Assembly: GCA_963765495.1 (NCBI GenBank)
Contig: CAVXWP010000007.1
Coordinates: forward strand, 1-64,000
Reading direction: 5' to 3'
Origin: Blastocatellia bacterium
GTDB taxonomy: Bacteria; Acidobacteriota; Blastocatellia; UBA7656
DNA: 64,000 nucleotides
How positions within the stretch are numbered: the stretch's first letter is position 1; the number at the start of each line of letters is the position of its first letter. The notes under the pieces were generated by a model. That model was not told where the DNA came from and made no database searches. It worked only from the letters and a program-made list of their open reading frames with translations. Made by a program: the position numbers and the translations under genes. Shown here in pieces: positions 1-64,000 of the stretch.

Positions 1-874
1 GTTTGCGCGAGATTTTGACGGGAAATGGGGCCGGCACTTACCTGTAAAGTGGCGGATGTGCGTGAATATAGGCCTCAAAAGGTGTCTGGAACCTTCAAAA
101 ATAGTCGTACATGCAGCTTTAATGGTGTGTTGAAAGCACATCGAAATGGATCGAGATGTTGTTAAGAGTATCCATGTGAGAGCTAGACAATCCTGAAAAA
201 TGGGTAAAGAAAATATCAGGAAGAATGATGAAAGAGTCGGAAGGCAACCGAAAAACATTCTCTCCTACGGTGGAATACTCTGAAGGTTTGTTTGTTCAAA
301 GAGGATTGTGACCCTCAATTCTTGTGCGGAAAATTTGTAAAAACTCCTGGACGGAAGGCAGATGCGGAATGCAAGTAGCAATGTGAGACAAGGCTGTACG
401 GGTGAATTGCGAGTTGAACAGTCCTTCCTATTCTCAATGGAATGATGTTTATTAAGGAGCGGTTTGGGCGGCACAAATCGAGATTCACCAGGACGAAAAG
501 TTGTTCGGGCCTCACAAGATGGGGTAGTACCAAAAACAAGCCTCTTTTTTGTACCATTTCTTTGTACCGATCTCGAAATTCGCATGTAACTCGATTCTAT
601 GCACAGGTTGGCAGAGCTTGTACCAATCTACAGAGTATAGGAAAAGAAGAAGAAATAAGACGTTTGAGAAGCAAGAAGGGATTGCGCTAAGAAGTGTAGA
701 GATAACAAGCGACTGAGGAGGGGTCAGGCCGGATCTCCCAGGCAATTATTGTTTGAAAATGACAACCCTGGAATTGCGAGGCTCCACTCCTCTGATGGCG
801 GAAGATGTGCGACTGATAAACGCCAACTGGCGAGCGGCAAACATTCACTCAGCCAGATAGAACGATCTCTACGA

Positions 875-2053
875 CTATCCGTTGCTCGGCAGGTCGTTAA
901 TCTCATCCATAATCTCAGCTACTCGTCGGGCTGTTTGCGTACTGGGATTGACGTACCGATAGGTAGTATTTATTTGGGTGTGGCCTAGCGTTCTACCCAC
1001 CTCTGCAAGCGGTAGGTTTTTTGAAACCAGGTGTGTAGCGTGAGTGTGGCGCAGATCGTGAAAACGCAGATCGGGCATACCCGCTGCTTCTCTGGTTCTG
1101 GCAAATCCCTTCTTGGAGCTTGTGGTTATCCCGAACACGAGGGAGTCAGGATCGCCACTTGAGTGCTGCTTCAAAGTCAGTAGTTCTTGAGTGAGTCGCG
1201 AGTTCAGGGCAATCTGCCGTTCTCGAAGGGTCTTGGTATTGAGCGCTTGAATGTTCATCAATCTATTTTCAAAGTCAATATCGGACCACTTGAGTTTAAA
1301 GATCTCCCCTCGTCGCATTCCAGTGTCCAAAGCGCAAATAATGATCACTCTCAGGTGCGCCCTTGCTCCTGTACATGCGGCGAGTAACCGTTCTTCTTCC
1401 TCTTTTGTGATGATGCGCTCGCGTGGTTTCTCATCTGCCGGATTTATGAGGGCATCACCCATCTCAAAAGGATTCTTAATGAGCCAGCCGTTTGATACTG
1501 CGACATTCAAAATCCTGCGAAGCAAAGCGAGTTCTTTATGAACTGTTCCTATTGATCGCTGGCGGTAGCTGACGTTTCCGGGTTTATCTATCCCTCGCGT
1601 ATTCTTCCCGAAGGCCGTAGGAGTCTTGAGTCTAATGGCCTTGAATTTCTTTATATCTCCGTGTGTGATCTCTTTGATCCGCTGATTCCTGAAATAGTTC
1701 TTGAGGACTTTGAGATTCAAGTTGAGCACATACTTTCCCCGGTAGCCTGCAACCTTGCGCCCGTCCACATACTCAGGGTCAATCAGATAAGTTTCCTGAT
1801 AGAAGTCGGCTAGCCGGGCAAATGTCATATTAGCCCCTTCAACAGCCCTCCTTCCCTGGCCTTCCATTTCCTCAAGCATCTTTTGGGCAAGCTCTTTGGC
1901 TGCGGTCTTGGTATTGGTATCCGGCTTTTGAATCCACTGGCGGCGATGTCCTTCGTCGTCAAAATACGAGACACACGCGAACCATTGCCTGACTCTTTTG
2001 CCGTTCTTCCACTTCCACTTTACAATTGCTGCTCCGGTCCTGTTGCGAGGCAT
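875..2053 (-). CDS. Phage-type tyrosine recombinase/integrase
   Basis: 392 aa with the catalytic set TGMRRGEI (R), NTKT (K), HDLRH, LGH and TYRY (Y). The N-terminus is basic and resembles an arm-binding domain. Confidence 0.95.
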   Translation of the reverse strand: MPRNRTGAAIVKWKWKNGKRVRQWFACVSYFDDEGHRRQWIQKPDTNTKTAAKELAQKMLEEMEGQGRRAVEGANMTFARLADFYQETYLIDPEYVDGRKVAGYRGKYVLNLNLKVLKNYFRNQRIKEITHGDIKKFKAIRLKTPTAFGKNTRGIDKPGNVSYRQRSIGTVHKELALLRRILNVAVSNGWLIKNPFEMGDALINPADEKPRERIITKEEEERLLAACTGARAHLRVIIICALDTGMRRGEIFKLKWSDIDFENRLMNIQALNTKTLRERQIALNSRLTQELLTLKQHSSGDPDSLVFGITTSSKKGFARTREAAGMPDLRFHDLRHTHATHLVSKNLPLAEVGRTLGHTQINTTYRYVNPSTQTARRVAEIMDEINDLPSNG

Positions 2054-2129
2054 AACCTTCTCCCGAGTTGGTATGCGAGGTTTCTATAGCGGCACACGAG
2101 TCGAAGTCATGATGAGGTTTCAGAATTTT

Positions 2130-2157
2130 GGTCAAACATTCGGTCAAACATTCGGTC
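2130..2157 (+). repeat. Tandem 12-bp repeat GGTCAAACATTC x2.3, candidate integrase arm-type binding sites
   Basis: ggtcaaacattc-ggtcaaacattc-ggtc read directly, about 80 bp upstream of the int start. The function is inferred. Confidence 0.6.
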
Positions 2158-2256
2158 TCGACACGAGTAAACAGAGAAACGCACTGATTGACAGAGAAGG
2201 GAAAAAAGCCCCGAAAAAGCAGAGTATCTATTCTACAGAATCATTGCGATGAAACA

Positions 2257-4575
2257 CTAGTGACCGTCAGGCTTAACACCTCGGTTGCGAAGTTGCTTTT
2301 CTCCTTCTTGCTGCTCCAATCTGTAGAAGTCCAGCATCACATCCGTTTGCCCGCGCAGGTCGCGTGCTAACCGCTCTAATGCCACCCGCACAACATCCCG
2401 ATGGTGCACTTTGTGGCGGGCCGGAATCTTGCTCACATCCAGCCATATATTGTGAATCAGATTCAGATCGTTTTCTGTGAGAGAGGGGGCGTGCGCCCCA
2501 AGATAAAAGATGCGCTCTTGACCGCCCGGTTCTACTACAGTGAATTTAACCTGGCGACGAGGCTTTTCTAATAATTGCTCCCACGCTCGACCCAATCGGC
2601 GCGCCTGCTCATCCGCACTCATCTTTGCCGACTGTCCCGTAACTATCTCGGCTGAATCCAGTCGCATCGCGGTCTGCGCTACTGCGTCGAAGATGTTAGT
2701 TGAGGGTACAATTACTAAATTGACCGGCTTGCCGTGACGCTCGGCAAGCGCCACAACCTGTGTGAACAGGCGCTGCTCATAATCGGTAAACAGGTTAACA
2801 TCAAACAGATCGGTCTCACCCGCGCCGGGGCCCTGTATCAATCTTACTGTCATCACTACTATGTCCTGCTCTTCCGGGTTTACACGCTCCAATGTGCGGT
2901 CAAGATGCGAAAGCGTGTTGTAGTCTCGCACTGCAACAAAGACATTGCCTGATCTTGCTCCGACCGCCTGCTGATCAATAAGCTCGTTGCGTTGCAACTG
3001 GAACTTATCAAGAGTACCTATTGTTCGATCCAACTTCCGCTGGCTGATGCGTTCCGAGATAGTGAAGAGCGCAAAAAAAACAGAGGTGAAAATGATGCCA
3101 GCCACCGTGGCGACCTGCTTTGTAAGCAGGTTTGTCAGAGCAATCGAAAACAGTATGAGCGCTATCACGATAAGGCCAGCCGGAATCTCTATGCGGCCCA
3201 GGCGGATGTTTACAGGCACACGCCATTCGCGCTCTTCCGGTCGCTTGAACCGTAACACAACCGTTGCCACTGCATTGAATGTGAAACTCCATATCACACC
3301 GAATGCATAAGCCTCGCCGAGTACGAATATGTTGCCGCCCGAACCGATAATCGTTGCGATTTGGAGAATTACTATAAGGTTGACGATTCGATAAGTCGTG
3401 CCGTACTTGTGGTGCGGGGCACGGAACCAGTCCGTAAGCACTCCGTCTTCTGAAACTCGATTGAGCACGCCGCTCGACCCGATGATAGCCGTGTTTACTG
3501 CGCCCGATAGCATCAGAAATCCCACGATCACCACGAACGCCTGAAACAACAGCTTCAAGTACAGGGGGCCTACGAAATTCATCGCCAACCCTGAGATCAG
3601 GTTATCAAAATACTGCGATCTTATTCCATCCGGTATGATTGCCGACGCAAAGAACGAAACCAGGGATGTGAACATCAAAGAGTAAATGAAGATTATGACC
3701 CCGGCGCGTTTGAGATTTTTAAGCTTCGGCGCTGCAAGCTCACGGTTGACCTGCGCAAGCGTCTCTTCACCGCTCATCGCCAGCACCGAATGGCCAAAGG
3801 CGATCAGTATCCCGACGGCCCCGATAAAGCTCGGCGCGTTCTCAGCTATCCGAAACCTGTCGCCTTTCGGACTAAACCATGTCCAGGGTTTAAGCCAACC
3901 CAGCGCATCCCCAGAAAAGCTCAGGTTGGAGGGCAGAGGAAGGGGTGGCAGCTTTCCGCCTTTTTCGATAAGCGTCAAGCAACTCCAAAGGATCATTATC
4001 ACAACCATTGCGGTCGTGACATACATTATGCGCAACGCATCGGTGCTCGATTCGTGAATCCCTTTGATGTTGCGCCACCAGAAATAGAGCGTCACGGCGA
4101 TAGCAAACAGCATCGCCGTGTAGTTCGGTGGAAAGTGCGCGGCAATGCCGAATCGCGGCAAGAGATCGTTGGCAAGCCCTGTCAGGTAGAGACCGGCTGA
4201 AACTCCTGAGATCGGCCCGGTCAAAATGAAATCAAATATAAGCGCCGAGACCGATAGCTTGGCTGTGGTGCCGCCCATCGCTTCTTTGACTACGCGATAG
4301 ACCCCGCCGCGCGTGAACATCGAGCTTGATTCGATGTAGAGAGCGCGAACCGCATAGCTGAACAACATCACGCCGAGAATGAACCAGGGCGCGGATTTGC
4401 CTACGAATTGTTCTGATATGCCGCCTACGTAAAAGGCGGATGAGCCAAGGTCATTCAAAACGATTGCAGCCGCGCGCCAAAATGAGATGAACGAAAGCAT
4501 CACCGTCGTGGCGACGACCACTTTGACGCGATTTTGAGTTGTTATGGTCTTAGTTGTAAGGCTGTCTTTCTCCAT
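2257..4575 (-). CDS. APC-superfamily permease with a cytoplasmic C-terminal USP-like domain (KimA/YdaO-like, probable K+ transporter)
   Basis: About 12 TM segments; TM1 'DLGSSAFY', 'GGVY', TM6 'AMSGEETLAQ'; soluble C-terminal ~250 aa; sits at the end of the kdp locus. Start placed at ATG 4575 (MEKDS). Confidence 0.8.
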   Translation of the reverse strand: MEKDSLTTKTITTQNRVKVVVATTVMLSFISFWRAAAIVLNDLGSSAFYVGGISEQFVGKSAPWFILGVMLFSYAVRALYIESSSMFTRGGVYRVVKEAMGGTTAKLSVSALIFDFILTGPISGVSAGLYLTGLANDLLPRFGIAAHFPPNYTAMLFAIAVTLYFWWRNIKGIHESSTDALRIMYVTTAMVVIMILWSCLTLIEKGGKLPPLPLPSNLSFSGDALGWLKPWTWFSPKGDRFRIAENAPSFIGAVGILIAFGHSVLAMSGEETLAQVNRELAAPKLKNLKRAGVIIFIYSLMFTSLVSFFASAIIPDGIRSQYFDNLISGLAMNFVGPLYLKLLFQAFVVIVGFLMLSGAVNTAIIGSSGVLNRVSEDGVLTDWFRAPHHKYGTTYRIVNLIVILQIATIIGSGGNIFVLGEAYAFGVIWSFTFNAVATVVLRFKRPEEREWRVPVNIRLGRIEIPAGLIVIALILFSIALTNLLTKQVATVAGIIFTSVFFALFTISERISQRKLDRTIGTLDKFQLQRNELIDQQAVGARSGNVFVAVRDYNTLSHLDRTLERVNPEEQDIVVMTVRLIQGPGAGETDLFDVNLFTDYEQRLFTQVVALAERHGKPVNLVIVPSTNIFDAVAQTAMRLDSAEIVTGQSAKMSADEQARRLGRAWEQLLEKPRRQVKFTVVEPGGQERIFYLGAHAPSLTENDLNLIHNIWLDVSKIPARHKVHHRDVVRVALERLARDLRGQTDVMLDFYRLEQQEGEKQLRNRGVKPDGH

Positions 4576-4775
4576 AAAGGAACAGTTCCCCCATCCTCTT
4601 CGCTTCTCCGTTACGGACAATGGACTCTGCAAAAGGCAGAGACACCACCAATACCAGCCGCTTCAAAGCTGTTATTCACTGAATTAGAACTGGTGCCAAT
4701 GCTCCGCAACGGATAGAAGGCGGCAGGCAAAATAGACGAGCGCGATTTGCAGTCAACACAGATTCTCAAGCAATC

Positions 4776-4831
4776 ATGCTAAGCCTTCGTGCATAAGGAT
4801 GGCATAAAATCTTTATAAAGATTTCGTAAAG
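4776..4831 (-). promoter_or_regulatory. KdpE-type binding array (4 hexamers, 11-bp period) plus -10 TAGCAT for the APC permease
   Basis: Minus-strand TTTACG/TTTATA/TTTATG/CTTATG at exact 11-bp spacing (4825, 4814, 4803, 4792), then 10 nt to TAGCAT. The architecture is nearly identical at 13233-13287. Confidence 0.75.
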
Positions 4832-4951
4832 ATTAAGAGGTAAAAGCCGCAGAGTAAAGAGAGACAGCCAAGCCGGGACGTGGAGATGCGGAGAGGTGGG
4901 GATTGGGGTAATGTGCTTCGTGCAAAGATTCGCTATGTCGCCGTGTCTCTT

Positions 4952-6097
4952 TCATTCCTCAGAGACCGGGACGACCTGCACGGTCGCGCCGCGCACTTCG
5001 TCCAGAAAACGATTTATTACTGAGCCGTGCAGTAAAATATCGAGCCGCGAGCGAGCCGATTGGCCGAAAATGACATGCGTGATACCTTCGCGCCGCGCAA
5101 ACTCGATGAGCGCATCGGCAACCCGGCGCGATTTTAATTTTATTACTTTCGCGCCCAACTCTTCGGCGAATCGAATGCTTTCCATTAGCGCCGCGTAATC
5201 TTCGGGCTTGATGCGGCCCGGTTCCTCACGCGGTATTTCCACGTAGAGCGCATACCAGTCGGAAGCATAGCGCCCGGCTATGCGTGAACCTGTGCGAAGA
5301 AGTTTCTTTGCCCCGCCACGTGAAGAGATGCATACCATGACCTTTTCAGGAATGGCTGCCTGCTCAAGCCCTTCGCGCTCGCGGTAATCCTTCGCTTTTG
5401 CGGCCTGGTCTTCGGCCACCTGCCTGAGTGCAAGCTCACGCAAGGCGGACAGGTTGCCTTTGCGAAAGAAGTTCGTGAGCGCCTGTTCGATCTTTTCGAT
5501 GCTGTAAATCTTTCCCTGGCGAAGGCGTGTGCGAAGCGTGTCAATAGAGACATCAACATTGACCACTTCATCGGCGCGGCGCAAGAAATAATCGGGTATG
5601 GTTTCGCGCACACGGATGCCTGTTATCCGAGCTATAGCGTCGTTGAGCGATTCAATGTGCTGCACGTTGACAGCGGTGATGACCGATATTCCCGCTTCGA
5701 GTATTTCAAGCACATCCTCGTATCGCTTTTGATGCTTCGAGCCAGGCACATTTGTATGCGCAAGCTCATCAATGATGATAATTTCGGGTTTGCGGGCGAT
5801 GATTCGATCAACATCCATCTCTTCAAGCGTGACGCCGCGATACTCGATGCAACTTAGCGGAAGCTGCTCAAGGTCGCCTATGAGCAGTTCGGTTTCAGCG
5901 CGGCCATGCGGTTCTATGAAGCCGATGACTACATCCACGCCCTGCCGCTTGAGGTGGTGCGCTTCTTCGAGCATCTGATAAGTCTTGCCCACGCCCGGAG
6001 CCGCGCCGAGATACAATCGCAGCCGCGCACGTCTCGCCTGCCGCTCGTGGGCGAGCAGCGATTCTGCTTTCGGTCGTATATCAACAATTTGGTTCAT
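4952..6097 (-). CDS. kdpD: KdpD N-terminal sensing module (KdpD domain + USP), stand-alone
   Basis: Walker A 'GAAPGVGKT', 'DELAHTN', 'NVQHIESLND', 'ALRELAL' and a C-terminal USP domain. No TM or kinase domains. Confidence 0.92.
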   Translation of the reverse strand: MNQIVDIRPKAESLLAHERQARRARLRLYLGAAPGVGKTYQMLEEAHHLKRQGVDVVIGFIEPHGRAETELLIGDLEQLPLSCIEYRGVTLEEMDVDRIIARKPEIIIIDELAHTNVPGSKHQKRYEDVLEILEAGISVITAVNVQHIESLNDAIARITGIRVRETIPDYFLRRADEVVNVDVSIDTLRTRLRQGKIYSIEKIEQALTNFFRKGNLSALRELALRQVAEDQAAKAKDYREREGLEQAAIPEKVMVCISSRGGAKKLLRTGSRIAGRYASDWYALYVEIPREEPGRIKPEDYAALMESIRFAEELGAKVIKLKSRRVADALIEFARREGITHVIFGQSARSRLDILLHGSVINRFLDEVRGATVQVVPVSEE

Positions 6098-7950
6098 CTT
6101 ATGTGTCTGACGCTAGCAGGGCCGCCTTGCAACATTGTGAACGTAAAGGTCGAGCCTTCGCCCACGCGACTCTCGACGCCCACATGCCCTCCCTGCGCTT
6201 CGACCAATCGCTTTACAAGCGCCAGCCCTAAGCCAGTGCCGCCCGCGTTATCGCCTACACGAACGAAGCGGCTGAATACGACCGGCAATCGCTCTTCGGG
6301 TATGCCCTCGCCCGTATCGCGCACGCTGAAAAAAACTCGCCCGGCGCTCTCTCTTGCTTCAATCGTAATCTGCCCGCCGCGCCCGGTGTGGCGTAAGGCA
6401 TTCGACAGCAGATTGTCAAAGATGCGCGCTACGGCCTCGCGGTCGCCAGTAACCCACGGCAGGTCAGGCCAGACATTATTCTCAAGTTTTATCTGCTTGC
6501 TTTCAGCCATGCAATGAAACTTTTCAATCGCTTCGCGCGCCAGATCAACAGGTCTGAGCCGCTGGATTGAAAGCCCTCGCGCTCCCGATTCAATCTCTGC
6601 CACTTCAAGCAGGTCATTCATTAAATCCTCTAACTTTGCCGCATTCTCTTGCGCTGTCCTGAGCATATCCGCCTGTTGATCGTTCAACTCGCCTACGTAG
6701 CCTTCTATAACTGTATGAAGCGCAAGCCGAAGCGAATGAAGCGGCTCGCGCAGCTTGCCCGATGCGACCGAGATGAAATCTGTTTTCAGACGATCAATTT
6801 CGGTTATGGCTGTGATGTCTTCAAGCATCGTGACCGCGCCAAGCAATCGCCCTTCGCCGTCGCGCATCGGGGTGGCGCGGAGCCGAAAACTGCGTTCGGT
6901 CCCGCCTACTTTGACGGGCACGAGCGCGGCCTCGCCTTCGGCTGCGACAGGCCGCTGCATTGCGACCACGTTACGCACGGCGCTCAGTATGCGTTCGCCT
7001 CCCGTGAATTGCGATAGTGAAAACTCGATGTCGTTTTGATCGCCGTCGCTGAACAACTGGCTGGCCGCGCGATTGATCTTCAGTATGTGCCCGTCTGCGC
7101 CCGTTACTATCACCGGCTCATAAAGAGAATCAATCACCGCGTCCGATTTCTTCTGTTCGACAAGCAACCGCCCGTAATCTGATTTGCGCATCTCGCGCAA
7201 CCGTAAAAGCATACGGTTGAACTCCCGAGCGAGCACGCCTATCTCATCCTTTGATGAAATATTTATATGCTGATCCAGGTCGCCTTCTCCTATCCGCCGC
7301 GCCTTCTGGCTGAGAATTGAAATCGGCGTGACTACGTAGCGCGTGAATCGCCACGCGAATATCAGGGCCAGAGTGAGCGCGAGCGCCGCCGCCGCTATGG
7401 TTGAAATTTCCGCCCGCCTCGATACGGAAATGGCTCGGTTGTTGGCCGCTATCATCGCCTGCTGGTTGAGGCGCAGCAGGTCGTCCAGCCTCTCTTTGAT
7501 CGCGATGAACTGCGGCTCAAGCCTTTCAAAATAGATGTCGGACTGCTCGCTTGCCGTCAGAGTCGCCGCCGGGTTGATAAAACTTTCAAGCTCGCTTCTA
7601 TAGCTCTGATACTTTGCGTTTATGTCGTAGATGATTTCAGGCTCGCCTTTTTCAGTGATGTTATTTGCGGCGATCTCAAATTCCTGAGAAAACCTCCGAC
7701 TGTTTGCCTCAAACTGCTGGCGGGCTTTATCGGGGTGATTGGCGATGAAAAACATCGCTGCGGAATCCTGCCGCTCAAGCGATTCTTTCATGTTTTCCGC
7801 CGCAAGGATGCTCTTGTAGTTGTTGACCAGTATCACATCAATCGCGCGACCAAGCCCGACCAGATGATAGACACTCCACGCGCTCACCGCGAAGATGACG
7901 ATTATCAGCAGGCCATAACTCAGCGCCAGTTTTTGCCTCAAGCTGTTCAT
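6094..7950 (-). CDS. Membrane sensor histidine kinase-like protein (periplasmic 4-helix, HAMP, PAS, HisKA, HATPase) lacking the canonical phospho-His
   Basis: Two TMs, HAMP 'DEIGVLAREFNRM', PAS, N box 'NLLSNALRH', G1 'DTGEGI', G2 'GTGLGL'. The H-box reads 'ASGKLREPL'. Start placed at ATG 7950. Its stop overlaps the kdpD-N start (ATGA). Confidence 0.88.
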   Translation of the reverse strand: MNSLRQKLALSYGLLIIVIFAVSAWSVYHLVGLGRAIDVILVNNYKSILAAENMKESLERQDSAAMFFIANHPDKARQQFEANSRRFSQEFEIAANNITEKGEPEIIYDINAKYQSYRSELESFINPAATLTASEQSDIYFERLEPQFIAIKERLDDLLRLNQQAMIAANNRAISVSRRAEISTIAAAALALTLALIFAWRFTRYVVTPISILSQKARRIGEGDLDQHINISSKDEIGVLAREFNRMLLRLREMRKSDYGRLLVEQKKSDAVIDSLYEPVIVTGADGHILKINRAASQLFSDGDQNDIEFSLSQFTGGERILSAVRNVVAMQRPVAAEGEAALVPVKVGGTERSFRLRATPMRDGEGRLLGAVTMLEDITAITEIDRLKTDFISVASGKLREPLHSLRLALHTVIEGYVGELNDQQADMLRTAQENAAKLEDLMNDLLEVAEIESGARGLSIQRLRPVDLAREAIEKFHCMAESKQIKLENNVWPDLPWVTGDREAVARIFDNLLSNALRHTGRGGQITIEARESAGRVFFSVRDTGEGIPEERLPVVFSRFVRVGDNAGGTGLGLALVKRLVEAQGGHVGVESRVGEGSTFTFTMLQGGPASVRHIR

Positions 7951-8037
7951 GCAGCTCCATAACGATTGGCTCTTGTCGGGCGACAAGAACTGTAAGAGTC
8001 AAGCAGCGCCGGATAGAAGCAATGAAAGATGATTCTT

Positions 8038-8640
8038 TCACCTGTTGTTTGTCATGCCTTCTGTCCGGCCCCTCTTTCCCTCAATCTCATCAAGCGCGAG
8101 GTTCAATTCGAGCACGTTGACGCGCGGCTCGCCTAGTATCGCAAATGTCCTGCCTTCGGTATGCTCACGCACCAGCCGTCTCACCTCACCCTCTTCCATA
8201 CCTCGCGCTTTAGCCACTCGCGGCACTTGAAACTCTGCCGCCGCAGGTGAGATGTGCGGGTCAAGCCCTGATGCCGATGCGGTCACGAGATCAACCGGCA
8301 CGGGCGCGTTGGGGTTCTCTTTCTGCCTGTTTTCAGCCTCTCGCTTAACGCGCCCAATCAATCTATTACTCGTAGGGCCCAGATTTGACCCGCCCGATGC
8401 TCCCGCGTCATAACCTGTGCCTGCCGCAGAAGGGCGCGAGTGGAAATAGACTTCGGATGAAAAGGGCTGGCCGATGATGCGAGAGCCTATGACCACGCCA
8501 TCGCGTTTGATCAACTGCCCGTTGGCCTTTTCGGGGAAGATCGCCTGCGCAAGCCCTGTCACGATGAGCGGATAGACCAGCCCGAACAGAACAGTTGTCA
8601 CTATGATCATCAAAACAGATGTTACAAAGTTGTTCTTCAT
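8038..8640 (-). CDS. kdpC: K+-transporting ATPase subunit C
   Basis: 'YFHSRPSA', 'SGGSNLGP', '[15 protein letters not shown]', '[11 protein letters not shown]'. Confidence 0.97.
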
Positions 8641-8648
8641 CTTAACTC

Positions 8649-10700
8649 CTAGGCGAGGCCAATCGCTGTGATTATCACATCAATGATCTTGATTCCGATG
8701 AAGGGGACAACCAACCCGCCGAACCCGTAGACAGCCAGGTTGCGTCTCAGCAGCCGCGCCGCGCTCATCGGACGGTACCTGACCCCTTTGAGCGCAAGCG
8801 GGATCAAAACGACTATGATTAGCGCGTTGAAGATCACAGCCGAAAGAATCGCCGATTGCGGTGTCCGAAGGTCCATGATGTTCAAAGCGTTCAGCACAGG
8901 GAATGCAGTCGAAAACATCGCGGGGATGATCGCAAAGTATTTTGCTACGTCGTTGGAGATTGAAAACGTGGTCAGCGCCCCGCGCGTCATAAGCAGTTGC
9001 TTGCCTATCTCGACTATCTCGATCAACTTAGTCGGGTTTGAATCGAGATCAACCATATTGCCTGCCTCTTTCGCGGCCTGCGTCCCTGAGTTCATCGCCA
9101 CGCCGACATCGGCCTGAGCGAGCGCAGGCGCGTCATTCGTTCCGTCGCCTGTCATCGCAACCAGGTTGCCTTTCGATTGCTCGCGCTTGATTAGCGCCAT
9201 CTTGTCTTCGGGCTTTGCCTCGGCCAGAAAATCATCCACTCCCGCTTCGCGCGCAATCGAAGCGGCGGTGAGCGGGTTGTCGCCCGTTATCATCACGGTC
9301 TTTATGCCCATCGCGCGCAGTTGATCGAATCGTTCGCGCATCCCCCCCTTTACGATGTCTTTGAGGTGTATGACGCCGAGCGGCTTGCCCGTGTCGGCGA
9401 CGACAAGAGGCGTGCCGCCTGACTTCGCGATGCGGTCGGTTATCTCTCGTAACTCTCGCGGGACGGTCAGGCCCTTTTCGGCTATGTATTTTTCAATCGC
9501 GTCAACCGCGCCTTTGCGAATCTGGCGGCCATCGTAATCAACCCCTGACATACGCGTTTGAGCGGTGAAGGGAATGAAATGCGCCAGATGATTGTGAAGC
9601 TCGCGTCCTCGCATCGCGTATTTTTCTTTCGCAAGCACGACGATTGAGCGGCCTTCGGGCGTTTCATCTGAAAGCGAAGAGAGTTGAGCCGCGTCAGCCA
9701 GAGCCCGTTCATCTATGCCGGGAAGAGGTATGAACTTCGATGCCTGACGGTTGCCCAGAGTGATGGTCCCGGTCTTATCAAGCAACAGGGTATTGACATC
9801 GCCCGCCGCTTCTACCGCGCGGCCACTCATCGCAAGCACGTTATGTTGAATCAGACGATCCATTCCCGCTATCCCGATTGCCGAAAGCAATCCGCCGATG
9901 GTTGTAGGTATCAGACAGACCAGCAGCGCGACCAGCACAAAGATTGTTTGCGGCGAGCCTGAATAGACGGCGAAGGGTTGGAGCGTGACGACCGCGAGAA
10001 GAAATATTATCGTGAGTCCCGCAAGCAGGATGTTAAGCGCGATTTCGTTGGGCGTCTTTTGCCTTTCTGCGCCTTCTACGAGCGCGATCATTCGATCAAT
10101 AAAAGTCTCGCCGGGATTCGACGTGATGCGAATCTTTATTTGATCGGAAAGCACGCGGGTGCCGCCCGTGACAGCCGAGCGGTCGCCGCCAGCTTCGCGA
10201 ATCACAGGTGCAGATTCGCCAGTGATCGCAGATTCGTCAACCGAGGCGACACCCTCTATGACTTCGCCGTCGCCGGGAATAAACTCTCCGGCTGAGACTA
10301 CGACCACATCATCTTTCTTGAGTTTCGGTGCAGGGACATCTTCGGTCTCTCCGCCTGGCAACAGCCGGTGGGCTATGGTTTCGGTCTTTGCGCGTCGCAA
10401 GGTATCGGCCTGAGCCTTGCCGCGCCCTTCGGCCATCGCTTCCGCGAAGTTCGCAAAGATCACGGTGAACCATAGCCAGAGCGATATTTGCAACTCGAAG
10501 AGAACGTTGGTCACACCCGCGACCGGACGAGCGATGCCGCGAATGAGCAGGACGGTTGCAAGCGCTGCGCCCACTTCGACCACGAACATCACAGGGTTTC
10601 TCATCATCTTGCGGGGATTGAGCTTTATGAGCGAATCAATCAATGCGCGACGCATGATTTTCGGGTCCCAGATGGAAATCTTTTTTGCCTTTTCAGCCAT
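8649..10700 (-). CDS. kdpB: K+-transporting P-type ATPase subunit B
   Basis: 'DKTGT' phosphorylation site, 'TGES', 'TGDN', '[10 protein letters not shown]', 'NPVMFVV'. Confidence 0.98.
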
Positions 10701-10708
10701 TTCTAACC

Positions 10709-12502
10709 TCAGAAAGTCTGTCCCGCCCCCATCAGCAGATGCTCAACAATAGGGCCAAGGCTCAGCACGGGAAAAAAGGTCAATGCGCCAACGATCAGGA
10801 TCACGCCAATCAACAACACGACAAACAACGGCGTAGTGACGGGGAACGTGCCGAGCGAAGGGGGCACTGCTTTTTTGGCCGCGAGACTGCCCGCAATCGC
10901 CATCATCGGAATAATCATGAAGTATCGCCCGAAGAGCATCGCCAATCCGTTGGTCGTATTGTAGAAGGGGGTATTGGCGTTGAGACCGGCGAAGGCCGAG
11001 CCGTTGTTTCCTGTCCCCGATGTGAAGGCGTAGAGAATCTCAGAGAGTCCGTGCGGCCCCAGATTGTTGCGCGATTGAAGGCCCATATTCGTGACGCTCG
11101 CCCAGGCTGTGAGTACCAGTATGAAGAATGCAAAGATCAGCACGTAGAGCATCGCCAGTTTTACCTCTTTCGCCTCGATCTTCTTGCCCAGATATTCCGG
11201 GGTGCGCCCTACCATCAGCCCTGCGATGAATACGGTCAGCACAACCATCACAAGCATGCCATATAACCCTGCGCCCACCCCGCCGAAGATGATTTCGCCA
11301 AGCAGTATGTCGAGCAACGGGATCATACCTCCGAGCGGCGTATACGAGTCGTGCATCGAGTTGACCGAGCCATTCGAGGCGTCGGTCGTCGCCACGGCCC
11401 AAAGCGTGGAATTCAAGATTCCATACCTCACTTCCTTGCCTTCCATGTTGCCGCCCGCTTGCTCGTGTCCAGCGGTCTCAACCGCTGCCTGCGTCACCCC
11501 ATACCGATTGAAGATGGGATTGCCGCGCGCTTCGTAGTAGTAGGTGACGAAGACACCTGCGAGAAACAGTATCGCCATCGCACAGAATACGGCCCAGCCA
11601 TGCCGCTGATTGCCGACCATTCGACCGAAGGTATACGTAAGACCCGAAGAAATAGCGAGGATAGCCAGCATTTCAAAGAAATTCGAGAGAGGCGTCGGGT
11701 TTTCAAAAGGGTGAGACGAGTTGACGTTGAAGAAACCTCCGCCGTTCGTGCCCAGTTGCTTGATGGCGATCTGAGAAGCGGCTGGTCCCTGCGCGATTGT
11801 CTGATCGGTTACTGTTTCCTTGACCTCATTTCCGGTCCCATAATCGGTTCTCGTGACCACTTGCGGTTCGACCAGTCGAGCATCCGTGTAAGGCTTGAAG
11901 TTTTGAACCACGCCCTGAGAGACCAGAAAGAGCGCCCCGATAAGCGAAAGCGGCAGCAAGACGTAAAGTGAGGCGCGCACCATGTCCACCCAGAAATTGC
12001 CTACCGTCTTTGCCTCGCGGCGGGCAATGCCGCGAACAAGAGCAATGGCCACGGCAATGCCGGTAGCGGCTGAAACGAAATTTTGCAATGTCAGCCCGGC
12101 CACCTGCGTAAAGTAGCTCATAGTCGTTTCGCCGCTGTAACCTTGCCAGTTCGTGTTGCTCGTAAAACTGATTGCTGTATTAAAGGACGAATCGGGGCTG
12201 ACGCCGGCCAGACCTTGCGGGTTGAACGGCAGGTAATATTGAAATCGCTGAAGACAATACAATACAAGCAAGCCGATAAGATTGAACATCAGCATGGCTG
12301 CCGTGTATGTAGTCCAGTGCTGCTCCTGACTTGCGTCCACACGGCAAAGGCGATAAATCAGCCGTTCTACCGGGCCAAGCACCCGATTCATGAAAGTCTT
12401 ATCCCCGGAGAAGACTCTGGCCATGTAGATGCCGAGCGGCCTGGTAATGGCGAGCAGCACCAGAAAGAAGACCATGAGTTGTAACAGTCCGTTGAGTGTC
12501 AT
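10709..12502 (-). CDS. kdpA: K+-transporting ATPase subunit A
   Basis: '[10 protein letters not shown]', '[11 protein letters not shown]', '[15 protein letters not shown]', 'NNGSAFAGL'. Start at ATG 12502 with a GGGGAG SD. Confidence 0.98.
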
Positions 12503-12591
12503 TTCATCTCCCCACGACAACAGTGACAAATGACGAGTAACAGAAGCAGGTTGCAAGCGCGGTTTTCTAACACTGTCACTCGTGACGTTAG

Positions 12592-12681
12592 CTAAAATTT
12601 CTCAGGCTTGAGCAGCCCGTATATGAGATATGCAAGCAAAAGCAGAACGATCAATCCGCTTATTATGTATTCGATGTTCAT
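12592..12681 (-). CDS. kdpF: KdpF small subunit (29 aa); possibly also made as a 60-aa two-TM form from ATG 12774
   Basis: MNIEYIISGLIVLLLLAYLIYGLLKPEKF matches the KdpF 'YL.Y.LL.PE.F' pattern; AAGGA SD; directly upstream of kdpA. Confidence 0.9.
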   Translation of the reverse strand: MNIEYIISGLIVLLLLAYLIYGLLKPEKF

Positions 12682-12786
12682 GACATCTTCCTTATTCTCT
12701 GCTTCCTTCCGAAAGGCTAAGAAATAGAGGCTCAGAGTAGATATGCCAACCATTATCCAACCGACGGTTTTCATGCTCGCTCCTGT

Positions 12787-12870
12787 TCAGACGCGCTCGC
12801 AAAAACGCACATACCAGAACGACAGGGCAAAGAAGGCGAAAACTACTGCAATGAAAATGATGTCTCTCAT
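12787..12870 (-). CDS. 27-aa hydrophobic peptide upstream of kdpF
   Basis: MRDIIFIAVVFAFFALSFWYVRFCERV, single TM, GGAG SD. It resembles the 'MxD...FF.....Y...C..L' peptides I recall preceding kdpF. Confidence 0.75.
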   Translation of the reverse strand: MRDIIFIAVVFAFFALSFWYVRFCERV

Positions 12871-13017
12871 TTCTACATCTCCATATCTATCTTTTCTGTT
12901 ATTTCCTTTAGCATCAGTGAACTCGCTTTCAGTTGAAATTGATCCCGATGGCTGTGTAGAAGAAATGATTGCCGCTCCTGGCCCCGGTATTATCGATAGA
13001 GTAGCCAATATAACCCG

Positions 13018-13179
13018 TCACTCGCGGGTGTGGCTTGAAGTTGAAGCCGGGCGTAAAGTATCCGCTCGCATGCTTGCGGGGTTTCTTCTTTTGTCGATAG
13101 TAAGGATGAAGTGACGCAACAACAATAATAAAACAGCCGCTACCATAGCGATGGCTATGGCCAATAAATCTCTGCCCAT
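13018..13179 (-). CDS. 53-aa single-TM small protein, first ORF of the kdp transcript
   Basis: MGRDLLAIAIAMVAAVLLLLLRHF..., strong SD (CAGGAGACTAAAATG), just downstream of the KdpE-box promoter. Confidence 0.6.
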   Translation of the reverse strand: MGRDLLAIAIAMVAAVLLLLLRHFILTIDKRRNPASMRADTLRPASTSSHTRE

Positions 13180-13232
13180 TTTAGTCTCCTGTGGCTTTAG
13201 CCGTTTCAATGTCTGGCTTCGGCCACATTTTT

Positions 13233-13287
13233 AGGCTAACACTCGGAGCATAAGGATGGTGTAAAAGGTTTATAAAAAGTTCATAAG
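13233..13287 (-). promoter_or_regulatory. KdpE-type binding array plus -10 TAGCCT for the kdp operon
   Basis: Minus-strand CTTATG/TTTATA/TTTACA/CTTATG at 11-bp spacing (13282, 13271, 13260, 13249), then 10 nt to TAGCCT. TTTATA-N5-TTTACA matches the E. coli KdpE site pattern. Confidence 0.82.
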
Positions 13288-13313
13288 GGCTGATGTGGGT
13301 CAGAAGGAAGTGT

Positions 13314-14015
13314 TCAGACGCCAGGGTTAAAGCGATAGCCAATCCAGGGCTCGGTCAGAATATAGCGCGGTGTGGCCGGGTCGGCTTCGATTTTTTTTCT
13401 AAGTTGCCCGATGAAGACTCGCAGGTATTCGGTCTGCTCGACGTAGTTGCCACCCCACGCGGCAACAAGCAGCGCGCGGTGAGTCAAAACCTTGCCATTA
13501 TGGCGAATCATATAAATCAACAGATCGTATTCTTTAGGCGTGAGATGTACTTCATGACCCTTAACGGTGACGCTATAGGCTTCAAGATCAACACGGAAGT
13601 CTCCCTCCTCCAAAACGGTCGAGGCTGCATTGTCAGCATGAGGTTCAGGCGCGCGACGCAAGGCCGCTCGAATCCGCGCGAGCAGTTCGTCCATGCCAAA
13701 CGGCTTTGTTACATAATCATCTGCGCCCGCATCCAATGCCTCGACCTTCATCTGCTCTTCGCCGCGAACCGAGAGCACGATTATTGGAACCGGCGAGATA
13801 GCACGCAATCGGCGGCATAGCTCGATGCCGTTTACATTCGGCATCGCAAGATCGGTGATAACGAGGTCGGCAGGCCAATCGCCAAATGTTTCAAGCGCGC
13901 TCTGCCCGTCGGCTGCGCTACGCACATCATAGCCGTGTGTGGTCAGGCTTCTTCTGAGCACGCGAGTGATTTGCGGCTCATCGTCCACGATTAAAATCCG
14001 CTTCTTCTCATTCAT
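13314..14015 (-). CDS. kdpE: Response regulator KdpE (OmpR family)
   Basis: REC domain ('DDEPQI', '[14 protein letters not shown]') plus wHTH ('YLRVFIGQLRKKIE', 'TEPWIGYRF'); located in the kdp locus. Confidence 0.95.
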   Translation of the reverse strand: MNEKKRILIVDDEPQITRVLRRSLTTHGYDVRSAADGQSALETFGDWPADLVITDLAMPNVNGIELCRRLRAISPVPIIVLSVRGEEQMKVEALDAGADDYVTKPFGMDELLARIRAALRRAPEPHADNAASTVLEEGDFRVDLEAYSVTVKGHEVHLTPKEYDLLIYMIRHNGKVLTHRALLVAAWGGNYVEQTEYLRVFIGQLRKKIEADPATPRYILTEPWIGYRFNPGV

Positions 14016-14051
14016 AGTTTCAGCCCAAAAGAGGCGATTGACTACGCCTGC

Positions 14052-15248
14052 TCAAACATTATCCCCGGAAGCAACCTGTTTCAATCTTTCTGAAGCAGAT
14101 TCTTCTTCCTCGCCTATAGGTAGCGTGAAGACGACGCATGTTCCGCGCCCATCTTCTCCGTCTTCGACCCAGATGCGACCGCCATGCGCTTCGACAATTC
14201 CTCGCGCGATGGCCAGCCCCATCCCGATCCCCGAAGCACGATTCACACCTGAGTCACCGTCTCGCATTGCGCGAAAGAATTTATCGAATACTCGGTCGCG
14301 CATTTCAACAGGAATGCCCGGACCTTGATCTTCAACCGATAGCCTCAGCATTTGCTCGTCAACACGACTCGCCGCGACGCGGATGCGCGTTCCCGCCGGG
14401 GAATATTTTGCGGCGTTGTCAACGAGCGTATAGATGACCTCGGCGACGGCCCTCGCATCAATCCGCGCAAGGGGCAATTCTTTCTCAATCGCCACTTCGA
14501 TCGTGTGAAGGCGAGTGAGCGATTCGGCCCGCTCAAGCACCGCAAGAACTATCTCGTCAATCGCCCCCCATCGGCGTCTGAGATGCATCTCACCGGCTTC
14601 TATGCGCGCAAGTTCCAGAAGGCTTTCGACAAAACGGTTGAGGCGATCCGTTTCCTCATCTATTACCTCAAGCATCTCTTGCCTGCCTTCGCGGTCGAGA
14701 GAGATAGCCTCGTCCGTTTTCGAGCGCAATTCATCAAGCAAGGTGGTGACAGATGCTTTGATCGAGGTGAGCGGAGTGCGAATGTCGTGCGTTACCGCGT
14801 CGAGCAAAGCCGATTTCAACTTCTCGCTTTGCTTGAGAGCCTCGGCGTGACTGGCCCGCTCGAAAGCATCCTGAAGCTCTTTGTACAGGCGCTCGATCTC
14901 GTGCCGTCCGGCTTCAGCCTCTTCGGCGCGTCGCTTCACGCGAGAAGAAAGCTCTCCGGCGGTGACGGCAGTTATCAGGTAGACGGCAAGCGCAATCCAG
15001 TTGTCCAGATCCGCGATTGTGAATGTGTGCACCGGAGGCAGGAAGAAGAAATTGAAGCACAACATGCTGAGCAGCGAAGCCACGACAGCCGGGCGCGACC
15101 CCCATCGAGTTGCCATGAAAAGAACGATCAACAACAGCGAGAGCGCAACAGTGGTCGAGTTGATATGGCTGCCGAGCAATTTGAGCGCAGCCGTGGCGAC
15201 AGCGATTGAAAGGCCCGCTATAACGTATCCAGCAACGCTCTTTTGCAT
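14052..15248 (-). CDS. kdpD: KdpD C-terminal half: 4-TM (DUF4118-like) domain + HisKA + HATPase, no GAF
   Basis: 'CFNFFFLPPVHTFTI' TM signature, intact H-box 'VTHDIRTPL', 'NAAKYS', 'DQGPGI', 'GMGLAI'. Start uncertain; ATG 15248 has a GAGG SD. Confidence 0.9.
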   Translation of the reverse strand: MQKSVAGYVIAGLSIAVATAALKLLGSHINSTTVALSLLLIVLFMATRWGSRPAVVASLLSMLCFNFFFLPPVHTFTIADLDNWIALAVYLITAVTAGELSSRVKRRAEEAEAGRHEIERLYKELQDAFERASHAEALKQSEKLKSALLDAVTHDIRTPLTSIKASVTTLLDELRSKTDEAISLDREGRQEMLEVIDEETDRLNRFVESLLELARIEAGEMHLRRRWGAIDEIVLAVLERAESLTRLHTIEVAIEKELPLARIDARAVAEVIYTLVDNAAKYSPAGTRIRVAASRVDEQMLRLSVEDQGPGIPVEMRDRVFDKFFRAMRDGDSGVNRASGIGMGLAIARGIVEAHGGRIWVEDGEDGRGTCVVFTLPIGEEEESASERLKQVASGDNV

Positions 15249-15553
15249 TTCTGCCTCGCGCATGGTTTGCATTATACGACGAGGCAACCGAGTGAACATA
15301 GCAGGGCTGCAATCAAATGGCTCATTCGAGGATTGCACAATAATCGTCTTTCGATGAAATGTGTCTTGCGCGATCGTCGCATGCTTTGTCACGTGACTAC
15401 GGTCAAAAACGCCCTGTCACAGCATAAAACACGGCGGCGCGCTAGAGTCCGATACTTGCTCGCTTAGAGAGTTACAGGGTCATTCAGTTTTTGAATTGCG
15501 GGCAACATGCGTCAGGCGTTTTGGCAGGTTAATTTGAATGTAAGGCGAATTGA

Positions 15554-15580
15554 AATAGGCCGGGATGGACGCGGCCTATT
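15554..15580. repeat. Internally deleted copy of the AATAGGCC...GGCCTATT palindromic element
   Basis: aataggccgggatggacgcggcctatt has the same termini as the element at 57823-57940. Confidence 0.6.
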
Positions 15581-15663
15581 CCCCTTTTCCATATGCTACA
15601 TTTTGAGAAACTGAATGGTCCTGAGAGAGTTAAGTCCTTTGCCATCAGGCGACTACAAAGGAC

Positions 15664-15693
15664 TTGCAAATACAGAATAACACACGTTATCAT
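15664..15693 (+). promoter_or_regulatory. Candidate sigma70 promoter for the first GH51 gene
   Basis: TTGCAA-N18-TATCAT. A 10-bp inverted repeat (AAGTCCTTTG/CAAAGGACTT, 15632-15665) abuts the -35. Confidence 0.4.
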
Positions 15694-15823
15694 TCGGCTT
15701 TGAGTTTTATCACGATAGGGGGCTGCGGCTCAAATCCGTACGTGCCTATTCACTTATTTTGAATACCTAGAGTCCTCTCCTCTTTCAAGTCGTTTGTCGA
15801 ATAGGGATACAGGGGAAAACCGA

Positions 15824-17869
15824 ATGAGATGTTCTTCTCCTATCTCGTATCTCGCAACCTTCTCCAAAAGTCTGTTCCCGAAATGCTGGCTCACATTGGC
15901 CTTGATCTTCGGATTGCTTTCCTGGCAACCCCTGAGCGCCGCTCAGTCAGCTCGCGCCCGCATCGCGATTGATGCCGGCAAGGTCGAAGGCCGGATAAGT
16001 CCTATGCTCTACGGTCAGTTCGCCGAGTTTATGTTCGAAGGAATCAAAGGCGGCTTGCACGCCGAATTGATCCGTAACCGAAGCTTCGAGGAACCGGCCA
16101 GTGTCACAGGTCTTTCGCGTTACTGGGAACGCTATCCCGACGACCGCAATGATGATTATGCAATATCTTTCGGATGGGATCAGACAGTCTCTTATCCGGT
16201 TCGCAATCGTTCGGAAAAAGATACGGTCGAGCACTCTCTCCGAATAGAGGCCGGTGACGGAGTAGTAGAGCCGCACGGCGTTTATCAAAGCCGCGTGCCT
16301 GTGCGGCAGGGAACAAGCTTCCACGGTTACCTCTGGCTTAAGTCTGCCGACTTTGCCGGACACCTGACCGTGTCGCTCGAAGCGGACTGGACAGGCGGTG
16401 AGATGTATGCGGCGACAGACATCAAAGGTATTGCCGGGGATTGGAAGAGATACGAATTTACGCTCACACCGTCAAAGAGCGACCCGCTTGCCCGTTTTGC
16501 CATTCTTGTGAAGGGACGCGGGCGGCTCTGGCTCGATCAGGTTTCGCTACTCCCCGGCGATGCCCAGGACGGCGTGCGCAAAGATGTTTATGAAAAGGTG
16601 AGGGTGTTACATCCGGCCTTTATCCGCTGGCCCGGCGGCAATGTGGCGCAGGATTATCACTGGCAGTGGGGCATCGGACCACGTGATGAACGCGTCACGT
16701 GGGTGAATCTGTCGTGGAAGAATGAGGCCGAGCCGAGCGATTTCGGCACCGACGAGTTTATCCGTTTCTGTCGCGACATCGGAGCCGAGCCTTCACTGAC
16801 GGTGAATGTCGAGGGGGGCGGCGCGACCGCCGAAGAAGCCGCCCGATGGGTGGAGTACTGCAACGGCCCGATGACATCTCCTTACGGCGCGATACGCGCT
16901 CGCAACGGACACCCGGAGCCTTACGGGGTCAGATACTGGGAGATCGGTAACGAGATATGGGGCGACTGGGTACGGGGCCATTCCGATGCCGAAACGTATG
17001 CGCGCAATTTCAATCGCTATTACGCGGCCATGAAACAGGTTGACCCGAATATTCAATTCATCGCCGTAGGCGATAACGATATGGAATGGAATCGCACGGT
17101 ATTGCGTCTGGCCGGTGAGCGCATCGATTTTCTGGCGATTCATCACTATTACGGCAGACGGGAGATGGCGGGCGACCCGCTCAATTTGATGGCGCGCCCG
17201 CTCTTTTACGAACGCTTTTATAAACAGGTCGGGCAGTTGATTCGCGAGATAGTTCCCAATCGAAAGATCAAGCTCAATATTAACGAATGGGGCCTGGATT
17301 TGCCGGAACGCCGACAGTACTCGATTGAATCGGCGCTTTACGGTGCGCGGCTGATGAATGTATTCGAGCGTTCAGGTGATCTGGTCGCGATGAGCGCGGT
17401 TTCCGATCTGATAAACGGCTGGCCGGGAGGCATCATTCAGGCGAGCAGACACGGTCTGTTTGTGACTCCAAACTATCTGGTCAATAAACTTTATAACACG
17501 CATCTGGGAGCGGAACGCCTCGCTTCTGTTGTCGAAAGCCCTGGATTTGACAGCAGCAGAGAAGGGAAAAGCGTGTCTTATCTGGATGCGGTTGTCAGCC
17601 GCACGTCTGACGGCAAACAGATTTTTATCAAGGCGGTCAATACCGATCCAGCGAGTCCCCTGCAAACGAGCATCGGCTTAACCGGAGTTCGAGTCGCCAC
17701 GCGCGCGCGGGTGGAAACCATTACGGCAGCCTCTCTCGAAAGCGTCGCGAGCTTCACGACGCCCGACGCGGTCTTCGTAAAAACGTCGGAGGTGAGCGCG
17801 GGCAGCAACTTCACAATTGATCTGCCAGCGCACTCCATCTCGGTGATTACGCTTGATGTGATTCGGTGA
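15824..17869 (+). CDS. Secreted GH51 alpha-L-arabinofuranosidase
   Basis: Signal peptide; 'LYGQFAE', 'IRWPGGN', 'FGTDEF', acid/base 'IGNE', nucleophile 'INEW'. Confidence 0.9.
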   Translation: MRCSSPISYLATFSKSLFPKCWLTLALIFGLLSWQPLSAAQSARARIAIDAGKVEGRISPMLYGQFAEFMFEGIKGGLHAELIRNRSFEEPASVTGLSRYWERYPDDRNDDYAISFGWDQTVSYPVRNRSEKDTVEHSLRIEAGDGVVEPHGVYQSRVPVRQGTSFHGYLWLKSADFAGHLTVSLEADWTGGEMYAATDIKGIAGDWKRYEFTLTPSKSDPLARFAILVKGRGRLWLDQVSLLPGDAQDGVRKDVYEKVRVLHPAFIRWPGGNVAQDYHWQWGIGPRDERVTWVNLSWKNEAEPSDFGTDEFIRFCRDIGAEPSLTVNVEGGGATAEEAARWVEYCNGPMTSPYGAIRARNGHPEPYGVRYWEIGNEIWGDWVRGHSDAETYARNFNRYYAAMKQVDPNIQFIAVGDNDMEWNRTVLRLAGERIDFLAIHHYYGRREMAGDPLNLMARPLFYERFYKQVGQLIREIVPNRKIKLNINEWGLDLPERRQYSIESALYGARLMNVFERSGDLVAMSAVSDLINGWPGGIIQASRHGLFVTPNYLVNKLYNTHLGAERLASVVESPGFDSSREGKSVSYLDAVVSRTSDGKQIFIKAVNTDPASPLQTSIGLTGVRVATRARVETITAASLESVASFTTPDAVFVKTSEVSAGSNFTIDLPAHSISVITLDVIR

Positions 17870-17901
17870 ATAAAATTCGGTATTGACGAGCAGAGCGATC
17901 T

Positions 17902-19935
17902 TTATTTAGCCGCTACGCCGACCCGCAATACCGTAAGCGAGTTAGGAGCAAAGCTGTATTTAAACTCATTTGATCCGGCGGCAAGCGATTGCTCTACTGG
18001 TGCGACTCGCATCGGTTCATCCAGACTGTTTTCGGCTTTGAGGTCACCAGTAATAACAAAAGCCTTGCCGGTCTTTTTGATCTGCTTCGCTCCCGCGAGG
18101 TTGATTTGAACCTCTCGCGGCGACGGAGAGATGTTGACTACTTTCAAAACCACTTCGCCGGTTCGCTCATCTATGGACGCGCTGGCGAAAAGATTGTCCT
18201 GCCCGTTCTTTTTAGAGTCTCCCAGAAGCACCGGCAGGATAGTTGTCCCGCGATTCACGCTGAACATTTTTTGCACGTAGTAATTAGGCGTGCCGTAGGA
18301 ACGAAGATTATCGAACCATATAAGATTCGGCGTCCACTGCCACCCCTCCACGTGCCCAAAGAGCGGCGCATAAGATGACATCGCGACTACATCGGCGTTG
18401 CGCTCAAGCCCGGTTATAAAGGCGGCCTCCGAAAGCGCGCACTCCCAGTTGTTGCGATTGTCAACGCTTGCAATCCCGACGCTTTGAGCCGCGTACTCGC
18501 CCGCGAAGACCTTCGGGCCGTTGCGCGGGTAGTCGTCATAACGACCGGCATTTTCTGGAAACCATTTCGGCGGCATGTAGTAATGCTCATCGACTAAGTC
18601 GGCATTCATTTCGCGTAATTTCGCCCACAGGAAATCGAATCGCTCTCCTTCGGGGGCGGGGCCTGCCGCCGAGACGAGTTTGATTTCGGGATGCTTTTCT
18701 TTAATGACTTTTGCAAATACCCGATAGCGTTCGATGTATTGCGGTCCCCACTGTTCGTTCCCTACGCCGATCATTTTCAGATTGAAGGGAGCGGGGTGTC
18801 CCATCTCTGCGCGCTTGCGTCCCCAGTTGCTTGTTTCGGGGCCGTTTGCGAACTCGATCAAATCCAGCGCGTCCTGAACGTAAGGGTCAAGCTCTTCGAC
18901 CGGGACCAGTTCACCCGTATTGAACTGGCAGGCCATGCCGCAATTTAGTATCGGCAGAGGTTCCGCGCCGATGTCTTCGCTCAACAGGAAATACTCGTAA
19001 AAGCCGAGACCGAATGACTGGTAGTAATCAGGAGTCAGACGGTGTTTGAATTCATAATTCCAGCGATTGACGAGCAGTCTCCGCTCATCCAGATCGCCTA
19101 TGGTCGTCTTCCACTGATAACGCCTGTCGAGAGTGCTTCCCTCTACAATGCACCCGCCGGGGAAACGCAAAAAACCGGGCTTGATGTCGTGGAGCAACTT
19201 TACAAGATCGGGGCGCAACCCGTTCTCGCGCATCTTCCAGGTTTGCTTAGGAAAAAGCGAGATGAAATCCAGATCAAGCGCGCCGCGATCTTCCACAAGC
19301 ACATTCAAATGAGCCTTGGCCTCGGTCCCGGTGGCACGAATGATTGAGCTATATTTCTTCCACTCGGATGTGATTCCCTCTATTTTAGTATGCCCTAAAC
19401 TCCCCCCGTTTGCGTCTTCCAGTTCGATGCGCAAGGCGAGCGGTCCATCCGAGGAATTTGAGTCGCTCTCAACACGCCGTGCCTGAACAGAGAAAGTGTA
19501 TTCGGCGTCTTTTTCGACGCCCATGCCGCGAAAGCCTTCGTTCACTACGCCAAAGCCTTTGCCCGCCGACTCTACTTTTATCCGCAGATAATGAGAATTT
19601 GGGATGTGAGTAACCGAACCCCGGTCGAGAATGTAAACCGCTCCTTTTGATTCGCCGCGATCAATCTGCTTCCAGCCCATCATCGGGTCCGGGAACTCAA
19701 ACGAGCGATTCTTCACACGTTCAGGATACAGCCCGCTGTCTGCGCCAAAATTTATATCCTCAAAGAACAGGCCGAACAGGGTAGCAGGTATCGGCGCTCC
19801 GGGTCTGTCTACCTGTACGGTGATGGCGCTGGTTTGAGCCGAGGCAAACTGCGCCTGCCCGATGATAAGAGAAACCATGCAGCCAAGCGCCAGAAATTTG
19901 ATCGAAAGGGCCCGCGCTGTTTTCGCTATTTTCAT
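17902..19935 (-). CDS. Secreted GH51 alpha-L-arabinofuranosidase
   Basis: Signal peptide; 'GLFFEDIN', 'LRFPGGC', 'GVGNEQWG', 'DEHYY', 'GEYA', 'SYAPL'. Confidence 0.93.
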   Translation of the reverse strand: MKIAKTARALSIKFLALGCMVSLIIGQAQFASAQTSAITVQVDRPGAPIPATLFGLFFEDINFGADSGLYPERVKNRSFEFPDPMMGWKQIDRGESKGAVYILDRGSVTHIPNSHYLRIKVESAGKGFGVVNEGFRGMGVEKDAEYTFSVQARRVESDSNSSDGPLALRIELEDANGGSLGHTKIEGITSEWKKYSSIIRATGTEAKAHLNVLVEDRGALDLDFISLFPKQTWKMRENGLRPDLVKLLHDIKPGFLRFPGGCIVEGSTLDRRYQWKTTIGDLDERRLLVNRWNYEFKHRLTPDYYQSFGLGFYEYFLLSEDIGAEPLPILNCGMACQFNTGELVPVEELDPYVQDALDLIEFANGPETSNWGRKRAEMGHPAPFNLKMIGVGNEQWGPQYIERYRVFAKVIKEKHPEIKLVSAAGPAPEGERFDFLWAKLREMNADLVDEHYYMPPKWFPENAGRYDDYPRNGPKVFAGEYAAQSVGIASVDNRNNWECALSEAAFITGLERNADVVAMSSYAPLFGHVEGWQWTPNLIWFDNLRSYGTPNYYVQKMFSVNRGTTILPVLLGDSKKNGQDNLFASASIDERTGEVVLKVVNISPSPREVQINLAGAKQIKKTGKAFVITGDLKAENSLDEPMRVAPVEQSLAAGSNEFKYSFAPNSLTVLRVGVAAK

Positions 19936-19947
19936 GTGTCGCCTCTC

Positions 19948-20062
19948 CGTGATGCGGTCTCTGATACCTGATGCGCGATGCGTAATCCGTGATCCGTGAA
20001 ATATGCAATTACCTGTTTACAGCCACGTGCCTGACAGTCACGCATCACTCTTCACGCATCAC
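19948..20062. repeat. Heptamer-arm palindromic element (CGTGATG/CATCACG arms), core type 1
   Basis: Tandem gtgatgc/gtgatcc units, a ~45-bp core, then inverted catcacg units. The core is the near reverse complement of the one at 22314-22431. Confidence 0.8.
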
Positions 20063-20065
20063 TTC

Positions 20066-21193
20066 TCATTTCGTCTTGCCGATCAGCCGTTTGATCAATT
20101 CCACTTCTTCGGCGCGATAGGGCGTGCCGTCGGTGCGAAATACTTCGTGAAACCAGACCGCCGGTTCGCGATCAATATAAGGCTGTCGCCAGGAATCCCA
20201 CGGCAGATAGGTTTGCGTCTTGCCTGCTACCAGTCCCCAGTTGATCGCCGCAACATTGTATCGTTTGGCGATGGGCAGCGACCCTTCGAATGTGCTCTTG
20301 TTGCCGCGAGCCATGTACTCGGTGCAGAGGATCGGGCGGTTGTAGCGCGTAAGCCACTTGATGCGCTTTTCAAATTCTTCCGGCGCATCATAGTTGTGAA
20401 ACGAAATTACATCCGACAAATAAATCTGCATCCGTTCCATCACCCCCATCTTTTCCGGGCTCGACCAGTCGCCTTTCCAGACGCCGCACGTCAAAGGCTG
20501 TTCGGCTCCCGCTTCGCGCGCCCACGCGAAAGCCTGCGGCAGCAACGCCAGCACGATTTCTACCTTGTCCTTTGGCTCCAGTTCGCCGTAGCTTCCCTGA
20601 TTCGTGTTGTCCGGCTCGTTCCAGATATCCCACGCAAGTATCCGCCCGTCTTTTGCAAATCGGCCGACCACGCCTTTTACATAGGCTTCAAGACGCGGGT
20701 ACTCGGCCGGGTCTTCGAGCGCGTGTGCGCCGGGGCTTTGCAGCCAGCCCGAGTTATGCACACCCGGTCGCGGCTCGTGCTGTTTGCCAAGCATGGGTTT
20801 CGGGTCCCAGACCGAATCGAACAGGACCAGCATCGGCCTGATATGATGCTTTGCCGCGATGCCGAGAAATGTGTCAAGGCGACGTTTGAAGCCTTCCGCA
20901 TCCTGTTTCCACAAGAGGTCGTGGAGAAAAACGCGCATGGTGTTCATCCCCAGACTCTCTGCCCAGCCCAGTTCCAAATCTATTCTTTTCGGGTCAAAGG
21001 TGTCGGCCTGCCACATCTCCAATTCATTGATCGCGCTCGCAGGCGTATAGTTGCTGCCAACCAGCCACCCTTGCTTGCTGTACCAGTCGTTTGCTTTTTG
21101 CTCCGACCACTTGGCCGAAGGCGCGGCCAGAACGAATCGGGCGAGGAGAAGAATGGCTATAAATACCGGCGCGGTTTTTCGCGTGATTGACAT
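20066..21193 (-). CDS. Secreted clan GH-A glycoside hydrolase (GH5-like, probably subfamily 13)
   Basis: Signal peptide; 'NTMRVFLH', acid/base 'WDIWNEP', 'SFHNY', nucleophile 'CTEYMAR'. Start at ATG 21193 with a GGAGG SD. Confidence 0.8.
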   Translation of the reverse strand: MSITRKTAPVFIAILLLARFVLAAPSAKWSEQKANDWYSKQGWLVGSNYTPASAINELEMWQADTFDPKRIDLELGWAESLGMNTMRVFLHDLLWKQDAEGFKRRLDTFLGIAAKHHIRPMLVLFDSVWDPKPMLGKQHEPRPGVHNSGWLQSPGAHALEDPAEYPRLEAYVKGVVGRFAKDGRILAWDIWNEPDNTNQGSYGELEPKDKVEIVLALLPQAFAWAREAGAEQPLTCGVWKGDWSSPEKMGVMERMQIYLSDVISFHNYDAPEEFEKRIKWLTRYNRPILCTEYMARGNKSTFEGSLPIAKRYNVAAINWGLVAGKTQTYLPWDSWRQPYIDREPAVWFHEVFRTDGTPYRAEEVELIKRLIGKTK

Positions 21194-21231
21194 GAATGTT
21201 TGGTCCTCCATCTTGAAAGGATGCGCGGGAA

Positions 21232-22272
21232 TTATTTATGCTCGCGCTCCGCCTTCTTGTAGTGAATGTCGCTTGCTGCTCGGAGTTCGGCGGCCTTCTC
21301 TTCGGCTAAAGTATCGCTCAGGAAGTTGCCGCCGCCGATCTCGGGTCCGGCCAGATACTTTAGCAGATTCGGTCGCCTGAGCGGCGGATGAAACTCTATG
21401 TGGAAGTGAAAACCACGGTACTCGCCTCCGTCGGTCGGAGCCTGATGCAGAGGCATGACATAGGGAAAGGGTATCTGCCAAAGATTATCAAATTTGATAA
21501 GCACCTGTCTGAGCACCGAAGTGAAATCGCGCAACTCGGTATCTGAGAGCGCCGCGATGCTTGGAAGCGTCTGTTTCGGCGCTACGAATACTTCGTAAGC
21601 ATAGCGCGCGAAGTATGGCATGAAGGCAATGGCTGTCTCGTTTTCACAGATGATGCGCCGCCCGTCCTGCTGTTCGGCGGCGAGGATATCTTGAAAGAGG
21701 ATGCGTCCCGTTTCCGAAAGATGTCTTTCGGAGACACGAGCCTCTGTCTCGATTGTCTTGAAAACGAAATTGGTGGCGTAAATCTGGCAGTGAGGATGCG
21801 GATTTGAAACGCCTACGGCCTCTCCTTTGTTCTCAAAGATCAGCACGTGGTTGATCTCGTCGCGGCTGCCGAGTTCTCGATACTGCTCCTGCCATACGCG
21901 CAATAATTCATTGATTTCGCGCGGCTCAAGTTCAGCAAGCGTCAGGTTGTGCCGGGGGCTGTAACAGACTACGCGAGCCTGTCCGAGCGCGGGCCGATTG
22001 CGATAAATCCCGATTGGTTTGTCCAGGTCGGTTGGCGCGTCTAAACTGACACACGGCAGATCGTTATCAAAGACGAATGTGCCGGTATAGTTTGCGTTTC
22101 GCTTCCCGCTCACGCGCTCGTTGCCCGGGCACAGGTAACAGTCGCTTACGTAATTCGATTCAGACTCTTCCGCGTGTTTGATAGTGCCGCCGTTCCACGG
22201 GCGACCTTGCCTGTGCGCCGCGACCATAACCCACTCCTCGCGAAGCGGATGCCATCTCTCTTCCCAAGCCAT
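21232..22272 (-). CDS. galT: GalT-family sugar-1-phosphate uridylyltransferase
   Basis: 'CYLCPGNER', 'FENKG', 'SNPHPHCQ' (HPH nucleophile), '[10 protein letters not shown]', 'HFHIEFHPP'. Start at ATG 22272. Confidence 0.93.
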
Positions 22273-22313
22273 TGATCCCTCCCTGAGCATTGAGTGACGA
22301 GCAAAAGCTGATT

Positions 22314-22431
22314 CGTGAAGCGTGATGCGATCTCTGATGCGTGATCCGTGATCCGTGACTGTCAGGCACATTGCTGTAAACAGGTACTTGCATATTTCAC
22401 GGATCACGCATCACTCTTCACGGATCACGCA
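22314..22431. repeat. Heptamer-arm palindromic element, core type 1 (inverted relative to 19948-20062)
   Basis: gtgactgtcaggcacattgctgtaaacaggtacttgcatatttcacggatcacg is the near reverse complement of the 19990-20042 core. Confidence 0.8.
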
Positions 22432-23415
22432 TTATTTCGCATATCCTTCCGGGTGCACCTGATGCCAGTCCCAGGCCGTGCGGATAATCGTTTCAAGATC
22501 GGGGTATTCAACCTCCCATCCGAGAATTTCTCTGGCTCTTGTGGCGTCGGCCACAAGCCGGGACGGATCGCCGGGGCGCGCTGTCTCGAATCTGGTTTCG
22601 ATCTCGCGCCCGGTCACGCGCCGCGCCGTCTCGATCACTTCCATCACCGAATACCCGTGACCGTTCCCCAGGTTGATGCGCTCGGACTCTCCTCCGTTTT
22701 GCAGATGCTCAAGCGCAAGCGTATGCGCCGAGCAGAGATCGCTCACGTGGATGTAGTCGCGGATGGCCGTTCCGTCCGGCGTCGGGTACTGATTGCCAAA
22801 GACCGAGACGTAAGGCCGCCTGCCCATCGCTGCAAACAACACATTCGGGATGAGGTGCGTCTCCGGTTCGTGATGTTCGCCGCGCTGCTCGGTTGCGCCC
22901 GATGCGTTGAAATACCTGAGCGCGACATATTTCAATCCGTAGGCGTAATCGTATGATGCGAGAATCTTTTCCATGAAGAGCTTTGTCCAGCCGTAGGGGT
23001 TGGCAGGTTGCTGCGGGTGCCGCTCGTCTATCGGAACGCGAACCGGCTCGCCGTAGGTCGCGCAGGTTGAAGAGAAGACAAATCTTTGCACTCCGGCCTC
23101 AAGCAAAGAATCGAGCAGCGCGATCCCCTGCCCGACGTTGTTTTCAAAGTACAGCTTCGGATCGCTCACCGATTCGCCTACATAGGCAAGCGCGGCAAAA
23201 TGTACGCACGCGTCAATCTCGTGATCCCGACAGATCGAGCTGACAAGTTCGCGGTCGCCTATGCGTCCCCTGTAAACCGTTGCGCCTTCGCCAAGCGCGT
23301 CTTCGTGCCCACGTGAAACGTTATCGAGCACAACCACACGCTCTCCCCTGTCGAGCAACCGATCAACCATTACGCTGCCGATGTAGCCCGCCCCACCCGT
23401 CACAAGAATCGCCAT
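22432..23415 (-). CDS. galE: GalE-family UDP-sugar 4-epimerase
   Basis: 'TGGAGYIGS', '[11 protein letters not shown]', 'FSSTCATYG', YxxxK 'YGWTK', 'LRYFNASGA', '[11 protein letters not shown]'. Confidence 0.93.
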
Positions 23416-23429
23416 AACGCTTTCTCCTA

Positions 23430-24920
23430 TCAGTGCTCTTTCGTGAGCTTCAAATGGCCGAAGACGCCCGCGCCCGGAGAAGAACCGGCAATGATGAGCG
23501 GTTGCCGCCCCGACTGTTCGGCATACCGGATCGCGACCGCTTCAATCGTCGGCCCCGCCGAGGCAAGGCCAAGTACGGCGACCGTCCCGCCGCTCCCGCC
23601 GCCTGTGATCTTCGCCCCATAAAGCCCGGTATCAGGTCCAGCCTCTCGAACCAGTTTCACAATCTCATCCGTGCCCGTTGAGCCAAGCCCGCAGGCCGAG
23701 TAGCTTTCGTGAGATTGAAACATCAATTCGCCTAATATGTTTGCCCGCGCCGCGCCCTGCCCCCTCTTGAGTATCTCCGCAAACGTGTTGACGCGGTGAT
23801 GCTCATAGATCGGATGCCGCGTCGCATCGTAAACAGGATAGCTCCGGTCAGGCGATACCGAGGTCACAGAATCGGTGATCCCCCGATACTCCGCAAGAAA
23901 CTCCGCACCCGACATTGTCTCGGGCAATCGCGCTGCAAAGGCCGCTTCAAACTCCTTCGGCGTAAGATTGGCGAGATAGCCTTTCCACCGAGGGTCATCA
24001 ATCAGGACGTGACCGGCGCTGCCCGACTCGCGGCAGGGCAGACCAGCCATAGCGGCAATCATGCGATAACCCATGAAGGCGGCTGTGCGAATCGTGCCGT
24101 AATCAGCGCCGCCTACCGAATGGCGAATCCCGGAATCTATCCCCCAGACGGCCAGATCGCGGGGCAGTTCTACTGCCTCTTTCAACTCGCCGGGCTGGCA
24201 CAGCAGCGCGAGCAGCCGGTCGGCCTCGCCGCAGGCCGAGGTCATCTGATCCATTACGCCGCACGGCGCGCCCGCGATCAGGTTCTCGACTCTCTGGCAT
24301 AAAAAAGCCATCTCGCGTGGCGAAATTTCAAGCCCGTAAGCCGCTGAGATTGCCTGCATGGTCGCCACTTCGAGCGAAGCCGAAGAACTGACGCCCTTGC
24401 CTTCGGGAACGGCTGAACTGATAAGTATATGCGCGCCGTTTTCAAAGACGCATCCTCGCTCGCGCATCAAGACCAGAAAAGCACCGGCTACGTAGGCCGC
24501 CCAGGTCTGCTCGACTCTGCCTGCGAAGCGCGCGCGCGCCGTGGCGTAGTCAACCGGGTCGCTCGATTCCCTGAAATCCTCCAGCGACATTTCAAACACG
24601 CGCACTCGTTCGTTCCGGTTGACAGGCAGGCTGACTATGCGGAGCCTGTCTTCTTTTTGAAGTTGAAGAGCCGTGTGCGTGGCGGCGTGGATTGGAATTT
24701 CGAGCACAAGCGAGCCTGAGTAATCGGCTATGCCCCCCATCAAATCCAGCCTGCCCGGCGCGCGCGTCACAATCAACTCTCGTTTATTGTCAAAGAACCC
24801 TCGAAGTAAAGATATCTCTTCCTCTTTGCCTTGCGAATGATCGGGCAGGCGGTTTAGCAACTCGATGAGGGCTGCCGTATCCGCCAGATCATGAGTTGAA
24901 CCGGATACGATTCTATACAC
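23430..24920 (-). CDS. GHMP sugar-1-kinase, L-arabinokinase (plant ARA1)-like
   Basis: '[21 protein letters not shown]', '[10 protein letters not shown]', '[10 protein letters not shown]', '[15 protein letters not shown]', '[11 protein letters not shown]'. GTG start at 24920 with a GGAG SD, overlapping the upstream stop. Confidence 0.88.
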
Positions 24921-25974
24921 GTCCGGCGCTCCCGGCTTCTGAATTTTCGAGCAGCCCTCTGCTGATAAGCGCCGCCTGCAACAGCGGCTCGATCTGAGCG
25001 CGAATCTGCGCGTTGGCATAACCTGCCCACGCTACATCGGGCTCGACCGAAAGCCGCGCATCGAGTGGTCCTCCGCCAATGCCGCACACCTCCACGCCCG
25101 CTTCACGCGCTATCAATTCGGTGCAAAGATCATAAGGGTGACAGCAGATGCCGAGCGCAAGCCCGCGCTGGCGCAATAGGTTTTCCATAAACGGGCGCAG
25201 GTCGGCGATGAAGCGGTCGTGGCCCGAGGCCAGTTCGTAAAGCTGGCCCCCGGTCGAAGCATACTGGTCTTCAAAACAATGCGCTTTCCCCGGACGCACC
25301 GGCCCAAGAGCGCCGCGCACGATCTCTTCGTCAATCGCCGCGAGTTCTTCACGCGCACCGGGGAAGAAACGCACTATCTGGCTGTATCCGTGCGCGATGG
25401 TAGCGACAGGCGAAGGGCGCAAGGGGATCGCTTTGCTTTCGCCCGTGTAGCGATTAAAGCGAACGGCCTCGGCACCCTCCCCTCTGACGGCCCACGCCAC
25501 ATCCGACAGGTGTTGTTTGACAAGCGGAATCTCGGTCTGGATCGCCATCACGATGTCGGCGAGCGAAGTCTCGTCGCCTCGATTCGGAGCCACTCCCGTC
25601 AGTATCCATCCGCTTCGCTTCTGATACATCAACCCGCGTGTGCCGTCTATCGGGTCTACGATGACGCGCCAGACGGCTTCCTCTGCGGACGCGCCGCGCG
25701 GCAACACGATCTGCCCTTCGGGCAAACCTTCGCCGATCAAAACTAGCGGGACCGACCGGGCAATCTCGCGTTCGAAAAAATCGATCAGCAACTCTTCGCT
25801 TATGCAGTCAACGGCGTAAATCGTATCGCCCTCTTCTTCGCGGGCTACGGCTGCGAGCGCCTCGACCGCCGAGCGCTCACAGGCTTCGATCACCGCGCCT
25901 CGAATTATTTCGTGCAACCGGCGCAGAGGTTCGAGCAGGTAGCGGGGATCATCCGTTGAAAAAGCAGTGGTCAT
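24913..25974 (-). CDS. Inositol-monophosphatase (FIG) family phosphatase
   Basis: 'IGEG', 'VDPIDGT' metal-binding motif, '[14 protein letters not shown]' (WD.AA...EAG-like). Confidence 0.8.
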
Positions 25975-26009
25975 AAAAGATTAGCTTCTCTCTTCGAAGG
26001 AAGTCAGGT

Positions 26010-26071
26010 TTGCCACAGAGACATAGAGATACAGAGAAAAGATTATTAAAATCTCTGTGTCTCTGCGGCAA
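26010..26071. repeat. Octamer-arm palindrome (CACAGAGA units), REP-like or terminator-like
   Basis: ttgccacagagacatagaga...tctctgtgtctctgcggcaa; a related copy lies at 38454-38517. Confidence 0.65.
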
Positions 26072-26093
26072 TTTCATTTCCTTTCCTGTTTGC

Positions 26094-27767
26094 TTATGCC
26101 AATTTTATCTGCAAGCGCGTGACCGATGCAGGCGCGAAGCGATAAACGAATGCGCCCGCGCCGACCTTGACCTGTTCGTTGCGAGGCTCGACCGTGTGCG
26201 GACTCTCAAACGTGTTGTGCGCGTGAACGTCGGGCTCGGCAAGCACTCGCGCTTCGGCGGATTCGACGCGAGCGCCTCGCACCGCGATCTCGGCCTCGCG
26301 CGATTCACTCATACTCGGGTTCGTCACCGTCACGGTCAATTGTTTTCCGTTCATTGACGCCGATCCGCTCAACCCCCAAAACTCGGCAGGCTTTCCGTTT
26401 CGCGTGTACCCGACCTGCGGCGCGCTGAAAACCGTCCGCACCGCCTGCGCTCCCATGTGCGGCATAAACATTTCGAAGATGTGATAGGTCGGCGTCAGTA
26501 TGAAACGTTCGCCGTCGGCCAGAAAAAGCGAATGCAGACAGTTGACCAGTTGCGCGACGTTCGCCATCACAACCTTGTCCGACTGCCGGTTGAATATGTC
26601 CAGCGAGATCGAGGCCACGAGCGCATCGCGCATCGTCTGTTGTTGCTCCAGCGTGTGTGAGAGCACAAGCTCGGTTCCCGGGCGATGCCACGACCCCCAC
26701 TCGTCCACTACGATTTTTGTTCGGTGGCGTCTGTCGTATTCGCCCATCACGGTCCAGTGCTTCTCGATAGCCTCATCTATCTGATCGGCGGCGCGCAGTA
26801 GCTCATAGTACTGCTCGGTGTCGAATTTCAAAGCGTCGCCTTTTGCATCGTTCCAGTCGTTGGTCCTGCCTCCCGCGACATTCCACGAATAGTGATGCAC
26901 AGACCACCCGTACATGCGGTCGAATGATCCCTCGCCTTTCTCGCGCATCTTGTCAAAGAAGCCGTGAGTCCAGTTGAGGTCTTCACTGCTTGGCCCGGCG
27001 GCCATGAATTTCAGAGGCACGCCGTAGCCCGGCACGGATGCAAGAAAGCGGCGGAACTCCTGCGCGTACTCTTCGGGCGTGAAGTTGCCGCCGCATCCCC
27101 ACGACTCGTTGCCTACGCCCCAGTACTCGACGCGGAAAGGGTCGCGGCTGCCCATTGGGCCGTTCGCACGCATATCCGCAAGCGTAGTGGCCCCGGCGGG
27201 CGCGTTGCAGTATTCGACCCAATGATAAAAATCTTGCGCGGTCAGGCCGCGCAGATTCGCCGCCAGATAAGGTTTTGCGCCGATCAGTTGGCAGAAACGC
27301 GCAAACTCATTCGTGCCAAACCAGTTCGGCTCTACGCGGGAAGTAGAATCGGGCGGGACTTTCGGGTTTGCTGCATCGGCCCAGAAATTTGTGCGGCGCG
27401 GACGTTTAGCCCTGTCGCCTATGCCGTCGCGCCAGTCATAACTGTCGGCGAAACATCCGCCGGGGTAGCGAATCACCGGGGCCTTGATGCGTTTCAATGC
27501 GTCAACGAGTTGATTGCGTATGCCGCCCGTATTCGGCACGCGAGAGTCTTCGCCAACCCAGATGCCGTCATAAACCACAGCGCCCAGGTGCTCGACAAAA
27601 TGGCCGTAGATGTTGGGGTTTATCGTGCCGATCTCCTCGCCTATCAGCACCTCGATACGCGAATCGGCGGCCCGCGCGGATTGCGCGAATGTGTGTGCGC
27701 GCCCGGCTATCAATCCCGCGCCACCGGCTATCGCTCCCTGCAAAAATGCGCGTCTTTCGATTTTCAT
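26094..27767 (-). CDS. Tat-exported GH51 alpha-L-arabinofuranosidase
   Basis: Tat motif 'ERRAFL'; 'IYGHFVEHLG', 'RYPGGCFAD', 'GNESWGCGG', 'VDEWG', 'MANVAQLVN'. Confidence 0.93.
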   Translation of the reverse strand: MKIERRAFLQGAIAGGAGLIAGRAHTFAQSARAADSRIEVLIGEEIGTINPNIYGHFVEHLGAVVYDGIWVGEDSRVPNTGGIRNQLVDALKRIKAPVIRYPGGCFADSYDWRDGIGDRAKRPRRTNFWADAANPKVPPDSTSRVEPNWFGTNEFARFCQLIGAKPYLAANLRGLTAQDFYHWVEYCNAPAGATTLADMRANGPMGSRDPFRVEYWGVGNESWGCGGNFTPEEYAQEFRRFLASVPGYGVPLKFMAAGPSSEDLNWTHGFFDKMREKGEGSFDRMYGWSVHHYSWNVAGGRTNDWNDAKGDALKFDTEQYYELLRAADQIDEAIEKHWTVMGEYDRRHRTKIVVDEWGSWHRPGTELVLSHTLEQQQTMRDALVASISLDIFNRQSDKVVMANVAQLVNCLHSLFLADGERFILTPTYHIFEMFMPHMGAQAVRTVFSAPQVGYTRNGKPAEFWGLSGSASMNGKQLTVTVTNPSMSESREAEIAVRGARVESAEARVLAEPDVHAHNTFESPHTVEPRNEQVKVGAGAFVYRFAPASVTRLQIKLA

Positions 27768-27802
27768 ATCTTTATTTGTGCCCTCTAGGGTTCGAGCATC
27801 CG

Positions 27803-28528
27803 TTATTGTTTTGGCGTCTGCACATAAATTGAGTCCCAGTTGTTTTCCGTGGAGCCGAAGCCATACAGCATGACCTTGAAATCGGATGACAGACCGCGAA
27901 TCGTGCGTTCAAACCCGACCTCACGGTTTAACATGAAGAAAATCTGTTCGCCGCGCCGACCGATTCCAAGTCTAGGGTTTTTCTCTTTTGTGCCGAGCTT
28001 GCCGTTATCAAGCCGTATCAACTTGCCGTCTTCCGTCTGCCAGGCTTCGAACCTGCCGTCGCTTACCAGAATCCATTCGATGCGGTCCTTTGAATTGCCG
28101 TTGAAGAGCACTGTTAAAATGGCGTATCCCGGCGGAAACCCCCGCTCGCCCGGTTGAGGTGCGCGCATCCCAACCTTTGTGACCGTCGCCTCGACATAGA
28201 AGCGGTCGCCATGAAAAGTCTGCCTGCTTCTTACGCCGGAACGCGAGAGCCCCGCTCCGTGCATTCTCAGTTGATTATCCTTAACCTCGATCTTGCCGCC
28301 GCCGCCGCCTTCAAATGTATAAGTTTCCCATTTCGCCTCATCAAGCTGGTCGCCCTCAAAGTTGTCTCCCCATTCTTCGACAGCGGCCTGCGGCACGGCC
28401 TGTTCTTGCGAAGGCGCAGTTTGTTGAGCCGTTTGTTGAGCCGTTTGTTGAGCCGTCGCAATCGCCATCGTCGCGGCAAACGCGGCGAACAGAATAAACG
28501 GGCGTATGGTTGCGGCTAAGAATTTCAT
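27803..28528 (-). CDS. Secreted hypothetical protein, possible beta-sandwich/lectin-like fold
   Basis: Signal peptide, (AQQT)x3 linker encoded by 12-bp repeats, a 'WGDNFEGDQLDEAKW' start resembling LamG/ConA domains, and beta-rich composition. Confidence 0.7.
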   Translation of the reverse strand: MKFLAATIRPFILFAAFAATMAIATAQQTAQQTAQQTAPSQEQAVPQAAVEEWGDNFEGDQLDEAKWETYTFEGGGGGKIEVKDNQLRMHGAGLSRSGVRSRQTFHGDRFYVEATVTKVGMRAPQPGERGFPPGYAILTVLFNGNSKDRIEWILVSDGRFEAWQTEDGKLIRLDNGKLGTKEKNPRLGIGRRGEQIFFMLNREVGFERTIRGLSSDFKVMLYGFGSTENNWDSIYVQTPKQ

Positions 28529-28616
28529 AACCCTGATCCCTTTTGGCTTTCAATCTGAGCGTGCTCCGAAATAAGCTCTTTCACACACGCTTATCTGAGA
28601 CTTCAAATCTCGAATC

Positions 28617-30275
28617 TCAGAAGATCACATCGCTGAGTCGCCGCACGATTTCGCGCCGCTCGGTCTGTTCCTGCTCTTTTTGCGAATCGCTCAATCGCTT
28701 GAAAGTCGCAAGCGTAGCCTGCGCCTCGGCCGAACGTTTCTGCCGCGCATAGACTCTTCCAAGCTGGTAATAGGCTGCCGCGAGATTGGCGTCGAGCTTG
28801 ATTGCGCGCTCAAACTCGTGCGCCGCATCATTCAGGCGATTGGTGCGGGAATAGAGCTTTCCCAATTCCAGATGCGCCGGAGCAAATTCCGGCTCAAGCT
28901 CCACGGCGCGTTTCAGATGAGCCTCTATCTGCGCCGGGTCCGCGTCGGCCTGTCTGAGAAGCGCATCGGCGATAAGATAATCCACTATCCCAAGCTTTTC
29001 ATTTATCGCAAGCGCCCGCTTGTATCGCTTGATGGCCTCGTCATACTGACCTGTTTCTACATATGTCATCCCGAGATAGGCGTGTGCGGGGGCGAAATTC
29101 GGATCGAGCTCAATGGCGTGCGTGAGAGCCCTGGCCGCCTCGTCGTTCAGCCCTCCCTTGAAGTGAGCGATTCCGAGCGCGACCCACAACCGGGCCGAGC
29201 GCGGGAATAGCTCAAGCGCCTCTTTCAGCCGGATCACAGCCGCCCTCGGTGCCAGCGCATTCGTCAGCAGCAGGCCGTAGGTAAAGCGGTAATTCTCCGA
29301 CTGCGGGTCGCGCTGTATGGCAAGTCGCATGGCCGGAATCGCGTTCTCGATATGCCCGCTCTTTTCATAAACCGAAGCGAGCAAAACATAGATCGGCGCG
29401 GAATCAATCCCGCGAGCCACCGCAGATTCCAGCGTGCGCCCGGCTGCCGGGATGTCGCCCGACGCGAGATAGGCTTTCGCAAGTCGCAGAATCGTCTCCG
29501 TATTCGAAGGGTCGAGGCTTGAGGCTGCGCCGAGTTCCGTCACCGCTTCCTTCACAAGCCCGGCTTCCAGAAGCGCGCTGCCCAGTTCGGCGCGTGATGC
29601 GGCGGAGGCGGTCGTCTTCTTGTCTGCGCCCGCGAGACGGTCCGAGTATCCGCTGAAATATTTAGCGGCGGCCTCGTTGTCTTTGAGGCGCAGGGCGACG
29701 ACTATAATTGCGCGGGCGATCTCGGCATCGGGCGCGAGCGCGTAAGCGCGTTCAAACATCTCTTTCGCCGCGCGAAAGCCTTCGGGCGTGCCTTCTGAAA
29801 AGCGAATCTGCGCCAGGTTGATGAGCGCGCTCGGCTGGTTTTTATCAATCTTCAACGATGCTTCAAACCGCGCGGCCGCCTCTTTCGAGCGACCGAGTTT
29901 GAGCAGAACCGCGCCGTAGTTATTCTGAGCAGATGGTGAATTCGCATCGCTACGGGCGGCAGCGGCGAATTGGCGTTCGGCTTCCGCCAGATCGCCTTCA
30001 CGGTCGGCAATCACGCCGAGGTAAGTATGCGCGGTCACATCATCGGGTTTCAGGGCGAGCACCTGTTGAAAGAGGCTACGCGCGGACGATGAGTCATCTC
30101 TTTCAAGCGCCGCCAGACCCTCGGCAATTAGCCGCTCGGTCTGCCCTGCGCCCGAATCGGTCTGGCCGGAAGAAGACGGCAGAGTGATTGTCGCCCCCAG
30201 ACTTCCCGCTCCTGCCGCTGTGATAAAGAGGGTTATCAGTATAAACCTCAGAGGTTTTGACTTCGTGACACTCAT
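28617..30275 (-). CDS. Secreted tetratricopeptide repeat protein
   Basis: Signal peptide and many TPR units (e.g. 'AHTYLGVI', 'AHAYLGMTY', 'AYYQLGRVY'). Start placed at ATG 30275. Confidence 0.88.
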   Translation of the reverse strand: MSVTKSKPLRFILITLFITAAGAGSLGATITLPSSSGQTDSGAGQTERLIAEGLAALERDDSSSARSLFQQVLALKPDDVTAHTYLGVIADREGDLAEAERQFAAAARSDANSPSAQNNYGAVLLKLGRSKEAAARFEASLKIDKNQPSALINLAQIRFSEGTPEGFRAAKEMFERAYALAPDAEIARAIIVVALRLKDNEAAAKYFSGYSDRLAGADKKTTASAASRAELGSALLEAGLVKEAVTELGAASSLDPSNTETILRLAKAYLASGDIPAAGRTLESAVARGIDSAPIYVLLASVYEKSGHIENAIPAMRLAIQRDPQSENYRFTYGLLLTNALAPRAAVIRLKEALELFPRSARLWVALGIAHFKGGLNDEAARALTHAIELDPNFAPAHAYLGMTYVETGQYDEAIKRYKRALAINEKLGIVDYLIADALLRQADADPAQIEAHLKRAVELEPEFAPAHLELGKLYSRTNRLNDAAHEFERAIKLDANLAAAYYQLGRVYARQKRSAEAQATLATFKRLSDSQKEQEQTERREIVRRLSDVIF

Positions 30276-30320
30276 GTTTCGTGTTTTGTCAGCTGCCCCT
30301 CTATTATAGCCGCAAGCCTT

Positions 30321-30373
30321 CAAAAACAAACGGTGCAGAGGAAATTCCCACCCATTCGCCTCCGCACCGTTTG
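30321..30373 (-). terminator. Stem-loop followed by a U-tract downstream of the TBDR
   Basis: caaacggtgcagagg ... cctccgcaccgtttg inverted repeat, followed by TTTTT on the minus strand. Confidence 0.65.
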
Positions 30374-30392
30374 CCTGTGCCGCCGTTTCGGC

Positions 30393-33300
30393 TTAGAAAA
30401 GAAATCTTAAACCGACCTGTATGCGACGCGGCTGCTCGGGGTCGTTGAATCGACTGGATTGACCGAAGATGGCCAGATTGTTCAGGTCTACTGCCGGTAA
30501 GAGGAAACGCCCCCGGTTGAACGCGTTGAAGAAATCGACCCGAAATTCAATCGCGGTCGTCTCTGTGATGCGCGTCTTCTTGAGGATGTTGAAATCTTCG
30601 GCGTAGAAGGGCTGTCCGCGCAGGCTGCTGTAAGTAGGCGCGGCAGTGCCGAAGAACCGCGTCGGATCGGAATAGAAAGCCCTGTAAGCCGCCGAGCCGA
30701 TGTCTCCGGCTGTGAAGCCTCCGCCGTAGTCGGGCGGGCGCGAGAACGCGTCCGGGTTCAGATATTGATACCTTATCCCCGTGGCCGGATCGTCTGTGTA
30801 AAACGGCTCTCCCGTGATGTTGGGTCGCAGGTTGCCGCCAAATCCGATCAGGTCGAGAAAATCTCTGCTGCCGCCGGAGATAAAAGGAACCAGAAGCGGA
30901 CCCTGACGATAACGCTGGACCGCCGATACCTGCCAGCCGCCTACCAGCCGGTCTACCGCGCCGCCCTGATTCAGAAATCGCCTGCCCTTTCCAAAAGGCA
31001 ATTCGATCAGATAATTGATCACAAGCGAGTGCGGCACGATGTTTGGCGACGGCGTGCGGAGCGATTTTCGATCATAGGGATTTTGCACAACTCCGGTGAT
31101 CGGAGTGTCCCCGAACAGGTCTTCGGCTGCGTCCGTGAGCAGCTTTGCGAAAGTATACGAGACGCCGATTTGCATACCCTGCGCGAAACGGCGCTGAAGG
31201 TTGAGTTTTAGCGCGTTATAAAAACTCTGCCCCTGACTCTCAAGATGCTCGGTTATGCGACCGTATTGCGGGAACGGTTTCAGGGATTGAGCCACCGTTC
31301 CGTTAAAACCGGGGAAGACCGCCGCGTTGTTTGCGGGCAGGGTCACGCCTACGCTCTGAGCATAGGCTCGCTGCGCTCCGGTCACATCGGCGAGCGGCAA
31401 TTGCAGGAACGCGTTTCCGAGCTTGAGGGCCTCGAGCGGCAAGGCGTTTAGCGGGCTGAAGTTTGACCGCAACCGGGTTCCCTTGCTTCCTACATACGAG
31501 ACGGCGGCTACGAAATTGCCCGGCAGTTCGCGCTGGATTTCGAGGCTGTATTGCGCCGTGCGACCTATCTTGAAGTTTCGATCAAAGCCTTCGACATCCG
31601 CGCCGATAAACTGGCTTGTCGGATCGGGCGTAGGCAGGACCGGGTAGTTGCTGAGTCTGATGAAAGCGTCGAAACCGAAATTGATGTTGGCTCCGCCCTG
31701 CACGGAAAATCCCGCCTGCCCGCCGCGCCCGAAATCGTTGTAGAGCAACGGAGCGTAGTAGAGGCCGTAGCCGCCGCGCACAACCGTCTTGTCATTGACC
31801 GAGTAAGCGAATCCGAACCTCGGCGAGAAGTTGGAATAGTCGGGTTTGATCAACCCTCTGTAAGGCGAGGTCGGTCCGAAATCGGTGCCCGGAGGACCGG
31901 CAAGCGCGCCGAGCCGCCCGCCTGCATCCGGGTTTGGCACAAACTTGTCAAAGCCCCGGTAAAGGTCTTTGTGCTCGACTCGCGGATATGGAATGTCATA
32001 ACGGATGCCGATGTTGACCGTGAGTTTCTGAGTGACCTTTATGTCATCCTGAGCAAAGAAGGTCGGCTCGAAGAAGCGGAAGCCCGGATCGATCGATTGC
32101 ACGGTGGCAAAGGAAAATTCGGGCGCGCCTGTGATAAGACTGGCGATGGGCCAACCCTGCCGGAACCCATCGCCGTTTGATGTCTGGTTGCTGATGAAAT
32201 TGAAATTGCCGCCAAGATCAAAGTGGTTGGAATCGTTCAACTGCTGCCATCTTGTCTCAGCGCCAAACTTGAACGTATGTTTCCCGCGTACCCACGTCAC
32301 GAAATCGGTAAGCTGAACGGCGTTGTCGCCATCCTGATTATCGAAGAACGTAGACCCGCCCGGCTGATAAGCGCGCGGGTCGGGCGAGGTCACAGGGTCG
32401 CCGACCAGGGGGAAACCTATGAGCGGAAGCGCAAGATTCTGCGTGGCGTTTGCCGGTAAACCTATCGTCGTCGGGCTTATGTTCCTTGTGAAATTTCGGT
32501 TCTGTACGAAAGACCGCGTAAAGCCCGCGTTGAAGTGATTGAGCAGCGTGGGGCTGAAAGTGAAATCGTCTTGCAGGCGATAATATTGCGAGTGGAACAC
32601 CTGTCTGAACGAACCTTGCTGAACCCACGGCTCAGGAAAACGCGGGAAAGCGCCCTGGATTTTTGTCTGGCTGCGGTAGGTGGAACTGAATGCGATCTGG
32701 TGTCTATCCGAGATTACGAAATTGACCTTCTCGGCGTAGTAGTTGGTTCTGGTCGGTCTTCCGCTCGTCGCGAGGTAGTTGTGAAAGACGCCTTCGCTTG
32801 TCGGCAGCGGAAAAAGCTGATTGATGATGTTAAACCCTACGGGGTCAATTACTGATTGACCCTGCGCGTTTTTGTAAAGGTCGAGGCGATTGCCGGGAAT
32901 CGCGGGACGATTACAGCACGGCACGGTGTTGTCAAAGATTTGAACCGGCCCGCCGAAAAATCCGAGCACGTACGGATCGGTCAACAATTCAGAGAAATCA
33001 CCCGCGCGCATCTTAACCGTCGGGACGCTTACGGGTACTGTTTCGCTCTGATCGAGACGATAGCCACCGTAGTTGAAAAAGAAGAAAGCGCGGTCCTTGA
33101 AACTCTTTAGCTTCGGATGCCAACCGTCAAGGTAGGGCAGATAGATGGGACCGCCTACGCTGAATCCGTAATCGTGCTGGCGGTCAAGCGATTTCTCAAT
33201 CCCTGTCAGCCGATTGAGGTCGTTGTTGGCGTTCAATGCTTCATTGCGGAGAAACTCGTATGCTTCGCCGTGAAAATCATTGCCGCCCGATTTGATCGTA

Positions 33301-34070
33301 AAGTTGACCACGCCACCCGATGAGTTGCCAAATTCGGCCGAATACTGCGCGGTGCTCACGGTGAACTCCTGAAAGGCGTTCGGGCCGGGCGCAACTTCGG
33401 TAAAGAAGGTGCCGTTTTCGGCGCGCTTTGTCCCCGCGCCGTCGATCAGAATCTCGGTTCCCAGCCCCTGACCGCCGTTGACCCTGAAATTGAACCCCAG
33501 CGTGCCGTTTGCTCGCGCCGCCTCGTTTTGGGTGTCTACGCTGCCGCCGCCCGAGACTATACTGCTGTCAAGAAATATGAATGACAGAGGCGAGCGCCCG
33601 GCAGTTTCTCCGCCGATTTGCAGAGGCAGTTCTCTGATCTGCCTCTCGCTGACATTGGTCTGCTGAACGGGGCTTTCGGTTTGCAGCACCGGAACGCTGT
33701 CAGCCGAAACCGTCACCGATTCGCCGACTCCGCCTACTTCGAGCCGCGCGTCCACCGTGCGAGTAATCTGCACGGCTACCTTGACATCGTCAAAGGTCGC
33801 GGTTTTGAAACCGTCAAGCTCTATCGTCAGCCGATAAGTCGCGGCCTTTAACTGTGGAAGGGTGAAGGTTCCCTCGCTTGAAGTGACGGTTTCGCGTACA
33901 TCGTTATTCTCGACGTTTGTGGCTGTTACCTTCGCGCCCGCAACAACGGCCCCGCTCGGGTCTGTGACCCTGCCGGTGATCCCGCCCCGGTCGCTTTGCG
34001 CGTAGGCGGGAAAAGCCGACGCAAACAAAATGGCAAACACTGTGACGATACTCAGCCTGCGCAATCTCAT
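30393..34070 (-). CDS. TonB-dependent receptor (carboxypeptidase-regulatory-like N-domain, Oar type)
   Basis: Signal peptide, 'GGITGRVTDPSGAVVAGAKV', plug 'YSAEFGNSSGGVVN..IKSGGN', C-terminal 'PRRIQVGLRFLF'. ATG 34070 with an AGGAGG SD. Confidence 0.93.
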   Translation of the reverse strand: MRLRRLSIVTVFAILFASAFPAYAQSDRGGITGRVTDPSGAVVAGAKVTATNVENNDVRETVTSSEGTFTLPQLKAATYRLTIELDGFKTATFDDVKVAVQITRTVDARLEVGGVGESVTVSADSVPVLQTESPVQQTNVSERQIRELPLQIGGETAGRSPLSFIFLDSSIVSGGGSVDTQNEAARANGTLGFNFRVNGGQGLGTEILIDGAGTKRAENGTFFTEVAPGPNAFQEFTVSTAQYSAEFGNSSGGVVNFTIKSGGNDFHGEAYEFLRNEALNANNDLNRLTGIEKSLDRQHDYGFSVGGPIYLPYLDGWHPKLKSFKDRAFFFFNYGGYRLDQSETVPVSVPTVKMRAGDFSELLTDPYVLGFFGGPVQIFDNTVPCCNRPAIPGNRLDLYKNAQGQSVIDPVGFNIINQLFPLPTSEGVFHNYLATSGRPTRTNYYAEKVNFVISDRHQIAFSSTYRSQTKIQGAFPRFPEPWVQQGSFRQVFHSQYYRLQDDFTFSPTLLNHFNAGFTRSFVQNRNFTRNISPTTIGLPANATQNLALPLIGFPLVGDPVTSPDPRAYQPGGSTFFDNQDGDNAVQLTDFVTWVRGKHTFKFGAETRWQQLNDSNHFDLGGNFNFISNQTSNGDGFRQGWPIASLITGAPEFSFATVQSIDPGFRFFEPTFFAQDDIKVTQKLTVNIGIRYDIPYPRVEHKDLYRGFDKFVPNPDAGGRLGALAGPPGTDFGPTSPYRGLIKPDYSNFSPRFGFAYSVNDKTVVRGGYGLYYAPLLYNDFGRGGQAGFSVQGGANINFGFDAFIRLSNYPVLPTPDPTSQFIGADVEGFDRNFKIGRTAQYSLEIQRELPGNFVAAVSYVGSKGTRLRSNFSPLNALPLEALKLGNAFLQLPLADVTGAQRAYAQSVGVTLPANNAAVFPGFNGTVAQSLKPFPQYGRITEHLESQGQSFYNALKLNLQRRFAQGMQIGVSYTFAKLLTDAAEDLFGDTPITGVVQNPYDRKSLRTPSPNIVPHSLVINYLIELPFGKGRRFLNQGGAVDRLVGGWQVSAVQRYRQGPLLVPFISGGSRDFLDLIGFGGNLRPNITGEPFYTDDPATGIRYQYLNPDAFSRPPDYGGGFTAGDIGSAAYRAFYSDPTRFFGTAAPTYSSLRGQPFYAEDFNILKKTRITETTAIEFRVDFFNAFNRGRFLLPAVDLNNLAIFGQSSRFNDPEQPRRIQVGLRFLF

Positions 34071-34201
34071 TGGTGCCTCCTGAAAGCTCAACAAACCCGC
34101 TGCCGGTCTGTTTTCATAAGAAACGCTTAATCGCCGGATGGTAAAGTCGCCCTGCGCGACAAAACCTGTAAGATCCGTCTCGACCCTGAAAAGCTCTCAA
34201 A

Positions 34202-34312
34202 GATGCTTGGATCGTGTGATCTGCTTGAATGTCGATAGATTAATCGGTGCGGATGCTTATTTACACCACAAATGAACACGATGTCAAGACAAAAAATCAC
34301 GATTCGAGCATC
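34202..34312. promoter_or_regulatory. Divergent promoter region with repeated GATGCTYGRAT motifs (candidate operators)
   Basis: gatgcttggatcgtg (34202) and inverted cacgattcgagcatc (34298) match 13/15. Partial copies at 34222 and 34252. Minus-strand TTGACA at 34282-34287. Confidence 0.45.
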
Positions 34313-34335
34313 AGCCCCGTACAGAAGGGGTATAT

Positions 34336-34414
34336 TTTTGACAGGATTAGCAAGATTTTTAAGGATTAGAAGTGAATCTTGTAAATTCAATCTAATCCTG
34401 TTAATCCCGTCAAA
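34336..34414. repeat. Nonamer-arm palindrome (ACAGGATTA units)
   Basis: tttgacaggattagcaagatt...aatctaatcctgttaatcccgtcaaa; a related copy lies at 60520-60597. Confidence 0.65.
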
Positions 34415-34472
34415 GTCTTTTCCTTCGTCGCTAATCATTGAAGAGAGCCGAGAGTCGTGTTATTGATTGACG

Positions 34473-35486
34473 ATGATTCTGTCGCGTCGTGTCTGGTCTG
34501 TTTTTGCGGTTGTCGCTTTGATCGTAACGGGCAATCCGGTATACGGGCAGAGAGAGGTTTCGCCCGGGGGCGATGAACTTCAGGGGGACATCCGCTATGT
34601 CCACGATCCAAGTATCATTAAAGAGGGCAATACCTTTTATCTCTTCTCGACAAGGGGGGGCATTAGCGTACGCTGCTCAGAAGACCTGATCAGGTGGAGG
34701 TTGTGCGGGGATGTTTTCGGGCATCTCCCGCTATGGGCCGTACAGGATGTGCCGGGGCTGAGGGGGTTATGGGCACCCGATATTTCCTATTTCAACGGCA
34801 GGTATCATCTTTATTATTCGGCGTCCACATTTGGGAGCAATCGTTCGAGCATAGGTCTGGCAACAAATCAGACGCTCGACCCGCTGGGCGATAAGTACAG
34901 ATGGGAAGATCAGGGAAAGGTGATCAGTTCTTATCCTTCCGATGATTGGAACGCCATCGATCCTAACATCATTCTGGATGAGAAGGGGCAGCCGTGGTTG
35001 TCGTTTGGCAGTTTCTGGGGAGGGATAAAACTTCGCAAAATTGATCAGCCGACGGGCAAGCTCGACCTAACGGATCAGACTCTCTATTCGCTTGCCGCTC
35101 GTCCCCGAGGCCCGGACCTGCCGGGAGCGGTTGAGGCTCCGTTTATCATCCGAAAAAACGGCTATTATTACCTCTTCGTCTCTTTTGATTTTTGCTGTCG
35201 GGGCGTGATGAGCACATACAACATCCGGGTAGGGCGTTCGCGGCGCGTCACCGGCCCCTACACGGACCGCGCCGGAAAAGACATGCGCGAGGGAGGCGGG
35301 ACACTCATAGTGGAAAGTCAGGGGCGATGGCACGGACCCGGACACTGTGCGATTCTTTCGGACAAAGATGGAGAGAAGATCGTCTATCACGCCTATGATG
35401 CGGAGATGCGCGGCCTCGCGACTTTAAGGATCAGCCCGCTTGTCTGGGATGCCGAAGGATGGCCCGCGCCGGGAGAGCACAGATAA
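34473..35486 (+). CDS. abnA: GH43 endo-1,5-alpha-L-arabinanase
   Basis: Signal peptide; 'VHDPSI', 'WAPDI', 'NAIDP', 'FGSFWGGI', 'EAPF', 'DFCCRG', 'GPGH'. Confidence 0.9.
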   Translation: MILSRRVWSVFAVVALIVTGNPVYGQREVSPGGDELQGDIRYVHDPSIIKEGNTFYLFSTRGGISVRCSEDLIRWRLCGDVFGHLPLWAVQDVPGLRGLWAPDISYFNGRYHLYYSASTFGSNRSSIGLATNQTLDPLGDKYRWEDQGKVISSYPSDDWNAIDPNIILDEKGQPWLSFGSFWGGIKLRKIDQPTGKLDLTDQTLYSLAARPRGPDLPGAVEAPFIIRKNGYYYLFVSFDFCCRGVMSTYNIRVGRSRRVTGPYTDRAGKDMREGGGTLIVESQGRWHGPGHCAILSDKDGEKIVYHAYDAEMRGLATLRISPLVWDAEGWPAPGEHR

Positions 35487-35514
35487 AATTCGAATAGATT
35501 TTGAGGGCAGTCGG

Positions 35515-36306
35515 TTAAGCCCTGCGGACCTCGATGCCCCTGTCGATAAAAGGAGCGATGTCTTCGTCTCTGGCTCCTTTGTCTGTGATCAGGAGGTTTA
35601 TGTTTTCAATAGGCCAGATCAAAGCCGTGCCTACGGCTCCGATTTTTCTATGATCGGCCACGACGATTCTTTGCCGCGCCTGCTGCATCATGGCGCGATG
35701 GACCGAAGCCTGATCGGGATAGTTGGTCGTCAATCCGTGTTCTATGTGGATGCCGTCTACGCCGATAAAGACCTTATCAACAAACATCTCGCGGGCGCTC
35801 TGAATGGCCGAAGGACCGACAAGCGCAAACCAGTCGCCGCTCAACTGACCGCCTGTGACAAACAGTTTCAGGTCGTCGCGGTGAGAGAGTTCCATCGCTA
35901 CGTTCACGGCGTTTGTCATAACGGTGATTCCCTTGTGGAGGCATACGCTGCGGGCAACCTGCGTGGCGGTCGTGCCCGCGCCGATTGCTATGATTTCACC
36001 ATCGGCGACAAGTTCTGCGGCGAGCAGACCGATGCGGCGTTTTTCGGCGGCCTGTTTTCTGTCCTGTTCGTGATATGACGAGATATTGCGAAACGGCTCG
36101 TAGAGTAATGGCTGGATGGGAACCGCGCCGCCGTGGCTCCGCAGTAGGAGTCCGCGTTGTTCGAGTTCGATGAGGTCGCGGCGGATCGTCGCTTCCGATA
36201 CCTTCAATCGTTTTGCCAGGAAGGATACGGAAACCTTTTCGGCTCTCAAGAGTTCCTGCAAAATCAATTGTGCGCGTTGCTCTCCGGCGGAAAGTTCGTT
36301 GGCCAT
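35515..36306 (-). CDS. DeoR/GlpR-family transcriptional regulator
   Basis: HTH 'VSEATIRRDL..LE..GLL.RSHGGA' and DeoRC domain 'EKRRIG', 'GAGTT', 'VADHRK'. Confidence 0.93.
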   Translation of the reverse strand: MANELSAGEQRAQLILQELLRAEKVSVSFLAKRLKVSEATIRRDLIELEQRGLLLRSHGGAVPIQPLLYEPFRNISSYHEQDRKQAAEKRRIGLLAAELVADGEIIAIGAGTTATQVARSVCLHKGITVMTNAVNVAMELSHRDDLKLFVTGGQLSGDWFALVGPSAIQSAREMFVDKVFIGVDGIHIEHGLTTNYPDQASVHRAMMQQARQRIVVADHRKIGAVGTALIWPIENINLLITDKGARDEDIAPFIDRGIEVRRA

Positions 36307-36362
36307 ATGATCTCTTTTCCCGCACTCCCTCCTTAACTCTGATTATCACATCAATCTGCCGC

Positions 36363-37961
36363 TCAGTTTTGAGGAGGATCAATAAGCTTAAGGATAACAC
36401 TTTCCTGATTGCGTTGTTCGCCTCGCAACTGGTCGGCGAGGTCGAACATTTTCTTTGCGGCTTCCTTGTCGCCGAACTTCGCGTAAACAAGCCCGAGTTG
36501 ATAGGCCGCGCGAAGGTCTTTTGGATTCAGTTCCAAAGCGTGCTCAAGCGTCTTGCGCGCCGCCTCGTAATCGCCCTGATCGCGGTAGGCGGCTCCGAGC
36601 GCGGAGTTCGCCGCCGCGTGTTCGGGAATCGCGTGAACGACTCGCTGTAACGTCTCTATGGCGGCTCTGCGGTCTCCCTCTTCATATAAGATCAGGCCGA
36701 GCAGATACTCGGCATCCGGGTCAGGGTTGAGTTTAAGGCTGCGCCCTACGGCGCTTCGAGCCTCGGTCATCTGTTTGAGGCCGTGCAGCGCCGCGCCCAG
36801 CAGGTAGAAACCTGCCGCGTCCTGCGGGCGCAACCCGACGTATCTTTTCATCAATCGCGCCGCTTCCTCTATATCGCCCTTTCTCAGGTGCGCCGCCGCC
36901 AACGCATAAATATAGGCGGGCTCATTTGGATACAGCCGGTCGAGTTGCTCGAAGGCGGAAACCGCGTCGATAAGCAATTCCATTTCGAGGGCGGTTCGGC
37001 CAAAGTCATAAAGCACGCCGGGAGAATCGGGCGCGAGTCGGCGCGCTTCAACCAGATGCGAGAGCGCCTTCTCAGGGTTTTTATTTGCGCGAGCCACCTG
37101 CGCAAGCGCCCGAAGTGTACCGACATCACCGGGGCGGGCCTCTAACGCGCTCGAAAGATGTCTGTCGGCCGCATCATATCGTTTTGCCGATGCTTCGATC
37201 ACCCCGAGCGCATAGAGCACGGGAAACGATGAAGAATTACCCTTCTGAGTCTCTTCAAGCAGGTCGAGCGCCTCATTGCTCAACCCTCCCCCGGCGAGCA
37301 GCATCGCAAATTCCGCCTGCTCTTTTGCACCGCGAATGTCGGATGCTTTGAAATCGCGCACGACCTCGCGCGCCTCTTCAGGCCGGTTGAGCGCAAGCAG
37401 AGATTTGAGTTTTAACTGGAAATAATCCGGGCTTGCCTCGGAGCGCGGGATGAGTCGCAGGTGTTCCAGCGCGCGTTCGTATTCATGGCGCGCCTCGTAA
37501 ATCGTGGCGAGGTCCAGATTGATGTCGGAGCGTTCGGGCGCGAGTTTGTGCGCGGCGAGCAGGATTTCCAGCGCCTGGCGCGGGCGATTTGTAGCGAGAA
37601 ACAATTCGCCGAGATTTACATGCGCTCCGATATGAGTCGGGGAAGAGGCCATCGCCCGCCTGAACAATTGCTCGGCTTCCTTTTCGCGTTGTTGCCGGGC
37701 ACGCACTACGCCGAGCAAGTTGAGCGCATTCGCATTCCGAGGCGAATCGGCAAGCACAGAGCCAAGCAGGGTTTCCGCCTCGGGCAGGTGGCCTTCGCGG
37801 ATCAATTCGACGGCCTGTTCCAGACGCGGCAGTACATCTGGAGACTGGCGCGCAGTGTGAGCCTGAACAGAGAAGGTTAAACAGAGCGTTGCGATGGTTG
37901 CTATCGCGCGCCCGGCAATTTCAAAGCGGCTTATCGTCCTGATGAGATATGGAATGCCCAT
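36363..37961 (-). CDS. Secreted tetratricopeptide repeat protein
   Basis: Signal peptide and multiple TPRs ('ALNLLGVV', 'AHVNLGEL', 'AAYQLGLVY'). Confidence 0.88.
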   Translation of the reverse strand: MGIPYLIRTISRFEIAGRAIATIATLCLTFSVQAHTARQSPDVLPRLEQAVELIREGHLPEAETLLGSVLADSPRNANALNLLGVVRARQQREKEAEQLFRRAMASSPTHIGAHVNLGELFLATNRPRQALEILLAAHKLAPERSDINLDLATIYEARHEYERALEHLRLIPRSEASPDYFQLKLKSLLALNRPEEAREVVRDFKASDIRGAKEQAEFAMLLAGGGLSNEALDLLEETQKGNSSSFPVLYALGVIEASAKRYDAADRHLSSALEARPGDVGTLRALAQVARANKNPEKALSHLVEARRLAPDSPGVLYDFGRTALEMELLIDAVSAFEQLDRLYPNEPAYIYALAAAHLRKGDIEEAARLMKRYVGLRPQDAAGFYLLGAALHGLKQMTEARSAVGRSLKLNPDPDAEYLLGLILYEEGDRRAAIETLQRVVHAIPEHAAANSALGAAYRDQGDYEAARKTLEHALELNPKDLRAAYQLGLVYAKFGDKEAAKKMFDLADQLRGEQRNQESVILKLIDPPQN

Positions 37962-38057
37962 CTTTCAGTCAATCGCTTCGCCACGACAGGCGGTTGCGGT
38001 AAGAATCGGCCCCGCCTTTGCCTTACCCCATTCGTGGTTTCGAGGCCCGATTCGCCC

Positions 38058-38297
38058 TCAATTCCGGGCTCTTTTTTTACTCTCCGACCAGGTGGCTTTA
38101 TAGCTGAGAAGTTCTCCGGGCTGGCAATTCAGCGCCTCACATATCTTGGCCAGAGTGTCAAAGCGAATGCTTGCCACCACTCCCCGATCCAGACGGCGCA
38201 AGGTCGAATAAGGAACCTTTGCCTCCTGTACAAGCCAGTAAAATGTCTGACCACGCCGTTCTAAAACCTCTGCCAGTTTTACCTCTATCAATCCCAT
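38058..38297 (-). CDS. Small XRE/Cro-type HTH regulator
   Basis: 79 aa, 'VPYSTLRRL', 'IRFDTLAKICEALNCQPGELL'; AGGAAGG SD before ATG 38297. Confidence 0.85.
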   Translation of the reverse strand: MGLIEVKLAEVLERRGQTFYWLVQEAKVPYSTLRRLDRGVVASIRFDTLAKICEALNCQPGELLSYKATWSESKKRARN

Positions 38298-38548
38298 AAT
38301 GCACCTTCCTGCCGGATTTCGTGTTTGAATCCGAGAGCCTGCTTCTTGATGTTGAATGTTCCGTCTGATGAATAGATGATTACAGCCCTGTGCGATCATA
38401 GCAACAGGAGACAGGAGAGAGCAACCAGTCCCCCGGTCGGATCAAATTTGTCTCAGAGACACAAATGCACAGAGAGTTTTTTGCAATCTCTTCTCTGTGT
38501 CTCTGTGACTCAGCGGCTAATCTGATATCTTACCGCCAAGGTTAAGGC

Positions 38549-38578
38549 TTGCGCCGCTCACAGACCATTTGATAATAT
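38549..38578 (+). promoter_or_regulatory. Candidate sigma70 promoter for the infC operon
   Basis: TTGCGC followed by TG-a-TAATAT (extended -10, 18-nt spacer), or GATAAT at a 16-nt spacer. Confidence 0.5.
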
Positions 38579-39000
38579 TGCAACTTGAGATTTGAAAGAG
38601 TGGGCCTGCGATTCATATTCATAAGGGCCTGCCGATCGTTATTTTGCGCCAGCTCCGGAAGACCCATGGCTGTCGTATCAGATAGACCGGGCGCTTTGCT
38701 CGAATGTCCGTCTGAGAATGCCGAGGGCGCTGACGTAAGATCCGACCAGTCGAGGAAGTTTCTAATAACAGTTGCCTACCAGTTTAAGGGTGGCACATGC
38801 TTGACGGCTCTCGTGAGCCGGGCGAGTCTATTGGCAATTACAGTCGGTATCGCAAGCGCGACCACGCCGCCAGAGTATTTGCATCGGTCTTGTGACCGAT
38901 CCGAGTCGGCTGATATTGAGAGTCGGCTGATGTTGAGACGTGGTTCCAGCTAAATTATTCATTGACGTATCCGGGTCGGGCCGGTACAGGAGGAGAAAAG

Positions 39001-39558
39001 ATTAGCAGCTATAAAGGGAGAAGGGGGTTTCGAGACAGGCGAGATCGTGGGCCATCGGTTCGAGTCAACGAGCGCATAAGAGCACGCGAGATTCGCGTGA
39101 TTGATGAGGACGGCTCGCAGCTGGGCATAATGTCGCCGCAGCAGGCGCTTGAAACAGCGCGCAGCAAGGGACTCGATCTGGTAGAAGTAGCGGCCCAGGC
39201 ACAGCCGCCCGTTTGCCGCATCATCAATTTCGGCAAATGGCAGTATGAGCAAAAAAAGAAGGCCAAGGAAGCCAAAGCCAAGCAGACCTATATCACGGTC
39301 AAAGAGATCAAATTCAGACCCGGCACAGACGAACACGATTATATGTTCAAGAAGAATCACGCCGAGCGCATCTTGCAGGAAGGCGACAAGGTCAAAGGCA
39401 CGGTCCATTTTCGCGGACGCGAGATAACACACAAAGACCTTGGAATAGCTTTGCTCAAGCGTCTGGAAGAGGATCTGGCCGAGGCAGGCACGGTCGAGGT
39501 GAGGCCAAAACTCGAAGGGATGAACATGTTTATCATCCTGGCCCCCAAGAAGAAATAA
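39001..39558 (+). CDS. infC: Translation initiation factor IF-3 (ATT start)
   Basis: '[13 protein letters not shown]', 'LDLVEV...PPVCRI', 'KEIKFRP', 'FRGRE'. AGGAGG SD precedes an in-frame ATT at 39001. Confidence 0.96.
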
Positions 39559-39580
39559 TCTTTTAGAAGCAGGAGGAATA

Positions 39581-39787
39581 ATGCCAAAACTGAAGACGCA
39601 CAAGGGAGCAGCAAAACGGTTTCGCATAACGGCTACAGGCAAGATCAAGCGAGGGCATTCACATGCCCGCCACATTCTGACCAAGAAAACCGCCAAGCGG
39701 AAACGTATGCTCGACATCGATGTTCTGGTGGCGGAAGCGGATGTGCCACTGGTAAAGAGAATGCTTCCCTACGGCCGCCGAGATTAA
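39581..39787 (+). CDS. rpmI: 50S ribosomal protein L35
   Basis: '[19 protein letters not shown]', 'HILTKK'; located after infC. Confidence 0.97.
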
Positions 39788-39871
39788 TTCTGTAGAGATA
39801 TAGTTTATTGGGATGTCACGGCGCGCAAACATGTAGGGCCGAAAACTTTATGACATCCGTCAGGAGGAATC

Positions 39872-40255
39872 ATGCCTCGAGCTAAACGTGGAAACAAACG
39901 TCTACATAAGAGGAAAGGTATTTTAAAGCTGGCCCGTGGCTATCGCGGGACCAAGAGCAAGCTCTACCGTCATGCCAAAGAGCAGGTTGAGCGATCACTG
40001 AATTTCGCCTTTACCGGGCGCAAACTGAAGAAGCGGGATTTTCGCTCGTTGTGGATAGTTCGCATAGGCGCGGCAGCGCGCGAAAACGGAATGAGCTATA
40101 GCCAGTTCATGTACGGGTTGAAGCTTGCCGGCATCAATCTTGATCGCAAGGTCCTTGCCGACCTCGCCGTCAACGAACCGGCCACCTTCACCGAAATCAC
40201 AGGCAAAGCCAAAGAGGCTATCGAATCCAATCAATCGGCGGCTCCCGCTGCCTGA
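39872..40255 (+). CDS. rplT: 50S ribosomal protein L20
   Basis: 'ARGYRG', '[13 protein letters not shown]', 'SYSQF', '[10 protein letters not shown]'. Confidence 0.97.
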
Positions 40256-40286
40256 AAGTGGCCGTAAATCGGCAAAACGGAGCAAG

Positions 40287-40318
40287 AGAGGCGTAGCCCC
40301 TGCTACGCCTCTACTTTT
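40287..40318 (+). terminator. Intrinsic terminator-like hairpin after rplT
   Basis: agaggcgtagc-ccct-gctacgcctct, an 11-bp stem followed by acttttg. Confidence 0.7.
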
Positions 40319-40341
40319 GCTACACCTCTATTTTTGCGCGT

Positions 40342-41367
40342 ATGGATGAGAATCTTAATAAGCTTAGAACAGAGTTTTTCGACGACCTGAGCGTGGTCTC
40401 AAACGCCGAGGGTCTCACAGCCCTTCGCGATAAGTATCTGGGTCGAAAGTCGGGGCTGATCGCCGCTGAAAAGAAGCGCATTGGGGCGCTTCCGCCCGAT
40501 GCGCGCGCCGCCTTTGGCCATCGCGTAAATGAGCTTGGCGCTGAGGTCGAAGCGGAAATCCTTCGGCTCAGTGAGCGGTTCGCCGCCGAAGCAGAAGCCG
40601 AAACCCTAGGGCGCGAGCAGATAGATGTGACACTGCCCGGAACCCGTCCGCGCCAGGGACATCTGCATCCGATCACGCTCGTTCGCCAGCGGATCGAAGA
40701 TGTCTTTGTTTCAATGGGCTATTCGGTCGAAGACGGCCCGGAAATCGAGACGAGTTTTTACAACTTTGACGCGCTCAATATTCCGCCCGGACACCCGGCG
40801 CGGGATTCCGCCGATACGTTTTACGTCTCGACCGATCTGGCCTTGAGATCACAGACCTCAAACGTCCAGATACACGCCATGCAGCAGCTAAAGCCGCCGC
40901 TTCGCGTAATAGCTCCGGGCCGCGTATTTCGCCGCGACACGCCCGACCCCACGCATAACCCTATGTTCTTTCAGGTAGAGGGGCTGAACGTGGACCGCCA
41001 TATTACGCTGGCCGATTTGAAAGGCACTATCCAGAAGTTTGTCGAGATGATGTTCGGGGCAAATCTTCGCACGCGTTTCCGGCCTTCCTACTTCCCGTTT
41101 GTAGAGCCCGGCGCGGAAGTGGATTTCAGTTGCTTTGTCTGCGGGGGGCTGGGTTGCCGCGTATGCAAGGGATCGGGCTGGATAGAGCTTGGCGGAAGCG
41201 GCATGGTGCATCCAAACGTGCTCGAAGCCGTGGGGATTGACCCGGAAGAGTTCTCAGGCTTCGCATTCGGGCTTGGCATAGACCGCATGGCCGCGCTTAT
41301 GTATAACATTGACGACATCCGGCTGCTTTATGAGAATGATGTCCGATTCCTCGAGCAGTTCGCCTGA
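40342..41367 (+). CDS. pheS: Phenylalanine--tRNA ligase alpha subunit
   Basis: 'GHLHPI', 'NFDALN..HPARD..DTF', 'LRSQTS', '[12 protein letters not shown]', '[10 protein letters not shown]'. Confidence 0.98.
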
Positions 41368-41471
41368 TGCGAAACGTGACGCGTGATGCGTGATGAGTGA
41401 TTTTCTGGTTGTTGAAAGTTCACCAGCCACTTGCTCGCCTCCCGGATCACGCATCACAGATCACGCATCAC
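41367..41471. repeat. Heptamer-arm palindromic element, core type 2
   Basis: gtgatgc units + core ttttctggttgttgaa..accagccacttgctc + catcacg units. The same core occurs at 49415-49538. Confidence 0.8.
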
Positions 41472-41485
41472 TTCTGATTTAACCG

Positions 41486-43213
41486 ATGCCTGACAACGCA
41501 AATCAATCTTCAGACGAAACGGTTTTGATACTGGGAGGGGCGGGTCTGGTCGGTATGCAGGTAGCCCATCAGGTGGCTCGCGATCTGCGCCCTCAGAAAG
41601 TGGTCATCGCCTCGCTCTATCATAAAGAGGTGCGAGAGATAGTCCACGAACTGAGAAAAGAGTTCCACGCCGTCGAGTTTGTAGAGCTTTGGGGCAACCT
41701 CTTTGTCAGAACCGAATTTGCCAGGGAGGACCGGGGCGAGTTGATCGCAAGCCCTGCCAGAAGGCGCGCTATTTACGAAGATTTGCTTGGACCGCTAAAT
41801 GATGCCTACGAGAAATCGATGCTCGTTGCCGCGATACGCCAGCATCGCCCCAACATCCTGATCGACTGCGTCAACACCGCTTCCGGCATCAGCTATCAGG
41901 ATGTTTACACCAACTCAATCGAGGCGCGAAAGGGACTCGACCTTATCGAAGAGTGCGTCAAAGACCGCGACTTCAAACAGATATGGGGCAATCGCAAATC
42001 GCTCGAACGCACCTTCGAAACCCTGCTTGTTGCGCAATCAATCCCACAACTGATCCGGCACACTCAGTTGCTCTATCGCGCTATGGTCGAAGCGGGCACG
42101 CGCATCTATGTCAAAGTAGGCACTACGGGCACGGGCGGCATGGGATTGAACATCCCTTACACTCACGGCGAAGACAAGCCCTCGCCTCAATTGATGTCGA
42201 AGACGGCTGTCGCCTTCGCTCATACGGGGCTGATGTTTTTGATGGCTCGCACACCCGACGGACCTATTGTGAAAGAGGTCAAACCCGGCGCGATGATCGG
42301 TTATAAGAAAGTCACATACCAGTCGCTCAAGAATCGCCGCGACAACTCTTCGGTTCCGATGTATGCGCCACGCTCTCAATCGCTCGACGGAGAGCTTGCG
42401 CTCGCGCTGCCTAAAGAGAGCTTCAATCGTCTGGGCGAGCTTGAGATGGTAGGCGTAGACACGGGCGAGAACGGCTTTTTCGCTCGCGGGGAATTTGAAG
42501 CCGTTACTTCCATCAACCAGATGGAGTTTGTGACCCCCGAAGAGATAGCCCGCAACGTGGTGCTTGAGATCAAGGGCAGCAACACCGGGGTTGATGTGAT
42601 CGCCGCCATCGACAGCGCCATCATGACGCCGAGCTATCGCGCAGGCTACCTGAGAGGTTCGGCCATTGAAGCCATGAGGCGGCTGGAACGCGAGACGGGT
42701 TCTCATTCGATAGCCACGGGCGAGCTTGGGCCGCCGAAGCTTACAAAGCTGCTTTATGAAACCCATCTGTTAAAGCAGAAGTACCACATGCTTCAGGCGG
42801 TCGTCGAACGCGACGCCGAAGAGATTTCACTTGCGCTCTGGCGCTACCTCCAGCGCAATCAGAATCTGCGAAATACAATCATCTCGATAGGCATTCCGAT
42901 ACTCCCGCCCGATGGTGTGCGATTGATTCGCGGGCCTCACATCAGAGTGCCCGAATACGCGGGCGAGCCTAAACTTGATGTCACCGCCCCGGCTATAGAA
43001 CAATGGGCCGAGCGCGGATGGATTGACCTGAGAGCCAAAAACATCGAACGCTGGCAGGACCGTTTCCGGCGAATGCTGCGCTCGGCGCAGATGATTCATC
43101 GCCAGGGCTCGGCCGGGATCACTATGGAAGCCTACCGCAGCGAAGATATAAGAATCGGCGAAGTGGTGGGCTGGATTTTCAACAACGAAGAAGAGGGTTA
43201 CAGGATCAAATGA
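41486..43213 (+). CDS. Uncharacterised Rossmann-fold (NAD(P)-binding, SDR-like) protein between pheS and pheT
   Basis: 575 aa; N-terminal '[10 protein letters not shown]', glycine-rich '[18 protein letters not shown]', 'DTGENG'. Its stop overlaps the pheT start (ATGA). Confidence 0.8.
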
Positions 43214-45258
43214 AGATCAGTTATAACTGGCTGGGTGAGCTTGTCACGCTCACGCTTAATCCGAAGGAACTGGCAGAAAGACTCACGATGGTGGGGCTTG
43301 CGGTCGAATCCGTAGAAAAGTTGGGCGCGGATCATATTCTCGATTTAGACCTGACCTCCAATCGCCCTGACGCGCTTTCGCATCTCGGCATCGCGCGCGA
43401 GGCGGCGCTTGTGTGCGGCACCGATTTGAAGCCTCTCAACTCGGCGATTACGGAAAGCGACGAAGAGAGCAGTGATGTCGCTTCTGTTGAGATACTCGAT
43501 ACGGACCTCTGCCCGCGATACACGGCGCGCATTATCCGGGGAGTCAAGGTAGGGCCTTCTCCGAAGTGGCTTGTCGAGCGTCTTGAATCAATCGGCCAGC
43601 GGTCGGTAAACAATATCGCGGATATAACCAACTATGTGATGTTCGAAATGGGGCAGCCCACGCACGCGTTTGATTTTAATCTGCTGAATGGCCGCCGCAT
43701 CGTCGTGCGCCGCGCTCGCGCGGGCGAACAACTCACTACGCTTGACGGGTTCACTCGCGAGTTGCGGCCTGAGATGCTTGTCATCGCAGATGGTGATCGC
43801 GCGGTTGCGATGGCGGGCATCATGGGCGGCGAAGCGACCGAGATCAGCGCCTCGACTACGGATGTGCTGCTTGAAAGCGCCTACTTCAATCCGAGGTCGG
43901 TCAGACAGACGGCACGCGCTCTGGGGCTCGACACCGAAGCCTCTTACAGATTCGAGCGTGGAGCCGACTTTGAAGCTCAGGCGCGGGCTGCCGATCGCGT
44001 AGCTCAGTTGATAGCCGAGATTGCCGGAGGCCGGATACTAAAAAGCATCATAGACGTTTATCCGGCGAAGATCATGCGCGACCCTGTGGCTTTGCGAGAG
44101 TCGCGCATCAAGCGGCTTACGGGGCTTACGGTTGACATCGGGAAAGCCGCCCACATTTTGCGCGGGCTTGAATTTGAAGTCGAGCTTCTGGCCGACAAAA
44201 AAGAACTGCTTGCGATGCCGCCCTCATTTCGCATAGACATATTCCGCGAGGAAGATCTTGTAGAGGAGGTCGCCCGCCATGTGGGTTACGATCTGATAGA
44301 CGTGACCTTGCCCGCGTGGAGCGGGCAGGGCAGCTATCTGCCCGGGGATGCCAGCCGCCGAAAGGTTCGCCGGGCGCTTGCAGGGCTGGGTTTCGATGAG
44401 GCAATCTCTTTCAGCTTTGTAAATCCCGCGCACGACCGTATCTTCAGCGGCGAAGATAAATCGGCTCTCACGCTCGCAAATCCGATTGACGTGAGCGAAG
44501 ATGAGATGCGAGGCTCCATCATCACGGGACTGGTCGAAGCTTTGCAGGCGAATTTCAATCAGGGCCGCCGCGATGTGAGGCTGTTTGAACTGGGCCGCGT
44601 CTTTCGCGCGACGAAGGAGGGAGAGCGCCCGCTTGAGCGCGAGCGGCTGGCCCTGATTATGTCGGGCGCAATTCAGCCTGATGATTGGCGGGGCGCGCGG
44701 CAGGTCGATTTTTATGATCTGAAAGGCGCGATTGAAACCATTTTAGGAACTCTTAACATATCAGGCTTTACAATTGAGCGAGCCGGTGTAGAATACCTGC
44801 ATCCCGGACAGTCGGCGGTGCTTCAAAGGGACGGCGAGGAAGTAGCGAGGTTTGGCCGCCTGCATCCGCGAGTGGCCGCGCTTTACAAGTTCCGGCAGCC
44901 TGTCTATGTCGCAGAGATCGAGTTAGAGATGCTGCTCGAACTTTCGCCCGATCAGGTCCGCTACAGCGCGTTGCCCCGGCTTCCATCCGCCTCGCGCGAT
45001 GTCTCGGCGCTTGTGTCTGAAACAACCTCGTGGGGCGATATTGAACGGGTCATAGGCGAACTCGGCATCAGCGAAATCGTTTCGGTCAAGCTCTTCGACA
45101 TGTACAGAGGCAAGGGGATGGAAGAGGGCGTTCGCTCGCTTGCCTTCCGCGTGACCTATCGAGGAGTAGGCCGCACGCTCACGGATGAAGATGTTTCCAG
45201 CATGCACGAGCGGGTGACCGAGACGTTGCGAAATCGCTTTGGCGCTCAACTTCGCTAA
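43210..45258 (+). CDS. pheT: Phenylalanine--tRNA ligase beta subunit (short form without the B2 OB-fold)
   Basis: 'MKISYNWL', '[16 protein letters not shown]', 'ASYRFERG', '[10 protein letters not shown]', FDX-ACB '[17 protein letters not shown]'. Confidence 0.97.
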
Positions 45259-45262
45259 CGCA

Positions 45263-45348
45263 TTTTTAAGTTTTGAGTTTTAAGTTTTGAGTTTTGAATT
45301 TTTGGATCGGACAACGTGAACTCAAAACTCAAAACTCAAAATTCAGAA
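45263..45348. repeat. Heptamer-arm palindrome (TTTTGAG)n ... (CTCAAAA)n
   Basis: ttttaagttttgagttttaagttttgagttttgaa...aactcaaaactcaaaactcaaaattcagaa. Confidence 0.85.
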
Positions 45349-45370
45349 CTTGATAGAAGGGGAGGATTCG

Positions 45371-45652
45371 GTGAGCGGAATATACGGATTGGAAAAATTC
45401 TCGCACCTGGAAGATAAGATCTACCGCACGATAGAGCAGTTCAAGCGGGAGCGCCAGGAACGCGAATCCCTTGAACGCGAGGTGAACAGCCTGCGGCGCG
45501 AGGTGAGCCAGCTCAGCGACGAAAAAGAGCGACTCGAATTACAGGTCGAGCGTCTGCTGAACGAGCGCGATACGATCAAGCTCAAGGTCGAAGCGATGCT
45601 TGATGCCATCGCCGTGCTCGATCTTGAGTCTCTCGAAGCGACTAAGAAATAA
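45371..45652 (+). CDS. Coiled-coil protein, ZapB-like
   Basis: Heptad-rich ('FSHLEDKI...LEREVNSL...ERDTIKLKVEAML'), GGAGG SD before GTG, and located upstream of zapA. Confidence 0.75.
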   Translation: MSGIYGLEKFSHLEDKIYRTIEQFKRERQERESLEREVNSLRREVSQLSDEKERLELQVERLLNERDTIKLKVEAMLDAIAVLDLESLEATKK

Positions 45653-45709
45653 CCCCTTTATTAGTGAGTCTGAGTTCCTGAAACTCGGCTGGCCAGAGAG
45701 CGCAAGAGA

Positions 45710-46027
45710 ATGGATAACAATCCGAGCCAATCTCACAGGGTCGTGATCTACAATCAGACCTATAATCTTCGCAGCGATCACGACTCCGAATATATTCAAA
45801 AGCTGGCCGACCATGTTGACCAGCACATGAATAGAATCGCAAGCGCCACGATGACCGTAGACTCGCTGCGCGTAGCTATACTGGCCGCGCTACAGATTGC
45901 AGACGAGTTGTATCAGGCGCGCAACCAGATACAGCAAACCGAAGAAGAGATAGCCGAGCGCAGCAGCAAATACGCCGAACTGCTCGATCAGTTCCTCCGC
46001 CAGGGCGCATCCGAACCCGGCAAATAA
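45710..46027 (+). CDS. zapA: Cell division protein ZapA
   Basis: 'VVIYNQTYNL', 'LADHVDQHM..I', 'VAILAALQIADEL'. Confidence 0.93.
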   Translation: MDNNPSQSHRVVIYNQTYNLRSDHDSEYIQKLADHVDQHMNRIASATMTVDSLRVAILAALQIADELYQARNQIQQTEEEIAERSSKYAELLDQFLRQGASEPGK

Positions 46028-46094
46028 ACTTTGTTTTATTCGGCTCTGACCCCAAATCCATTCAGATTTCCAAAATGCAGGTTGGAGAGTTGTA

Positions 46095-46196
46095 AATAAC
46101 CAGCCGATGACGCGGATCGGGCGGATCGACGCGGATTAGATCATATAAGTTCAGATCCGCGAAAATCCGTCGCATCCGCGGCCGTCCTGGCCTATT
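46095..46196. repeat. Degenerate copy of the AATAGGCC palindromic element
   Basis: Right arm atccgtcgcatccgcggccgtcctggcctatt; the left flank (agatttccaaaatgcaggttgga) also resembles 57792-57822. Confidence 0.75.
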
Positions 46197-46209
46197 CCCA
46201 TTGCCCTGT

Positions 46210-49200
46210 TCACGTCCTTTTCATTTCAACTCCGTCTTCGCTTTGCGAGTTCACCGTGCTCGTCTTCCTGCGAAGCGTAAAGAGTGTCTCTCCCGTCGGG
46301 CGTTTGTGCCAGCCGACATCGGCTTCGATCAGACTTGCGCGCGAGCGGATGTTACTCAAACCCCGTCCGGTGAGCGTGGCATTGCTCGACGGGACGAAAC
46401 CACCCCCGTCGTCCTCAAGCTCAAGCAGGAAATCGCCTTCCGGTTCGATTGCGATCCGAAGCCGAACACGCCTCGCGCTTGAATGACGGCAGATGTTGCT
46501 CACCGCTTCCTGCACTATGCGATAGATTTGAATCTGGACAGCCGGGGTGATTTTCAATCTCTCTTCCAGATTATCTTCCGAGGTGAATTCATAATCGAAC
46601 TGTCGCTCGACCGGCAGATGAGCCACCGCGTCTGCGAGCGCCCATTCGAGCGCCGCCGCAAGCCCCACGTTTGCAAGCACGGAAGGGCTCAGGTCTTCGC
46701 ATATACGGCGAATTTCGTTGGAAATGGATTGTATCTCGCCCCGGAACTCTGCCGGGGTGATCTGTTTATGACCGTTTGTGGATTTGCCTGCGGGCAATTC
46801 GTCCGTGAGCAGGAGCAATCGGCGAAGGTCCGCAAGCGTCTGGTCGTGGAGGTCGCGGGCTATGCGGCGGCGTTCGGTTTCGGTCTCCGTAGCCAGTTGC
46901 ATGCGAGTCCGTCCAAGCTGGCTGTTTGCCACGGCGAGCGCGTCGTTTGTTCTGGCAAGCCTTCTATTCTGTCGCGACCCCCACCAGACGGCTATCAGTG
47001 CCAGGGTGAGCAACACCGAAAGCGCCATCGTGGTCCAGGGAAAGGGCGCGCTTGCTACCGTGAATTCGAGCATTAGCGGCTCGCTCGCTACAAGATCGCT
47101 GGTGTAGGCGTGGGCCATGATTTTATAGCGACCGGGGCGCAGATTTTCCACGAGCATTTGGGAGTCGCGCGCGAGCTTTTGCCTTATCAATTTCCCGCTG
47201 GCATCAAGCAGCGAAAACGAATACTGAAACTGCTCGGGAAAGGTCCGACTGCTTGTCGCCGCCACATCAATCGCAAGGCTGTTTTGCGGGTATTCCAGAC
47301 TCAGCCCCTCGCGTATCTCTTCGGGCTGATATACGCGCTTGCCCATCACGCGAGTTATCTTGAGCGGCGGAGCCGCTTGCCCGGGTTCGTATCTCACAAC
47401 GCCCCGGCTCGTGGCTATCCATAATGTCCGGCCGTGCGGCTGACGGGGCGCGGTCAGCACGGCGAACACGTTTTCGGAAGGAAGCCCCTGTTCCCCGTCC
47501 ATCTGCGCGATGACCTGGTTGCCCTGTTTATCAATCAACACGCGAAACAATCCGCCGCCCACCGAGGCGCACCAGAGCGATGCTTTATCATCATCATCAA
47601 GGGCGAGGCTTCTAATGTCGTTCGATTCGATGACGGCGCTCAACTCTCCCGCTTTCAAAGCGTAAAGCCCCCGCGATGTGCCAAGCCACAAATAATCATC
47701 GCTCTTGCCTTCGATTGCCCAGACCGTGTTGCCTTTGAGTTGATCGAAGGCGGGCGCGGGCTGCACCTGTCGGCCGTCGAATAGAAAGAGGCCCGCTTCG
47801 GCAGTGCTTATCCAGAGCCTCGCAGGTCCATCGGCGTGCAGGGCGACTACCCGACGCTCTCTCTCGTCGTCGTCGTCCGGCGGCCATACAAGGGCACGGT
47901 TCGATCCATCTATGCGCTCAAGCCCGTGCCCGAAACTCGCGATATAGGTCACGCCCTGAAAAATGCAAACGGCTCGAACGCTGTCGCCTCCAGAAGCGAC
48001 GGGTGGATTTGATTCGACACGTTCGAAGGCGCGTTTGTCTGTAGCAATGATCGAATCAGCAAGCTCTGAAAGGCGGGTGTTTCGTTTTTCATATGAATGG
48101 TTGGTAACATAGAGTCCCCACGCGGTCCCTACGAGCAGGCGGCCTTCCAGGTCTTCGCCTATCGAATGTATGACCTTATCTTGAAAGGCTTCGACAGGGT
48201 TCCACGGCGAGGAGGGATTGCTCTTAACAAACAGCCCGGAACTGGTGCCGCACCACATGGCCCCGTCTGATGATTGAAACAGGGCGCGAGCGAAATTGCT
48301 TTTCGCAGAGATGCCCGGAAGCTCCACGCGCAGGCCGTGAGGGTCGTACCGGCAGACGCCCCCGTCCGTGCCGAACCAGACTACATCTTCACGGTCAACG
48401 AAGACGGTGTAGACGTGATTCGAGCGCATCCCGCCAGCCGTGTTCTCGAATGTAAAATGTTCGAGCCTGTCGAGTGAGACCGAGTTTTGCTGTCGCCGGT
48501 CTTGCTGATAATAGAAGGCCCCGTCCTCATCCGTGCCTATCCACATACGGCCCGTGGAGTCAAACTTAATCGCCGTGATGGTGCCGGTGTCGGTGCCCAT
48601 CTTTTCAGGGCGGGCAAGGTTGCCGCTTTCAAAGAGGCCGCTGTCTCTGGCCGTCGTCTGGGCGCCAAACCACATTCGCCCGTGCGGATCGACCTCGATT
48701 GCCTCTACGAAAAAGGCGCGCGGGTGGCTCAGGATTTCTTTCACCTCGCCTCGTTCGATTGCGAGCAATCCCCGGCTGCGTGTGCCTGCAATCAGAGTCT
48801 CGCCAATCAAGGCAAGGCTCGTGAGGGGAAGCGGTCGGCCGCCGCCTGAATCAATTCTCAAAAGCGAATGATCTTTTGGCTCGATGGTCTGAACCGCGAG
48901 GGTGCCATCCGCGATTGTCGAGCAATCAAAGATCACGCCTTCGCGGCTTGCCATCACTGCGCGCCCTTCGGCGGGAGTGATGATCGAGGTCACGGCCTTG
49001 CCCGATGTTTCGGGGATCAACTCAAATCGCTCATCGATCAATCGAGCCGCGCCCGAGTCGGTTCCTATCCAGAGCACTCCATCGGGTGCGAACCGAAGCG
49101 CGAGCACGCGATTTGCGGCAGGCCCTTCTGCCGCGATTTTTTGAATGCGGCGACCATCGTAACGCGCAAGCCCGCTGTCGGTCCCAAACCACATCACCCC

Positions 49201-49398
49201 GTCGCGGTCCTCGGCTATGGCTCGCACGTGATTTGAAGGAAGCCCGTGAAAGAGCGTGATCGCGCCCCAGGCGTGCGGGTTGACAGACGGCGCGGGGAGA
49301 GAGTCGCCTTCGGGTTCAGCAAATGAAATCGCCGCCCCGGCGAGCAATAGAAAGAGAGCAAGAAGAAGATAATAACGATGGCGCATGGGTTGTAGCAT
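46210..49398 (-). CDS. Sensor histidine kinase with periplasmic beta-propeller (Reg_prop/Y_Y_Y) and HisKA_3
   Basis: Repeated 'D.DG.MWFGT..GL' blades, 'GLPSNHV', one TM, 'ERRRIARDLHD', 'QEAVSNICRH', 'DDGGGF', 'GRGLSNIRSRA'. Confidence 0.92.
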   Translation of the reverse strand: MLQPMRHRYYLLLALFLLLAGAAISFAEPEGDSLPAPSVNPHAWGAITLFHGLPSNHVRAIAEDRDGVMWFGTDSGLARYDGRRIQKIAAEGPAANRVLALRFAPDGVLWIGTDSGAARLIDERFELIPETSGKAVTSIITPAEGRAVMASREGVIFDCSTIADGTLAVQTIEPKDHSLLRIDSGGGRPLPLTSLALIGETLIAGTRSRGLLAIERGEVKEILSHPRAFFVEAIEVDPHGRMWFGAQTTARDSGLFESGNLARPEKMGTDTGTITAIKFDSTGRMWIGTDEDGAFYYQQDRRQQNSVSLDRLEHFTFENTAGGMRSNHVYTVFVDREDVVWFGTDGGVCRYDPHGLRVELPGISAKSNFARALFQSSDGAMWCGTSSGLFVKSNPSSPWNPVEAFQDKVIHSIGEDLEGRLLVGTAWGLYVTNHSYEKRNTRLSELADSIIATDKRAFERVESNPPVASGGDSVRAVCIFQGVTYIASFGHGLERIDGSNRALVWPPDDDDERERRVVALHADGPARLWISTAEAGLFLFDGRQVQPAPAFDQLKGNTVWAIEGKSDDYLWLGTSRGLYALKAGELSAVIESNDIRSLALDDDDKASLWCASVGGGLFRVLIDKQGNQVIAQMDGEQGLPSENVFAVLTAPRQPHGRTLWIATSRGVVRYEPGQAAPPLKITRVMGKRVYQPEEIREGLSLEYPQNSLAIDVAATSSRTFPEQFQYSFSLLDASGKLIRQKLARDSQMLVENLRPGRYKIMAHAYTSDLVASEPLMLEFTVASAPFPWTTMALSVLLTLALIAVWWGSRQNRRLARTNDALAVANSQLGRTRMQLATETETERRRIARDLHDQTLADLRRLLLLTDELPAGKSTNGHKQITPAEFRGEIQSISNEIRRICEDLSPSVLANVGLAAALEWALADAVAHLPVERQFDYEFTSEDNLEERLKITPAVQIQIYRIVQEAVSNICRHSSARRVRLRIAIEPEGDFLLELEDDGGGFVPSSNATLTGRGLSNIRSRASLIEADVGWHKRPTGETLFTLRRKTSTVNSQSEDGVEMKRT

Positions 49399-49414
49399 TT
49401 AAATCATGCATCAA

Positions 49415-49538
49415 GTGATGCGTGATGCGTGATGCGTGATGCGTGATTTTCTGGTTGTTGAACCTTTACCAGCCACTTGCTCAACTTCCGGGTCACGTAT
49501 CACGGATCACGCATCACAAATCACAAATCACAAATCAC
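49415..49538. repeat. Heptamer-arm palindromic element, core type 2
   Basis: (gtgatgc)x4-5 + the core shared with 41367-41471 + tcacgca/tcacaaa units. Confidence 0.85.
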
Positions 49539-50302
49539 CGTGTTGGCCGAGCCGTTCGTTCCTGCGTGTATCGCGCGCGGTCTCGCTCGATCCAGCTTTC
49601 AAGGTCGTGGGCGGCCTTCTCCAGTTCATCGCTGTTGAGCAGGCCGCGCCGCAATGCTTCAAAGAAGGCCCGCGTTCGCACATTGTATGCGAGCTTGTCG
49701 TATGTTTCGTGCGAGGTGCCTTCCGAGGAGGCCGCAAAGAGTTTTTCATACAGGGTCGCAAGGCGGCTCTCGACTCCACGGAGGCTCAAGCTGCATTTGC
49801 GAGCTATAGCCCAGTTCGAAAGACCGAGGGCGAGGTAATAAAGCGCCTCGGCTTCGAACTCGGTCAGCAGGGGTCGCTTGAAGGAATCCTTAAAAGCCGG
49901 GTCTATCATATCCGCGCCGTCTTCGAGTACGGCGGCGATAAAGCGCAGAAATCGCGTTTCAGGATTGTTCTTATCTATGAATCCGTATGCGGGCGGCGGC
50001 TCGACCGATTTGATGATCTTGCGAATTTCGTTGATGTAAATCTCGTGCGGGAACTGAGTCCAGAAAATAATCCTGGCTCTGGGAAATCCGCGCCAGATGG
50101 CGCGCGCGGCCTTCACCCCCGAGAGCCTGGGCATCTGAATGTCCAGCACGCAAAGCTCGGGGCGATGCTCAAGCGCAAGCTCGATAGTAGCTTCGCCGTC
50201 CGAGGCTTCGATCACCGGCAGGTGTGCGTGAAATTCTCTCTCAAGAAGCTCGCGCAGGTAAGTGCGTTGCGCCACGTTGTCTTCGGCTATCAGAATAGAC
50301 AT
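49535..50302 (-). CDS. NarL/LuxR-like response regulator
   Basis: REC 'IAEDN', 'LDIQMP', then HTH 'LTEFEAEALYYLALGLSNWAIA'; adjacent to the HisKA_3 kinase. Confidence 0.88.
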   Translation of the reverse strand: MSILIAEDNVAQRTYLRELLEREFHAHLPVIEASDGEATIELALEHRPELCVLDIQMPRLSGVKAARAIWRGFPRARIIFWTQFPHEIYINEIRKIIKSVEPPPAYGFIDKNNPETRFLRFIAAVLEDGADMIDPAFKDSFKRPLLTEFEAEALYYLALGLSNWAIARKCSLSLRGVESRLATLYEKLFAASSEGTSHETYDKLAYNVRTRAFFEALRRGLLNSDELEKAAHDLESWIERDRARYTQERTARPTR

Positions 50303-50574
50303 ATTCGCTCACTTGTAATCGGGCTTGAGCCTGCAACGATCCGATCAGGTCGATAGGCTCGAATCGGACTTCTTTGATGCTATGCCCGAACGCCGGGTTG
50401 GTCAATGTGGCTACCCACACAACGAAGAAGCGGGATAGCCCGTGCCCGCGCTGTTGCCGCCCTCCTAAACTGCGTCACCGCTTTCGATCAATAATCCGCC
50501 TGATGATTAATCGCGCCAAAATTCGATTCGCATGTACGGCAATTGTAGTGGCAGCCCGGATCGCCCGAAGGGTG

Positions 50575-51855
50575 ATGACCATCATCGCGCGTAAGCGCGA
50601 TCCGGGCAGTGACAAGCCCTGCCACTACAGAGAATCAGAATTCAGAAATATAGTAGCCCTTGCTGTGCTCGTTGCGCTCCTGGTTTTACCTCGCGCCACA
50701 TCGGCCGCCGAGTTTGCCGATGTGGCTATTGAGGCAAAAGACGGGCGCGCTATGGAGTGGTTTTATGAGTCGCTCAGGCGAACCGAAGCGAGAGAATCCA
50801 TCACTCGAATTCTGCATTACGGAGACTCGCACATAGCCGCAGATATTCTGACGGGCGCTCTTAGACAGAGATTTCAGCGAGGCTTCGGAGACGCGGGGCT
50901 CGGATTTGTGCTTGCGGGAAAGCCCTGGCAGTGGTACTGGCGCAAAGGGCTTTCGAGCTATTCGAGCAAAGGCTGGCGCGTAGACGGGCTCTCTCAGGCT
51001 TCGCTTGCCACAGACAACCGGCTGGGACTTGCGGGCGTGAGCCTGAGCGCGTACCGCGCGGGCGAATGGGTTTGCCTGGAAGCTGCGGGCGCAAGATTTG
51101 ACCTCTACCTTATGAAGCAAGCGGGCGGCGGCACGGTTGATGTGCTGCTCGACGGCGCTCTCTATCATCACGGCCTGTCGCTTTTATCAAGCAAACCGGA
51201 ACCTCTCTATCTTGAAGTGGCGGCAGGCTACGACGGCTCTCATACGATAGAGCTTCGCGTAGCCTCGACGGGGTGGGTGCGCATATTCGGAGTGGTTGCC
51301 GAGCGCGACCGGCCGGGCGTCGTCTATGATGCGTTGGGCATCAACGGCGCTCGCGCCGACCGCCCCTTGATGTGGGACCGACGTATCCTCAAAGACAACA
51401 TCGAAAGACGTGACCCCGATCTGATTGTGATCTCGTACGGCTCAAACGAGGTAGGCGATGCGGACCTCGATCTGGCCGAGTACGGCAAATCATTTTCAGC
51501 TCTGCTCACAAGACTGCACACGGCAGCCCCTCGCGCCTCGCTCCTGGTGATCAGCCCGCCCGACCGAGCCACGCGCGCAGGCGCGAGGTGGCAAACCATA
51601 AACCGAATGTCCTTGCTTGTCGAGACTCAGCGGCAGGCGGCATTCCGATCAGGCGCGGCCTTCTGGGACCTGTTTCACGCGATGGGCGGAGCCGGTTCAA
51701 TCGAGCGATGGGCGACCTTGCCAGCGCCGCTCGCCCAGACGGACCGCGTGCACCTTACTGCTACCGGGTATCGACTGGTAGCCGAAAATCTCTACAGGCA
51801 ACTGATGCTCGCTTATCTGTGGACGGTCATCGAAGAGGAGCTGGGCGAAAGATAA
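50575..51855 (+). CDS. SGNH/GDSL acyltransferase (PatB/AlgJ-like) 1
   Basis: 'HYGDSH', 'GINGA', 'YGSNE', 'DRVH'; hydrophobic N-terminal segment. Start uncertain. Confidence 0.85.
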   Translation: MTIIARKRDPGSDKPCHYRESEFRNIVALAVLVALLVLPRATSAAEFADVAIEAKDGRAMEWFYESLRRTEARESITRILHYGDSHIAADILTGALRQRFQRGFGDAGLGFVLAGKPWQWYWRKGLSSYSSKGWRVDGLSQASLATDNRLGLAGVSLSAYRAGEWVCLEAAGARFDLYLMKQAGGGTVDVLLDGALYHHGLSLLSSKPEPLYLEVAAGYDGSHTIELRVASTGWVRIFGVVAERDRPGVVYDALGINGARADRPLMWDRRILKDNIERRDPDLIVISYGSNEVGDADLDLAEYGKSFSALLTRLHTAAPRASLLVISPPDRATRAGARWQTINRMSLLVETQRQAAFRSGAAFWDLFHAMGGAGSIERWATLPAPLAQTDRVHLTATGYRLVAENLYRQLMLAYLWTVIEEELGER

Positions 51856-53282
51856 TGTTTTTCACAAGCGGCACATACTATGTTTTTCTGGTTGCGGTCT
51901 TTTTCGCCTACTGGACGGTGGCGAAAAAGAGTGGCTTGCGGACCCTGTTTCTGGCCGCCGCGAGTTGTTTCTTCTACGCGAATATCGGCGGGCGGGCTCT
52001 GTTGTTGCTTATAGCGGTCTCGATGGTTGACTTCACAACCACTCGAATGATGAGCCGGGATTGCTCTCGATTGAGGCGCAGGCTGCTTTTGAGCGCATCG
52101 CTTGTTGTGGACATCGGTTCGCTGTGTGTCTTTAAGTATGCCGATTTTTTCATGGAATCTGTCGCGGGCGGGCTTTCGAGTTTCGGACTGGCAATCGAGC
52201 TTCCGCACCTGAATATGCTGGCCCCGATAGGCATTTCATTCTTCATATTTCAATCGCTTTCTTCGGTGATAGACGTTTATCGGAAAGATGCGGAACCGGC
52301 TCCGACCTATCTCGATTACCTTGCCTTTGTCTCGTTCTTTCCTACGATCATCGCGGGGCCTATCCTGCGCGCAAAGCAATTGCTGCCTCAGCTTAGAAAT
52401 CATCTCGCGCTTGATGCGAGCACGGGTGGGCAGGCGCTTTTTCTGATAGCGGTCGGACTCATAAAGAAGATCGCCATGGCCGATTACCTGAGCGCGAATC
52501 TGGTAGACCGGGTCTTCGATTTTCCCGAGCGATTTTCATCTCTCGAAGTCCTGGCGGCCGTTTACGGCTACGCGCTGCAAATCTACGCCGACTTTTCCGG
52601 CTACAGCGACATCGCCATAGGCTCGGCTATGTTGCTTGGCCTCACATTGCCCGTCAATTTCAACGCGCCTTACAGGGCGAGGGACTTGCCGGATTTCTGG
52701 CGGCGCTGGCACATAACGCTTTCCACGTGGCTGCGCGATTATGTCTTTTTCAGCGTAGTAGGTCGTCGGGTTCGCTCTTCGGCAATGCTCTATTGCGGTC
52801 TTGTCGTGACTATGGTTGTCGGCGGGTTGTGGCACGGTCCTACGTGGACGTTCGTGTTGTGGGGGCTGGCGCATGGATTGGGCCTTGCGGCGGTCAGGGC
52901 AATTGCCGCCCTGCGAAAGCGGTTCTCTATACCCCGGCGCAATAACCTCTGGGCCGACTGTTTGAGCGTCATAATCACGTTTCATTTTATCTGTTTTACG
53001 TGGGTGCTGTTTCGAGCCGACAGCCTCGACGCGGCCCTCAAGCTCTTCCGGCAACTGTGTATGCTTACCACAGACACGGCGAATCTTGCCCTGCCTGTTG
53101 GCGTACTGATTGCGCTTGGATTTATTGCTCACTGGCTGCCGGACCGCATCTGGGAGAGGGCCAGCGCGGGGTTTGCGCGATTGCCTTCGCCTGCTCAGGC
53201 GGGCGCATTGTTCCTTCTGGCCATCGGGCTTTATTCGGTCGCGAGCAGCGATGTGGTTCCGTTTATCTATTCCAGGTTTTGA
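51855..53282 (+). CDS. MBOAT O-acyltransferase (AlgI/PatA/DltB type)
   Basis: 'PIGISFFIFQ', 'IAGPI', 'YADFSGYSDIAIG', 'FWRRWHITLS.WLRDY', 'GLWHG', C-terminal 'PFIYSRF'. ATG overlaps the upstream TAA. Confidence 0.95.
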   Translation: MFFTSGTYYVFLVAVFFAYWTVAKKSGLRTLFLAAASCFFYANIGGRALLLLIAVSMVDFTTTRMMSRDCSRLRRRLLLSASLVVDIGSLCVFKYADFFMESVAGGLSSFGLAIELPHLNMLAPIGISFFIFQSLSSVIDVYRKDAEPAPTYLDYLAFVSFFPTIIAGPILRAKQLLPQLRNHLALDASTGGQALFLIAVGLIKKIAMADYLSANLVDRVFDFPERFSSLEVLAAVYGYALQIYADFSGYSDIAIGSAMLLGLTLPVNFNAPYRARDLPDFWRRWHITLSTWLRDYVFFSVVGRRVRSSAMLYCGLVVTMVVGGLWHGPTWTFVLWGLAHGLGLAAVRAIAALRKRFSIPRRNNLWADCLSVIITFHFICFTWVLFRADSLDAALKLFRQLCMLTTDTANLALPVGVLIALGFIAHWLPDRIWERASAGFARLPSPAQAGALFLLAIGLYSVASSDVVPFIYSRF

Positions 53283-53286
53283 CATT

Positions 53287-54720
53287 ATGTTTCGATACAA
53301 GAACGACAGCGAAGCAAACGCGCTTGCGGGAAAGACCTCTCGCACGCTCGTCAGCCTTGTGGCGCTGGCGATGTTGCCCTATCTGATCCCGGCCTTGAGC
53401 GGTTATCGCCTGCTAAGCTCTTCGGGGGCGAGCGGTTTGATGACCATTCCCACAGGAGAAGCCGCGATGTCGGATGTTTCGGCGGGGCAGGGCAGGGCCG
53501 TATCATCCGAATCGGATTTGCCCGGCGGCAAGGCGGAGGCTACGCCGGGCGAGGTCGAAGATCCCTCGGGGCGGGCGCTCGATAATTATTTCGCTTCGTT
53601 GCTCAAGGTTGAGCGCGAAGGAGGCCATTCGCGTGTCTGTCATTACGGCGATTCGCCAATAACTAACGACGGCATAACCTCTACCGTGAGGCGGCGGCTG
53701 CAACTCAGATTTGGCGACGCGGGCCACGGATTTATCCTGACTGCAAGGCCCTGGGGCTGGTACGCGCATACGGGTGTCTCTCACGATGAGAGCCGGGGAT
53801 GGTCGGATGACCCTATGGCGATTTCGCGCGGCGATCACATCTACGGTCTCGGATGCGTGAGCTTCACTAATTCGGCGGCGGGCGAGTGGGCGAGCTTTTC
53901 TACTACGGAGGAAGGCGAAGTCGGCCATAGCGTCTCGGCATTCGACATTTACTATCTGGCGCAACCGGGCGGAGGCGATTTCGATGTGGAGGTTGATGGA
54001 GCGACCGAAGGGCGAGTTGCGACCGCAAGCGATGAGGTGAAATCGGGGTTCTATCGCGTAGAGGTGAAAGAGGGCGGGCACAGCCTGGTCTTGAGAGTTG
54101 TTGGCAACGGCGAGGTGCGAGTCTTTGGCGTGGTGCTTGAAAGCGGAGCGCGGGGCGTGGAGTACGATTCGCTTGGTGTCAACGGCGCTTATATCGGATT
54201 GCTCGCCAATTATCTTGATGTCAATCACTGGGCCGAGCAGTTGCGACATCGCAAGCCCGATCTTGTCATCATCGGTTACGGCACAAACGAGAGCCAGTTT
54301 GAGCGCCTGCCGATGGATCAGTATGAGCGAGACACCAGAGAGGCGATACGTCGAATCAGAGCGGCGCTGCCGGGCGTTTCGATAATGCTTGTCGGGCCTA
54401 TGGACCGGGCCATGAGAGGCGCGGGCGGAACACTTGTGACGCGGCCTATGATCCCGAAATTGATCAGTTATCAAAGACGCATCGCATCTGATACGGGTTG
54501 CGCTTTTTTCGACACATACACGGCGATGGGCGGCGAAGGCACGGCGGCCAGATGGTGTCTCGCGCGGCCACGTTTGATGGGCGGCGACTATACACATCCT
54601 ACCGCTCAGGGAGCCGAAATCGTAGGCACGCTCATCTATGACGCAATGATGAGAGCTTATGAGAAGTATAAAGACCGAGAGACAGAAACGGCGCTCAATC
54701 TGAGCCGCGCCGGGCAGTAG
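53287..54720 (+). CDS. SGNH/GDSL acyltransferase (PatB/AlgJ-like) 2
   Basis: N-terminal TM, 'HYGDSP', 'GVNGA', 'YGTNE', 'DYTHP'. ATG 53287. Confidence 0.87.
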   Translation: MFRYKNDSEANALAGKTSRTLVSLVALAMLPYLIPALSGYRLLSSSGASGLMTIPTGEAAMSDVSAGQGRAVSSESDLPGGKAEATPGEVEDPSGRALDNYFASLLKVEREGGHSRVCHYGDSPITNDGITSTVRRRLQLRFGDAGHGFILTARPWGWYAHTGVSHDESRGWSDDPMAISRGDHIYGLGCVSFTNSAAGEWASFSTTEEGEVGHSVSAFDIYYLAQPGGGDFDVEVDGATEGRVATASDEVKSGFYRVEVKEGGHSLVLRVVGNGEVRVFGVVLESGARGVEYDSLGVNGAYIGLLANYLDVNHWAEQLRHRKPDLVIIGYGTNESQFERLPMDQYERDTREAIRRIRAALPGVSIMLVGPMDRAMRGAGGTLVTRPMIPKLISYQRRIASDTGCAFFDTYTAMGGEGTAARWCLARPRLMGGDYTHPTAQGAEIVGTLIYDAMMRAYEKYKDRETETALNLSRAGQ

Positions 54721-54792
54721 ACAGGTGTTGTTGCGAGACTTCGTTTCTCGCAAAGACGCGAAGACGCAAAGTACGCAAAGGAGATTATTGAT

Positions 54793-55029
54793 ATGTTACC
54801 GGAAAACGTAATGACTTTCTTAAATCGCGCGGCAGAGGAGGCGCGAACTCAATTGCCCCCCCGCGACTCATCGCTATTTCTGGCAGGTGTGCTCGATTCA
54901 TTTGCGCTGGTAGATTTTGTGACCATGCTTGAGGGCGAGTGCGGCATCTCGATAAGTGACGCCGACCTCAGACCCGAAACCTTCGACACCATCGCAAAGA
55001 TAGAGACTTATATCGAAAGTAGGCAGTAA
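54793..55029 (+). CDS. Acyl carrier protein (DltC-like, stand-alone)
   Basis: 78 aa, acidic, phosphopantetheine motif 'GVLDSFALV', 'PETFDTIAKI'; AAGGAG SD. Confidence 0.88.
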   Translation: MLPENVMTFLNRAAEEARTQLPPRDSSLFLAGVLDSFALVDFVTMLEGECGISISDADLRPETFDTIAKIETYIESRQ

Positions 55030-55117
55030 GCCGTAGGCAGTTGATACGGAACCGACGGCTACTGCTAAAGAGAGCATGAGGATGCATATGAACAGGTGGT
55101 ACCTAACTGCCTACTGC
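55019..55117. repeat. Heptamer-arm palindrome (GTAGGCA / TGCCTAC units)
   Basis: gtaggcagtaagccgtaggcagt ... aactgcctactgc. Confidence 0.6.
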
Positions 55118-55127
55118 TTAATGAATT

Positions 55128-56162
55128 ATGAAAAGCTATATCACAGGTTATGGTAGCGCGCTGCCCCGGCGGGTGGTGACAAATGCCGAGCTTGCGCCAA
55201 TGCTCGGGGTTGATCCGGGCTGGATCGAAGCCGGTTCCGGGATACGCGAGCGGCGATGGGTTGAGGCCGACCAGTCATGTTCGGACCTTGCGGCCACGGC
55301 CGTAAGTGAGGCGCTCAAAGATGCCCGGGTGAGCGCCGACTGTGTTGATTATTTGATAGGTTGTACGCTCTCTCCAGATTATCAGGTGCCGGGAATCGCG
55401 CCCCTCGTTCAACGCAGGCTTGATGGGTTCGGGCAAATCCCGGCTATTGATCTGCGGGCGGGATGCGCGGGTATTCTCTACAGCCTGCAAATGGCGAGAG
55501 GGCTTATCGAGTCGCGTGCGGCAAACAGGGTTGTCTGTTTCGGCGCTGAGGCGCAATCGAAAGGGCTCGACCTGCGCCCGCAAAGCGCCGAATTGAGCAT
55601 GCTGTTTGGGGATGGCGCTGGCGCTCTTGTTGTGAGTCGAGAGGCGCAAACTGCCGCGCACTATTTCACGCTCTCGATTGATGATGTGCTTATCTTAACC
55701 GACGGGAATTTCGCCGAAGACCTTGTGGTGAAAGCGCCGGGCACGGCCAATGGAGCGCGGTGGTTTGACCCCGCGCAGGCCACATCGGATCTGTATCGGC
55801 CTTCTATGAATGGCCGCAATGTGATTTTGCATGCTGTGCGAAAACTCGCCGAAGCCGCCGCGCAGATAATTGCGCGCAATGAAATCTCGATGGATCAAAT
55901 AGACCTGATCGTTCCGCATCAGGCCAATGCCAACCTGTTGCGGTCGCTCGGCAAGAAGCTGAATTTTTCGGAAGACCGCATAGTGGTCAACGTAGACCGC
56001 TTCGGCAACACAAGCGGCGCTTCCGCCTTTCTCGCGTTGTGGCAAGCCTCGCGCGAACGGAAACTGCGCCCCGGCAACCGCGTTCTCTTACTGGCTTTCG
56101 GCGCGGGTTTCACCTGGGGCGCAGCTATTTGCACCGTCTGCGATGCGGGACGTGATGCGTGA
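55128..56162 (+). CDS. 3-oxoacyl-ACP synthase III (FabH/KAS III) family protein
   Basis: Cys-His-Asn triad 'AGCAG', 'PHQAN', 'GNTSGAS'; also 'FGDGAGA' and 'FGAGFTWG'. Confidence 0.92.
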   Translation: MKSYITGYGSALPRRVVTNAELAPMLGVDPGWIEAGSGIRERRWVEADQSCSDLAATAVSEALKDARVSADCVDYLIGCTLSPDYQVPGIAPLVQRRLDGFGQIPAIDLRAGCAGILYSLQMARGLIESRAANRVVCFGAEAQSKGLDLRPQSAELSMLFGDGAGALVVSREAQTAAHYFTLSIDDVLILTDGNFAEDLVVKAPGTANGARWFDPAQATSDLYRPSMNGRNVILHAVRKLAEAAAQIIARNEISMDQIDLIVPHQANANLLRSLGKKLNFSEDRIVVNVDRFGNTSGASAFLALWQASRERKLRPGNRVLLLAFGAGFTWGAAICTVCDAGRDA

Positions 56163-56218
56163 TGCGTGATGCGTTGTTTTCACTTGCTGCTATTTCTGGT
56201 CACGCATCACGTATCACT
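56151..56218. repeat. Heptamer-arm palindromic element between convergent genes
   Basis: cgtgatgcgtgatgcgtgatgcg ... tcacgcatcacgtatcac. Confidence 0.8.
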
Positions 56219-56219
56219 C

Positions 56220-56798
56220 TTACCGAACTTTTTTGAGCAGATCATCCGGGTCTTGAGGCACGCCGATGAAGGGGAGATTGCGATACATTTCGGCCACGTC
56301 CAACCCGTAGCCTACTACGAATTCATTCGGTATGGTAAAGCCTATGTAACGGGCATCGATCTCGATCTGGTGGCGCTCGGGTTTGTCGAGCAACGCGGCG
56401 ATGGCCAGCGATTTCACATCGCGCGATTTGAAAATATTGACCATGTAATTCAGCGTCAACCCCGTGTCTATTATGTCTTCAACCACTAAAACGTCTTTGC
56501 CCGCGAGACTCAGATCGAGGTCTTTGGTTATTCTCACTTCACCCGAAGATTTCGTCGAAGCGCCGTAGCTGGATATGCCTATGAAGTCGAGCGACATCGG
56601 CAGGTCAATCTCTCTCATCAAATCCGACAAAAAGACGCACGCGCCTTTCAGCACGCCTACCAGATGAAGCGACTTGCCCGCGTAATCACTGGTGATCTGG
56701 CTGCCTATCTCACGCACTCGCGCTTCGAGCCGTTCGGCGCTAATCATGACTTTCAGATTCGGGTCGTTCATAAAAGAGGCTCGTTCGCTTGCAGTCAT
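56220..56798 (-). CDS. hpt: Hypoxanthine phosphoribosyltransferase
   Basis: 'GVLKGA..F.SDL', 'VEDIIDTGLT', 'FVVGYGLD', 'YRNLPFIG'. ATG 56798 with an AAGGAG SD. Confidence 0.96.
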   Translation of the reverse strand: MTASERASFMNDPNLKVMISAERLEARVREIGSQITSDYAGKSLHLVGVLKGACVFLSDLMREIDLPMSLDFIGISSYGASTKSSGEVRITKDLDLSLAGKDVLVVEDIIDTGLTLNYMVNIFKSRDVKSLAIAALLDKPERHQIEIDARYIGFTIPNEFVVGYGLDVAEMYRNLPFIGVPQDPDDLLKKVR

Positions 56799-56829
56799 TT
56801 TTATCTCCTTGAATGTGGATTGAGCGTGC

Positions 56830-56859
56830 AATATACGAGAAGCCGCCGCGCTCTGTCAA
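56830..56859 (-). promoter_or_regulatory. Candidate sigma70 promoter of hpt
   Basis: Minus strand TTGACA-N18-TATATT. Confidence 0.6.
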
Positions 56860-56942
56860 CGCGCAGTTTTTAGGCTGGGTTTTGCGCGTGCCCGCTGGCG
56901 CTGCCCGCAAAATTACGATACAACTGCTGTTGGGTAATTTCT

Positions 56943-57575
56943 ATGAGCGAGATTGATGAAAGAGGCAAACAGGTAATCACAGAGCGCGAGATTCAGCTTG
57001 CCGCCGAAGGGGATACGATTCGCATAGATGAGCGAGCGATAATGACCCCGCTCGCTTCGGACCTTGCGCGCGAGCGCGGCATTACAATCGAGCGCGTGCG
57101 CCGCCGGGTGTCCGCTCGCAGCCAAAAGATCGCGCTCGGCGCGGATCACGGCGGGTTCGAAATGAAAGAAGAGATCAAAAGAGTGCTCTCCGATCTCGGC
57201 CATGACTTTCAGGACTTCGGCACTCATTCGACCGAAGCCGTAGACTACCCCGATTATGCGCATCTGGTCGCCCGCGCCGTTTCGCGCGGCACCTGCGCGC
57301 TTGGAATAATCGTTGACGGTGCTGGCATAGGGTCCTGCATGGTTGCAAACAAGGTTCCGGGCGTGCGCGCCGCGATGTGTTATGACGAGACATCGGCCCG
57401 AAACAGCCGCGAGCATAACGGCGCAAACGTCCTGACGCTTGGCGGCAAGATGATTTCAAGCGAGCGCATGAAACAGATAGTCACGGCGTGGCTTGCGACC
57501 GACCTGACCGAAGACCGTCACCGCCGCCGCGTCTCGAAGATCACCGCAATCGAAGACGAATACCTCAAGAAGTAA
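56943..57575 (+). CDS. rpiB: Ribose-5-phosphate isomerase B with a ~60-aa N-terminal extra domain
   Basis: 'ALGADHGG', 'DYPDYA', 'DGAGIGSCMVANKVPGVRAA', 'REHNGANVL', 'RHRRRV'. Confidence 0.92.
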   Translation: MSEIDERGKQVITEREIQLAAEGDTIRIDERAIMTPLASDLARERGITIERVRRRVSARSQKIALGADHGGFEMKEEIKRVLSDLGHDFQDFGTHSTEAVDYPDYAHLVARAVSRGTCALGIIVDGAGIGSCMVANKVPGVRAAMCYDETSARNSREHNGANVLTLGGKMISSERMKQIVTAWLATDLTEDRHRRRVSKITAIEDEYLKK

Positions 57576-57822
57576 TCCCGCGAGATCGCGGGCTGACAAT
57601 TTAATTCTGAGGCTACGTAGTAAGAAAAAGTATTTGTGATTGACGATCCTTTTTACGGCTGGGTTTGAGCAAATGCGCAGGTTGAGTCCTCTTTAACGGG
57701 CTTACCGTATCCGGCTTTAGCCATGCGAAGAGGGCTAATACAAAACCTTTTCAGATGATGAGGTTTGACAGTCGAATTCGTAGAATCATAAAGATTTTCA
57801 ACATGCAGGTTAGAATACTTGA

Positions 57823-57940
57823 AATAGGCCGGGACGGCCGCGGATGCGGCGGATTAGCGCGGATTAGACCTTATATGATCAGATCCGCATATGATCAGAT
57901 CCGCGTAGATCCGCCGCATCCGCGGCCGTCCCGGCCTATT
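57823..57940. repeat. 118-bp palindromic element with perfect 32-bp terminal inverted repeats (REP/MITE-like)
   Basis: aataggccgggacggccgcggatgcggcggat ... atccgccgcatccgcggccgtcccggcctatt; internal 16-bp tandem duplication atatgatcagatccgc. Confidence 0.88.
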
Positions 57941-58292
57941 AAGGCAAGCCTCGCACTCAAATTATGGGGCTATATGATCTATATCGTCTCTATCTGAATA
58001 AAGCACAACCGGCACTAGAAGTGCCGGCCTATATGCCCTTCGGGAAAGCCCGATAAAACGGGCTGAATCAATCGTCAACTCAAAAAACATTTTCCTGCCG
58101 CCTGACATTAGTTGTTTTCTTTCGCTCTCGCTCATCTGAGATCTCAAATCTCAAGAGAACCGATATGGGCCTTTCGCGTTTAAGGATTGGAAGGGCTTTT
58201 TGCCGTTGCCTTTCTTTTGGAACCGAAAAAAATTCTCAACGCTTTTCACCGATCAAGAGTAGTTATAAGTGTAGAAGCTGAAAGGTAGAAAA

Positions 58293-58943
58293 ATGGCTTT
58301 TGAGGTCGCTCGGACTTTCTGGATGACAGACAATTTGAGCCTGCGTGAGGATCTGGCAGAGAGAAAGGATGTTACATTTTCTCTGCTCATCAAACTCGCG
58401 CGCGCGGGCGAAAGCGGGGCCTTCGATCAGATAATGATTCGTCATCAACGCAAAGTCGTATCGCTTGCCTGGCGCGTACTCGGCAACGAAGAGGATGCTC
58501 GCGATGCGGCGCAGGAGACTTTCCTGAGAGTCTATAAATACCTGTGCAAATACGACGAGCAACAGGATTTCGCGGGATGGCTTTACCGAATAACGATCAA
58601 TGTGTGCCGTGACATGGCCCGAAAGCGGAGCCGCAACCCTCTGCTCACTTCGTTTGAAAGCGAGCGAGAGGCCGGAAATCTCGATACGCTCAAAAGCGAT
58701 GCGGACGCGGAGGCGGCTGCCATCCATTCACAGGAACAGGCCATCATTGCGCGGGCGCTCGCCTCGCTCTCTGCGAAAGAACGTGAAGCCATTGTGCTCA
58801 GAGACCTTGAAGGATTGTCTACGGAAGAAGTGGCGCGAGTGCTGGGTTCGAGTCAAACCACTGTGAGGTCGCAGATAAGCTCGGCTCGCGCAAAGATAAA
58901 GCAGTATCGTGACCGCGTGTTGAAGCGCAGGCGACAGGGGTAA
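58293..58943 (+). CDS. ECF RNA polymerase sigma factor
   Basis: Region 2 '[15 protein letters not shown]', '[12 protein letters not shown]'; region 4 '[26 protein letters not shown]'. Confidence 0.95.
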
Positions 58944-58947
58944 TGTT

Positions 58948-59673
58948 ATGAATTGCAGCCGCATCGAAGAATTAATCCCGCTTTACATCGAAGACGACCT
59001 CGACCGTGAAATGAAAGAACTGGCGTGGTCGCATCTGAAAAATTGTTTGACCTGTAGTCGGATGGTTGAAGAATACCGCGAAAGCCAGAGGGCCCTGCGC
59101 CTTTACGGGCCGCCTGATTTTGACGACTCGCTCTTTGAAGATTTGAGAGGCGCGGTCTTAAACAAGATTGAAAAAGGCCGCCCGAGACCTGCGCTCTTTC
59201 AATCATTCTCACAAGTATTTGCGCGGCCACGCAGCGCGAGATTTGCCTTTGCCGCCGCAATCGCATTATTGATTATTTTCGGAGCGATAGCCGCTTACAT
59301 CCATTTTGATAAGATGGATTCTTCGACACGACGAGAGCAAAAAGAGATCGTTCGGCAACACCTCGAACAGGAAGAATCTGCTCCGCCCGCGCCTGAAATC
59401 GCAGATGAAACACCAGCAACAGAGTCTGCTCCGCCCGTTCGAAGAGTGCCGAACAGGCGGCGCAGCGTGAGGCGACCGCCGCGAGAAGAGATCATTTCAA
59501 ATGATGTAGCGACAGCGCGCGAGCCCGAAGAAGAACCAGCCAGTGATACTACGGCTGCTAAGGAACCGCTCAGGATAGAGATTCAAACAAGCGACCCAAA
59601 CATTCGGATAATCTGGTTTGCTTCGCTGGCAGGCGATACAGCCTTGCCCAGACCGATGCCCAGTACAAATTAG
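58948..59673 (+). CDS. Zinc-binding anti-sigma factor (zf-HC2) with one TM
   Basis: 'HLKNCLTC' (HxxxCxxC), TM segment, Pro/Glu-rich linker, C-terminal 'RIEIQTSDPNIRIIWF'. Confidence 0.88.
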   Translation: MNCSRIEELIPLYIEDDLDREMKELAWSHLKNCLTCSRMVEEYRESQRALRLYGPPDFDDSLFEDLRGAVLNKIEKGRPRPALFQSFSQVFARPRSARFAFAAAIALLIIFGAIAAYIHFDKMDSSTRREQKEIVRQHLEQEESAPPAPEIADETPATESAPPVRRVPNRRRSVRRPPREEIISNDVATAREPEEEPASDTTAAKEPLRIEIQTSDPNIRIIWFASLAGDTALPRPMPSTN

Positions 59674-59681
59674 GAGGCTAT

Positions 59682-60506
59682 ATGTTTTCAGTCAGATCAA
59701 AAATTTCAGCAGCGGTAATGTTGTCCCTCATCTGCATGATGACGGCGCGTGCCCAGCAAGCTACGCAGCCGAGCACCCCGGCCCCGGAGGCAAAAGGCCC
59801 CGATTACGTTGAAGAGAAAGGGTTCAAGACCAAAGTTTTTGAAATCAGATTTCGCGATCCGGGCAGTTTTCAAAGCATGTTACAGACGCTCGGCAGCGGG
59901 TTCAAAGGATCTGCGCTGTCGGTCAATCGGGAATTAAGGACAATCACGGCGCGCGACTTCCCGGAAAACCTCGCCGTTATGGAAGATGCAATCAAGCGAC
60001 TCGATGTGCCCGAAGCGCCGCGACCCGACATTGAGTTTCACGTGCATGTGCTCATAGCTTCAAACACAGCATCGGGCACAACCACGTTTCCGCCTGAATT
60101 GGGTGATGTCATCAAACAGTTGCAAGCCACGCTCAGTTATAAGAATTATAGCCTGATGTCTTCTTCGATCCAGCGCGGCAAAGAGGGTATCTCCGGGGTC
60201 AACAATTCCGGACTCTCTGATAGTAAATTGCTTGGTCTGGACGCCAATCAAAGCACGCCCATCTTTTACGGCTATCGGCTCCGGCCTATAATGCTGGAAA
60301 ATTCTGCGAGCGGCTCAACGGTGCATATAGGAACCTTCAGCTTCAATATGAGGTTCCCCATCACGCTCGGCGCGTCGGCTCAGTATGAGAATGTCGGATT
60401 TGAGACTCCGGTCAGCGTGCGCGACGGCGAGAAGATTGTCGTAGGCACTACCACGATGGGAGATAAAGGACTGGTCGTCGTGCTGATGGCGAAAGTTATC
60501 AAGTGA
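59682..60506 (+). CDS. Secreted protein with a secretin-N (NolW-like) domain
   Basis: Signal peptide; '[11 protein letters not shown]...[25 protein letters not shown]'; C-terminal '[14 protein letters not shown]'. Confidence 0.7.
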
Positions 60507-60519
60507 AGAACTGCTTTTA

Positions 60520-60627
60520 GACAGGATAAACAAGATTAGATTGGATTAACGAGATTTAAGAAGAATCTTGTCGAATCCAATCTAATCCTATCCAAGTCTT
60601 TTTCACGCATCACGCACATCACATTCA
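60520..60627. repeat. Nonamer-arm palindrome plus catcacg units between convergent genes
   Basis: acaggataaacaagattagattggatt...aatccaatctaatcct, similar to 34336-34414. Confidence 0.6.
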
Positions 60628-61305
60628 CCCCAAGAACTTATACCCTACTCGATGGATGGTTATTATGAACTGTGGCTCGGTTGGGACGGGTTCGACCTTC
60701 TGACGCAGCTTGGCTATGTGATTATCAACCGTGCGCGTGAGCGGGAAGCAATCATACCCCCACACCTCGTCAAGCAATTGCTCGCGGGTGATCGCCTCGC
60801 CTTTATGCTGGATAAAATACTTCAATATGTCGAACTCGCGGGGCGAGAGTTCTATGGGTTCGCCCGCCCTCGTCGCCTGATAATTTTTGAAGTTTAGTTC
60901 AAGGTCTCCAAGCAGGTACGATTCAAGCTCGACCACCTGTTTGGTCGTGCGGCGAAGATGAGCGCGAACACGCGCAAGCAGTTCCTTTATGCTGAAGGGC
61001 TTGGTCACGTAATCGTCGGCTCCGATTTCAAGCCCTATGATTTTATCAATTTCCTGGCCTCGCGCGGTCAGCATGATTACGGGCGTTTCCACGCCCTTGC
61101 CTCTCAACTGTCGACACACATCAAGCCCGCTCATGCGCGGCAACATGATGTCGAGCAGGATAATGTCGGGTCTGTCGTTGAGCGCGCGGTTGAGCCCGTC
61201 ACGACCATCGCGAGCAACCAGGACATCATAGCCCTCGTATTCGAAATTATCCTGTAGGCCCAGAACCATTCCGGGCTCGTCTTCAATTATTAGCACTCTC
61301 TGCAA
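60625..61305 (-). CDS. OmpR/PhoB-family response regulator
   Basis: 'LDIMLP', 'MLTARG', '[10 protein letters not shown]', '[13 protein letters not shown]'. TTG start at 61305 after a GGAGG SD (ATG 61323 is an alternative). Confidence 0.95.
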
Positions 61306-63007
61306 TTTCGTAACCTCCGGCATCCAGCCTCAGATCGTCTGTCGCGGGCGCAGTTTGAAGAGCGGGGATCAGTATCGTAAACCGGCTTCCTTTTCCGGGC
61401 GTGCTCTCAACGAGTATCTGCCCGTCATGTGCTTCGGTAATGTGTTTGACCAGAGCGAGCCCAAGCCCCGTACCCTTGGTGTTGTGAACGAGCCCGGCGC
61501 TGACGCGATAAAACTTTTCGAATACTTTGCCCTGTTCCGAGCGCGGTATGCCTATGCCACGGTCGGCCACTTCTATGGCGACCCGGTCCCCGCGCCCGCG
61601 CACCCGAACCGTGATATGTTTGTTCTCTTCCGAATACTTGATGGAGTTGTTGAGCAGATTGAGTACGGCCTGCGATATGGCGTCGCGGTCTATCAGGGCA
61701 AGCGGCACATCGGGCTCTATATCGGTCACAAGCTCGAAGCCCGCGCTTGCGATCTGGTATTCATAACTTCTGATCACATCTTCAACAACCTCGGCCACGC
61801 TTGCCTGAACAAACTCATACTCTTTGCGGCCCGCTTCGATCTTGGCGAAATCCAGAATGTTATTTATGAGTTGAGTGAGACGGCGGCTCTCGTTGTTTAT
61901 GATTCGGTAGTACTCCTGCGCCTTTTCCGGGTTTCTCACTCGCCCAAGCTCAAGCGTTTCGGCAAACAACCGGATGAGAGCGAGCGGTGTCTTGAGTTCG
62001 TGCGAGACGTTTGAGACGAAAGTTGACTTGGCCTGAGCCAGCTTGACCTCGCGGGCCGTCGCCCTGAGCGTCAATATCATCCCTGCGAGCAACAGCAGCA
62101 ACACAGAGAACGTAAGCATCAGGCTCTTTTGAAAATTGTCTTTTGCCAGCGCCTCGATAGTCGTGTCTTTGTATCCGATTGCGAGATACCACTTTGGGAA
62201 GAGCGGGCCGAACCCCATCTTTACTTCATATTCTTTGGCCCCGTCCTTAGTCGCATAGAACTCGTGCCAGTCCTCATACATTATCCCCATTATCAGGTCG
62301 GTATCGTTGCCCTCGGTTTCGGAGTTGCGCAGCATATCGGGGATGATCTCGGGGAAGAATTGAGCCCTCAGGTATTCCTGATTCAGGATCAACCCGGCAA
62401 ATCCCACCGGCTCTTTCTTTGCGGGGTCGAAGAGAGGTGTGAAGATATAGACATCCGAGAAATGCTTTTCCACTCCCTCACAGATCGTAGGGGTCTGCCA
62501 GAATAGAAGCTCCGGTTTTGTCCCCATGGAATTGGAAGAGAGATGCGCGCTTTCATAAGCCTTCATCGCGCCCGTGACGCCGGGGTTTTCTTTGAATTGA
62601 GCGCGCTCGATTCTGCGCGTGCCTTCGGGGGTCGAAAAGATCGCAAACCCCTTCTTGCACGGGCAGTCGATTATCGCAAAGAGTTGCCCGATTTCAGGAT
62701 GAGACTTTCTGAGAGCATCGAGTCTGGTGCTGGCTTCCTCGGGGCATATCCCTTCAATCGTTCTGGGCTCGATTGAGTATAACGAGTCTTTGGCGATGAT
62801 CTTCATATTGCCCGCCACTTTGCGCACTACGCTGTACATCGTCTGGCGGAGATTTTCCTGTATGGCCACCTTGGTCTTGTCTTCGAGATCGACAAGAGAT
62901 CGGTACTGAAAGACCGAAAGTATCGTGGTAGGCAAAAGCACTGCCACGATGGCGAGCATGATGAGTTTCGCTCCCGATGAAAATCTTGGTATTCGCCGTC
63001 TACTCAT
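61283..63007 (-). CDS. Membrane sensor histidine kinase
   Basis: Two TMs with a periplasmic domain, 'VSHELKTPL', '[10 protein letters not shown]', 'DRGIGI', 'GTGLGL'. Confidence 0.95.
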
Positions 63008-63087
63008 TCAATTTACCAGTATACACCCGGATACGACCGGGTATAACAGGTAAGTCCGGCCCGTATGTAAAAAGTTGTAAACATTAA

Positions 63088-63194
63088 GAGTGATGAGTGA
63101 AGCGTGATGCGTGATTCGCAAATTTTGCGCATGCCTGCAAACGGGGAAACGGCTTTTTTAGGTCACGCATCACGCTTCGTGCACCACGTTTCAC
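63088..63194. repeat. Heptamer-arm palindromic element
   Basis: gagtgatgagtgaagcgtgatgcgtga ... tcacgcatcacgcttcgtgcaccacgtttcac. Confidence 0.75.
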
Positions 63195-63337
63195 CCTCGG
63201 ATACATCTTTTTACATCAGAGAGACAGCTATTGCGAAGACTACGTTCTCACTGCAAACACCAGTACTTTCACGCGGTTGCAGCCGCCTGTCGGGACGTTA
63301 CACATCGGCCAAGTACGGCCCCACACGGGATAACCCG

Positions 63338-63379
63338 GTCACAAAAATGTCACAGCGAGATCACGAAGATGCGTAGAAT
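63338..63379 (+). promoter_or_regulatory. Candidate OmpR/PhoB-type direct-repeat site plus -10
   Basis: GTCACA-N5-GTCACA-N5-ATCACG (11-bp period) followed by TAGAAT. Confidence 0.4.
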
Positions 63380-63620
63380 AAAGTCAAGGACGATATTATC
63401 GCGCGTCTGAGCAGAAAGATTTCTGTCCCTCAGAGATTCCTTGATTAGCTGTAAGCGTTCAATGTGTCGAGCACGAGGCGGGCGGCTTCAAATCGAGCCT
63501 GTTTGTCTGGGGTAGATCAATATTTCGATTCTGATCTGTGCTGTGCTAGGATTTGCCCGATGAGCACTCACGCGAAAGGCAAACAAATAATGCAATCCTC
63601 GTAAATTGGAAATGCAAATC

Positions 63621-64000
63621 ATGTCAAAATACTTTTCATTCAACATCTTGTCTTTGATTGTCTTCTTAGCCCAGGTTGCTTCAGCACAGGCTATCGCTCC
63701 CCATCAATCCGTTGTCACCGTCAAGGAAAACCGGATGATCGTGCTTACTGATATAGAGGCCGATCCAGATGACACGCAAACACTCATTCGGTGCTTACTT
63801 TATTCAAACGTTATTGAAATTCAGGGGCTGATCGCCACCACCTCGGTTCACCAAAAAACCTTCGTCGCACCAGAGTCTATTCGCAAAGTGATTCAAGCCT
63901 ACGGCAAGGTTCAAAGTAATCTCGTGAAACACGACGCAAACTATCCCCAGGCCAAAGCCTTGCTATCGCTTGTAAAACAAGGCTTGCCCATTTATGGCAT
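63621..64000 (+). CDS. Secreted nucleoside-hydrolase-like (DUF1593-type) protein, truncated by the window end; not in the ORF track
   Basis: My translation: MSKYFSFNILSLIVFLAQVASAQ...RMIVLTDIEADPDDTQTLIRCLLYSNVIEIQGLIATTS...; the frame is open to the end of the window. Confidence 0.8.
   Translation, partial: MSKYFSFNILSLIVFLAQVASAQAIAPHQSVVTVKENRMIVLTDIEADPDDTQTLIRCLLYSNVIEIQGLIATTSVHQKTFVAPESIRKVIQAYGKVQSNLVKHDANYPQAKALLSLVKQGLPIYG

Follow-up and report, generated by a model that had tools for sequence, protein, structure and literature searches.

A cassette of four genes in a Blastocatellia bacterium probably encodes a Leloir-like catabolic route for L-arabinose, in which arabinose would be converted through Ara-1-P, UDP-Ara, UDP-Xyl and Xyl-1-P to xylose, the substrate of XylA and XylB. 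The support for this route is in silico. Sequence and genome context establish the enzyme families, the kinship of the kinase with ARA1, its joint inheritance with a GalT subfamily, and the linkage of the two to xylA/xylB, an importer and arabinan hydrolases; we infer the substrate specificities, which way the flux runs and what the phosphatase does. If the route is real, soil Acidobacteria without the usual arabinose genes would reach D-xylose through UDP-sugars. The sequence-only reading of the same DNA, which proposed the route, knew of no bacterial pathway of this form, and a literature search likewise found no description of one.

The cassette and its locus

The window, meaning the whole stretch of 64,000 nucleotides analysed here, carries the cassette on its minus strand. 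All four ORFs were found there in the same orientation, as the sequence-only reading had claimed, and the motifs it quoted are present in their translations. They encode an IMPase/FBPase-superfamily phosphatase (353 aa; 24913..25974), an ARA1-type GHMP sugar-1-kinase (496 aa; 23430..24920, within an ORF at 23430-25019), a GalE-family UDP-hexose/pentose 4-epimerase (327 aa; 22432..23415) and a hexose-1-P uridylyltransferase of a distinct GalT subfamily (346 aa; 21232..22272, within an ORF at 21232-22407). We propose that these act as alpha-D-xylose-1-phosphate phosphatase, L-arabinokinase, UDP-L-Ara/UDP-Xyl epimerase and Ara-1-P:UDP-Xyl uridylyltransferase, respectively. The kinase starts at a GTG at 24920 according to the database protein (P0001), so its gene overlaps that of the phosphatase by 8 nt. 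For GalT, the ATG at 22272 fits both the homologues and the alignment with the E. coli enzyme.

The cassette is flanked by genes for GH51 arabinofuranosidases. One lies immediately upstream (26094..27767, minus strand; Pfam Alpha-L-AF_C 147 bits, NCBIfam ArfA 198 bits, the latter below its cut-off), a placement kept in relatives. Immediately downstream of GalT, a secreted GH5-like (clan GH-A) hydrolase (20066..21211, minus; Pfam Cellulase 30.9 bits) has homologues with 72-77% identity in 10 of 80 related loci. It is followed by an ASD1-type GH51 alpha-L-arabinofuranosidase (17902..19935, minus; ASD1_dom 196 bits, Alpha-L-AF_C 128 bits) and a GH51-like arabinofuranosidase (15794..17869, plus; Alpha-L-AF_C 77 bits, ASD1_dom 45.5 bits). 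With a GH43 hydrolase of the arabinanase/arabinofuranosidase family (34467..35486, plus; Glyco_hydro_43 176 bits), these Pfam matches bear out the arabinan-directed surroundings described earlier. Among the annotated ORFs of the window (the annotation excludes those at 49436-64000), no araA-, araB- or araD-like gene was found.

Further upstream, all on the minus strand, lie a secreted 241-aa protein beside GH51 (27803..28528), a TPR protein (28617..30329; Pfam TPR families) and its partner, a TonB-dependent-type outer-membrane beta-barrel with a CarboxypepD_reg domain (30393..34094; OMP_b-brl_4 594 bits), which is likely an oligosaccharide importer. Searches of Pfam and NCBIfam gave no match for the 241-aa protein, homologues of which (52-70% identity) occupy the equivalent position in four relatives (L057, L065, L067 and L081). 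Of 80 related loci, 10 have a barrel homologue upstream of the cassette, and the order barrel, TPR protein, GH51 recurs in about ten. A DeoR-family sugar-phosphate-sensing protein (35515..36306, minus; DeoRC 164 bits, HTH_DeoR 62 bits) may regulate the locus, and its homologues are found close to the cassette in L048, L052, L068 and L099.

Conservation of the cassette in relatives

Of 80 related loci, 43 extend at least 5 kb to both sides of the kinase, and neighbourhoods were counted in these. GalT adjoins the kinase in 37 of the 43 and the phosphatase does so in 33; in most loci the phosphatase lies between GalT and the kinase. The arrangement goes far beyond chance. In related loci GalT and the phosphatase remain adjacent to the kinase gene, and the cassette genes share its strand in 141 of 141 cases. 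GalE was found in 18 of the 43 loci, a mutarotase in 15, a sugar ABC importer in 24, and XylA and XylB in 17 each (one or the other in 23). Arabinan hydrolases (GH51, GH43 or GH127) were present in 19, a link to arabinan enzymes that the sequence-only reading had also drawn. The in-cluster XylA and XylB are firmly assigned by score (TIGR02631, 530 bits versus 447; TIGR01312, 571 bits versus 380). Locus L082 is an example; its order is TBDR-TPR-GH51-GalT-IMP-kinase-GalE-ABC-mutarotase-XylB-XylA-GH5L.

An ARA1-type kinase co-inherited with a distinct GalT

ARA1 converts L-Arap to L-Arap-1-P, as described in PMC5897480. Over 99-100% of its length, the cassette kinase is 46-51% identical to named plant L-arabinokinases (E about 1e-133 to 1e-140), the matching region being the kinase domain of ARA1, and only 29% identical to the canonical GalK of its own genome. 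The latter is encoded elsewhere, as had been expected. The cassette kinase scores 144 bits against the TIGR00131 galactokinase model, below the cut-off of 226.65, and carries the ARA1 sugar-site motif beginning APGRLD[LV], the GalK counterpart of which is GRVNLIGEHTDY. In a phylogenetic tree, ARA1-like sequences split from GalK with a support of 100/100. On identity, motif, tree and sub-cut-off score, an assignment as galactokinase was rejected, in agreement with the non-GalK type recognised earlier. Many homologues are labelled 'galactokinase' by JGI. The closest solved relative is PDB 9ulx/9uly, 'AbGHMP' (498 aa; E 1e-179, 601.8 bits, query residues 35-526). No paper mentioning this name was found and entry 9ulx looks unpublished; the kinase activity may already have been characterised elsewhere.

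The cassette GalT passes the TIGR00209 model (305 bits; cut-off 102) and retains the HPH active-site motif, and a loop that reads VRKFMVGYEMLAETQRD in E. coli GalT is remodelled. Defined at no less than 59% identity, this cluster-type GalT occurs in 94 of 251 genomes of the class, 92 of which also have the kinase, a count that, like the other co-occurrence counts given here, overstates the evidence because related genomes are not independent. The two genomes with GalT and no kinase, and the three with the kinase and no GalT, are all split into 350-1390 contigs. Other genomes have a canonical-type GalT, 36-45% identical to the cluster-type. Locus L037 has both, with the canonical one (E. coli-type loop) adjoining a canonical GalK. 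Besides the cluster GalT, the genome studied here yielded only a weak HIT-like copy (105 bits) and no E. coli-type GalT, despite its canonical GalK, so galactose metabolism may be a second role of the cluster GalT and GalE, or their actual one.

The epimerase and the phosphatase

By every sequence score the cassette epimerase is an ordinary GalE: it reaches 398 bits with TIGR01179 (cut-off 262), and its best relatives in the PDB are ordinary GalEs. All 21 cluster GalEs compared keep the cluster-type motifs, whereas a second GalE of this genome (contig C5), 46% identical to the cassette copy, deviates from them. GalE-family enzymes can accept UDP-pentoses, as Arabidopsis UGE1 and UGE3 epimerise UDP-Xyl and UDP-L-Ara according to PMC5897480.

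The phosphatase step is the weakest of the proposed route, because only 56 of the 95 kinase-positive genomes yielded an orthologue (at least 61% identity). The sequence-only reading had made the phosphatase part of the cassette; this holds in that the gene adjoins the kinase here and in the 33 loci counted above, but its occurrence is less uniform than was assumed. Of the other 39 kinase-positive genomes, 38 have a second IMP-like subfamily alone and one (G229) gave no match, so that 94 of the 95 have one or the other. The second subfamily lies between GalT and the kinase in the four loci fetched (L125-L128) and has unrelated, non-conserved surroundings in eight loci checked. Since the orthologue also occurs in six kinase-negative genomes and the second subfamily in 12, the phosphatase is not strictly bound to the kinase. 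Two loci without an IMP-like gene (L090 and L093) have a gene for a ComB-type phosphatase upstream of GalT. The window protein scores 26.2 bits with Pfam PF00459 (Inositol_P), slightly below the cut-off of 27, and neither NCBIfam nor a PDB sequence search gave a match. All 34 aligned homologues carry an unchanged DPIDGT motif. Foldseek searches with an AF2 model (pLDDT 66) placed an FBPase first (E 2.4e-8), followed by IMPase and histidinol-phosphatase.

Arabinose and xylose genes across genomes

Its MUR4-like reading of the epimerase motifs apart, the genomic predictions of the sequence-only reading were borne out. The sequence-only reading expected araBAD to be absent and xylAB to be present. 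Consistent with this, araA (PF02610) was found neither in this genome (97.9% complete) nor in any of the 251 class genomes, although arabinofuranosidases are plentiful in the class. In this genome the best araD match has 34.6 bits, below the cut-off, and no ribulokinase match rises above its own. In a phylum set of 301 genomes, 16 have araA, 12 have the kinase and none has both. Both xylA and xylB were found in this genome, where neither they nor the ABC importer (contig C1) nor the mutarotase is linked to the cassette; in relatives both xyl genes lie within the cassette cluster. A xylose isomerase is present in 89 of the 95 kinase-positive genomes (77 class I, 12 class II), and class I in 30 of 156 kinase-negative ones. 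The class-genome positives include an unpublished genome (G245). Neither class was found in six kinase-positive genomes: G082 (100% complete), G048 (96%), G152 (93%) and three that are less than 86% complete.

Proposed pathway and alternatives

In the proposed pathway, secreted or periplasmic GH51, GH43 and related hydrolases would free L-arabinose from arabinan. A CUT2-type ABC system, in-cluster in relatives, would import the sugar, and a GalM-type mutarotase would supply the correct anomer. The ARA1-type kinase would form beta-L-arabinopyranose-1-phosphate, to which the specialised GalT would transfer UMP from UDP-xylose, yielding UDP-L-arabinose and alpha-D-xylose-1-phosphate. GalE would close the catalytic cycle by C4 epimerisation of UDP-L-arabinose to UDP-xylose. 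As a mutase would find no free primary hydroxyl on a pentopyranose-1-phosphate, xylose-1-phosphate would be hydrolysed to xylose by the IMPase/FBPase-like phosphatase, and xylose isomerase and xylulokinase would produce xylulose-5-phosphate. The net price would be 2 ATP per arabinose, one more than for AraBAD.

A rather unlikely alternative is a plant-like anabolic salvage, in which free L-arabinose would be returned, by way of the kinase and an enzyme transferring uridylyl groups, to UDP-L-arabinose (and, via GalE, UDP-xylose) for the cell's own glycans, with the phosphatase and xylose genes outside any single pathway. In its favour, the kinase corresponds to a plant salvage enzyme (ARA1 as presented in PMC5897480), a GalT with UDP-Glc as donor would give UDP-Ara directly, and the xyl genes are unlinked here. 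However, no glycosyltransferase or polysaccharide-export gene was seen next to the cassette, either in the window or among its recurrent neighbour families; these neighbours are catabolic (hydrolases, importer, mutarotase, XylA and XylB). The conserved phosphatase would have no role, and araA is missing class-wide despite the abundant arabinofuranosidases. It is unlikely, too, that the route runs as far as Xyl-1-P and another enzyme clears this product while the IMPase/FBPase-like protein relieves sugar-phosphate toxicity or acts on another sugar phosphate. The missing orthologues and the kinase-negative carriers would fit this, as would the moderate-quality model, whose nearest apparent folds, FBPases, cleave a ketose 1-phosphate ester rather than an anomeric phosphate. 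Against it stand the overlap of the phosphatase and kinase genes, the shared position of both subfamilies between GalT and the kinase, the near-universal presence of one or the other, and the different phosphatase family that fills the position in L090 and L093.

The remaining readings change the substrate. An ordinary or dual galactose Leloir operon, with GalT and GalE acting on Gal-1-P and UDP-Gal, a second galactokinase or broad sugar-1-kinase, and galactose drawn from arabinogalactan, seems improbable. It would agree with the curated galT and galE models, the stand-alone GalK lacking an E. coli-type partner, GH42 genes in 5 of 80 related loci and the JGI naming of many kinase homologues. 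Yet the kinase falls below the galactokinase cut-off with the ARA1 motif in its sugar site, the GalT subfamily follows this kinase and not GalK, and L037 has this GalT alongside a canonical GalT and GalK. Galactose, moreover, needs neither a phosphatase nor XylA/XylB, and phosphoglucomutase is absent from the recurrent neighbour families. Another galacto-configured sugar without the normal C6 hydroxymethyl, such as D-fucose, is very improbable: loss of the GalK Glu-His pair from the sugar site fits any substrate altered at C5/C6, but the kinase is closely related to plant L-arabinokinase, arabinan-specific hydrolases surround the cassette, and the XylA/XylB linkage makes sense only with a pentose product.

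Comparison with known systems

The AraA/AraB/AraD isomerase route and the oxidative, Azospirillum-type bacterial route share with the proposed route the substrate L-arabinose and a place beside arabinofuranosidase genes, and the isomerase route also ends in xylulose-5-P. The proposed route differs from both in its nucleotide-sugar intermediates, and it belongs to a genome in which the AraA/AraB/AraD genes are missing or score below cut-off. An oxidative L-arabinose pathway exists in bacteria, as reported in PMC5507952, whereas this genome has a single IlvD/Edd-family dehydratase gene.

Plant salvage (ARA1, USP, MUR4 and UGE1/3) has a homologous first enzyme with an identical sugar-site motif, and leads through L-Ara-1-P to UDP-L-Ara and UDP-Xyl, interconverted by a GalE-superfamily enzyme (PMC5897480), a sequence proposed here for the bacterium. 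Plant ARA1 has about 990 aa, whereas the bacterial kinase lacks its roughly 480-residue N-terminal domain. Plants activate the sugar phosphate with a UDP-sugar pyrophosphorylase (USP) and direct it to glycan synthesis; the cassette would use a GalT-type uridylyltransferase for a catabolic purpose, with an exit through the phosphatase. For this last step, plant VTC4, an L-galactose-1-phosphate phosphatase of the IMPase family, is a precedent for hydrolysis of an anomeric sugar-1-phosphate within the IMPase superfamily. It shows no detectable close sequence relationship to the window protein, which, with its sub-cut-off Pfam score, is by predicted fold probably nearer FBPases.

The galactose Leloir pathway (GalM, GalK, GalT, GalE and phosphoglucomutase) shares with the cassette the enzyme families for anomeric phosphorylation, UMP exchange and C4 epimerisation of UDP-sugars, and a GalM-type mutarotase in the cassette cluster of 15 of 43 loci. 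It differs in that the cassette has an ARA1-type kinase scoring below the cut-off of the GalK model, and a GalT from a subfamily of its own whose loop is remodelled. Finally, where the Leloir pathway mutates its sugar-1-phosphate, the cassette would hydrolyse it, and the free sugar would re-enter metabolism via XylA and XylB.

Layout and gene boundaries of the cassette

The window genome (7.30 Mb in 17 contigs, 97.94% complete), in which the window is positions 1–64000 of contig C7, carries the four cassette genes on the minus strand. Read 5' to 3', the first is the gene of the IMPase/FBPase-like phosphatase (25974–24913; 353 aa). It is followed by the GHMP kinase gene (496 aa), whose ORF opens at 25019 and whose database protein starts at a GTG at 24920, overlapping the stop of the phosphatase gene by 8 nt. 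The GalE gene (23415–22432) lies 14 nt from the kinase gene, and the GalT gene, with a likely start at 22272 and its end at 21232, is the last of the four. The surrounding block comprises a TonB-dependent outer-membrane protein, a TPR protein, a 241-aa secreted protein of unknown function, a GH51, the cassette, a GH5-like hydrolase and another GH51, and is co-directional except for two genes. It ends in a divergent GH51-like gene on one side and in a GH43 with a DeoR regulator on the other. From this gene set and block composition, the sequence-only reading was correct in describing a four-gene set amid arabinan hydrolases; ORF, family-search and homologue evidence slightly revises two of its start codons.

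Window ORFs were annotated by family search up to position 49436. The GH5-like hydrolase (20066–21211, minus strand; 381 aa, secreted), 20 nt after GalT, matches the GH5 'Cellulase' model only weakly, at 30.9 bits. It recurs in 10 of 80 related loci with 72–77% identity, in most cases with the cassette on one side and a GH51 on the other, and might act on arabinan or arabinogalactan. The 241-aa protein (27803–28528, minus strand) has a QQTA repeat behind its signal peptide and matches neither Pfam nor NCBIfam; in loci L057, L065, L067 and L081 the slot flanked by the TPR gene and GH51 likewise contains a homologue, with 52–70% identity. A 575-aa ORF without Pfam match (41486–43213, plus strand) is found between pheS (40342–41367) and pheT (43210–45258), overlapping the pheT start by 4 nt. 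The phage-type integrase gene at the window start (875–2053) and the nearby kdpABC operon with KdpD-like sensor genes (4952–12556) are not related to the arabinose cassette. A promoter and terminator scan of positions 17500–36500 was uninformative, with 11 promoter-like sites where shuffled sequence gave a mean of 8.6, and 15 terminator-like sites where it gave 22.1. Among the sequencing runs containing the stretch, one DNA soil-metagenome run and no RNA run is listed.

The kinase and plant L-arabinokinase

The kinase scores above cut-off for GHMP_kinases_N (70.2 bits), GHMP_kinases_C (26.5 bits) and GalKase_gal_bdg (25.8 bits), and its AlphaFold2 model (pLDDT 85) has a GalK-like fold. We rejected an assignment as galactokinase (GalK): the protein reaches 144 bits on the galactokinase equivalog TIGR00131 against a cut-off of 226.65, stays far under the cut-offs of all PRK galactokinase models, and has a different sequence in place of the galactokinase sugar-binding signature GRVNLIGEHTDY. 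The genome has a true galactokinase of its own (387.8 bits), alone on contig C4 (12928–14058) beside ThiC and a radical-SAM (KamA-like) gene and 29% identical to the cassette kinase. Its presence accords with the separate canonical galK that the sequence-only reading had anticipated.

Among longer proteins, the search found about 120 from plants, approximately 870–1100 aa in length and 44–51% identical over 92–100% of the kinase query. Many bear the name L-arabinokinase or ARA1; for the named L-arabinokinases the identity is 46–51% over 99–100% (E 1e-132 to 1e-140). The kinase matches only the C-terminal half of plant ARA1 (roughly 980–1000 aa). The ARA1 sugar-site pattern beginning APGRLD[LV] is found in 8/8 plant sequences, and the entire stretch fits 3/5 other bacterial sequences; the core GRLDL[ML]GGIADYSG is present in 5/5 bacterial kinase sequences. 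Where ARA1-type kinases have this type of stretch, the genome's own GalK and four neighbouring GalKs carry APGRVNLIGEHTDYN, and three more motifs divide ARA1-like from GalK sequences likewise. In a maximum-likelihood tree of 19 sequences, arbitrarily rooted and with long branches on both sides, ARA1-like sequences of plants and bacteria split from GalK with support 100/100. The earlier claim that the kinase is not GalK-type at its sugar-site motif thus holds; the motif is of ARA1 type, and the protein is closer to plant ARA1 than to GalK.

ARA1 makes the 1-phosphate of L-arabinopyranose, according to a review (PMC5897480) and a second paper (PMC12281597). Judged by its sequence, the window kinase is a bacterial relative of plant L-arabinokinase, predicted to phosphorylate L-arabinose at C1 with ATP. 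Automatic JGI names of bacterial homologues are 'L-arabinokinase' in some cases and 'galactokinase' in others. The nearest solved structure is 'AbGHMP' (PDB 9ulx/9uly; E 1e-179), and the existence of entry 9ulx shows that others have already studied a close homologue. A search of open-access full text, with subscription journals and supplements outside its scope, found no paper naming 'AbGHMP'.

A GalT subfamily associated with the kinase

The window GalT scores 305 bits on TIGR00209 (cut-off 102) and aligns with E. coli GalT (1hxq) at E 2.7e-74. HPH, CxxC and the His of SPxH are kept; we take HPH to hold the nucleophile and the Cys and His residues to form the zinc site. The E. coli C-terminal loop VRKFMVGYEMLAETQRD, which makes contacts to the hexose of UDP-Glc/Gal, is replaced by another sequence, the GPEIGGGNF loop, in the window GalT. 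Apart from the second GalT of locus L037, every aligned GalT from the related loci carries the replacement loop, differing from it at no more than one position. That L037 protein adjoins a canonical GalK and has a loop of E. coli type instead.

GalT matches in the 251 genomes of our class sample fall into three tiers: a cluster type with 59–82% identity (E ≤1e-100), a canonical type with 36–45% identity, and weak HIT-like matches. Cluster-type GalT occurs in 94 of the 251 genomes, 92 of which also have the kinase. Two genomes have this GalT without the kinase (G174, G231) and three the kinase without this GalT (G225, G227, G229); all five are assemblies of 350–1390 contigs. The window GalT belongs to a subfamily of its own, whose members accompany the kinase. 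E. coli-type GalT is absent from the window genome, which, besides the cluster GalT, has just a 27%-identical, weak HIT-like relative on contig C9 (875876–876904; 105 bits against a cut-off of 102). The cluster GalT may therefore also have a role in galactose metabolism.

The epimerase

Every score marks the cluster epimerase as an ordinary GalE. It reaches 398 bits on the curated galE model TIGR01179 (cut-off 262.3), carries the NAD-binding GxxGxxG of the SDR fold, and has GalEs (8wxk, 2c20) as its best PDB relatives. It is 46% identical to the genome's second GalE. Two motifs that the sequence-only reading had likened to plant UDP-pentose epimerases of MUR4 type are conserved in 21/21 cluster GalEs and differ in the second GalE, a pattern that does not imply pentose specificity. 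Interconversion of UDP-L-arabinose and UDP-xylose by the cluster GalE is plausible by analogy, because Arabidopsis UGE1 and UGE3 are described as GalE-family enzymes with UDP-xylose 4-epimerase activity (PMC5897480).

The phosphatase

The phosphatase matches Pfam PF00459 (Inositol_P) with 26.2 bits, just under the cut-off of 27, and over residues 38–121 only; precomputed PF00459 matches are recorded for nearly all of its homologues, which carry only generic names in the source databases. NCBIfam offers no name for the protein, and a PDB sequence search found no relative. An AlphaFold2 model built from 34 sequences was of moderate quality (pLDDT 66.3, pTM 0.72). Foldseek matched this model best to fructose-1,6-bisphosphatases (E 2.4e-8, TM 0.54–0.60), followed by SuhB/IMPases and histidinol-phosphate phosphatase. 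E82, D107-P-I-D110-G-T112 and D282 are invariant or nearly so in the 34 aligned sequences; we take the Glu after Gly (E82), the DPIDGT motif and the late Asp (D282) to be the metal ligands of the superfamily. Motifs and modelled fold together place the protein, as a predicted member, in the IMPase/FBPase (FIG) superfamily.

Matches at E ≤1e-30 occur in 113 of the 251 class genomes, including 94 of the 95 kinase-positive ones. Orthologues with 61–81% identity are present in 59 genomes, 53 of them kinase-positive, and fragments in three more kinase-positive genomes, so that an orthologue of the window phosphatase was found in only 56 of the 95. A second IMP-like subfamily (40–46% identity) is the sole match in 50 genomes, of which 38 are kinase-positive. 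Among kinase-negative genomes, six have the orthologue and 12 the second subfamily. In four fetched loci (L125–L128) a member of the second subfamily lies between a GalT (59–60% identical) and a kinase (47–50% identical), and unlinked copies are 64–77% identical to these clustered ones. Eight stand-alone copies (L110–L117) have no pathway gene near. Two of their neighbourhoods were examined and are mutually unrelated: the first contains beta-lactamase-like and enoyl-CoA hydratase genes, the second a GntR regulator. Such contexts lend no independent support to a role of these copies.

Two kinase–GalT loci without an IMP-like gene, from MAGs labelled Latescibacterota (L093) and 'uncultured bacterium' (L090), have a gene of the ComB-type 2-phosphosulfolactate-phosphatase family upstream of GalT (L093, 4142–4873; L090, 1888–2619; PF04029, 136 bits for the L093 copy). 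It is possible that this gene is a non-orthologous replacement of a needed phosphatase. In four kinase loci without GalT or IMP-like gene (L052, L064, L086, L026), no obvious substitute phosphatase was seen among the neighbours, which include a PL11 rhamnogalacturonan lyase, a GH39 and unknowns.

Gene neighbourhoods of kinase relatives

From 551 kinase relatives in species-representative genomes, 80 loci were kept, mostly from Blastocatellia or Pyrinomonadaceae MAGs, with some labelled KSB1, Latescibacterota, Planctomycetota and Anaerolineae. Locus ORFs were clustered, recurrent families were named by Pfam and NCBIfam, and their occurrence was recounted by tblastn. Of the 80 loci, 43 extend 5 kb or more beyond the kinase on each side. 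Within these, GalT is near the kinase in 37 and the phosphatase in 33 (both in 31), accompanied by GalE in 18, a GalM-type mutarotase in 15 and a CUT2 sugar ABC importer in 24. Four of these loci (L034, L069, L086, L087) have neither GalT nor phosphatase. Xylose isomerase (TIGR02631, 530 bits against a cut-off of 447) and xylulokinase (TIGR01312, 571 bits against 380) were each found in 17/43, and one or the other in 23/43. At least one of GH51 (16 loci), GH127 (7) and GH43 (4) is present in 19/43, bearing out the association with arabinan enzymes for which a survey had been proposed. Over all 80 loci the counts are 59 for GalT, 57 for the phosphatase, 25 for GalE, 20 for XylA, 23 for XylB, 36 for the ABC importer and 23 for GH51; every one of 141 GalT, phosphatase and GalE genes lies on the strand of the kinase.

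The gene row of locus L082 unites all parts of the scheme: it begins with a TBDR, a TPR protein, GH51, GalT, phosphatase, kinase and GalE, and continues with an ABC binding protein, an ABC ATPase, a mutarotase, an ABC permease, XylB, XylA and a GH5-like gene. No other single observation argues as strongly for xylose as the product as the physical linkage, in the related loci, of XylA and XylB to the kinase–GalT–GalE genes amid arabinofuranosidases.

In two further loci (L069, L075) a rhamnose-type set, consisting of an aldolase–SDR fusion, a TIM-barrel isomerase, an FGGY kinase and a DUF7790 protein, lies directly upstream of the kinase, and an S10-peptidase-like gene follows it; L075 also has GalT beside the kinase. 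The position of the rhamnose-type set directly before the kinase suggests joint use of pectin side-chain sugars.

Xylose utilisation and other arabinose routes

The xylose and import parts exist in the window genome, dispersed over contigs C6 and C1. Compared with the L082 proteins, XylA (C6, 103197–104363) is 77% and XylB (C6, 128087–129556) 50% identical, the ABC system (C1, 430023–433714) 82, 69 and 68%, and the mutarotase (C1, 439940–441079) 61%. Both xylAB genes on which the proposal depends are thus present, unlinked to the cassette.

If xylose is the product, kinase-positive genomes need a means of using it, a prediction that is able to fail. Class I xylose isomerase (E ≤1e-80) was found in 77 of the 95 kinase-positive class genomes, and class II above cut-off in 12 of the remaining 18. 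Neither class was found in six: G082 (100% complete), G048 (96%), G152 (93%), G189 (85%), G239 (78%) and G229 (73%). Class I, searched alone, is present in 30 of 156 kinase-negative genomes; because the genomes are related, this contrast is descriptive only.

We rejected the AraBAD isomerase pathway for the window genome. L-arabinose isomerase (AraA, PF02610) had no match in this 97.94%-complete genome, against 5 of 14 reference genomes in the control, nor in any of the 251 class genomes. The best araD match reached 34.6 bits against a cut-off of 389, and the best ribulokinase match, 70.5 bits against 583, is the xylulokinase itself. The absence of araBAD from the window, noted earlier, thus extends to the genome. 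The genome has one IlvD/Edd-family (PF00920) protein, which argues against an oxidative route with an IlvD-type L-arabinonate dehydratase; oxidative variants with other dehydratase families could still be present. Among 301 genomes of the phylum, PF02610 occurs in 16, the kinase in 12 and both in none, and families f36 and f37 include genomes of each kind. This non-overlap is consistent with complementarity and is no test of it, because about 0.6 shared genomes would be expected by chance.

A probable nucleotide-sugar route from arabinan to xylose

L-Arabinose is a major plant cell-wall sugar, and the textbook bacterial routes for its use are the AraBAD isomerase pathway and the oxidative pathways. 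We consider it likely that the cassette works as follows. Arabinan would be cleaved by extracellular and periplasmic enzymes, and L-arabinose imported, mutarotated and phosphorylated at C1 by the ARA1-type kinase. The special GalT would move UMP from UDP-xylose to arabinose-1-phosphate, freeing xylose-1-phosphate, and GalE would return UDP-arabinose to UDP-xylose by epimerisation. Xylose-1-phosphate would then be hydrolysed, and the xylose taken up by the XylA/XylB route. A phosphatase exit rather than a mutase is proposed because xylopyranose-1-phosphate has no free primary hydroxyl for phosphate transfer. This chemical argument is sound; the hydrolysis step itself, which we infer, is the least secure of the route.

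Several other readings were weighed. Anabolic salvage of arabinose into UDP-sugars would share the kinase with plants; set beside the linked XylA/XylB genes and arabinofuranosidases, it seems unlikely. The first three enzymatic steps could proceed as proposed with the phosphatase serving another role. Its orthologue is found outside kinase-positive genomes and missing from many of them, and related enzymes sit between GalT and kinase in other loci; we think such a separate role improbable. A galactose or dual-purpose Leloir operon draws on the lone galactokinase on C4, the missing E. coli-type GalT and the ordinary GalE, and has against it the ARA1-type sugar site of the kinase and the co-occurrence of the GalT subfamily with that kinase; we give it a slim chance. 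Given the kinship of the kinase to ARA1, the arabinan hydrolases around the cassette and the XylA/XylB linkage, another C6-modified galacto-sugar as the substrate seems far-fetched.

Returning to the arabinan-to-xylose route, the kinase is present in 95 of the 251 sampled class genomes, none with araA, and also in MAGs labelled KSB1, Latescibacterota and Planctomycetota. On balance we favour the wider proposition that this is a further, widespread bacterial L-arabinose route via nucleotide sugars, on which a large share of soil Acidobacteria would rely for arabinose, combining an ARA1-type kinase whose domain is shared with plant ARA1, a dedicated pentose-1-phosphate GalT from a new subfamily, a UDP-Xyl/UDP-Ara GalE, a new IMPase/FBPase-like alpha-D-xylose-1-phosphate phosphatase and an XylA/XylB exit. 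If so, abundant soil Acidobacteria would use a third logic, a UDP-sugar cycle with pentose C4 epimerisation, and spend a second ATP for re-entry through the xylose pathway. The route would close an annotation gap for arabinofuranosidase-rich genomes without an apparent arabinose pathway, and give functions to two large unnamed protein subfamilies (kinase and phosphatase relatives, at least 8000 candidates each). It would also provide enzymes for making UDP-L-arabinose and pentose-1-phosphates, and a compact cassette enabling arabinose use by xylose-using production strains.

Comparison with known systems

Our search of open-access full text, with most subscription journals and supplements outside its scope, found no paper on a bacterial arabinokinase/GalT/GalE/phosphatase route. 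One candidate prior description was rejected, since it deals with oxidative arabinose degradation and with the standard Leloir pathway (PMC5507952). The enzyme families, the Leloir logic and a characterised plant relative of the kinase are already known; new would be the use of Leloir logic for bacterial pentose catabolism, the GalT subfamily tied to it, and the phosphatase exit to the xylose pathway.

The 44–51% identity of stand-alone bacterial kinases to the C-terminal half of ARA1 suggests that plant arabinokinase arose by fusion of a kinase of this kind to a glycosyltransferase-like domain, or by transfer between plants and bacteria, the unrooted tree giving no direction of descent. If the proposed route is true, the plant arabinose-salvage kinase would be linked to a bacterial catabolic family, with the difference that plant ARA1 has an N-terminal glycosyltransferase-like domain, whereas the window kinase is without one.

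Follow-up and report, generated by a model that had tools for sequence, protein, structure and literature searches.

What supplies the acyl group to an envelope-modification kit whose membrane acyltransferase is accompanied by its own carrier protein and a fatty-acid-type enzyme? The question is raised by positions 50575-56162 of the window (the whole 64,000-nucleotide stretch of DNA that was analysed, from a soil acidobacterium of the Blastocatellia), where direct reading of the sequence gave five open reading frames on the forward strand:

SGNH1: 50575-51855, + strand, SGNH protein of 426 aa, counted from the ATG at 50575
MBOAT: 51855-53282, + strand, MBOAT protein of 475 aa
SGNH2: 53287-54720, + strand, second SGNH protein, 477 aa
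ACP: 54793-55029, + strand, carrier protein of 78 aa
KAS III: 55128-56162, + strand, KAS III-like enzyme of 344 aa

The SGNH1 and MBOAT genes overlap by one base in the sequence TAATG (51853-51857). The MBOAT stop codon (TGA) directly follows F-I-Y-S-R-F, and a 4-nt gap (CATT) separates it from the SGNH2 ATG at 53287. The gaps 5' of the ACP and KAS III genes are 72 and 98 nt, respectively; a consensus scan, which is weak evidence, detected no terminator-like site in either, and an AAGGAG ribosome-binding site lies upstream of the ACP gene. The co-orientation, overlap, 4-nt gap and FIYSRF terminus listed in a preliminary description of this locus are all present in the sequence, as are the GDS...DxxH motifs of both SGNH proteins, which are invariant in orthologue alignments. 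The five-gene arrangement is far beyond chance, recurring across other genomes and metagenomes, and the view that the five genes behave as one module is supported.

The SGNH-MBOAT-SGNH core

SGNH1 and SGNH2 both match Pfam Lipase_GDSL_2 (58 and 63 bits, respectively; cut-off 32.9) and are each other's sole matches within this genome. The SGNH1 motifs G83-D84-S85-H86 and D390..H393 were invariant in 13 of 13 aligned orthologues, and the SGNH2 motifs G121-D122-S123 and D434..H437 in 12 of 12. Profiles of both families aligned over their full length with PDB entry 4k3u (E = 1e-56 for SGNH1 and 6.6e-30 for SGNH2). An AlphaFold model of SGNH1 (pLDDT 85.4) has a predicted transmembrane helix at residues 20-37 and a beta-sandwich domain inserted after the GDS block. 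Its top Foldseek matches were entries 8gkd, 4k3u and 8gld of the peptidoglycan O-acetylesterase Ape1 (E = 4e-26 to 2.5e-25), with target-normalised TM-scores (TMt) of 0.77-0.84, and the next fold class reached a TMt of at most 0.39 at comparable alignment lengths. Judged from these matches, SGNH1 is a membrane-anchored, extracytoplasmic Ape1-family SGNH protein with S85, D390 and H393 as predicted catalytic residues, and SGNH2 is a second membrane-anchored member of this family (predicted catalytic residues S123, D434 and H437). In a FastTree phylogeny, the split between the two paralogues is older than the acidobacterial clade.

OAP clusters have been defined as a pat gene together with pairs of ape genes (Weadge et al. 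2005, PMC1199599). They comprise PatA, PatB/Ape2 and Ape1, with an "ape1b-ape1c-pat" form in Bacteroides and others, and serve peptidoglycan O-acetylation and de-O-acetylation. The module resembles them in being compact and self-contained, in its two periplasmic Ape-family SGNH paralogues with a beta-sandwich insert after the GDS block, and in an MBOAT with the conserved His residues and a fused C-terminal F-x-Y-x-x-F acyl-Tyr shuttle (PMC1199599, PMC12148441). Because both SGNH proteins are full-length relatives of Ape1, the SGNH-MBOAT-SGNH genes form a cluster of the known Pat/Ape OAP type. Related loci with an MBOAT and Ape-like SGNH genes were found in many phyla (36 of 80 loci), and the three-gene core is, as classified here, already known and not new. 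Unlike OAP clusters, the module has a DltC-like carrier and a KAS III-like enzyme attached, and it contains no PatB/DUF459-type protein above the Pfam cut-off (SGNH1 scored 16 bits against 27.2). The preliminary description did not recognise the whole combination as a characterised system; our literature search found no description of the proposed donor route for such a kit.

A carrier-KAS III pair linked to one MBOAT clade

The MBOAT protein matches Pfam MBOAT at 98 bits (cut-off 27) and the DltB model TIGR04091 at 204.6 bits, under the equivalog cut-off of 375; its profile aligned with DltB entries 8jem and 6bug at E = 1.5e-50. By these scores it is of the PatA/AlgI/DltB type. H286, H327, F470 and Y472 were invariant in 22 of 22 sequences. 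The protein ends in the acyl-shuttle hexapeptide F470-I-Y472-S-R-F475 (Y472 codon, 53268-53270), and in PatA it is the Tyr of this hexapeptide that undergoes auto-acylation (PMC12148441). No second MBOAT was found in this genome.

The carrier protein matches PP-binding at 29.5 bits (cut-off 20.8), and its best NCBIfam model was DltC (PRK05087; 32 bits, under that model's cut-off). The top PDB matches of the family profile were the D-alanyl carrier proteins 8jf2_F and 6bug_A (E = 3e-12, 49.7 bits), compared with 22.7 bits for the ACP entry 1l0i. D35-S36-F37 is invariant, and S36 (codon 54898-54900) is the predicted phosphopantetheine site. These comparisons place the carrier as DltC-like, closer to a DltB-docking carrier than to a fatty-acid ACP. 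Among 28 Bacteroidota carriers of this kind, 13 have an AMP-binding ligase within 1.5 kb and none has a KAS III.

We surveyed 301 sampled acidobacterial genomes and found that KAS III adjoins the carrier gene in 11 of 11 strong ACP matches and in 0 of 19 weaker ones. All 10 further acidobacterial genomes with the pair have an MBOAT gene within ~6 kb of it, and nine of them also have Ape-like SGNH genes nearby. The linkage of ACP, KAS III and MBOAT occurs in three gene orders, one of them convergent, and in two classes. In a metagenome sample of 79 loci selected by ACP, KAS III was directly downstream of ACP in 60/62 loci, an SGNH gene was directly upstream of the pair in 43/56, and an MBOAT was present in 13/16 loci with enough flank. 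The possibility, raised in the preliminary description, that synteny between ACP and KAS III breaks down in relatives does not hold in either sample. In five Blastocatellia genomes without the ACP, each 99-100% complete and two from the same family, the MBOAT was missing too.

All 25 MBOATs linked to ACP and KAS III fell inside one group of 29 (SH-aLRT 99); the remaining four comprise three on cut contigs and one (L154) whose locus retains ACP. Carrier-less Myxococcota and Pseudomonadota clusters are sisters of this clade. The carrier-less relatives retain the motif W-L-R/K-D-Y-L-Y-IPLGGN (I 92%, G 100%, N 88%; n = 25), whereas the linked clade is without IPLGGN and has P at the Gly position in 90% (n = 29). 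DltB is likewise without IPLGGN in a HMMER alignment. We count this loss as a putative donor-side signature in favour of the carrier as donor. Together, ACP and KAS III form a tight pair linked to one MBOAT clade.

Predicted chemistry of the KAS III family

The KAS III protein matches Pfam ACP_syn_III_C (104 bits) and ACP_syn_III (63 bits). It scored 276.5 bits against the FabH subfamily model PRK09352 (cut-off 249) and 261 bits against TIGR00747, under the cut-off of 292; a housekeeping FabH at C9:741063-742064 scored 419 and 375 bits on the same two models. From these scores we classify the enzyme as a FabH-derived dedicated paralogue, a second copy beside the housekeeping FabH. Its top PDB matches were PqsD (3h76) and the KAS III "protein 2" entry 4wzu (E = 8e-54). 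In the window enzyme the Cys-His-Asn triad is complete (C113, H264 and N294). Across the family, His (70/70) and Asn (69/69) are invariant and the nucleophile site holds Ser or Cys (78/78). It is Ser in 75 of the 78 members, a Ser:Cys count biased because the metagenome loci were drawn with a mostly Terriglobia-type ACP alignment, and Cys is limited to this Blastocatellia group. Another Asn, found in 69/70 members, occupies the position equated with FabH Arg249, which we take to be the ACP-docking residue. The profile of the Ser-type family aligned with a genuine FabH (2ebd) at E = 1e-85, with no indels.

A Ser or Cys nucleophile with invariant His and Asn fits a covalent acyl-enzyme, and the Ser would favour acyl loading over condensation or decarboxylation. 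The preliminary description had the enzyme either building or loading the acyl group; given Ser in 75/78 members, the building of a 3-oxo group is less secure than simple loading. The KAS III-like acyltransferases ChlB3, CerJ and DpsC of natural-product pathways share the FabH fold and move acyl groups onto or off a carrier protein, either in addition to condensation or in its place; DpsC uses a Ser nucleophile (PMC9573744). Those acyltransferase-type enzymes have an altered Asn (Cys-His-Asp in ChlB3 and CerJ, Ser-His-His in DpsC; PMC9573744), whereas the present family has both residues, His and Asn, and can be aligned to genuine FabH without indels. The retained residues therefore leave room for decarboxylative chemistry and weaken the reading of the enzyme as a pure loader.

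A proposed carrier-fed donor route and its alternatives

On the gene content, family assignments and catalytic residues established above we place a peptidoglycan-type Pat/Ape (OAP) O-acylation module whose donor is a private carrier protein, not free acyl-CoA. We consider this reading on balance probable, and we infer its every transfer step, its acyl group and its target polymer. In the cytoplasm, the FabH-derived enzyme (C113; Ser in most relatives) would use a CoA thioester as the source of a short acyl group and load this onto the S36 phosphopantetheine arm of the DltC-like carrier. The acyl-carrier would dock at the MBOAT's cytoplasmic side, in the way that DltC docks on DltB, and the MBOAT (H327) would transfer the acyl group through the membrane to Y472 in its C-terminal FIYSRF tail, as shown for PatA. 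One membrane-anchored Ape1-like SGNH protein would then take the group on its catalytic Ser and esterify the polymer, most likely at MurNAc O-6 of peptidoglycan, while its paralogue would either share in acyl transfer or remove the ester, as Ape1 does. For the charging of the carrier, loading by transacylation is our tentative first choice; true condensation to a 3-oxoacyl-carrier is unlikely, decarboxylation of a malonyl-carrier to acetyl-carrier a little more so, and some other reaction the least likely of all.

The Dlt pathway (DltA, DltC, DltB, DltX and DltD), which D-alanylates teichoic acids, also encodes a small carrier of this type next to an MBOAT and a transferase of the SGNH fold that acts outside the cytoplasm. 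Charging of that carrier takes place in the cytoplasm, after which the acyl group passes via Tyr and then Ser to the polymer (PMC12148441), as proposed here. The module differs in having a FabH-type enzyme instead of the adenylating DltA, in having no DltX microprotein but a Tyr motif fused to the MBOAT, in SGNH partners that are Ape1-type and not DltD (Pfam PF04914 was matched by neither), and in an MBOAT scoring below the DltB equivalog cut-off. Because the carrier is DltC-like and the module contains no adenylating enzyme, the earlier suggestion that the FabH-like enzyme replaces a DltA-type ligase is a fair description. A private ACP and KAS III also occur among the glycan-decoration genes of the viosamine island of Pseudomonas syringae pv. 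tabaci (acp; vioS, the KAS III; vioR, a ketoreductase), where they supply or build a short sugar acyl group (PMC3927599). That system places 3-hydroxybutyryl on a nucleotide-sugar amino group in the cytoplasm, using a soluble transferase and with a ketoreductase present, whereas the module has no reductase, a DltC-like carrier and proposed MBOAT export.

It is distinctly unlikely, in our estimate, that this is an ordinary acetyl-CoA-dependent OAP cluster in which the MBOAT uses acetyl-CoA like PatA and the ACP-KAS III pair is a mere neighbour that serves a different pathway, for example one for a lipid, a polyketide-like compound or some other glycan modification. In its fused FIYSRF tail the MBOAT matches PatA, which uses acetyl-CoA directly, and MBOAT/SGNH pathways outside Dlt are described as having no carrier (PMC12148441). 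One genome (G256, 98% complete) has an acidobacterial-type SGNH1-SGNH1-MBOAT-SGNH2 cluster with no family KAS III (the best match, at 235 bits, is FabH-level) and with weak ACP matches, the nearer one 43 kb off; the core may therefore work without the pair. Moreover, 13/56 metagenome pairs have no SGNH gene upstream and lie downstream of pheS-pheT, ahead of a GT2 gene or next to an LssY_C gene, so the pair is not always beside an MBOAT, though those contigs are short. At another locus (L124), which is of the polysaccharide type, the pair has a more distant MBOAT and lacks an Ape-like SGNH gene. Against a chance neighbourhood, the linkage survives three gene orders and two classes, the linked MBOATs are a single clade that specifically lost IPLGGN, the carrier is DltC-like and not FAS-ACP-like, the pair and the MBOAT are jointly present or absent in close relatives, and across the 13 genome loci the pair is accompanied by no further biosynthetic gene.

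Within the carrier-fed route, KAS III could be a true condensing enzyme that joins acetyl-CoA or another acyl-CoA to malonyl-carrier, yielding a 3-oxoacyl-carrier (e.g. acetoacetyl) and an unusual 3-oxoacyl ester for export. We take this to be the version preferred in the preliminary description. The full triad of the window enzyme, the invariant family His and Asn, the indel-free alignment with FabH and the 3-hydroxybutyryl decoration made in the viosamine island all speak for it, but an oxyester acyl-enzyme, as expected from Ser in 75/78 members, is a poorer Claisen partner. Pfam and the neighbourhood survey detected no ketoreductase, dehydratase or malonyl transferase in the module, and we regard export of a 3-oxoacyl ester as quite unlikely. 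Still more doubtful is a malonyl-carrier decarboxylase like KSQ-type loading domains, with FabD malonylating the carrier and plain acetyl being exported. The decarboxylation pair, His and Asn, is indeed invariant, with the nucleophile varying between Ser and Cys, and the C112S mutant of E. coli FabH reportedly still decarboxylates malonyl-ACP but can no longer transacylate. Nevertheless, the path would be a roundabout one, since acetyl-CoA already provides this group; a pure decarboxylase would accept residues other than the Ser or Cys seen in 78/78 members, and no malonyl transferase is linked in the genome loci.

The preliminary description had left the target as an unspecified surface glycan; the Ape1-family SGNH pair points to peptidoglycan, which by Ape1 homology alone appears the likeliest polymer. 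The same mechanism acting on exopolysaccharide, capsule or LPS is somewhat unlikely, even though MBOAT/SGNH pairs acylate alginate and cellulose too (PMC12148441, PMC9487903). Consistent with such a target, flanking genes are not conserved across the 13 genome loci and no peptidoglycan gene is consistently linked (a lytic-transglycosylase-type neighbour occurs in three), PatB (DUF459) stays under its cut-off, and the L124 pair and some metagenome pairs adjoin sugar-nucleotide and glycosyltransferase genes. On the other hand, both SGNH proteins match Ape1 over their full length, insert included, far above other solved SGNH structures. The module is self-contained and outside any polysaccharide locus in 12/13 genome loci, which fits a housekeeping polymer, and O-acetylated peptidoglycan has been reported in representative Ape-encoding bacteria (Weadge et al. 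2005, PMC1199599). We return to carrier-fed acylation of peptidoglycan as the preferred reading: a private carrier and a fatty-acid-type enzyme probably supply the acyl group, by a donor route that our literature search did not find described for this type of kit.

Layout and genome setting of the module

The module comprises five genes on the + strand of the window, and Pfam and NCBIfam confirm the families of their products.

Genes of the module (window coordinates, strand, product)
50575-51855, + strand, SGNH1, 426 aa
51855-53282, + strand, MBOAT, 475 aa
53287-54720, + strand, SGNH2, 477 aa
54793-55029, + strand, carrier protein (ACP), 78 aa
55128-56162, + strand, KAS III, 344 aa

The preliminary description gave a TAATG overlap and then a 4-nt gap, and both junctions were read in the sequence as given there, with TAATG at 51853-51857 and the 4-nt gap directly after the MBOAT stop codon. 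The intergenic gaps are 72 nt ahead of the ACP gene and 98 nt ahead of the KAS III gene. In a promoter and terminator scan, a method that carries no information for this phylum, neither gap had a terminator-like site and no promoter was convincing. A look-up of sequencing runs containing the stretch returned one soil-metagenome DNA run, with no RNA run listed. The genome (7.3 Mb in 17 contigs, 97.9% complete) encodes a single MBOAT, and SGNH1 and SGNH2 are each other's only relatives there.

The upstream flank (46210-50302, - strand) is divergent from the module and encodes a LuxR-type response regulator and a 1062-aa sensor kinase with Reg_prop repeats/propeller and HisKA_3; a HisKA_3 kinase and a LuxR regulator are likewise found near the related locus L123. 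The hpt gene lies downstream, and on the upstream side pheT (43210-45258) is just 5 kb away. Conserved flanking genes, sought as a clue to the target, were not found across 13 genome loci.

The SGNH-MBOAT-SGNH core

Profiles built from the SGNH1 and SGNH2 orthologues both matched PDB entry 4k3u over the whole length (E 1e-56 and 6.6e-30, respectively), and the next PDB matches of both were 8gld and 8gkd. The AlphaFold model of SGNH1 (pLDDT 85.4, pTM 0.85) has a membrane helix at its N-terminus, and its SGNH core is interrupted behind the GDS strand by an inserted beta-sandwich. Its best Foldseek matches were Campylobacter jejuni Ape1, a peptidoglycan O-acetylesterase (8gkd, 8gld), and 4k3u, entitled "Peptidoglycan O-acetylesterase in action", with E values of 4e-26 to 2.5e-25 and target-normalised TM-scores (TMt) of 0.77-0.84, compared with a TMt of at most 0.39 over comparable alignment lengths for the next fold class. 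The catalytic GDS and DxxH residues are invariant among the aligned SGNH1 and SGNH2 orthologues. An accessory domain inserted within the SGNH domain is also described for NmApe1 in a section of a review (PMC9487903).

These features place the module beside the Pat/Ape O-acetylpeptidoglycan (OAP) clusters. Weadge et al. (2005) describe, in the section consulted, OAP clusters in which a pat MBOAT gene is accompanied by paired ape genes, one of the orders being ape1b-ape1c-pat; there, the ape1b/ape1c form also appears without ape2 (PMC1199599). The two systems share an AlgI/PatA-type MBOAT with a catalytic His and a C-terminal F-x-Y-x-x-F, as well as a pair of Ape-family SGNH proteins carrying GDS, DxxH and the inserted domain. 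They differ in that the PatB (DUF459) transferase was not detected in the window module: neither SGNH protein scored above the Pfam cut-off for PF04311 (SGNH1 reached 16.1 bits against 27.2, and SGNH2 had no match), and NgPatB was absent from the PDB match lists of both SGNH profiles at E <= 1. A scan with the MBOAT alignment, limited to a single genome for each species, yielded at least 80 loci from many phyla, none of them from Blastocatellia among the matches listed; Ape-like SGNH genes adjoin the MBOAT gene in 36 of 80 such loci, again among the matches listed. Because of the Ape1 matches of the SGNH profiles and model, the published OAP definition and these 36 loci, we regard SGNH-MBOAT-SGNH as an OAP-type core. 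O-acetylated peptidoglycan has been reported in representative Ape-encoding bacteria, according to the same section of Weadge et al. (PMC1199599), and peptidoglycan, judged from homology, appears the likeliest target polymer of the module.

The SGNH1-type and SGNH2-type lineages each hold Myxococcota or Pseudomonadota members in a FastTree phylogeny, and therefore the duplication that separated them predates the acidobacterial clade. The two paralogues probably perform different jobs.

The alginate and cellulose acetylation systems (AlgI/J/F/X and WssF-I) differ from the module in two respects. The module has no ALGX-type match, and no glycosyltransferase or export genes flank it or 12 of the 13 related loci.

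The carrier protein, the KAS III-like enzyme and their linkage to the core

The 78-aa carrier belongs to a family in which D35-S36-F37 is invariant. Searched against the PDB, the family profile matches the D-alanyl carrier proteins 8jf2_F and 6bug_A best (E 3e-12, 49.7 bits), compared with 22.7 bits for the ACP entry 1l0i, which we take to be E. coli AcpP. The window protein reached 32 bits (cut-off 68) and 17.6 bits (cut-off 52.35) on the NCBIfam DltC models, and an ESM Atlas look-up returned generic "acyl carrier protein" clusters only. From these scores the carrier is classed as DltC-like, yet no DltC equivalog.

The KAS III of the window has the Cys-His-Asn triad of FabH (C113, H264, N294), and its family aligns with genuine FabH (2ebd) with an E value of 1e-85 and no indels. 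In a sample skewed to Terriglobia-type sequences, the nucleophile is Ser in 75 of 78 family members, Cys being confined to the window and two Blastocatellia relatives; the His is kept in 70/70 members and the Asn in 69/69, and the position equated with Arg249 of E. coli FabH, presumably its ACP-docking residue, is Asn in 69 of 70. The window protein scores 276.5 bits on the FabH model PRK09352 (cut-off 249) and 261.2 bits on TIGR00747 (cut-off 292.1). A second KAS III of the same genome (contig C9, 741063-742064) scores 419 and 375 bits on these models, and is the likelier housekeeping FabH.

The residue pattern bears on what the enzyme might do. A covalent acyl-enzyme is favoured because the nucleophile is always Ser or Cys, and decarboxylative chemistry could still take place because the His and Asn are invariant. 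Acyltransferase-type KAS III enzymes have an altered Asn: ChlB3 and CerJ carry Cys-His-Asp and DpsC carries Ser-His-His, according to part of a published account (PMC9573744). Weighing the constant Ser/Cys nucleophile, the invariant His and Asn and the altered Asn of the acyltransferase-type enzymes, we would rank transacylation loading of the carrier above condensation, and condensation above decarboxylation of a malonyl-carrier.

We surveyed a sample of 301 Acidobacteriota genomes, including that of the window and two marked as unpublished (G024 and G049), on which none of the individual findings depends. A KAS III gene adjoins each of the top 11 ACP matches (E <= 4e-10), and no KAS III or SGNH gene accompanies any of the 19 matches that follow in rank. 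Wider stretches from the 10 other genomes have KAS III adjacent to the ACP gene in 10/10, an MBOAT gene within ~6 kb in 10/10 and an Ape-like SGNH gene in 9/10. Among the 80 loci of the MBOAT scan, ACP and KAS III were found in only three, all from Acidobacteriota among the matches listed; the ACP HMM returned one weak match and nothing else from the other 77. The 10 genome loci and these three together display three gene orders, one of them convergent.

Gene orders of the module
Order 1: SGNH1-MBOAT-SGNH2-ACP-KAS
Order 2: MBOAT-SGNH2-SGNH1-ACP-KAS
Order 3 (convergent): SGNH1-SGNH1-MBOAT-SGNH2 facing KAS-ACP

A metagenome scan with an ACP motif from a 7-row alignment returned at least 601 stretches, of which at least 537 were confirmed relatives. 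We retained 79 loci. The gene immediately 3' of the ACP gene encodes KAS III in 60/62 of them, and the one immediately 5' encodes an SGNH protein in 43/56; an MBOAT gene is present in 13 of the 16 loci that have a 5-kb upstream flank. The 13 loci that lack the upstream SGNH gene include the arrangements pheS-pheT-ACP-KAS and ACP-KAS-GT2 and loci with an LssY_C gene upstream. The MBOAT gene is also missing from five Blastocatellia genomes that are ACP-negative (99-100% complete), two of which belong to the same family. One genome genuinely departs from the pattern: G256 (98% complete) carries a core of the acidobacterial type but no KAS III of the family, and its ACP matches are only weak. The module appears to be ancient, and it is stably inherited in Acidobacteriota.

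Several loci have departing arrangements. The pair is directly downstream of pheS-pheT at metagenome loci L187 and L188, and follows pheS-pheT and a GDP-mannose dehydratase gene at L196, with no SGNH or MBOAT gene in view at any of the three; this neighbourhood, seen together with pheT near the window module, may be a remnant of an ancestral position. A small GT2 glycosyltransferase gene follows the pair at metagenome loci L153 (2250-2975) and L157 (2422-3162), where no SGNH genes precede it. A phage-integrase-family gene (L018, 11574-12689, - strand) stands between ACP and KAS III, 2 kb apart, in one Terriglobia genome. Metagenome locus L138 has two ACP copies (422-652 and 1649-1885) and no KAS III within 1.6 kb, and metagenome locus L154 has MBOAT-SGNH2-SGNH1-ACP (ACP at 7605-7841) and no KAS III in the 3.7 kb downstream. 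At L124 (G263:C294:19900-39899), the pair is found in a polysaccharide-type locus with CBS-nucleotidyltransferase, hexapeptide transferase and UDP-GlcNAc 2-epimerase genes; the MBOAT gene is more distant and an Ape-like SGNH gene is absent, and here the pair may act as donor for a second MBOAT system.

The MBOAT and a possible third donor route

The window MBOAT scores 98 bits on the Pfam MBOAT model. H286, H327 and the C-terminal F470-x-Y472 are kept in 22/22 MBOATs, and in the window the protein ends in FIYSRF directly before the stop codon. In PatA, the Tyr of the corresponding hexapeptide is auto-acetylated and the acetyl group is then passed to PatB, and in Dlt the same Tyr motif is located on DltX, as stated in part of a 2025 paper on PatAB (PMC12148441). 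A 994-aa ORF at L121 (11679-14663, - strand) was considered as an MBOAT-SGNH2 fusion and rejected: its junction is rich in Arg, Pro and Ser and lacks F-x-Y-x-x-F, and it reads as a frameshift or assembly error.

In an MBOAT tree of 76 rows, with support values from a quick search, the MBOATs linked to ACP and KAS III fall inside one group of 29 (25/25, SH-aLRT 99). The other four members are three from cut contigs and one from a locus with ACP and without KAS III. The sisters of this linked clade are carrier-less clusters of Myxococcota and Pseudomonadota. In the carrier-less relatives, W-L-R/K-D-Y-L-Y is followed by a conserved IPLGGN (I 92%, G 100%, N 88%; n=25). The linked clade lacks this motif, and Pro replaces the Gly in 90% of its members (n=29). 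DltB likewise lacks IPLGGN in a HMMER alignment. The loss of IPLGGN might mark a switch of donor, which we offer as a lead and not as proof.

Dlt is a known system with a comparable donor logic. Among solved structures, the window MBOAT has DltB as its sole relative (profile against PDB, E 1.5e-50), and entries 6bug and 8jf2 contain DltB with its carrier. The module would be alike in donor logic, with a FabH-type enzyme standing where Dlt has DltA and the Tyr motif fused as in PatA. An AMP-binding domain such as that of DltA was found neither in the module and its neighbours nor beside the 13 related genome loci; the window MBOAT is no DltB equivalog (TIGR04091, 204.6 bits against a cut-off of 375); DltD (PF04914) has no match in the module; and there is no separate DltX, the Tyr motif being part of the MBOAT. 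Prediction of a carrier-MBOAT complex gave ipSAE values of 0.02 and 0.03, a result neither for nor against binding.

We also examined a sample of 301 Bacteroidota genomes, 28 of which have a carrier that matches the ACP profile (loci L224-L250 and L218). Genes for KAS III, MBOAT or Ape-like proteins are absent within 1.5 kb of all 28 carriers; their neighbours over this distance include an AMP-binding ligase in 13 cases, an asparagine-synthase-like protein (AsnB-like amidotransferase) in nine and DltD in one. Because 0/28 adjoin KAS III, the FabH-type partner is special to the acidobacterial clade. One of the 28 genomes is the Bacteroidales genome G301, in which a Dlt-like set was found in a capsule-type locus (L221, G301:C1:1837000-1856900, genes at 2969-13230, - strand), in the order Wza, Wzc, DltC-like carrier (82 aa, matching the ACP profile with an E value of 4.7e-11), asparagine-synthase-like protein, NAD-synthase-like protein, AMP-binding ligase, a 265-aa protein of unknown type and MBOAT. 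This set looks like carrier-dependent (amino)acylation of capsule.

Two donor routes have been described for bacterial MBOAT/SGNH polymer acylation. Acyl-CoA is the immediate donor in the Pat, Alg and Wss systems, and in Dlt this role falls to a carrier that an adenylating enzyme has charged. Pathways of this kind other than Dlt lack a carrier, according to a passage of the 2025 PatAB paper (PMC12148441). The viosamine island is a cytoplasmic precedent in which a private ACP and KAS III serve the decoration of a sugar, as described in part of one report (PMC3927599). Our literature search, with subscription journals outside its coverage, found no published description of a carrier and KAS III joined to a Pat/Ape cluster. 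The core of the module is of a known kind, the OAP type, to which the carrier and KAS III are attached. In the route we propose, the FabH-type enzyme would charge the DltC-like carrier, and the charged carrier would then feed the PatA/Ape-type machine. A further and more doubtful step is that the acyl group is not acetyl. We consider it possible, but rather unlikely, that Acidobacteria place a 3-oxoacyl, propionyl or butyryl-type ester on their peptidoglycan or on a different envelope glycan; a FabH-derived Ser/Cys enzyme would make or select this group on the DltC-like carrier, and a PatA-type MBOAT would export it.

The module would represent a third donor route for bacterial MBOAT/SGNH polymer acylation. 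If the model holds, the loss of IPLGGN would provide a natural experiment on donor switching in MBOATs, Ser-type FabH would gain a new function and the product could be a new cell-wall ester. If the non-acetyl reading is true, the module would become the first Pat/Ape system to depend on a carrier protein; the FabH fold would have a previously unknown task, and the cell wall of an abundant soil phylum a new chemical modification.
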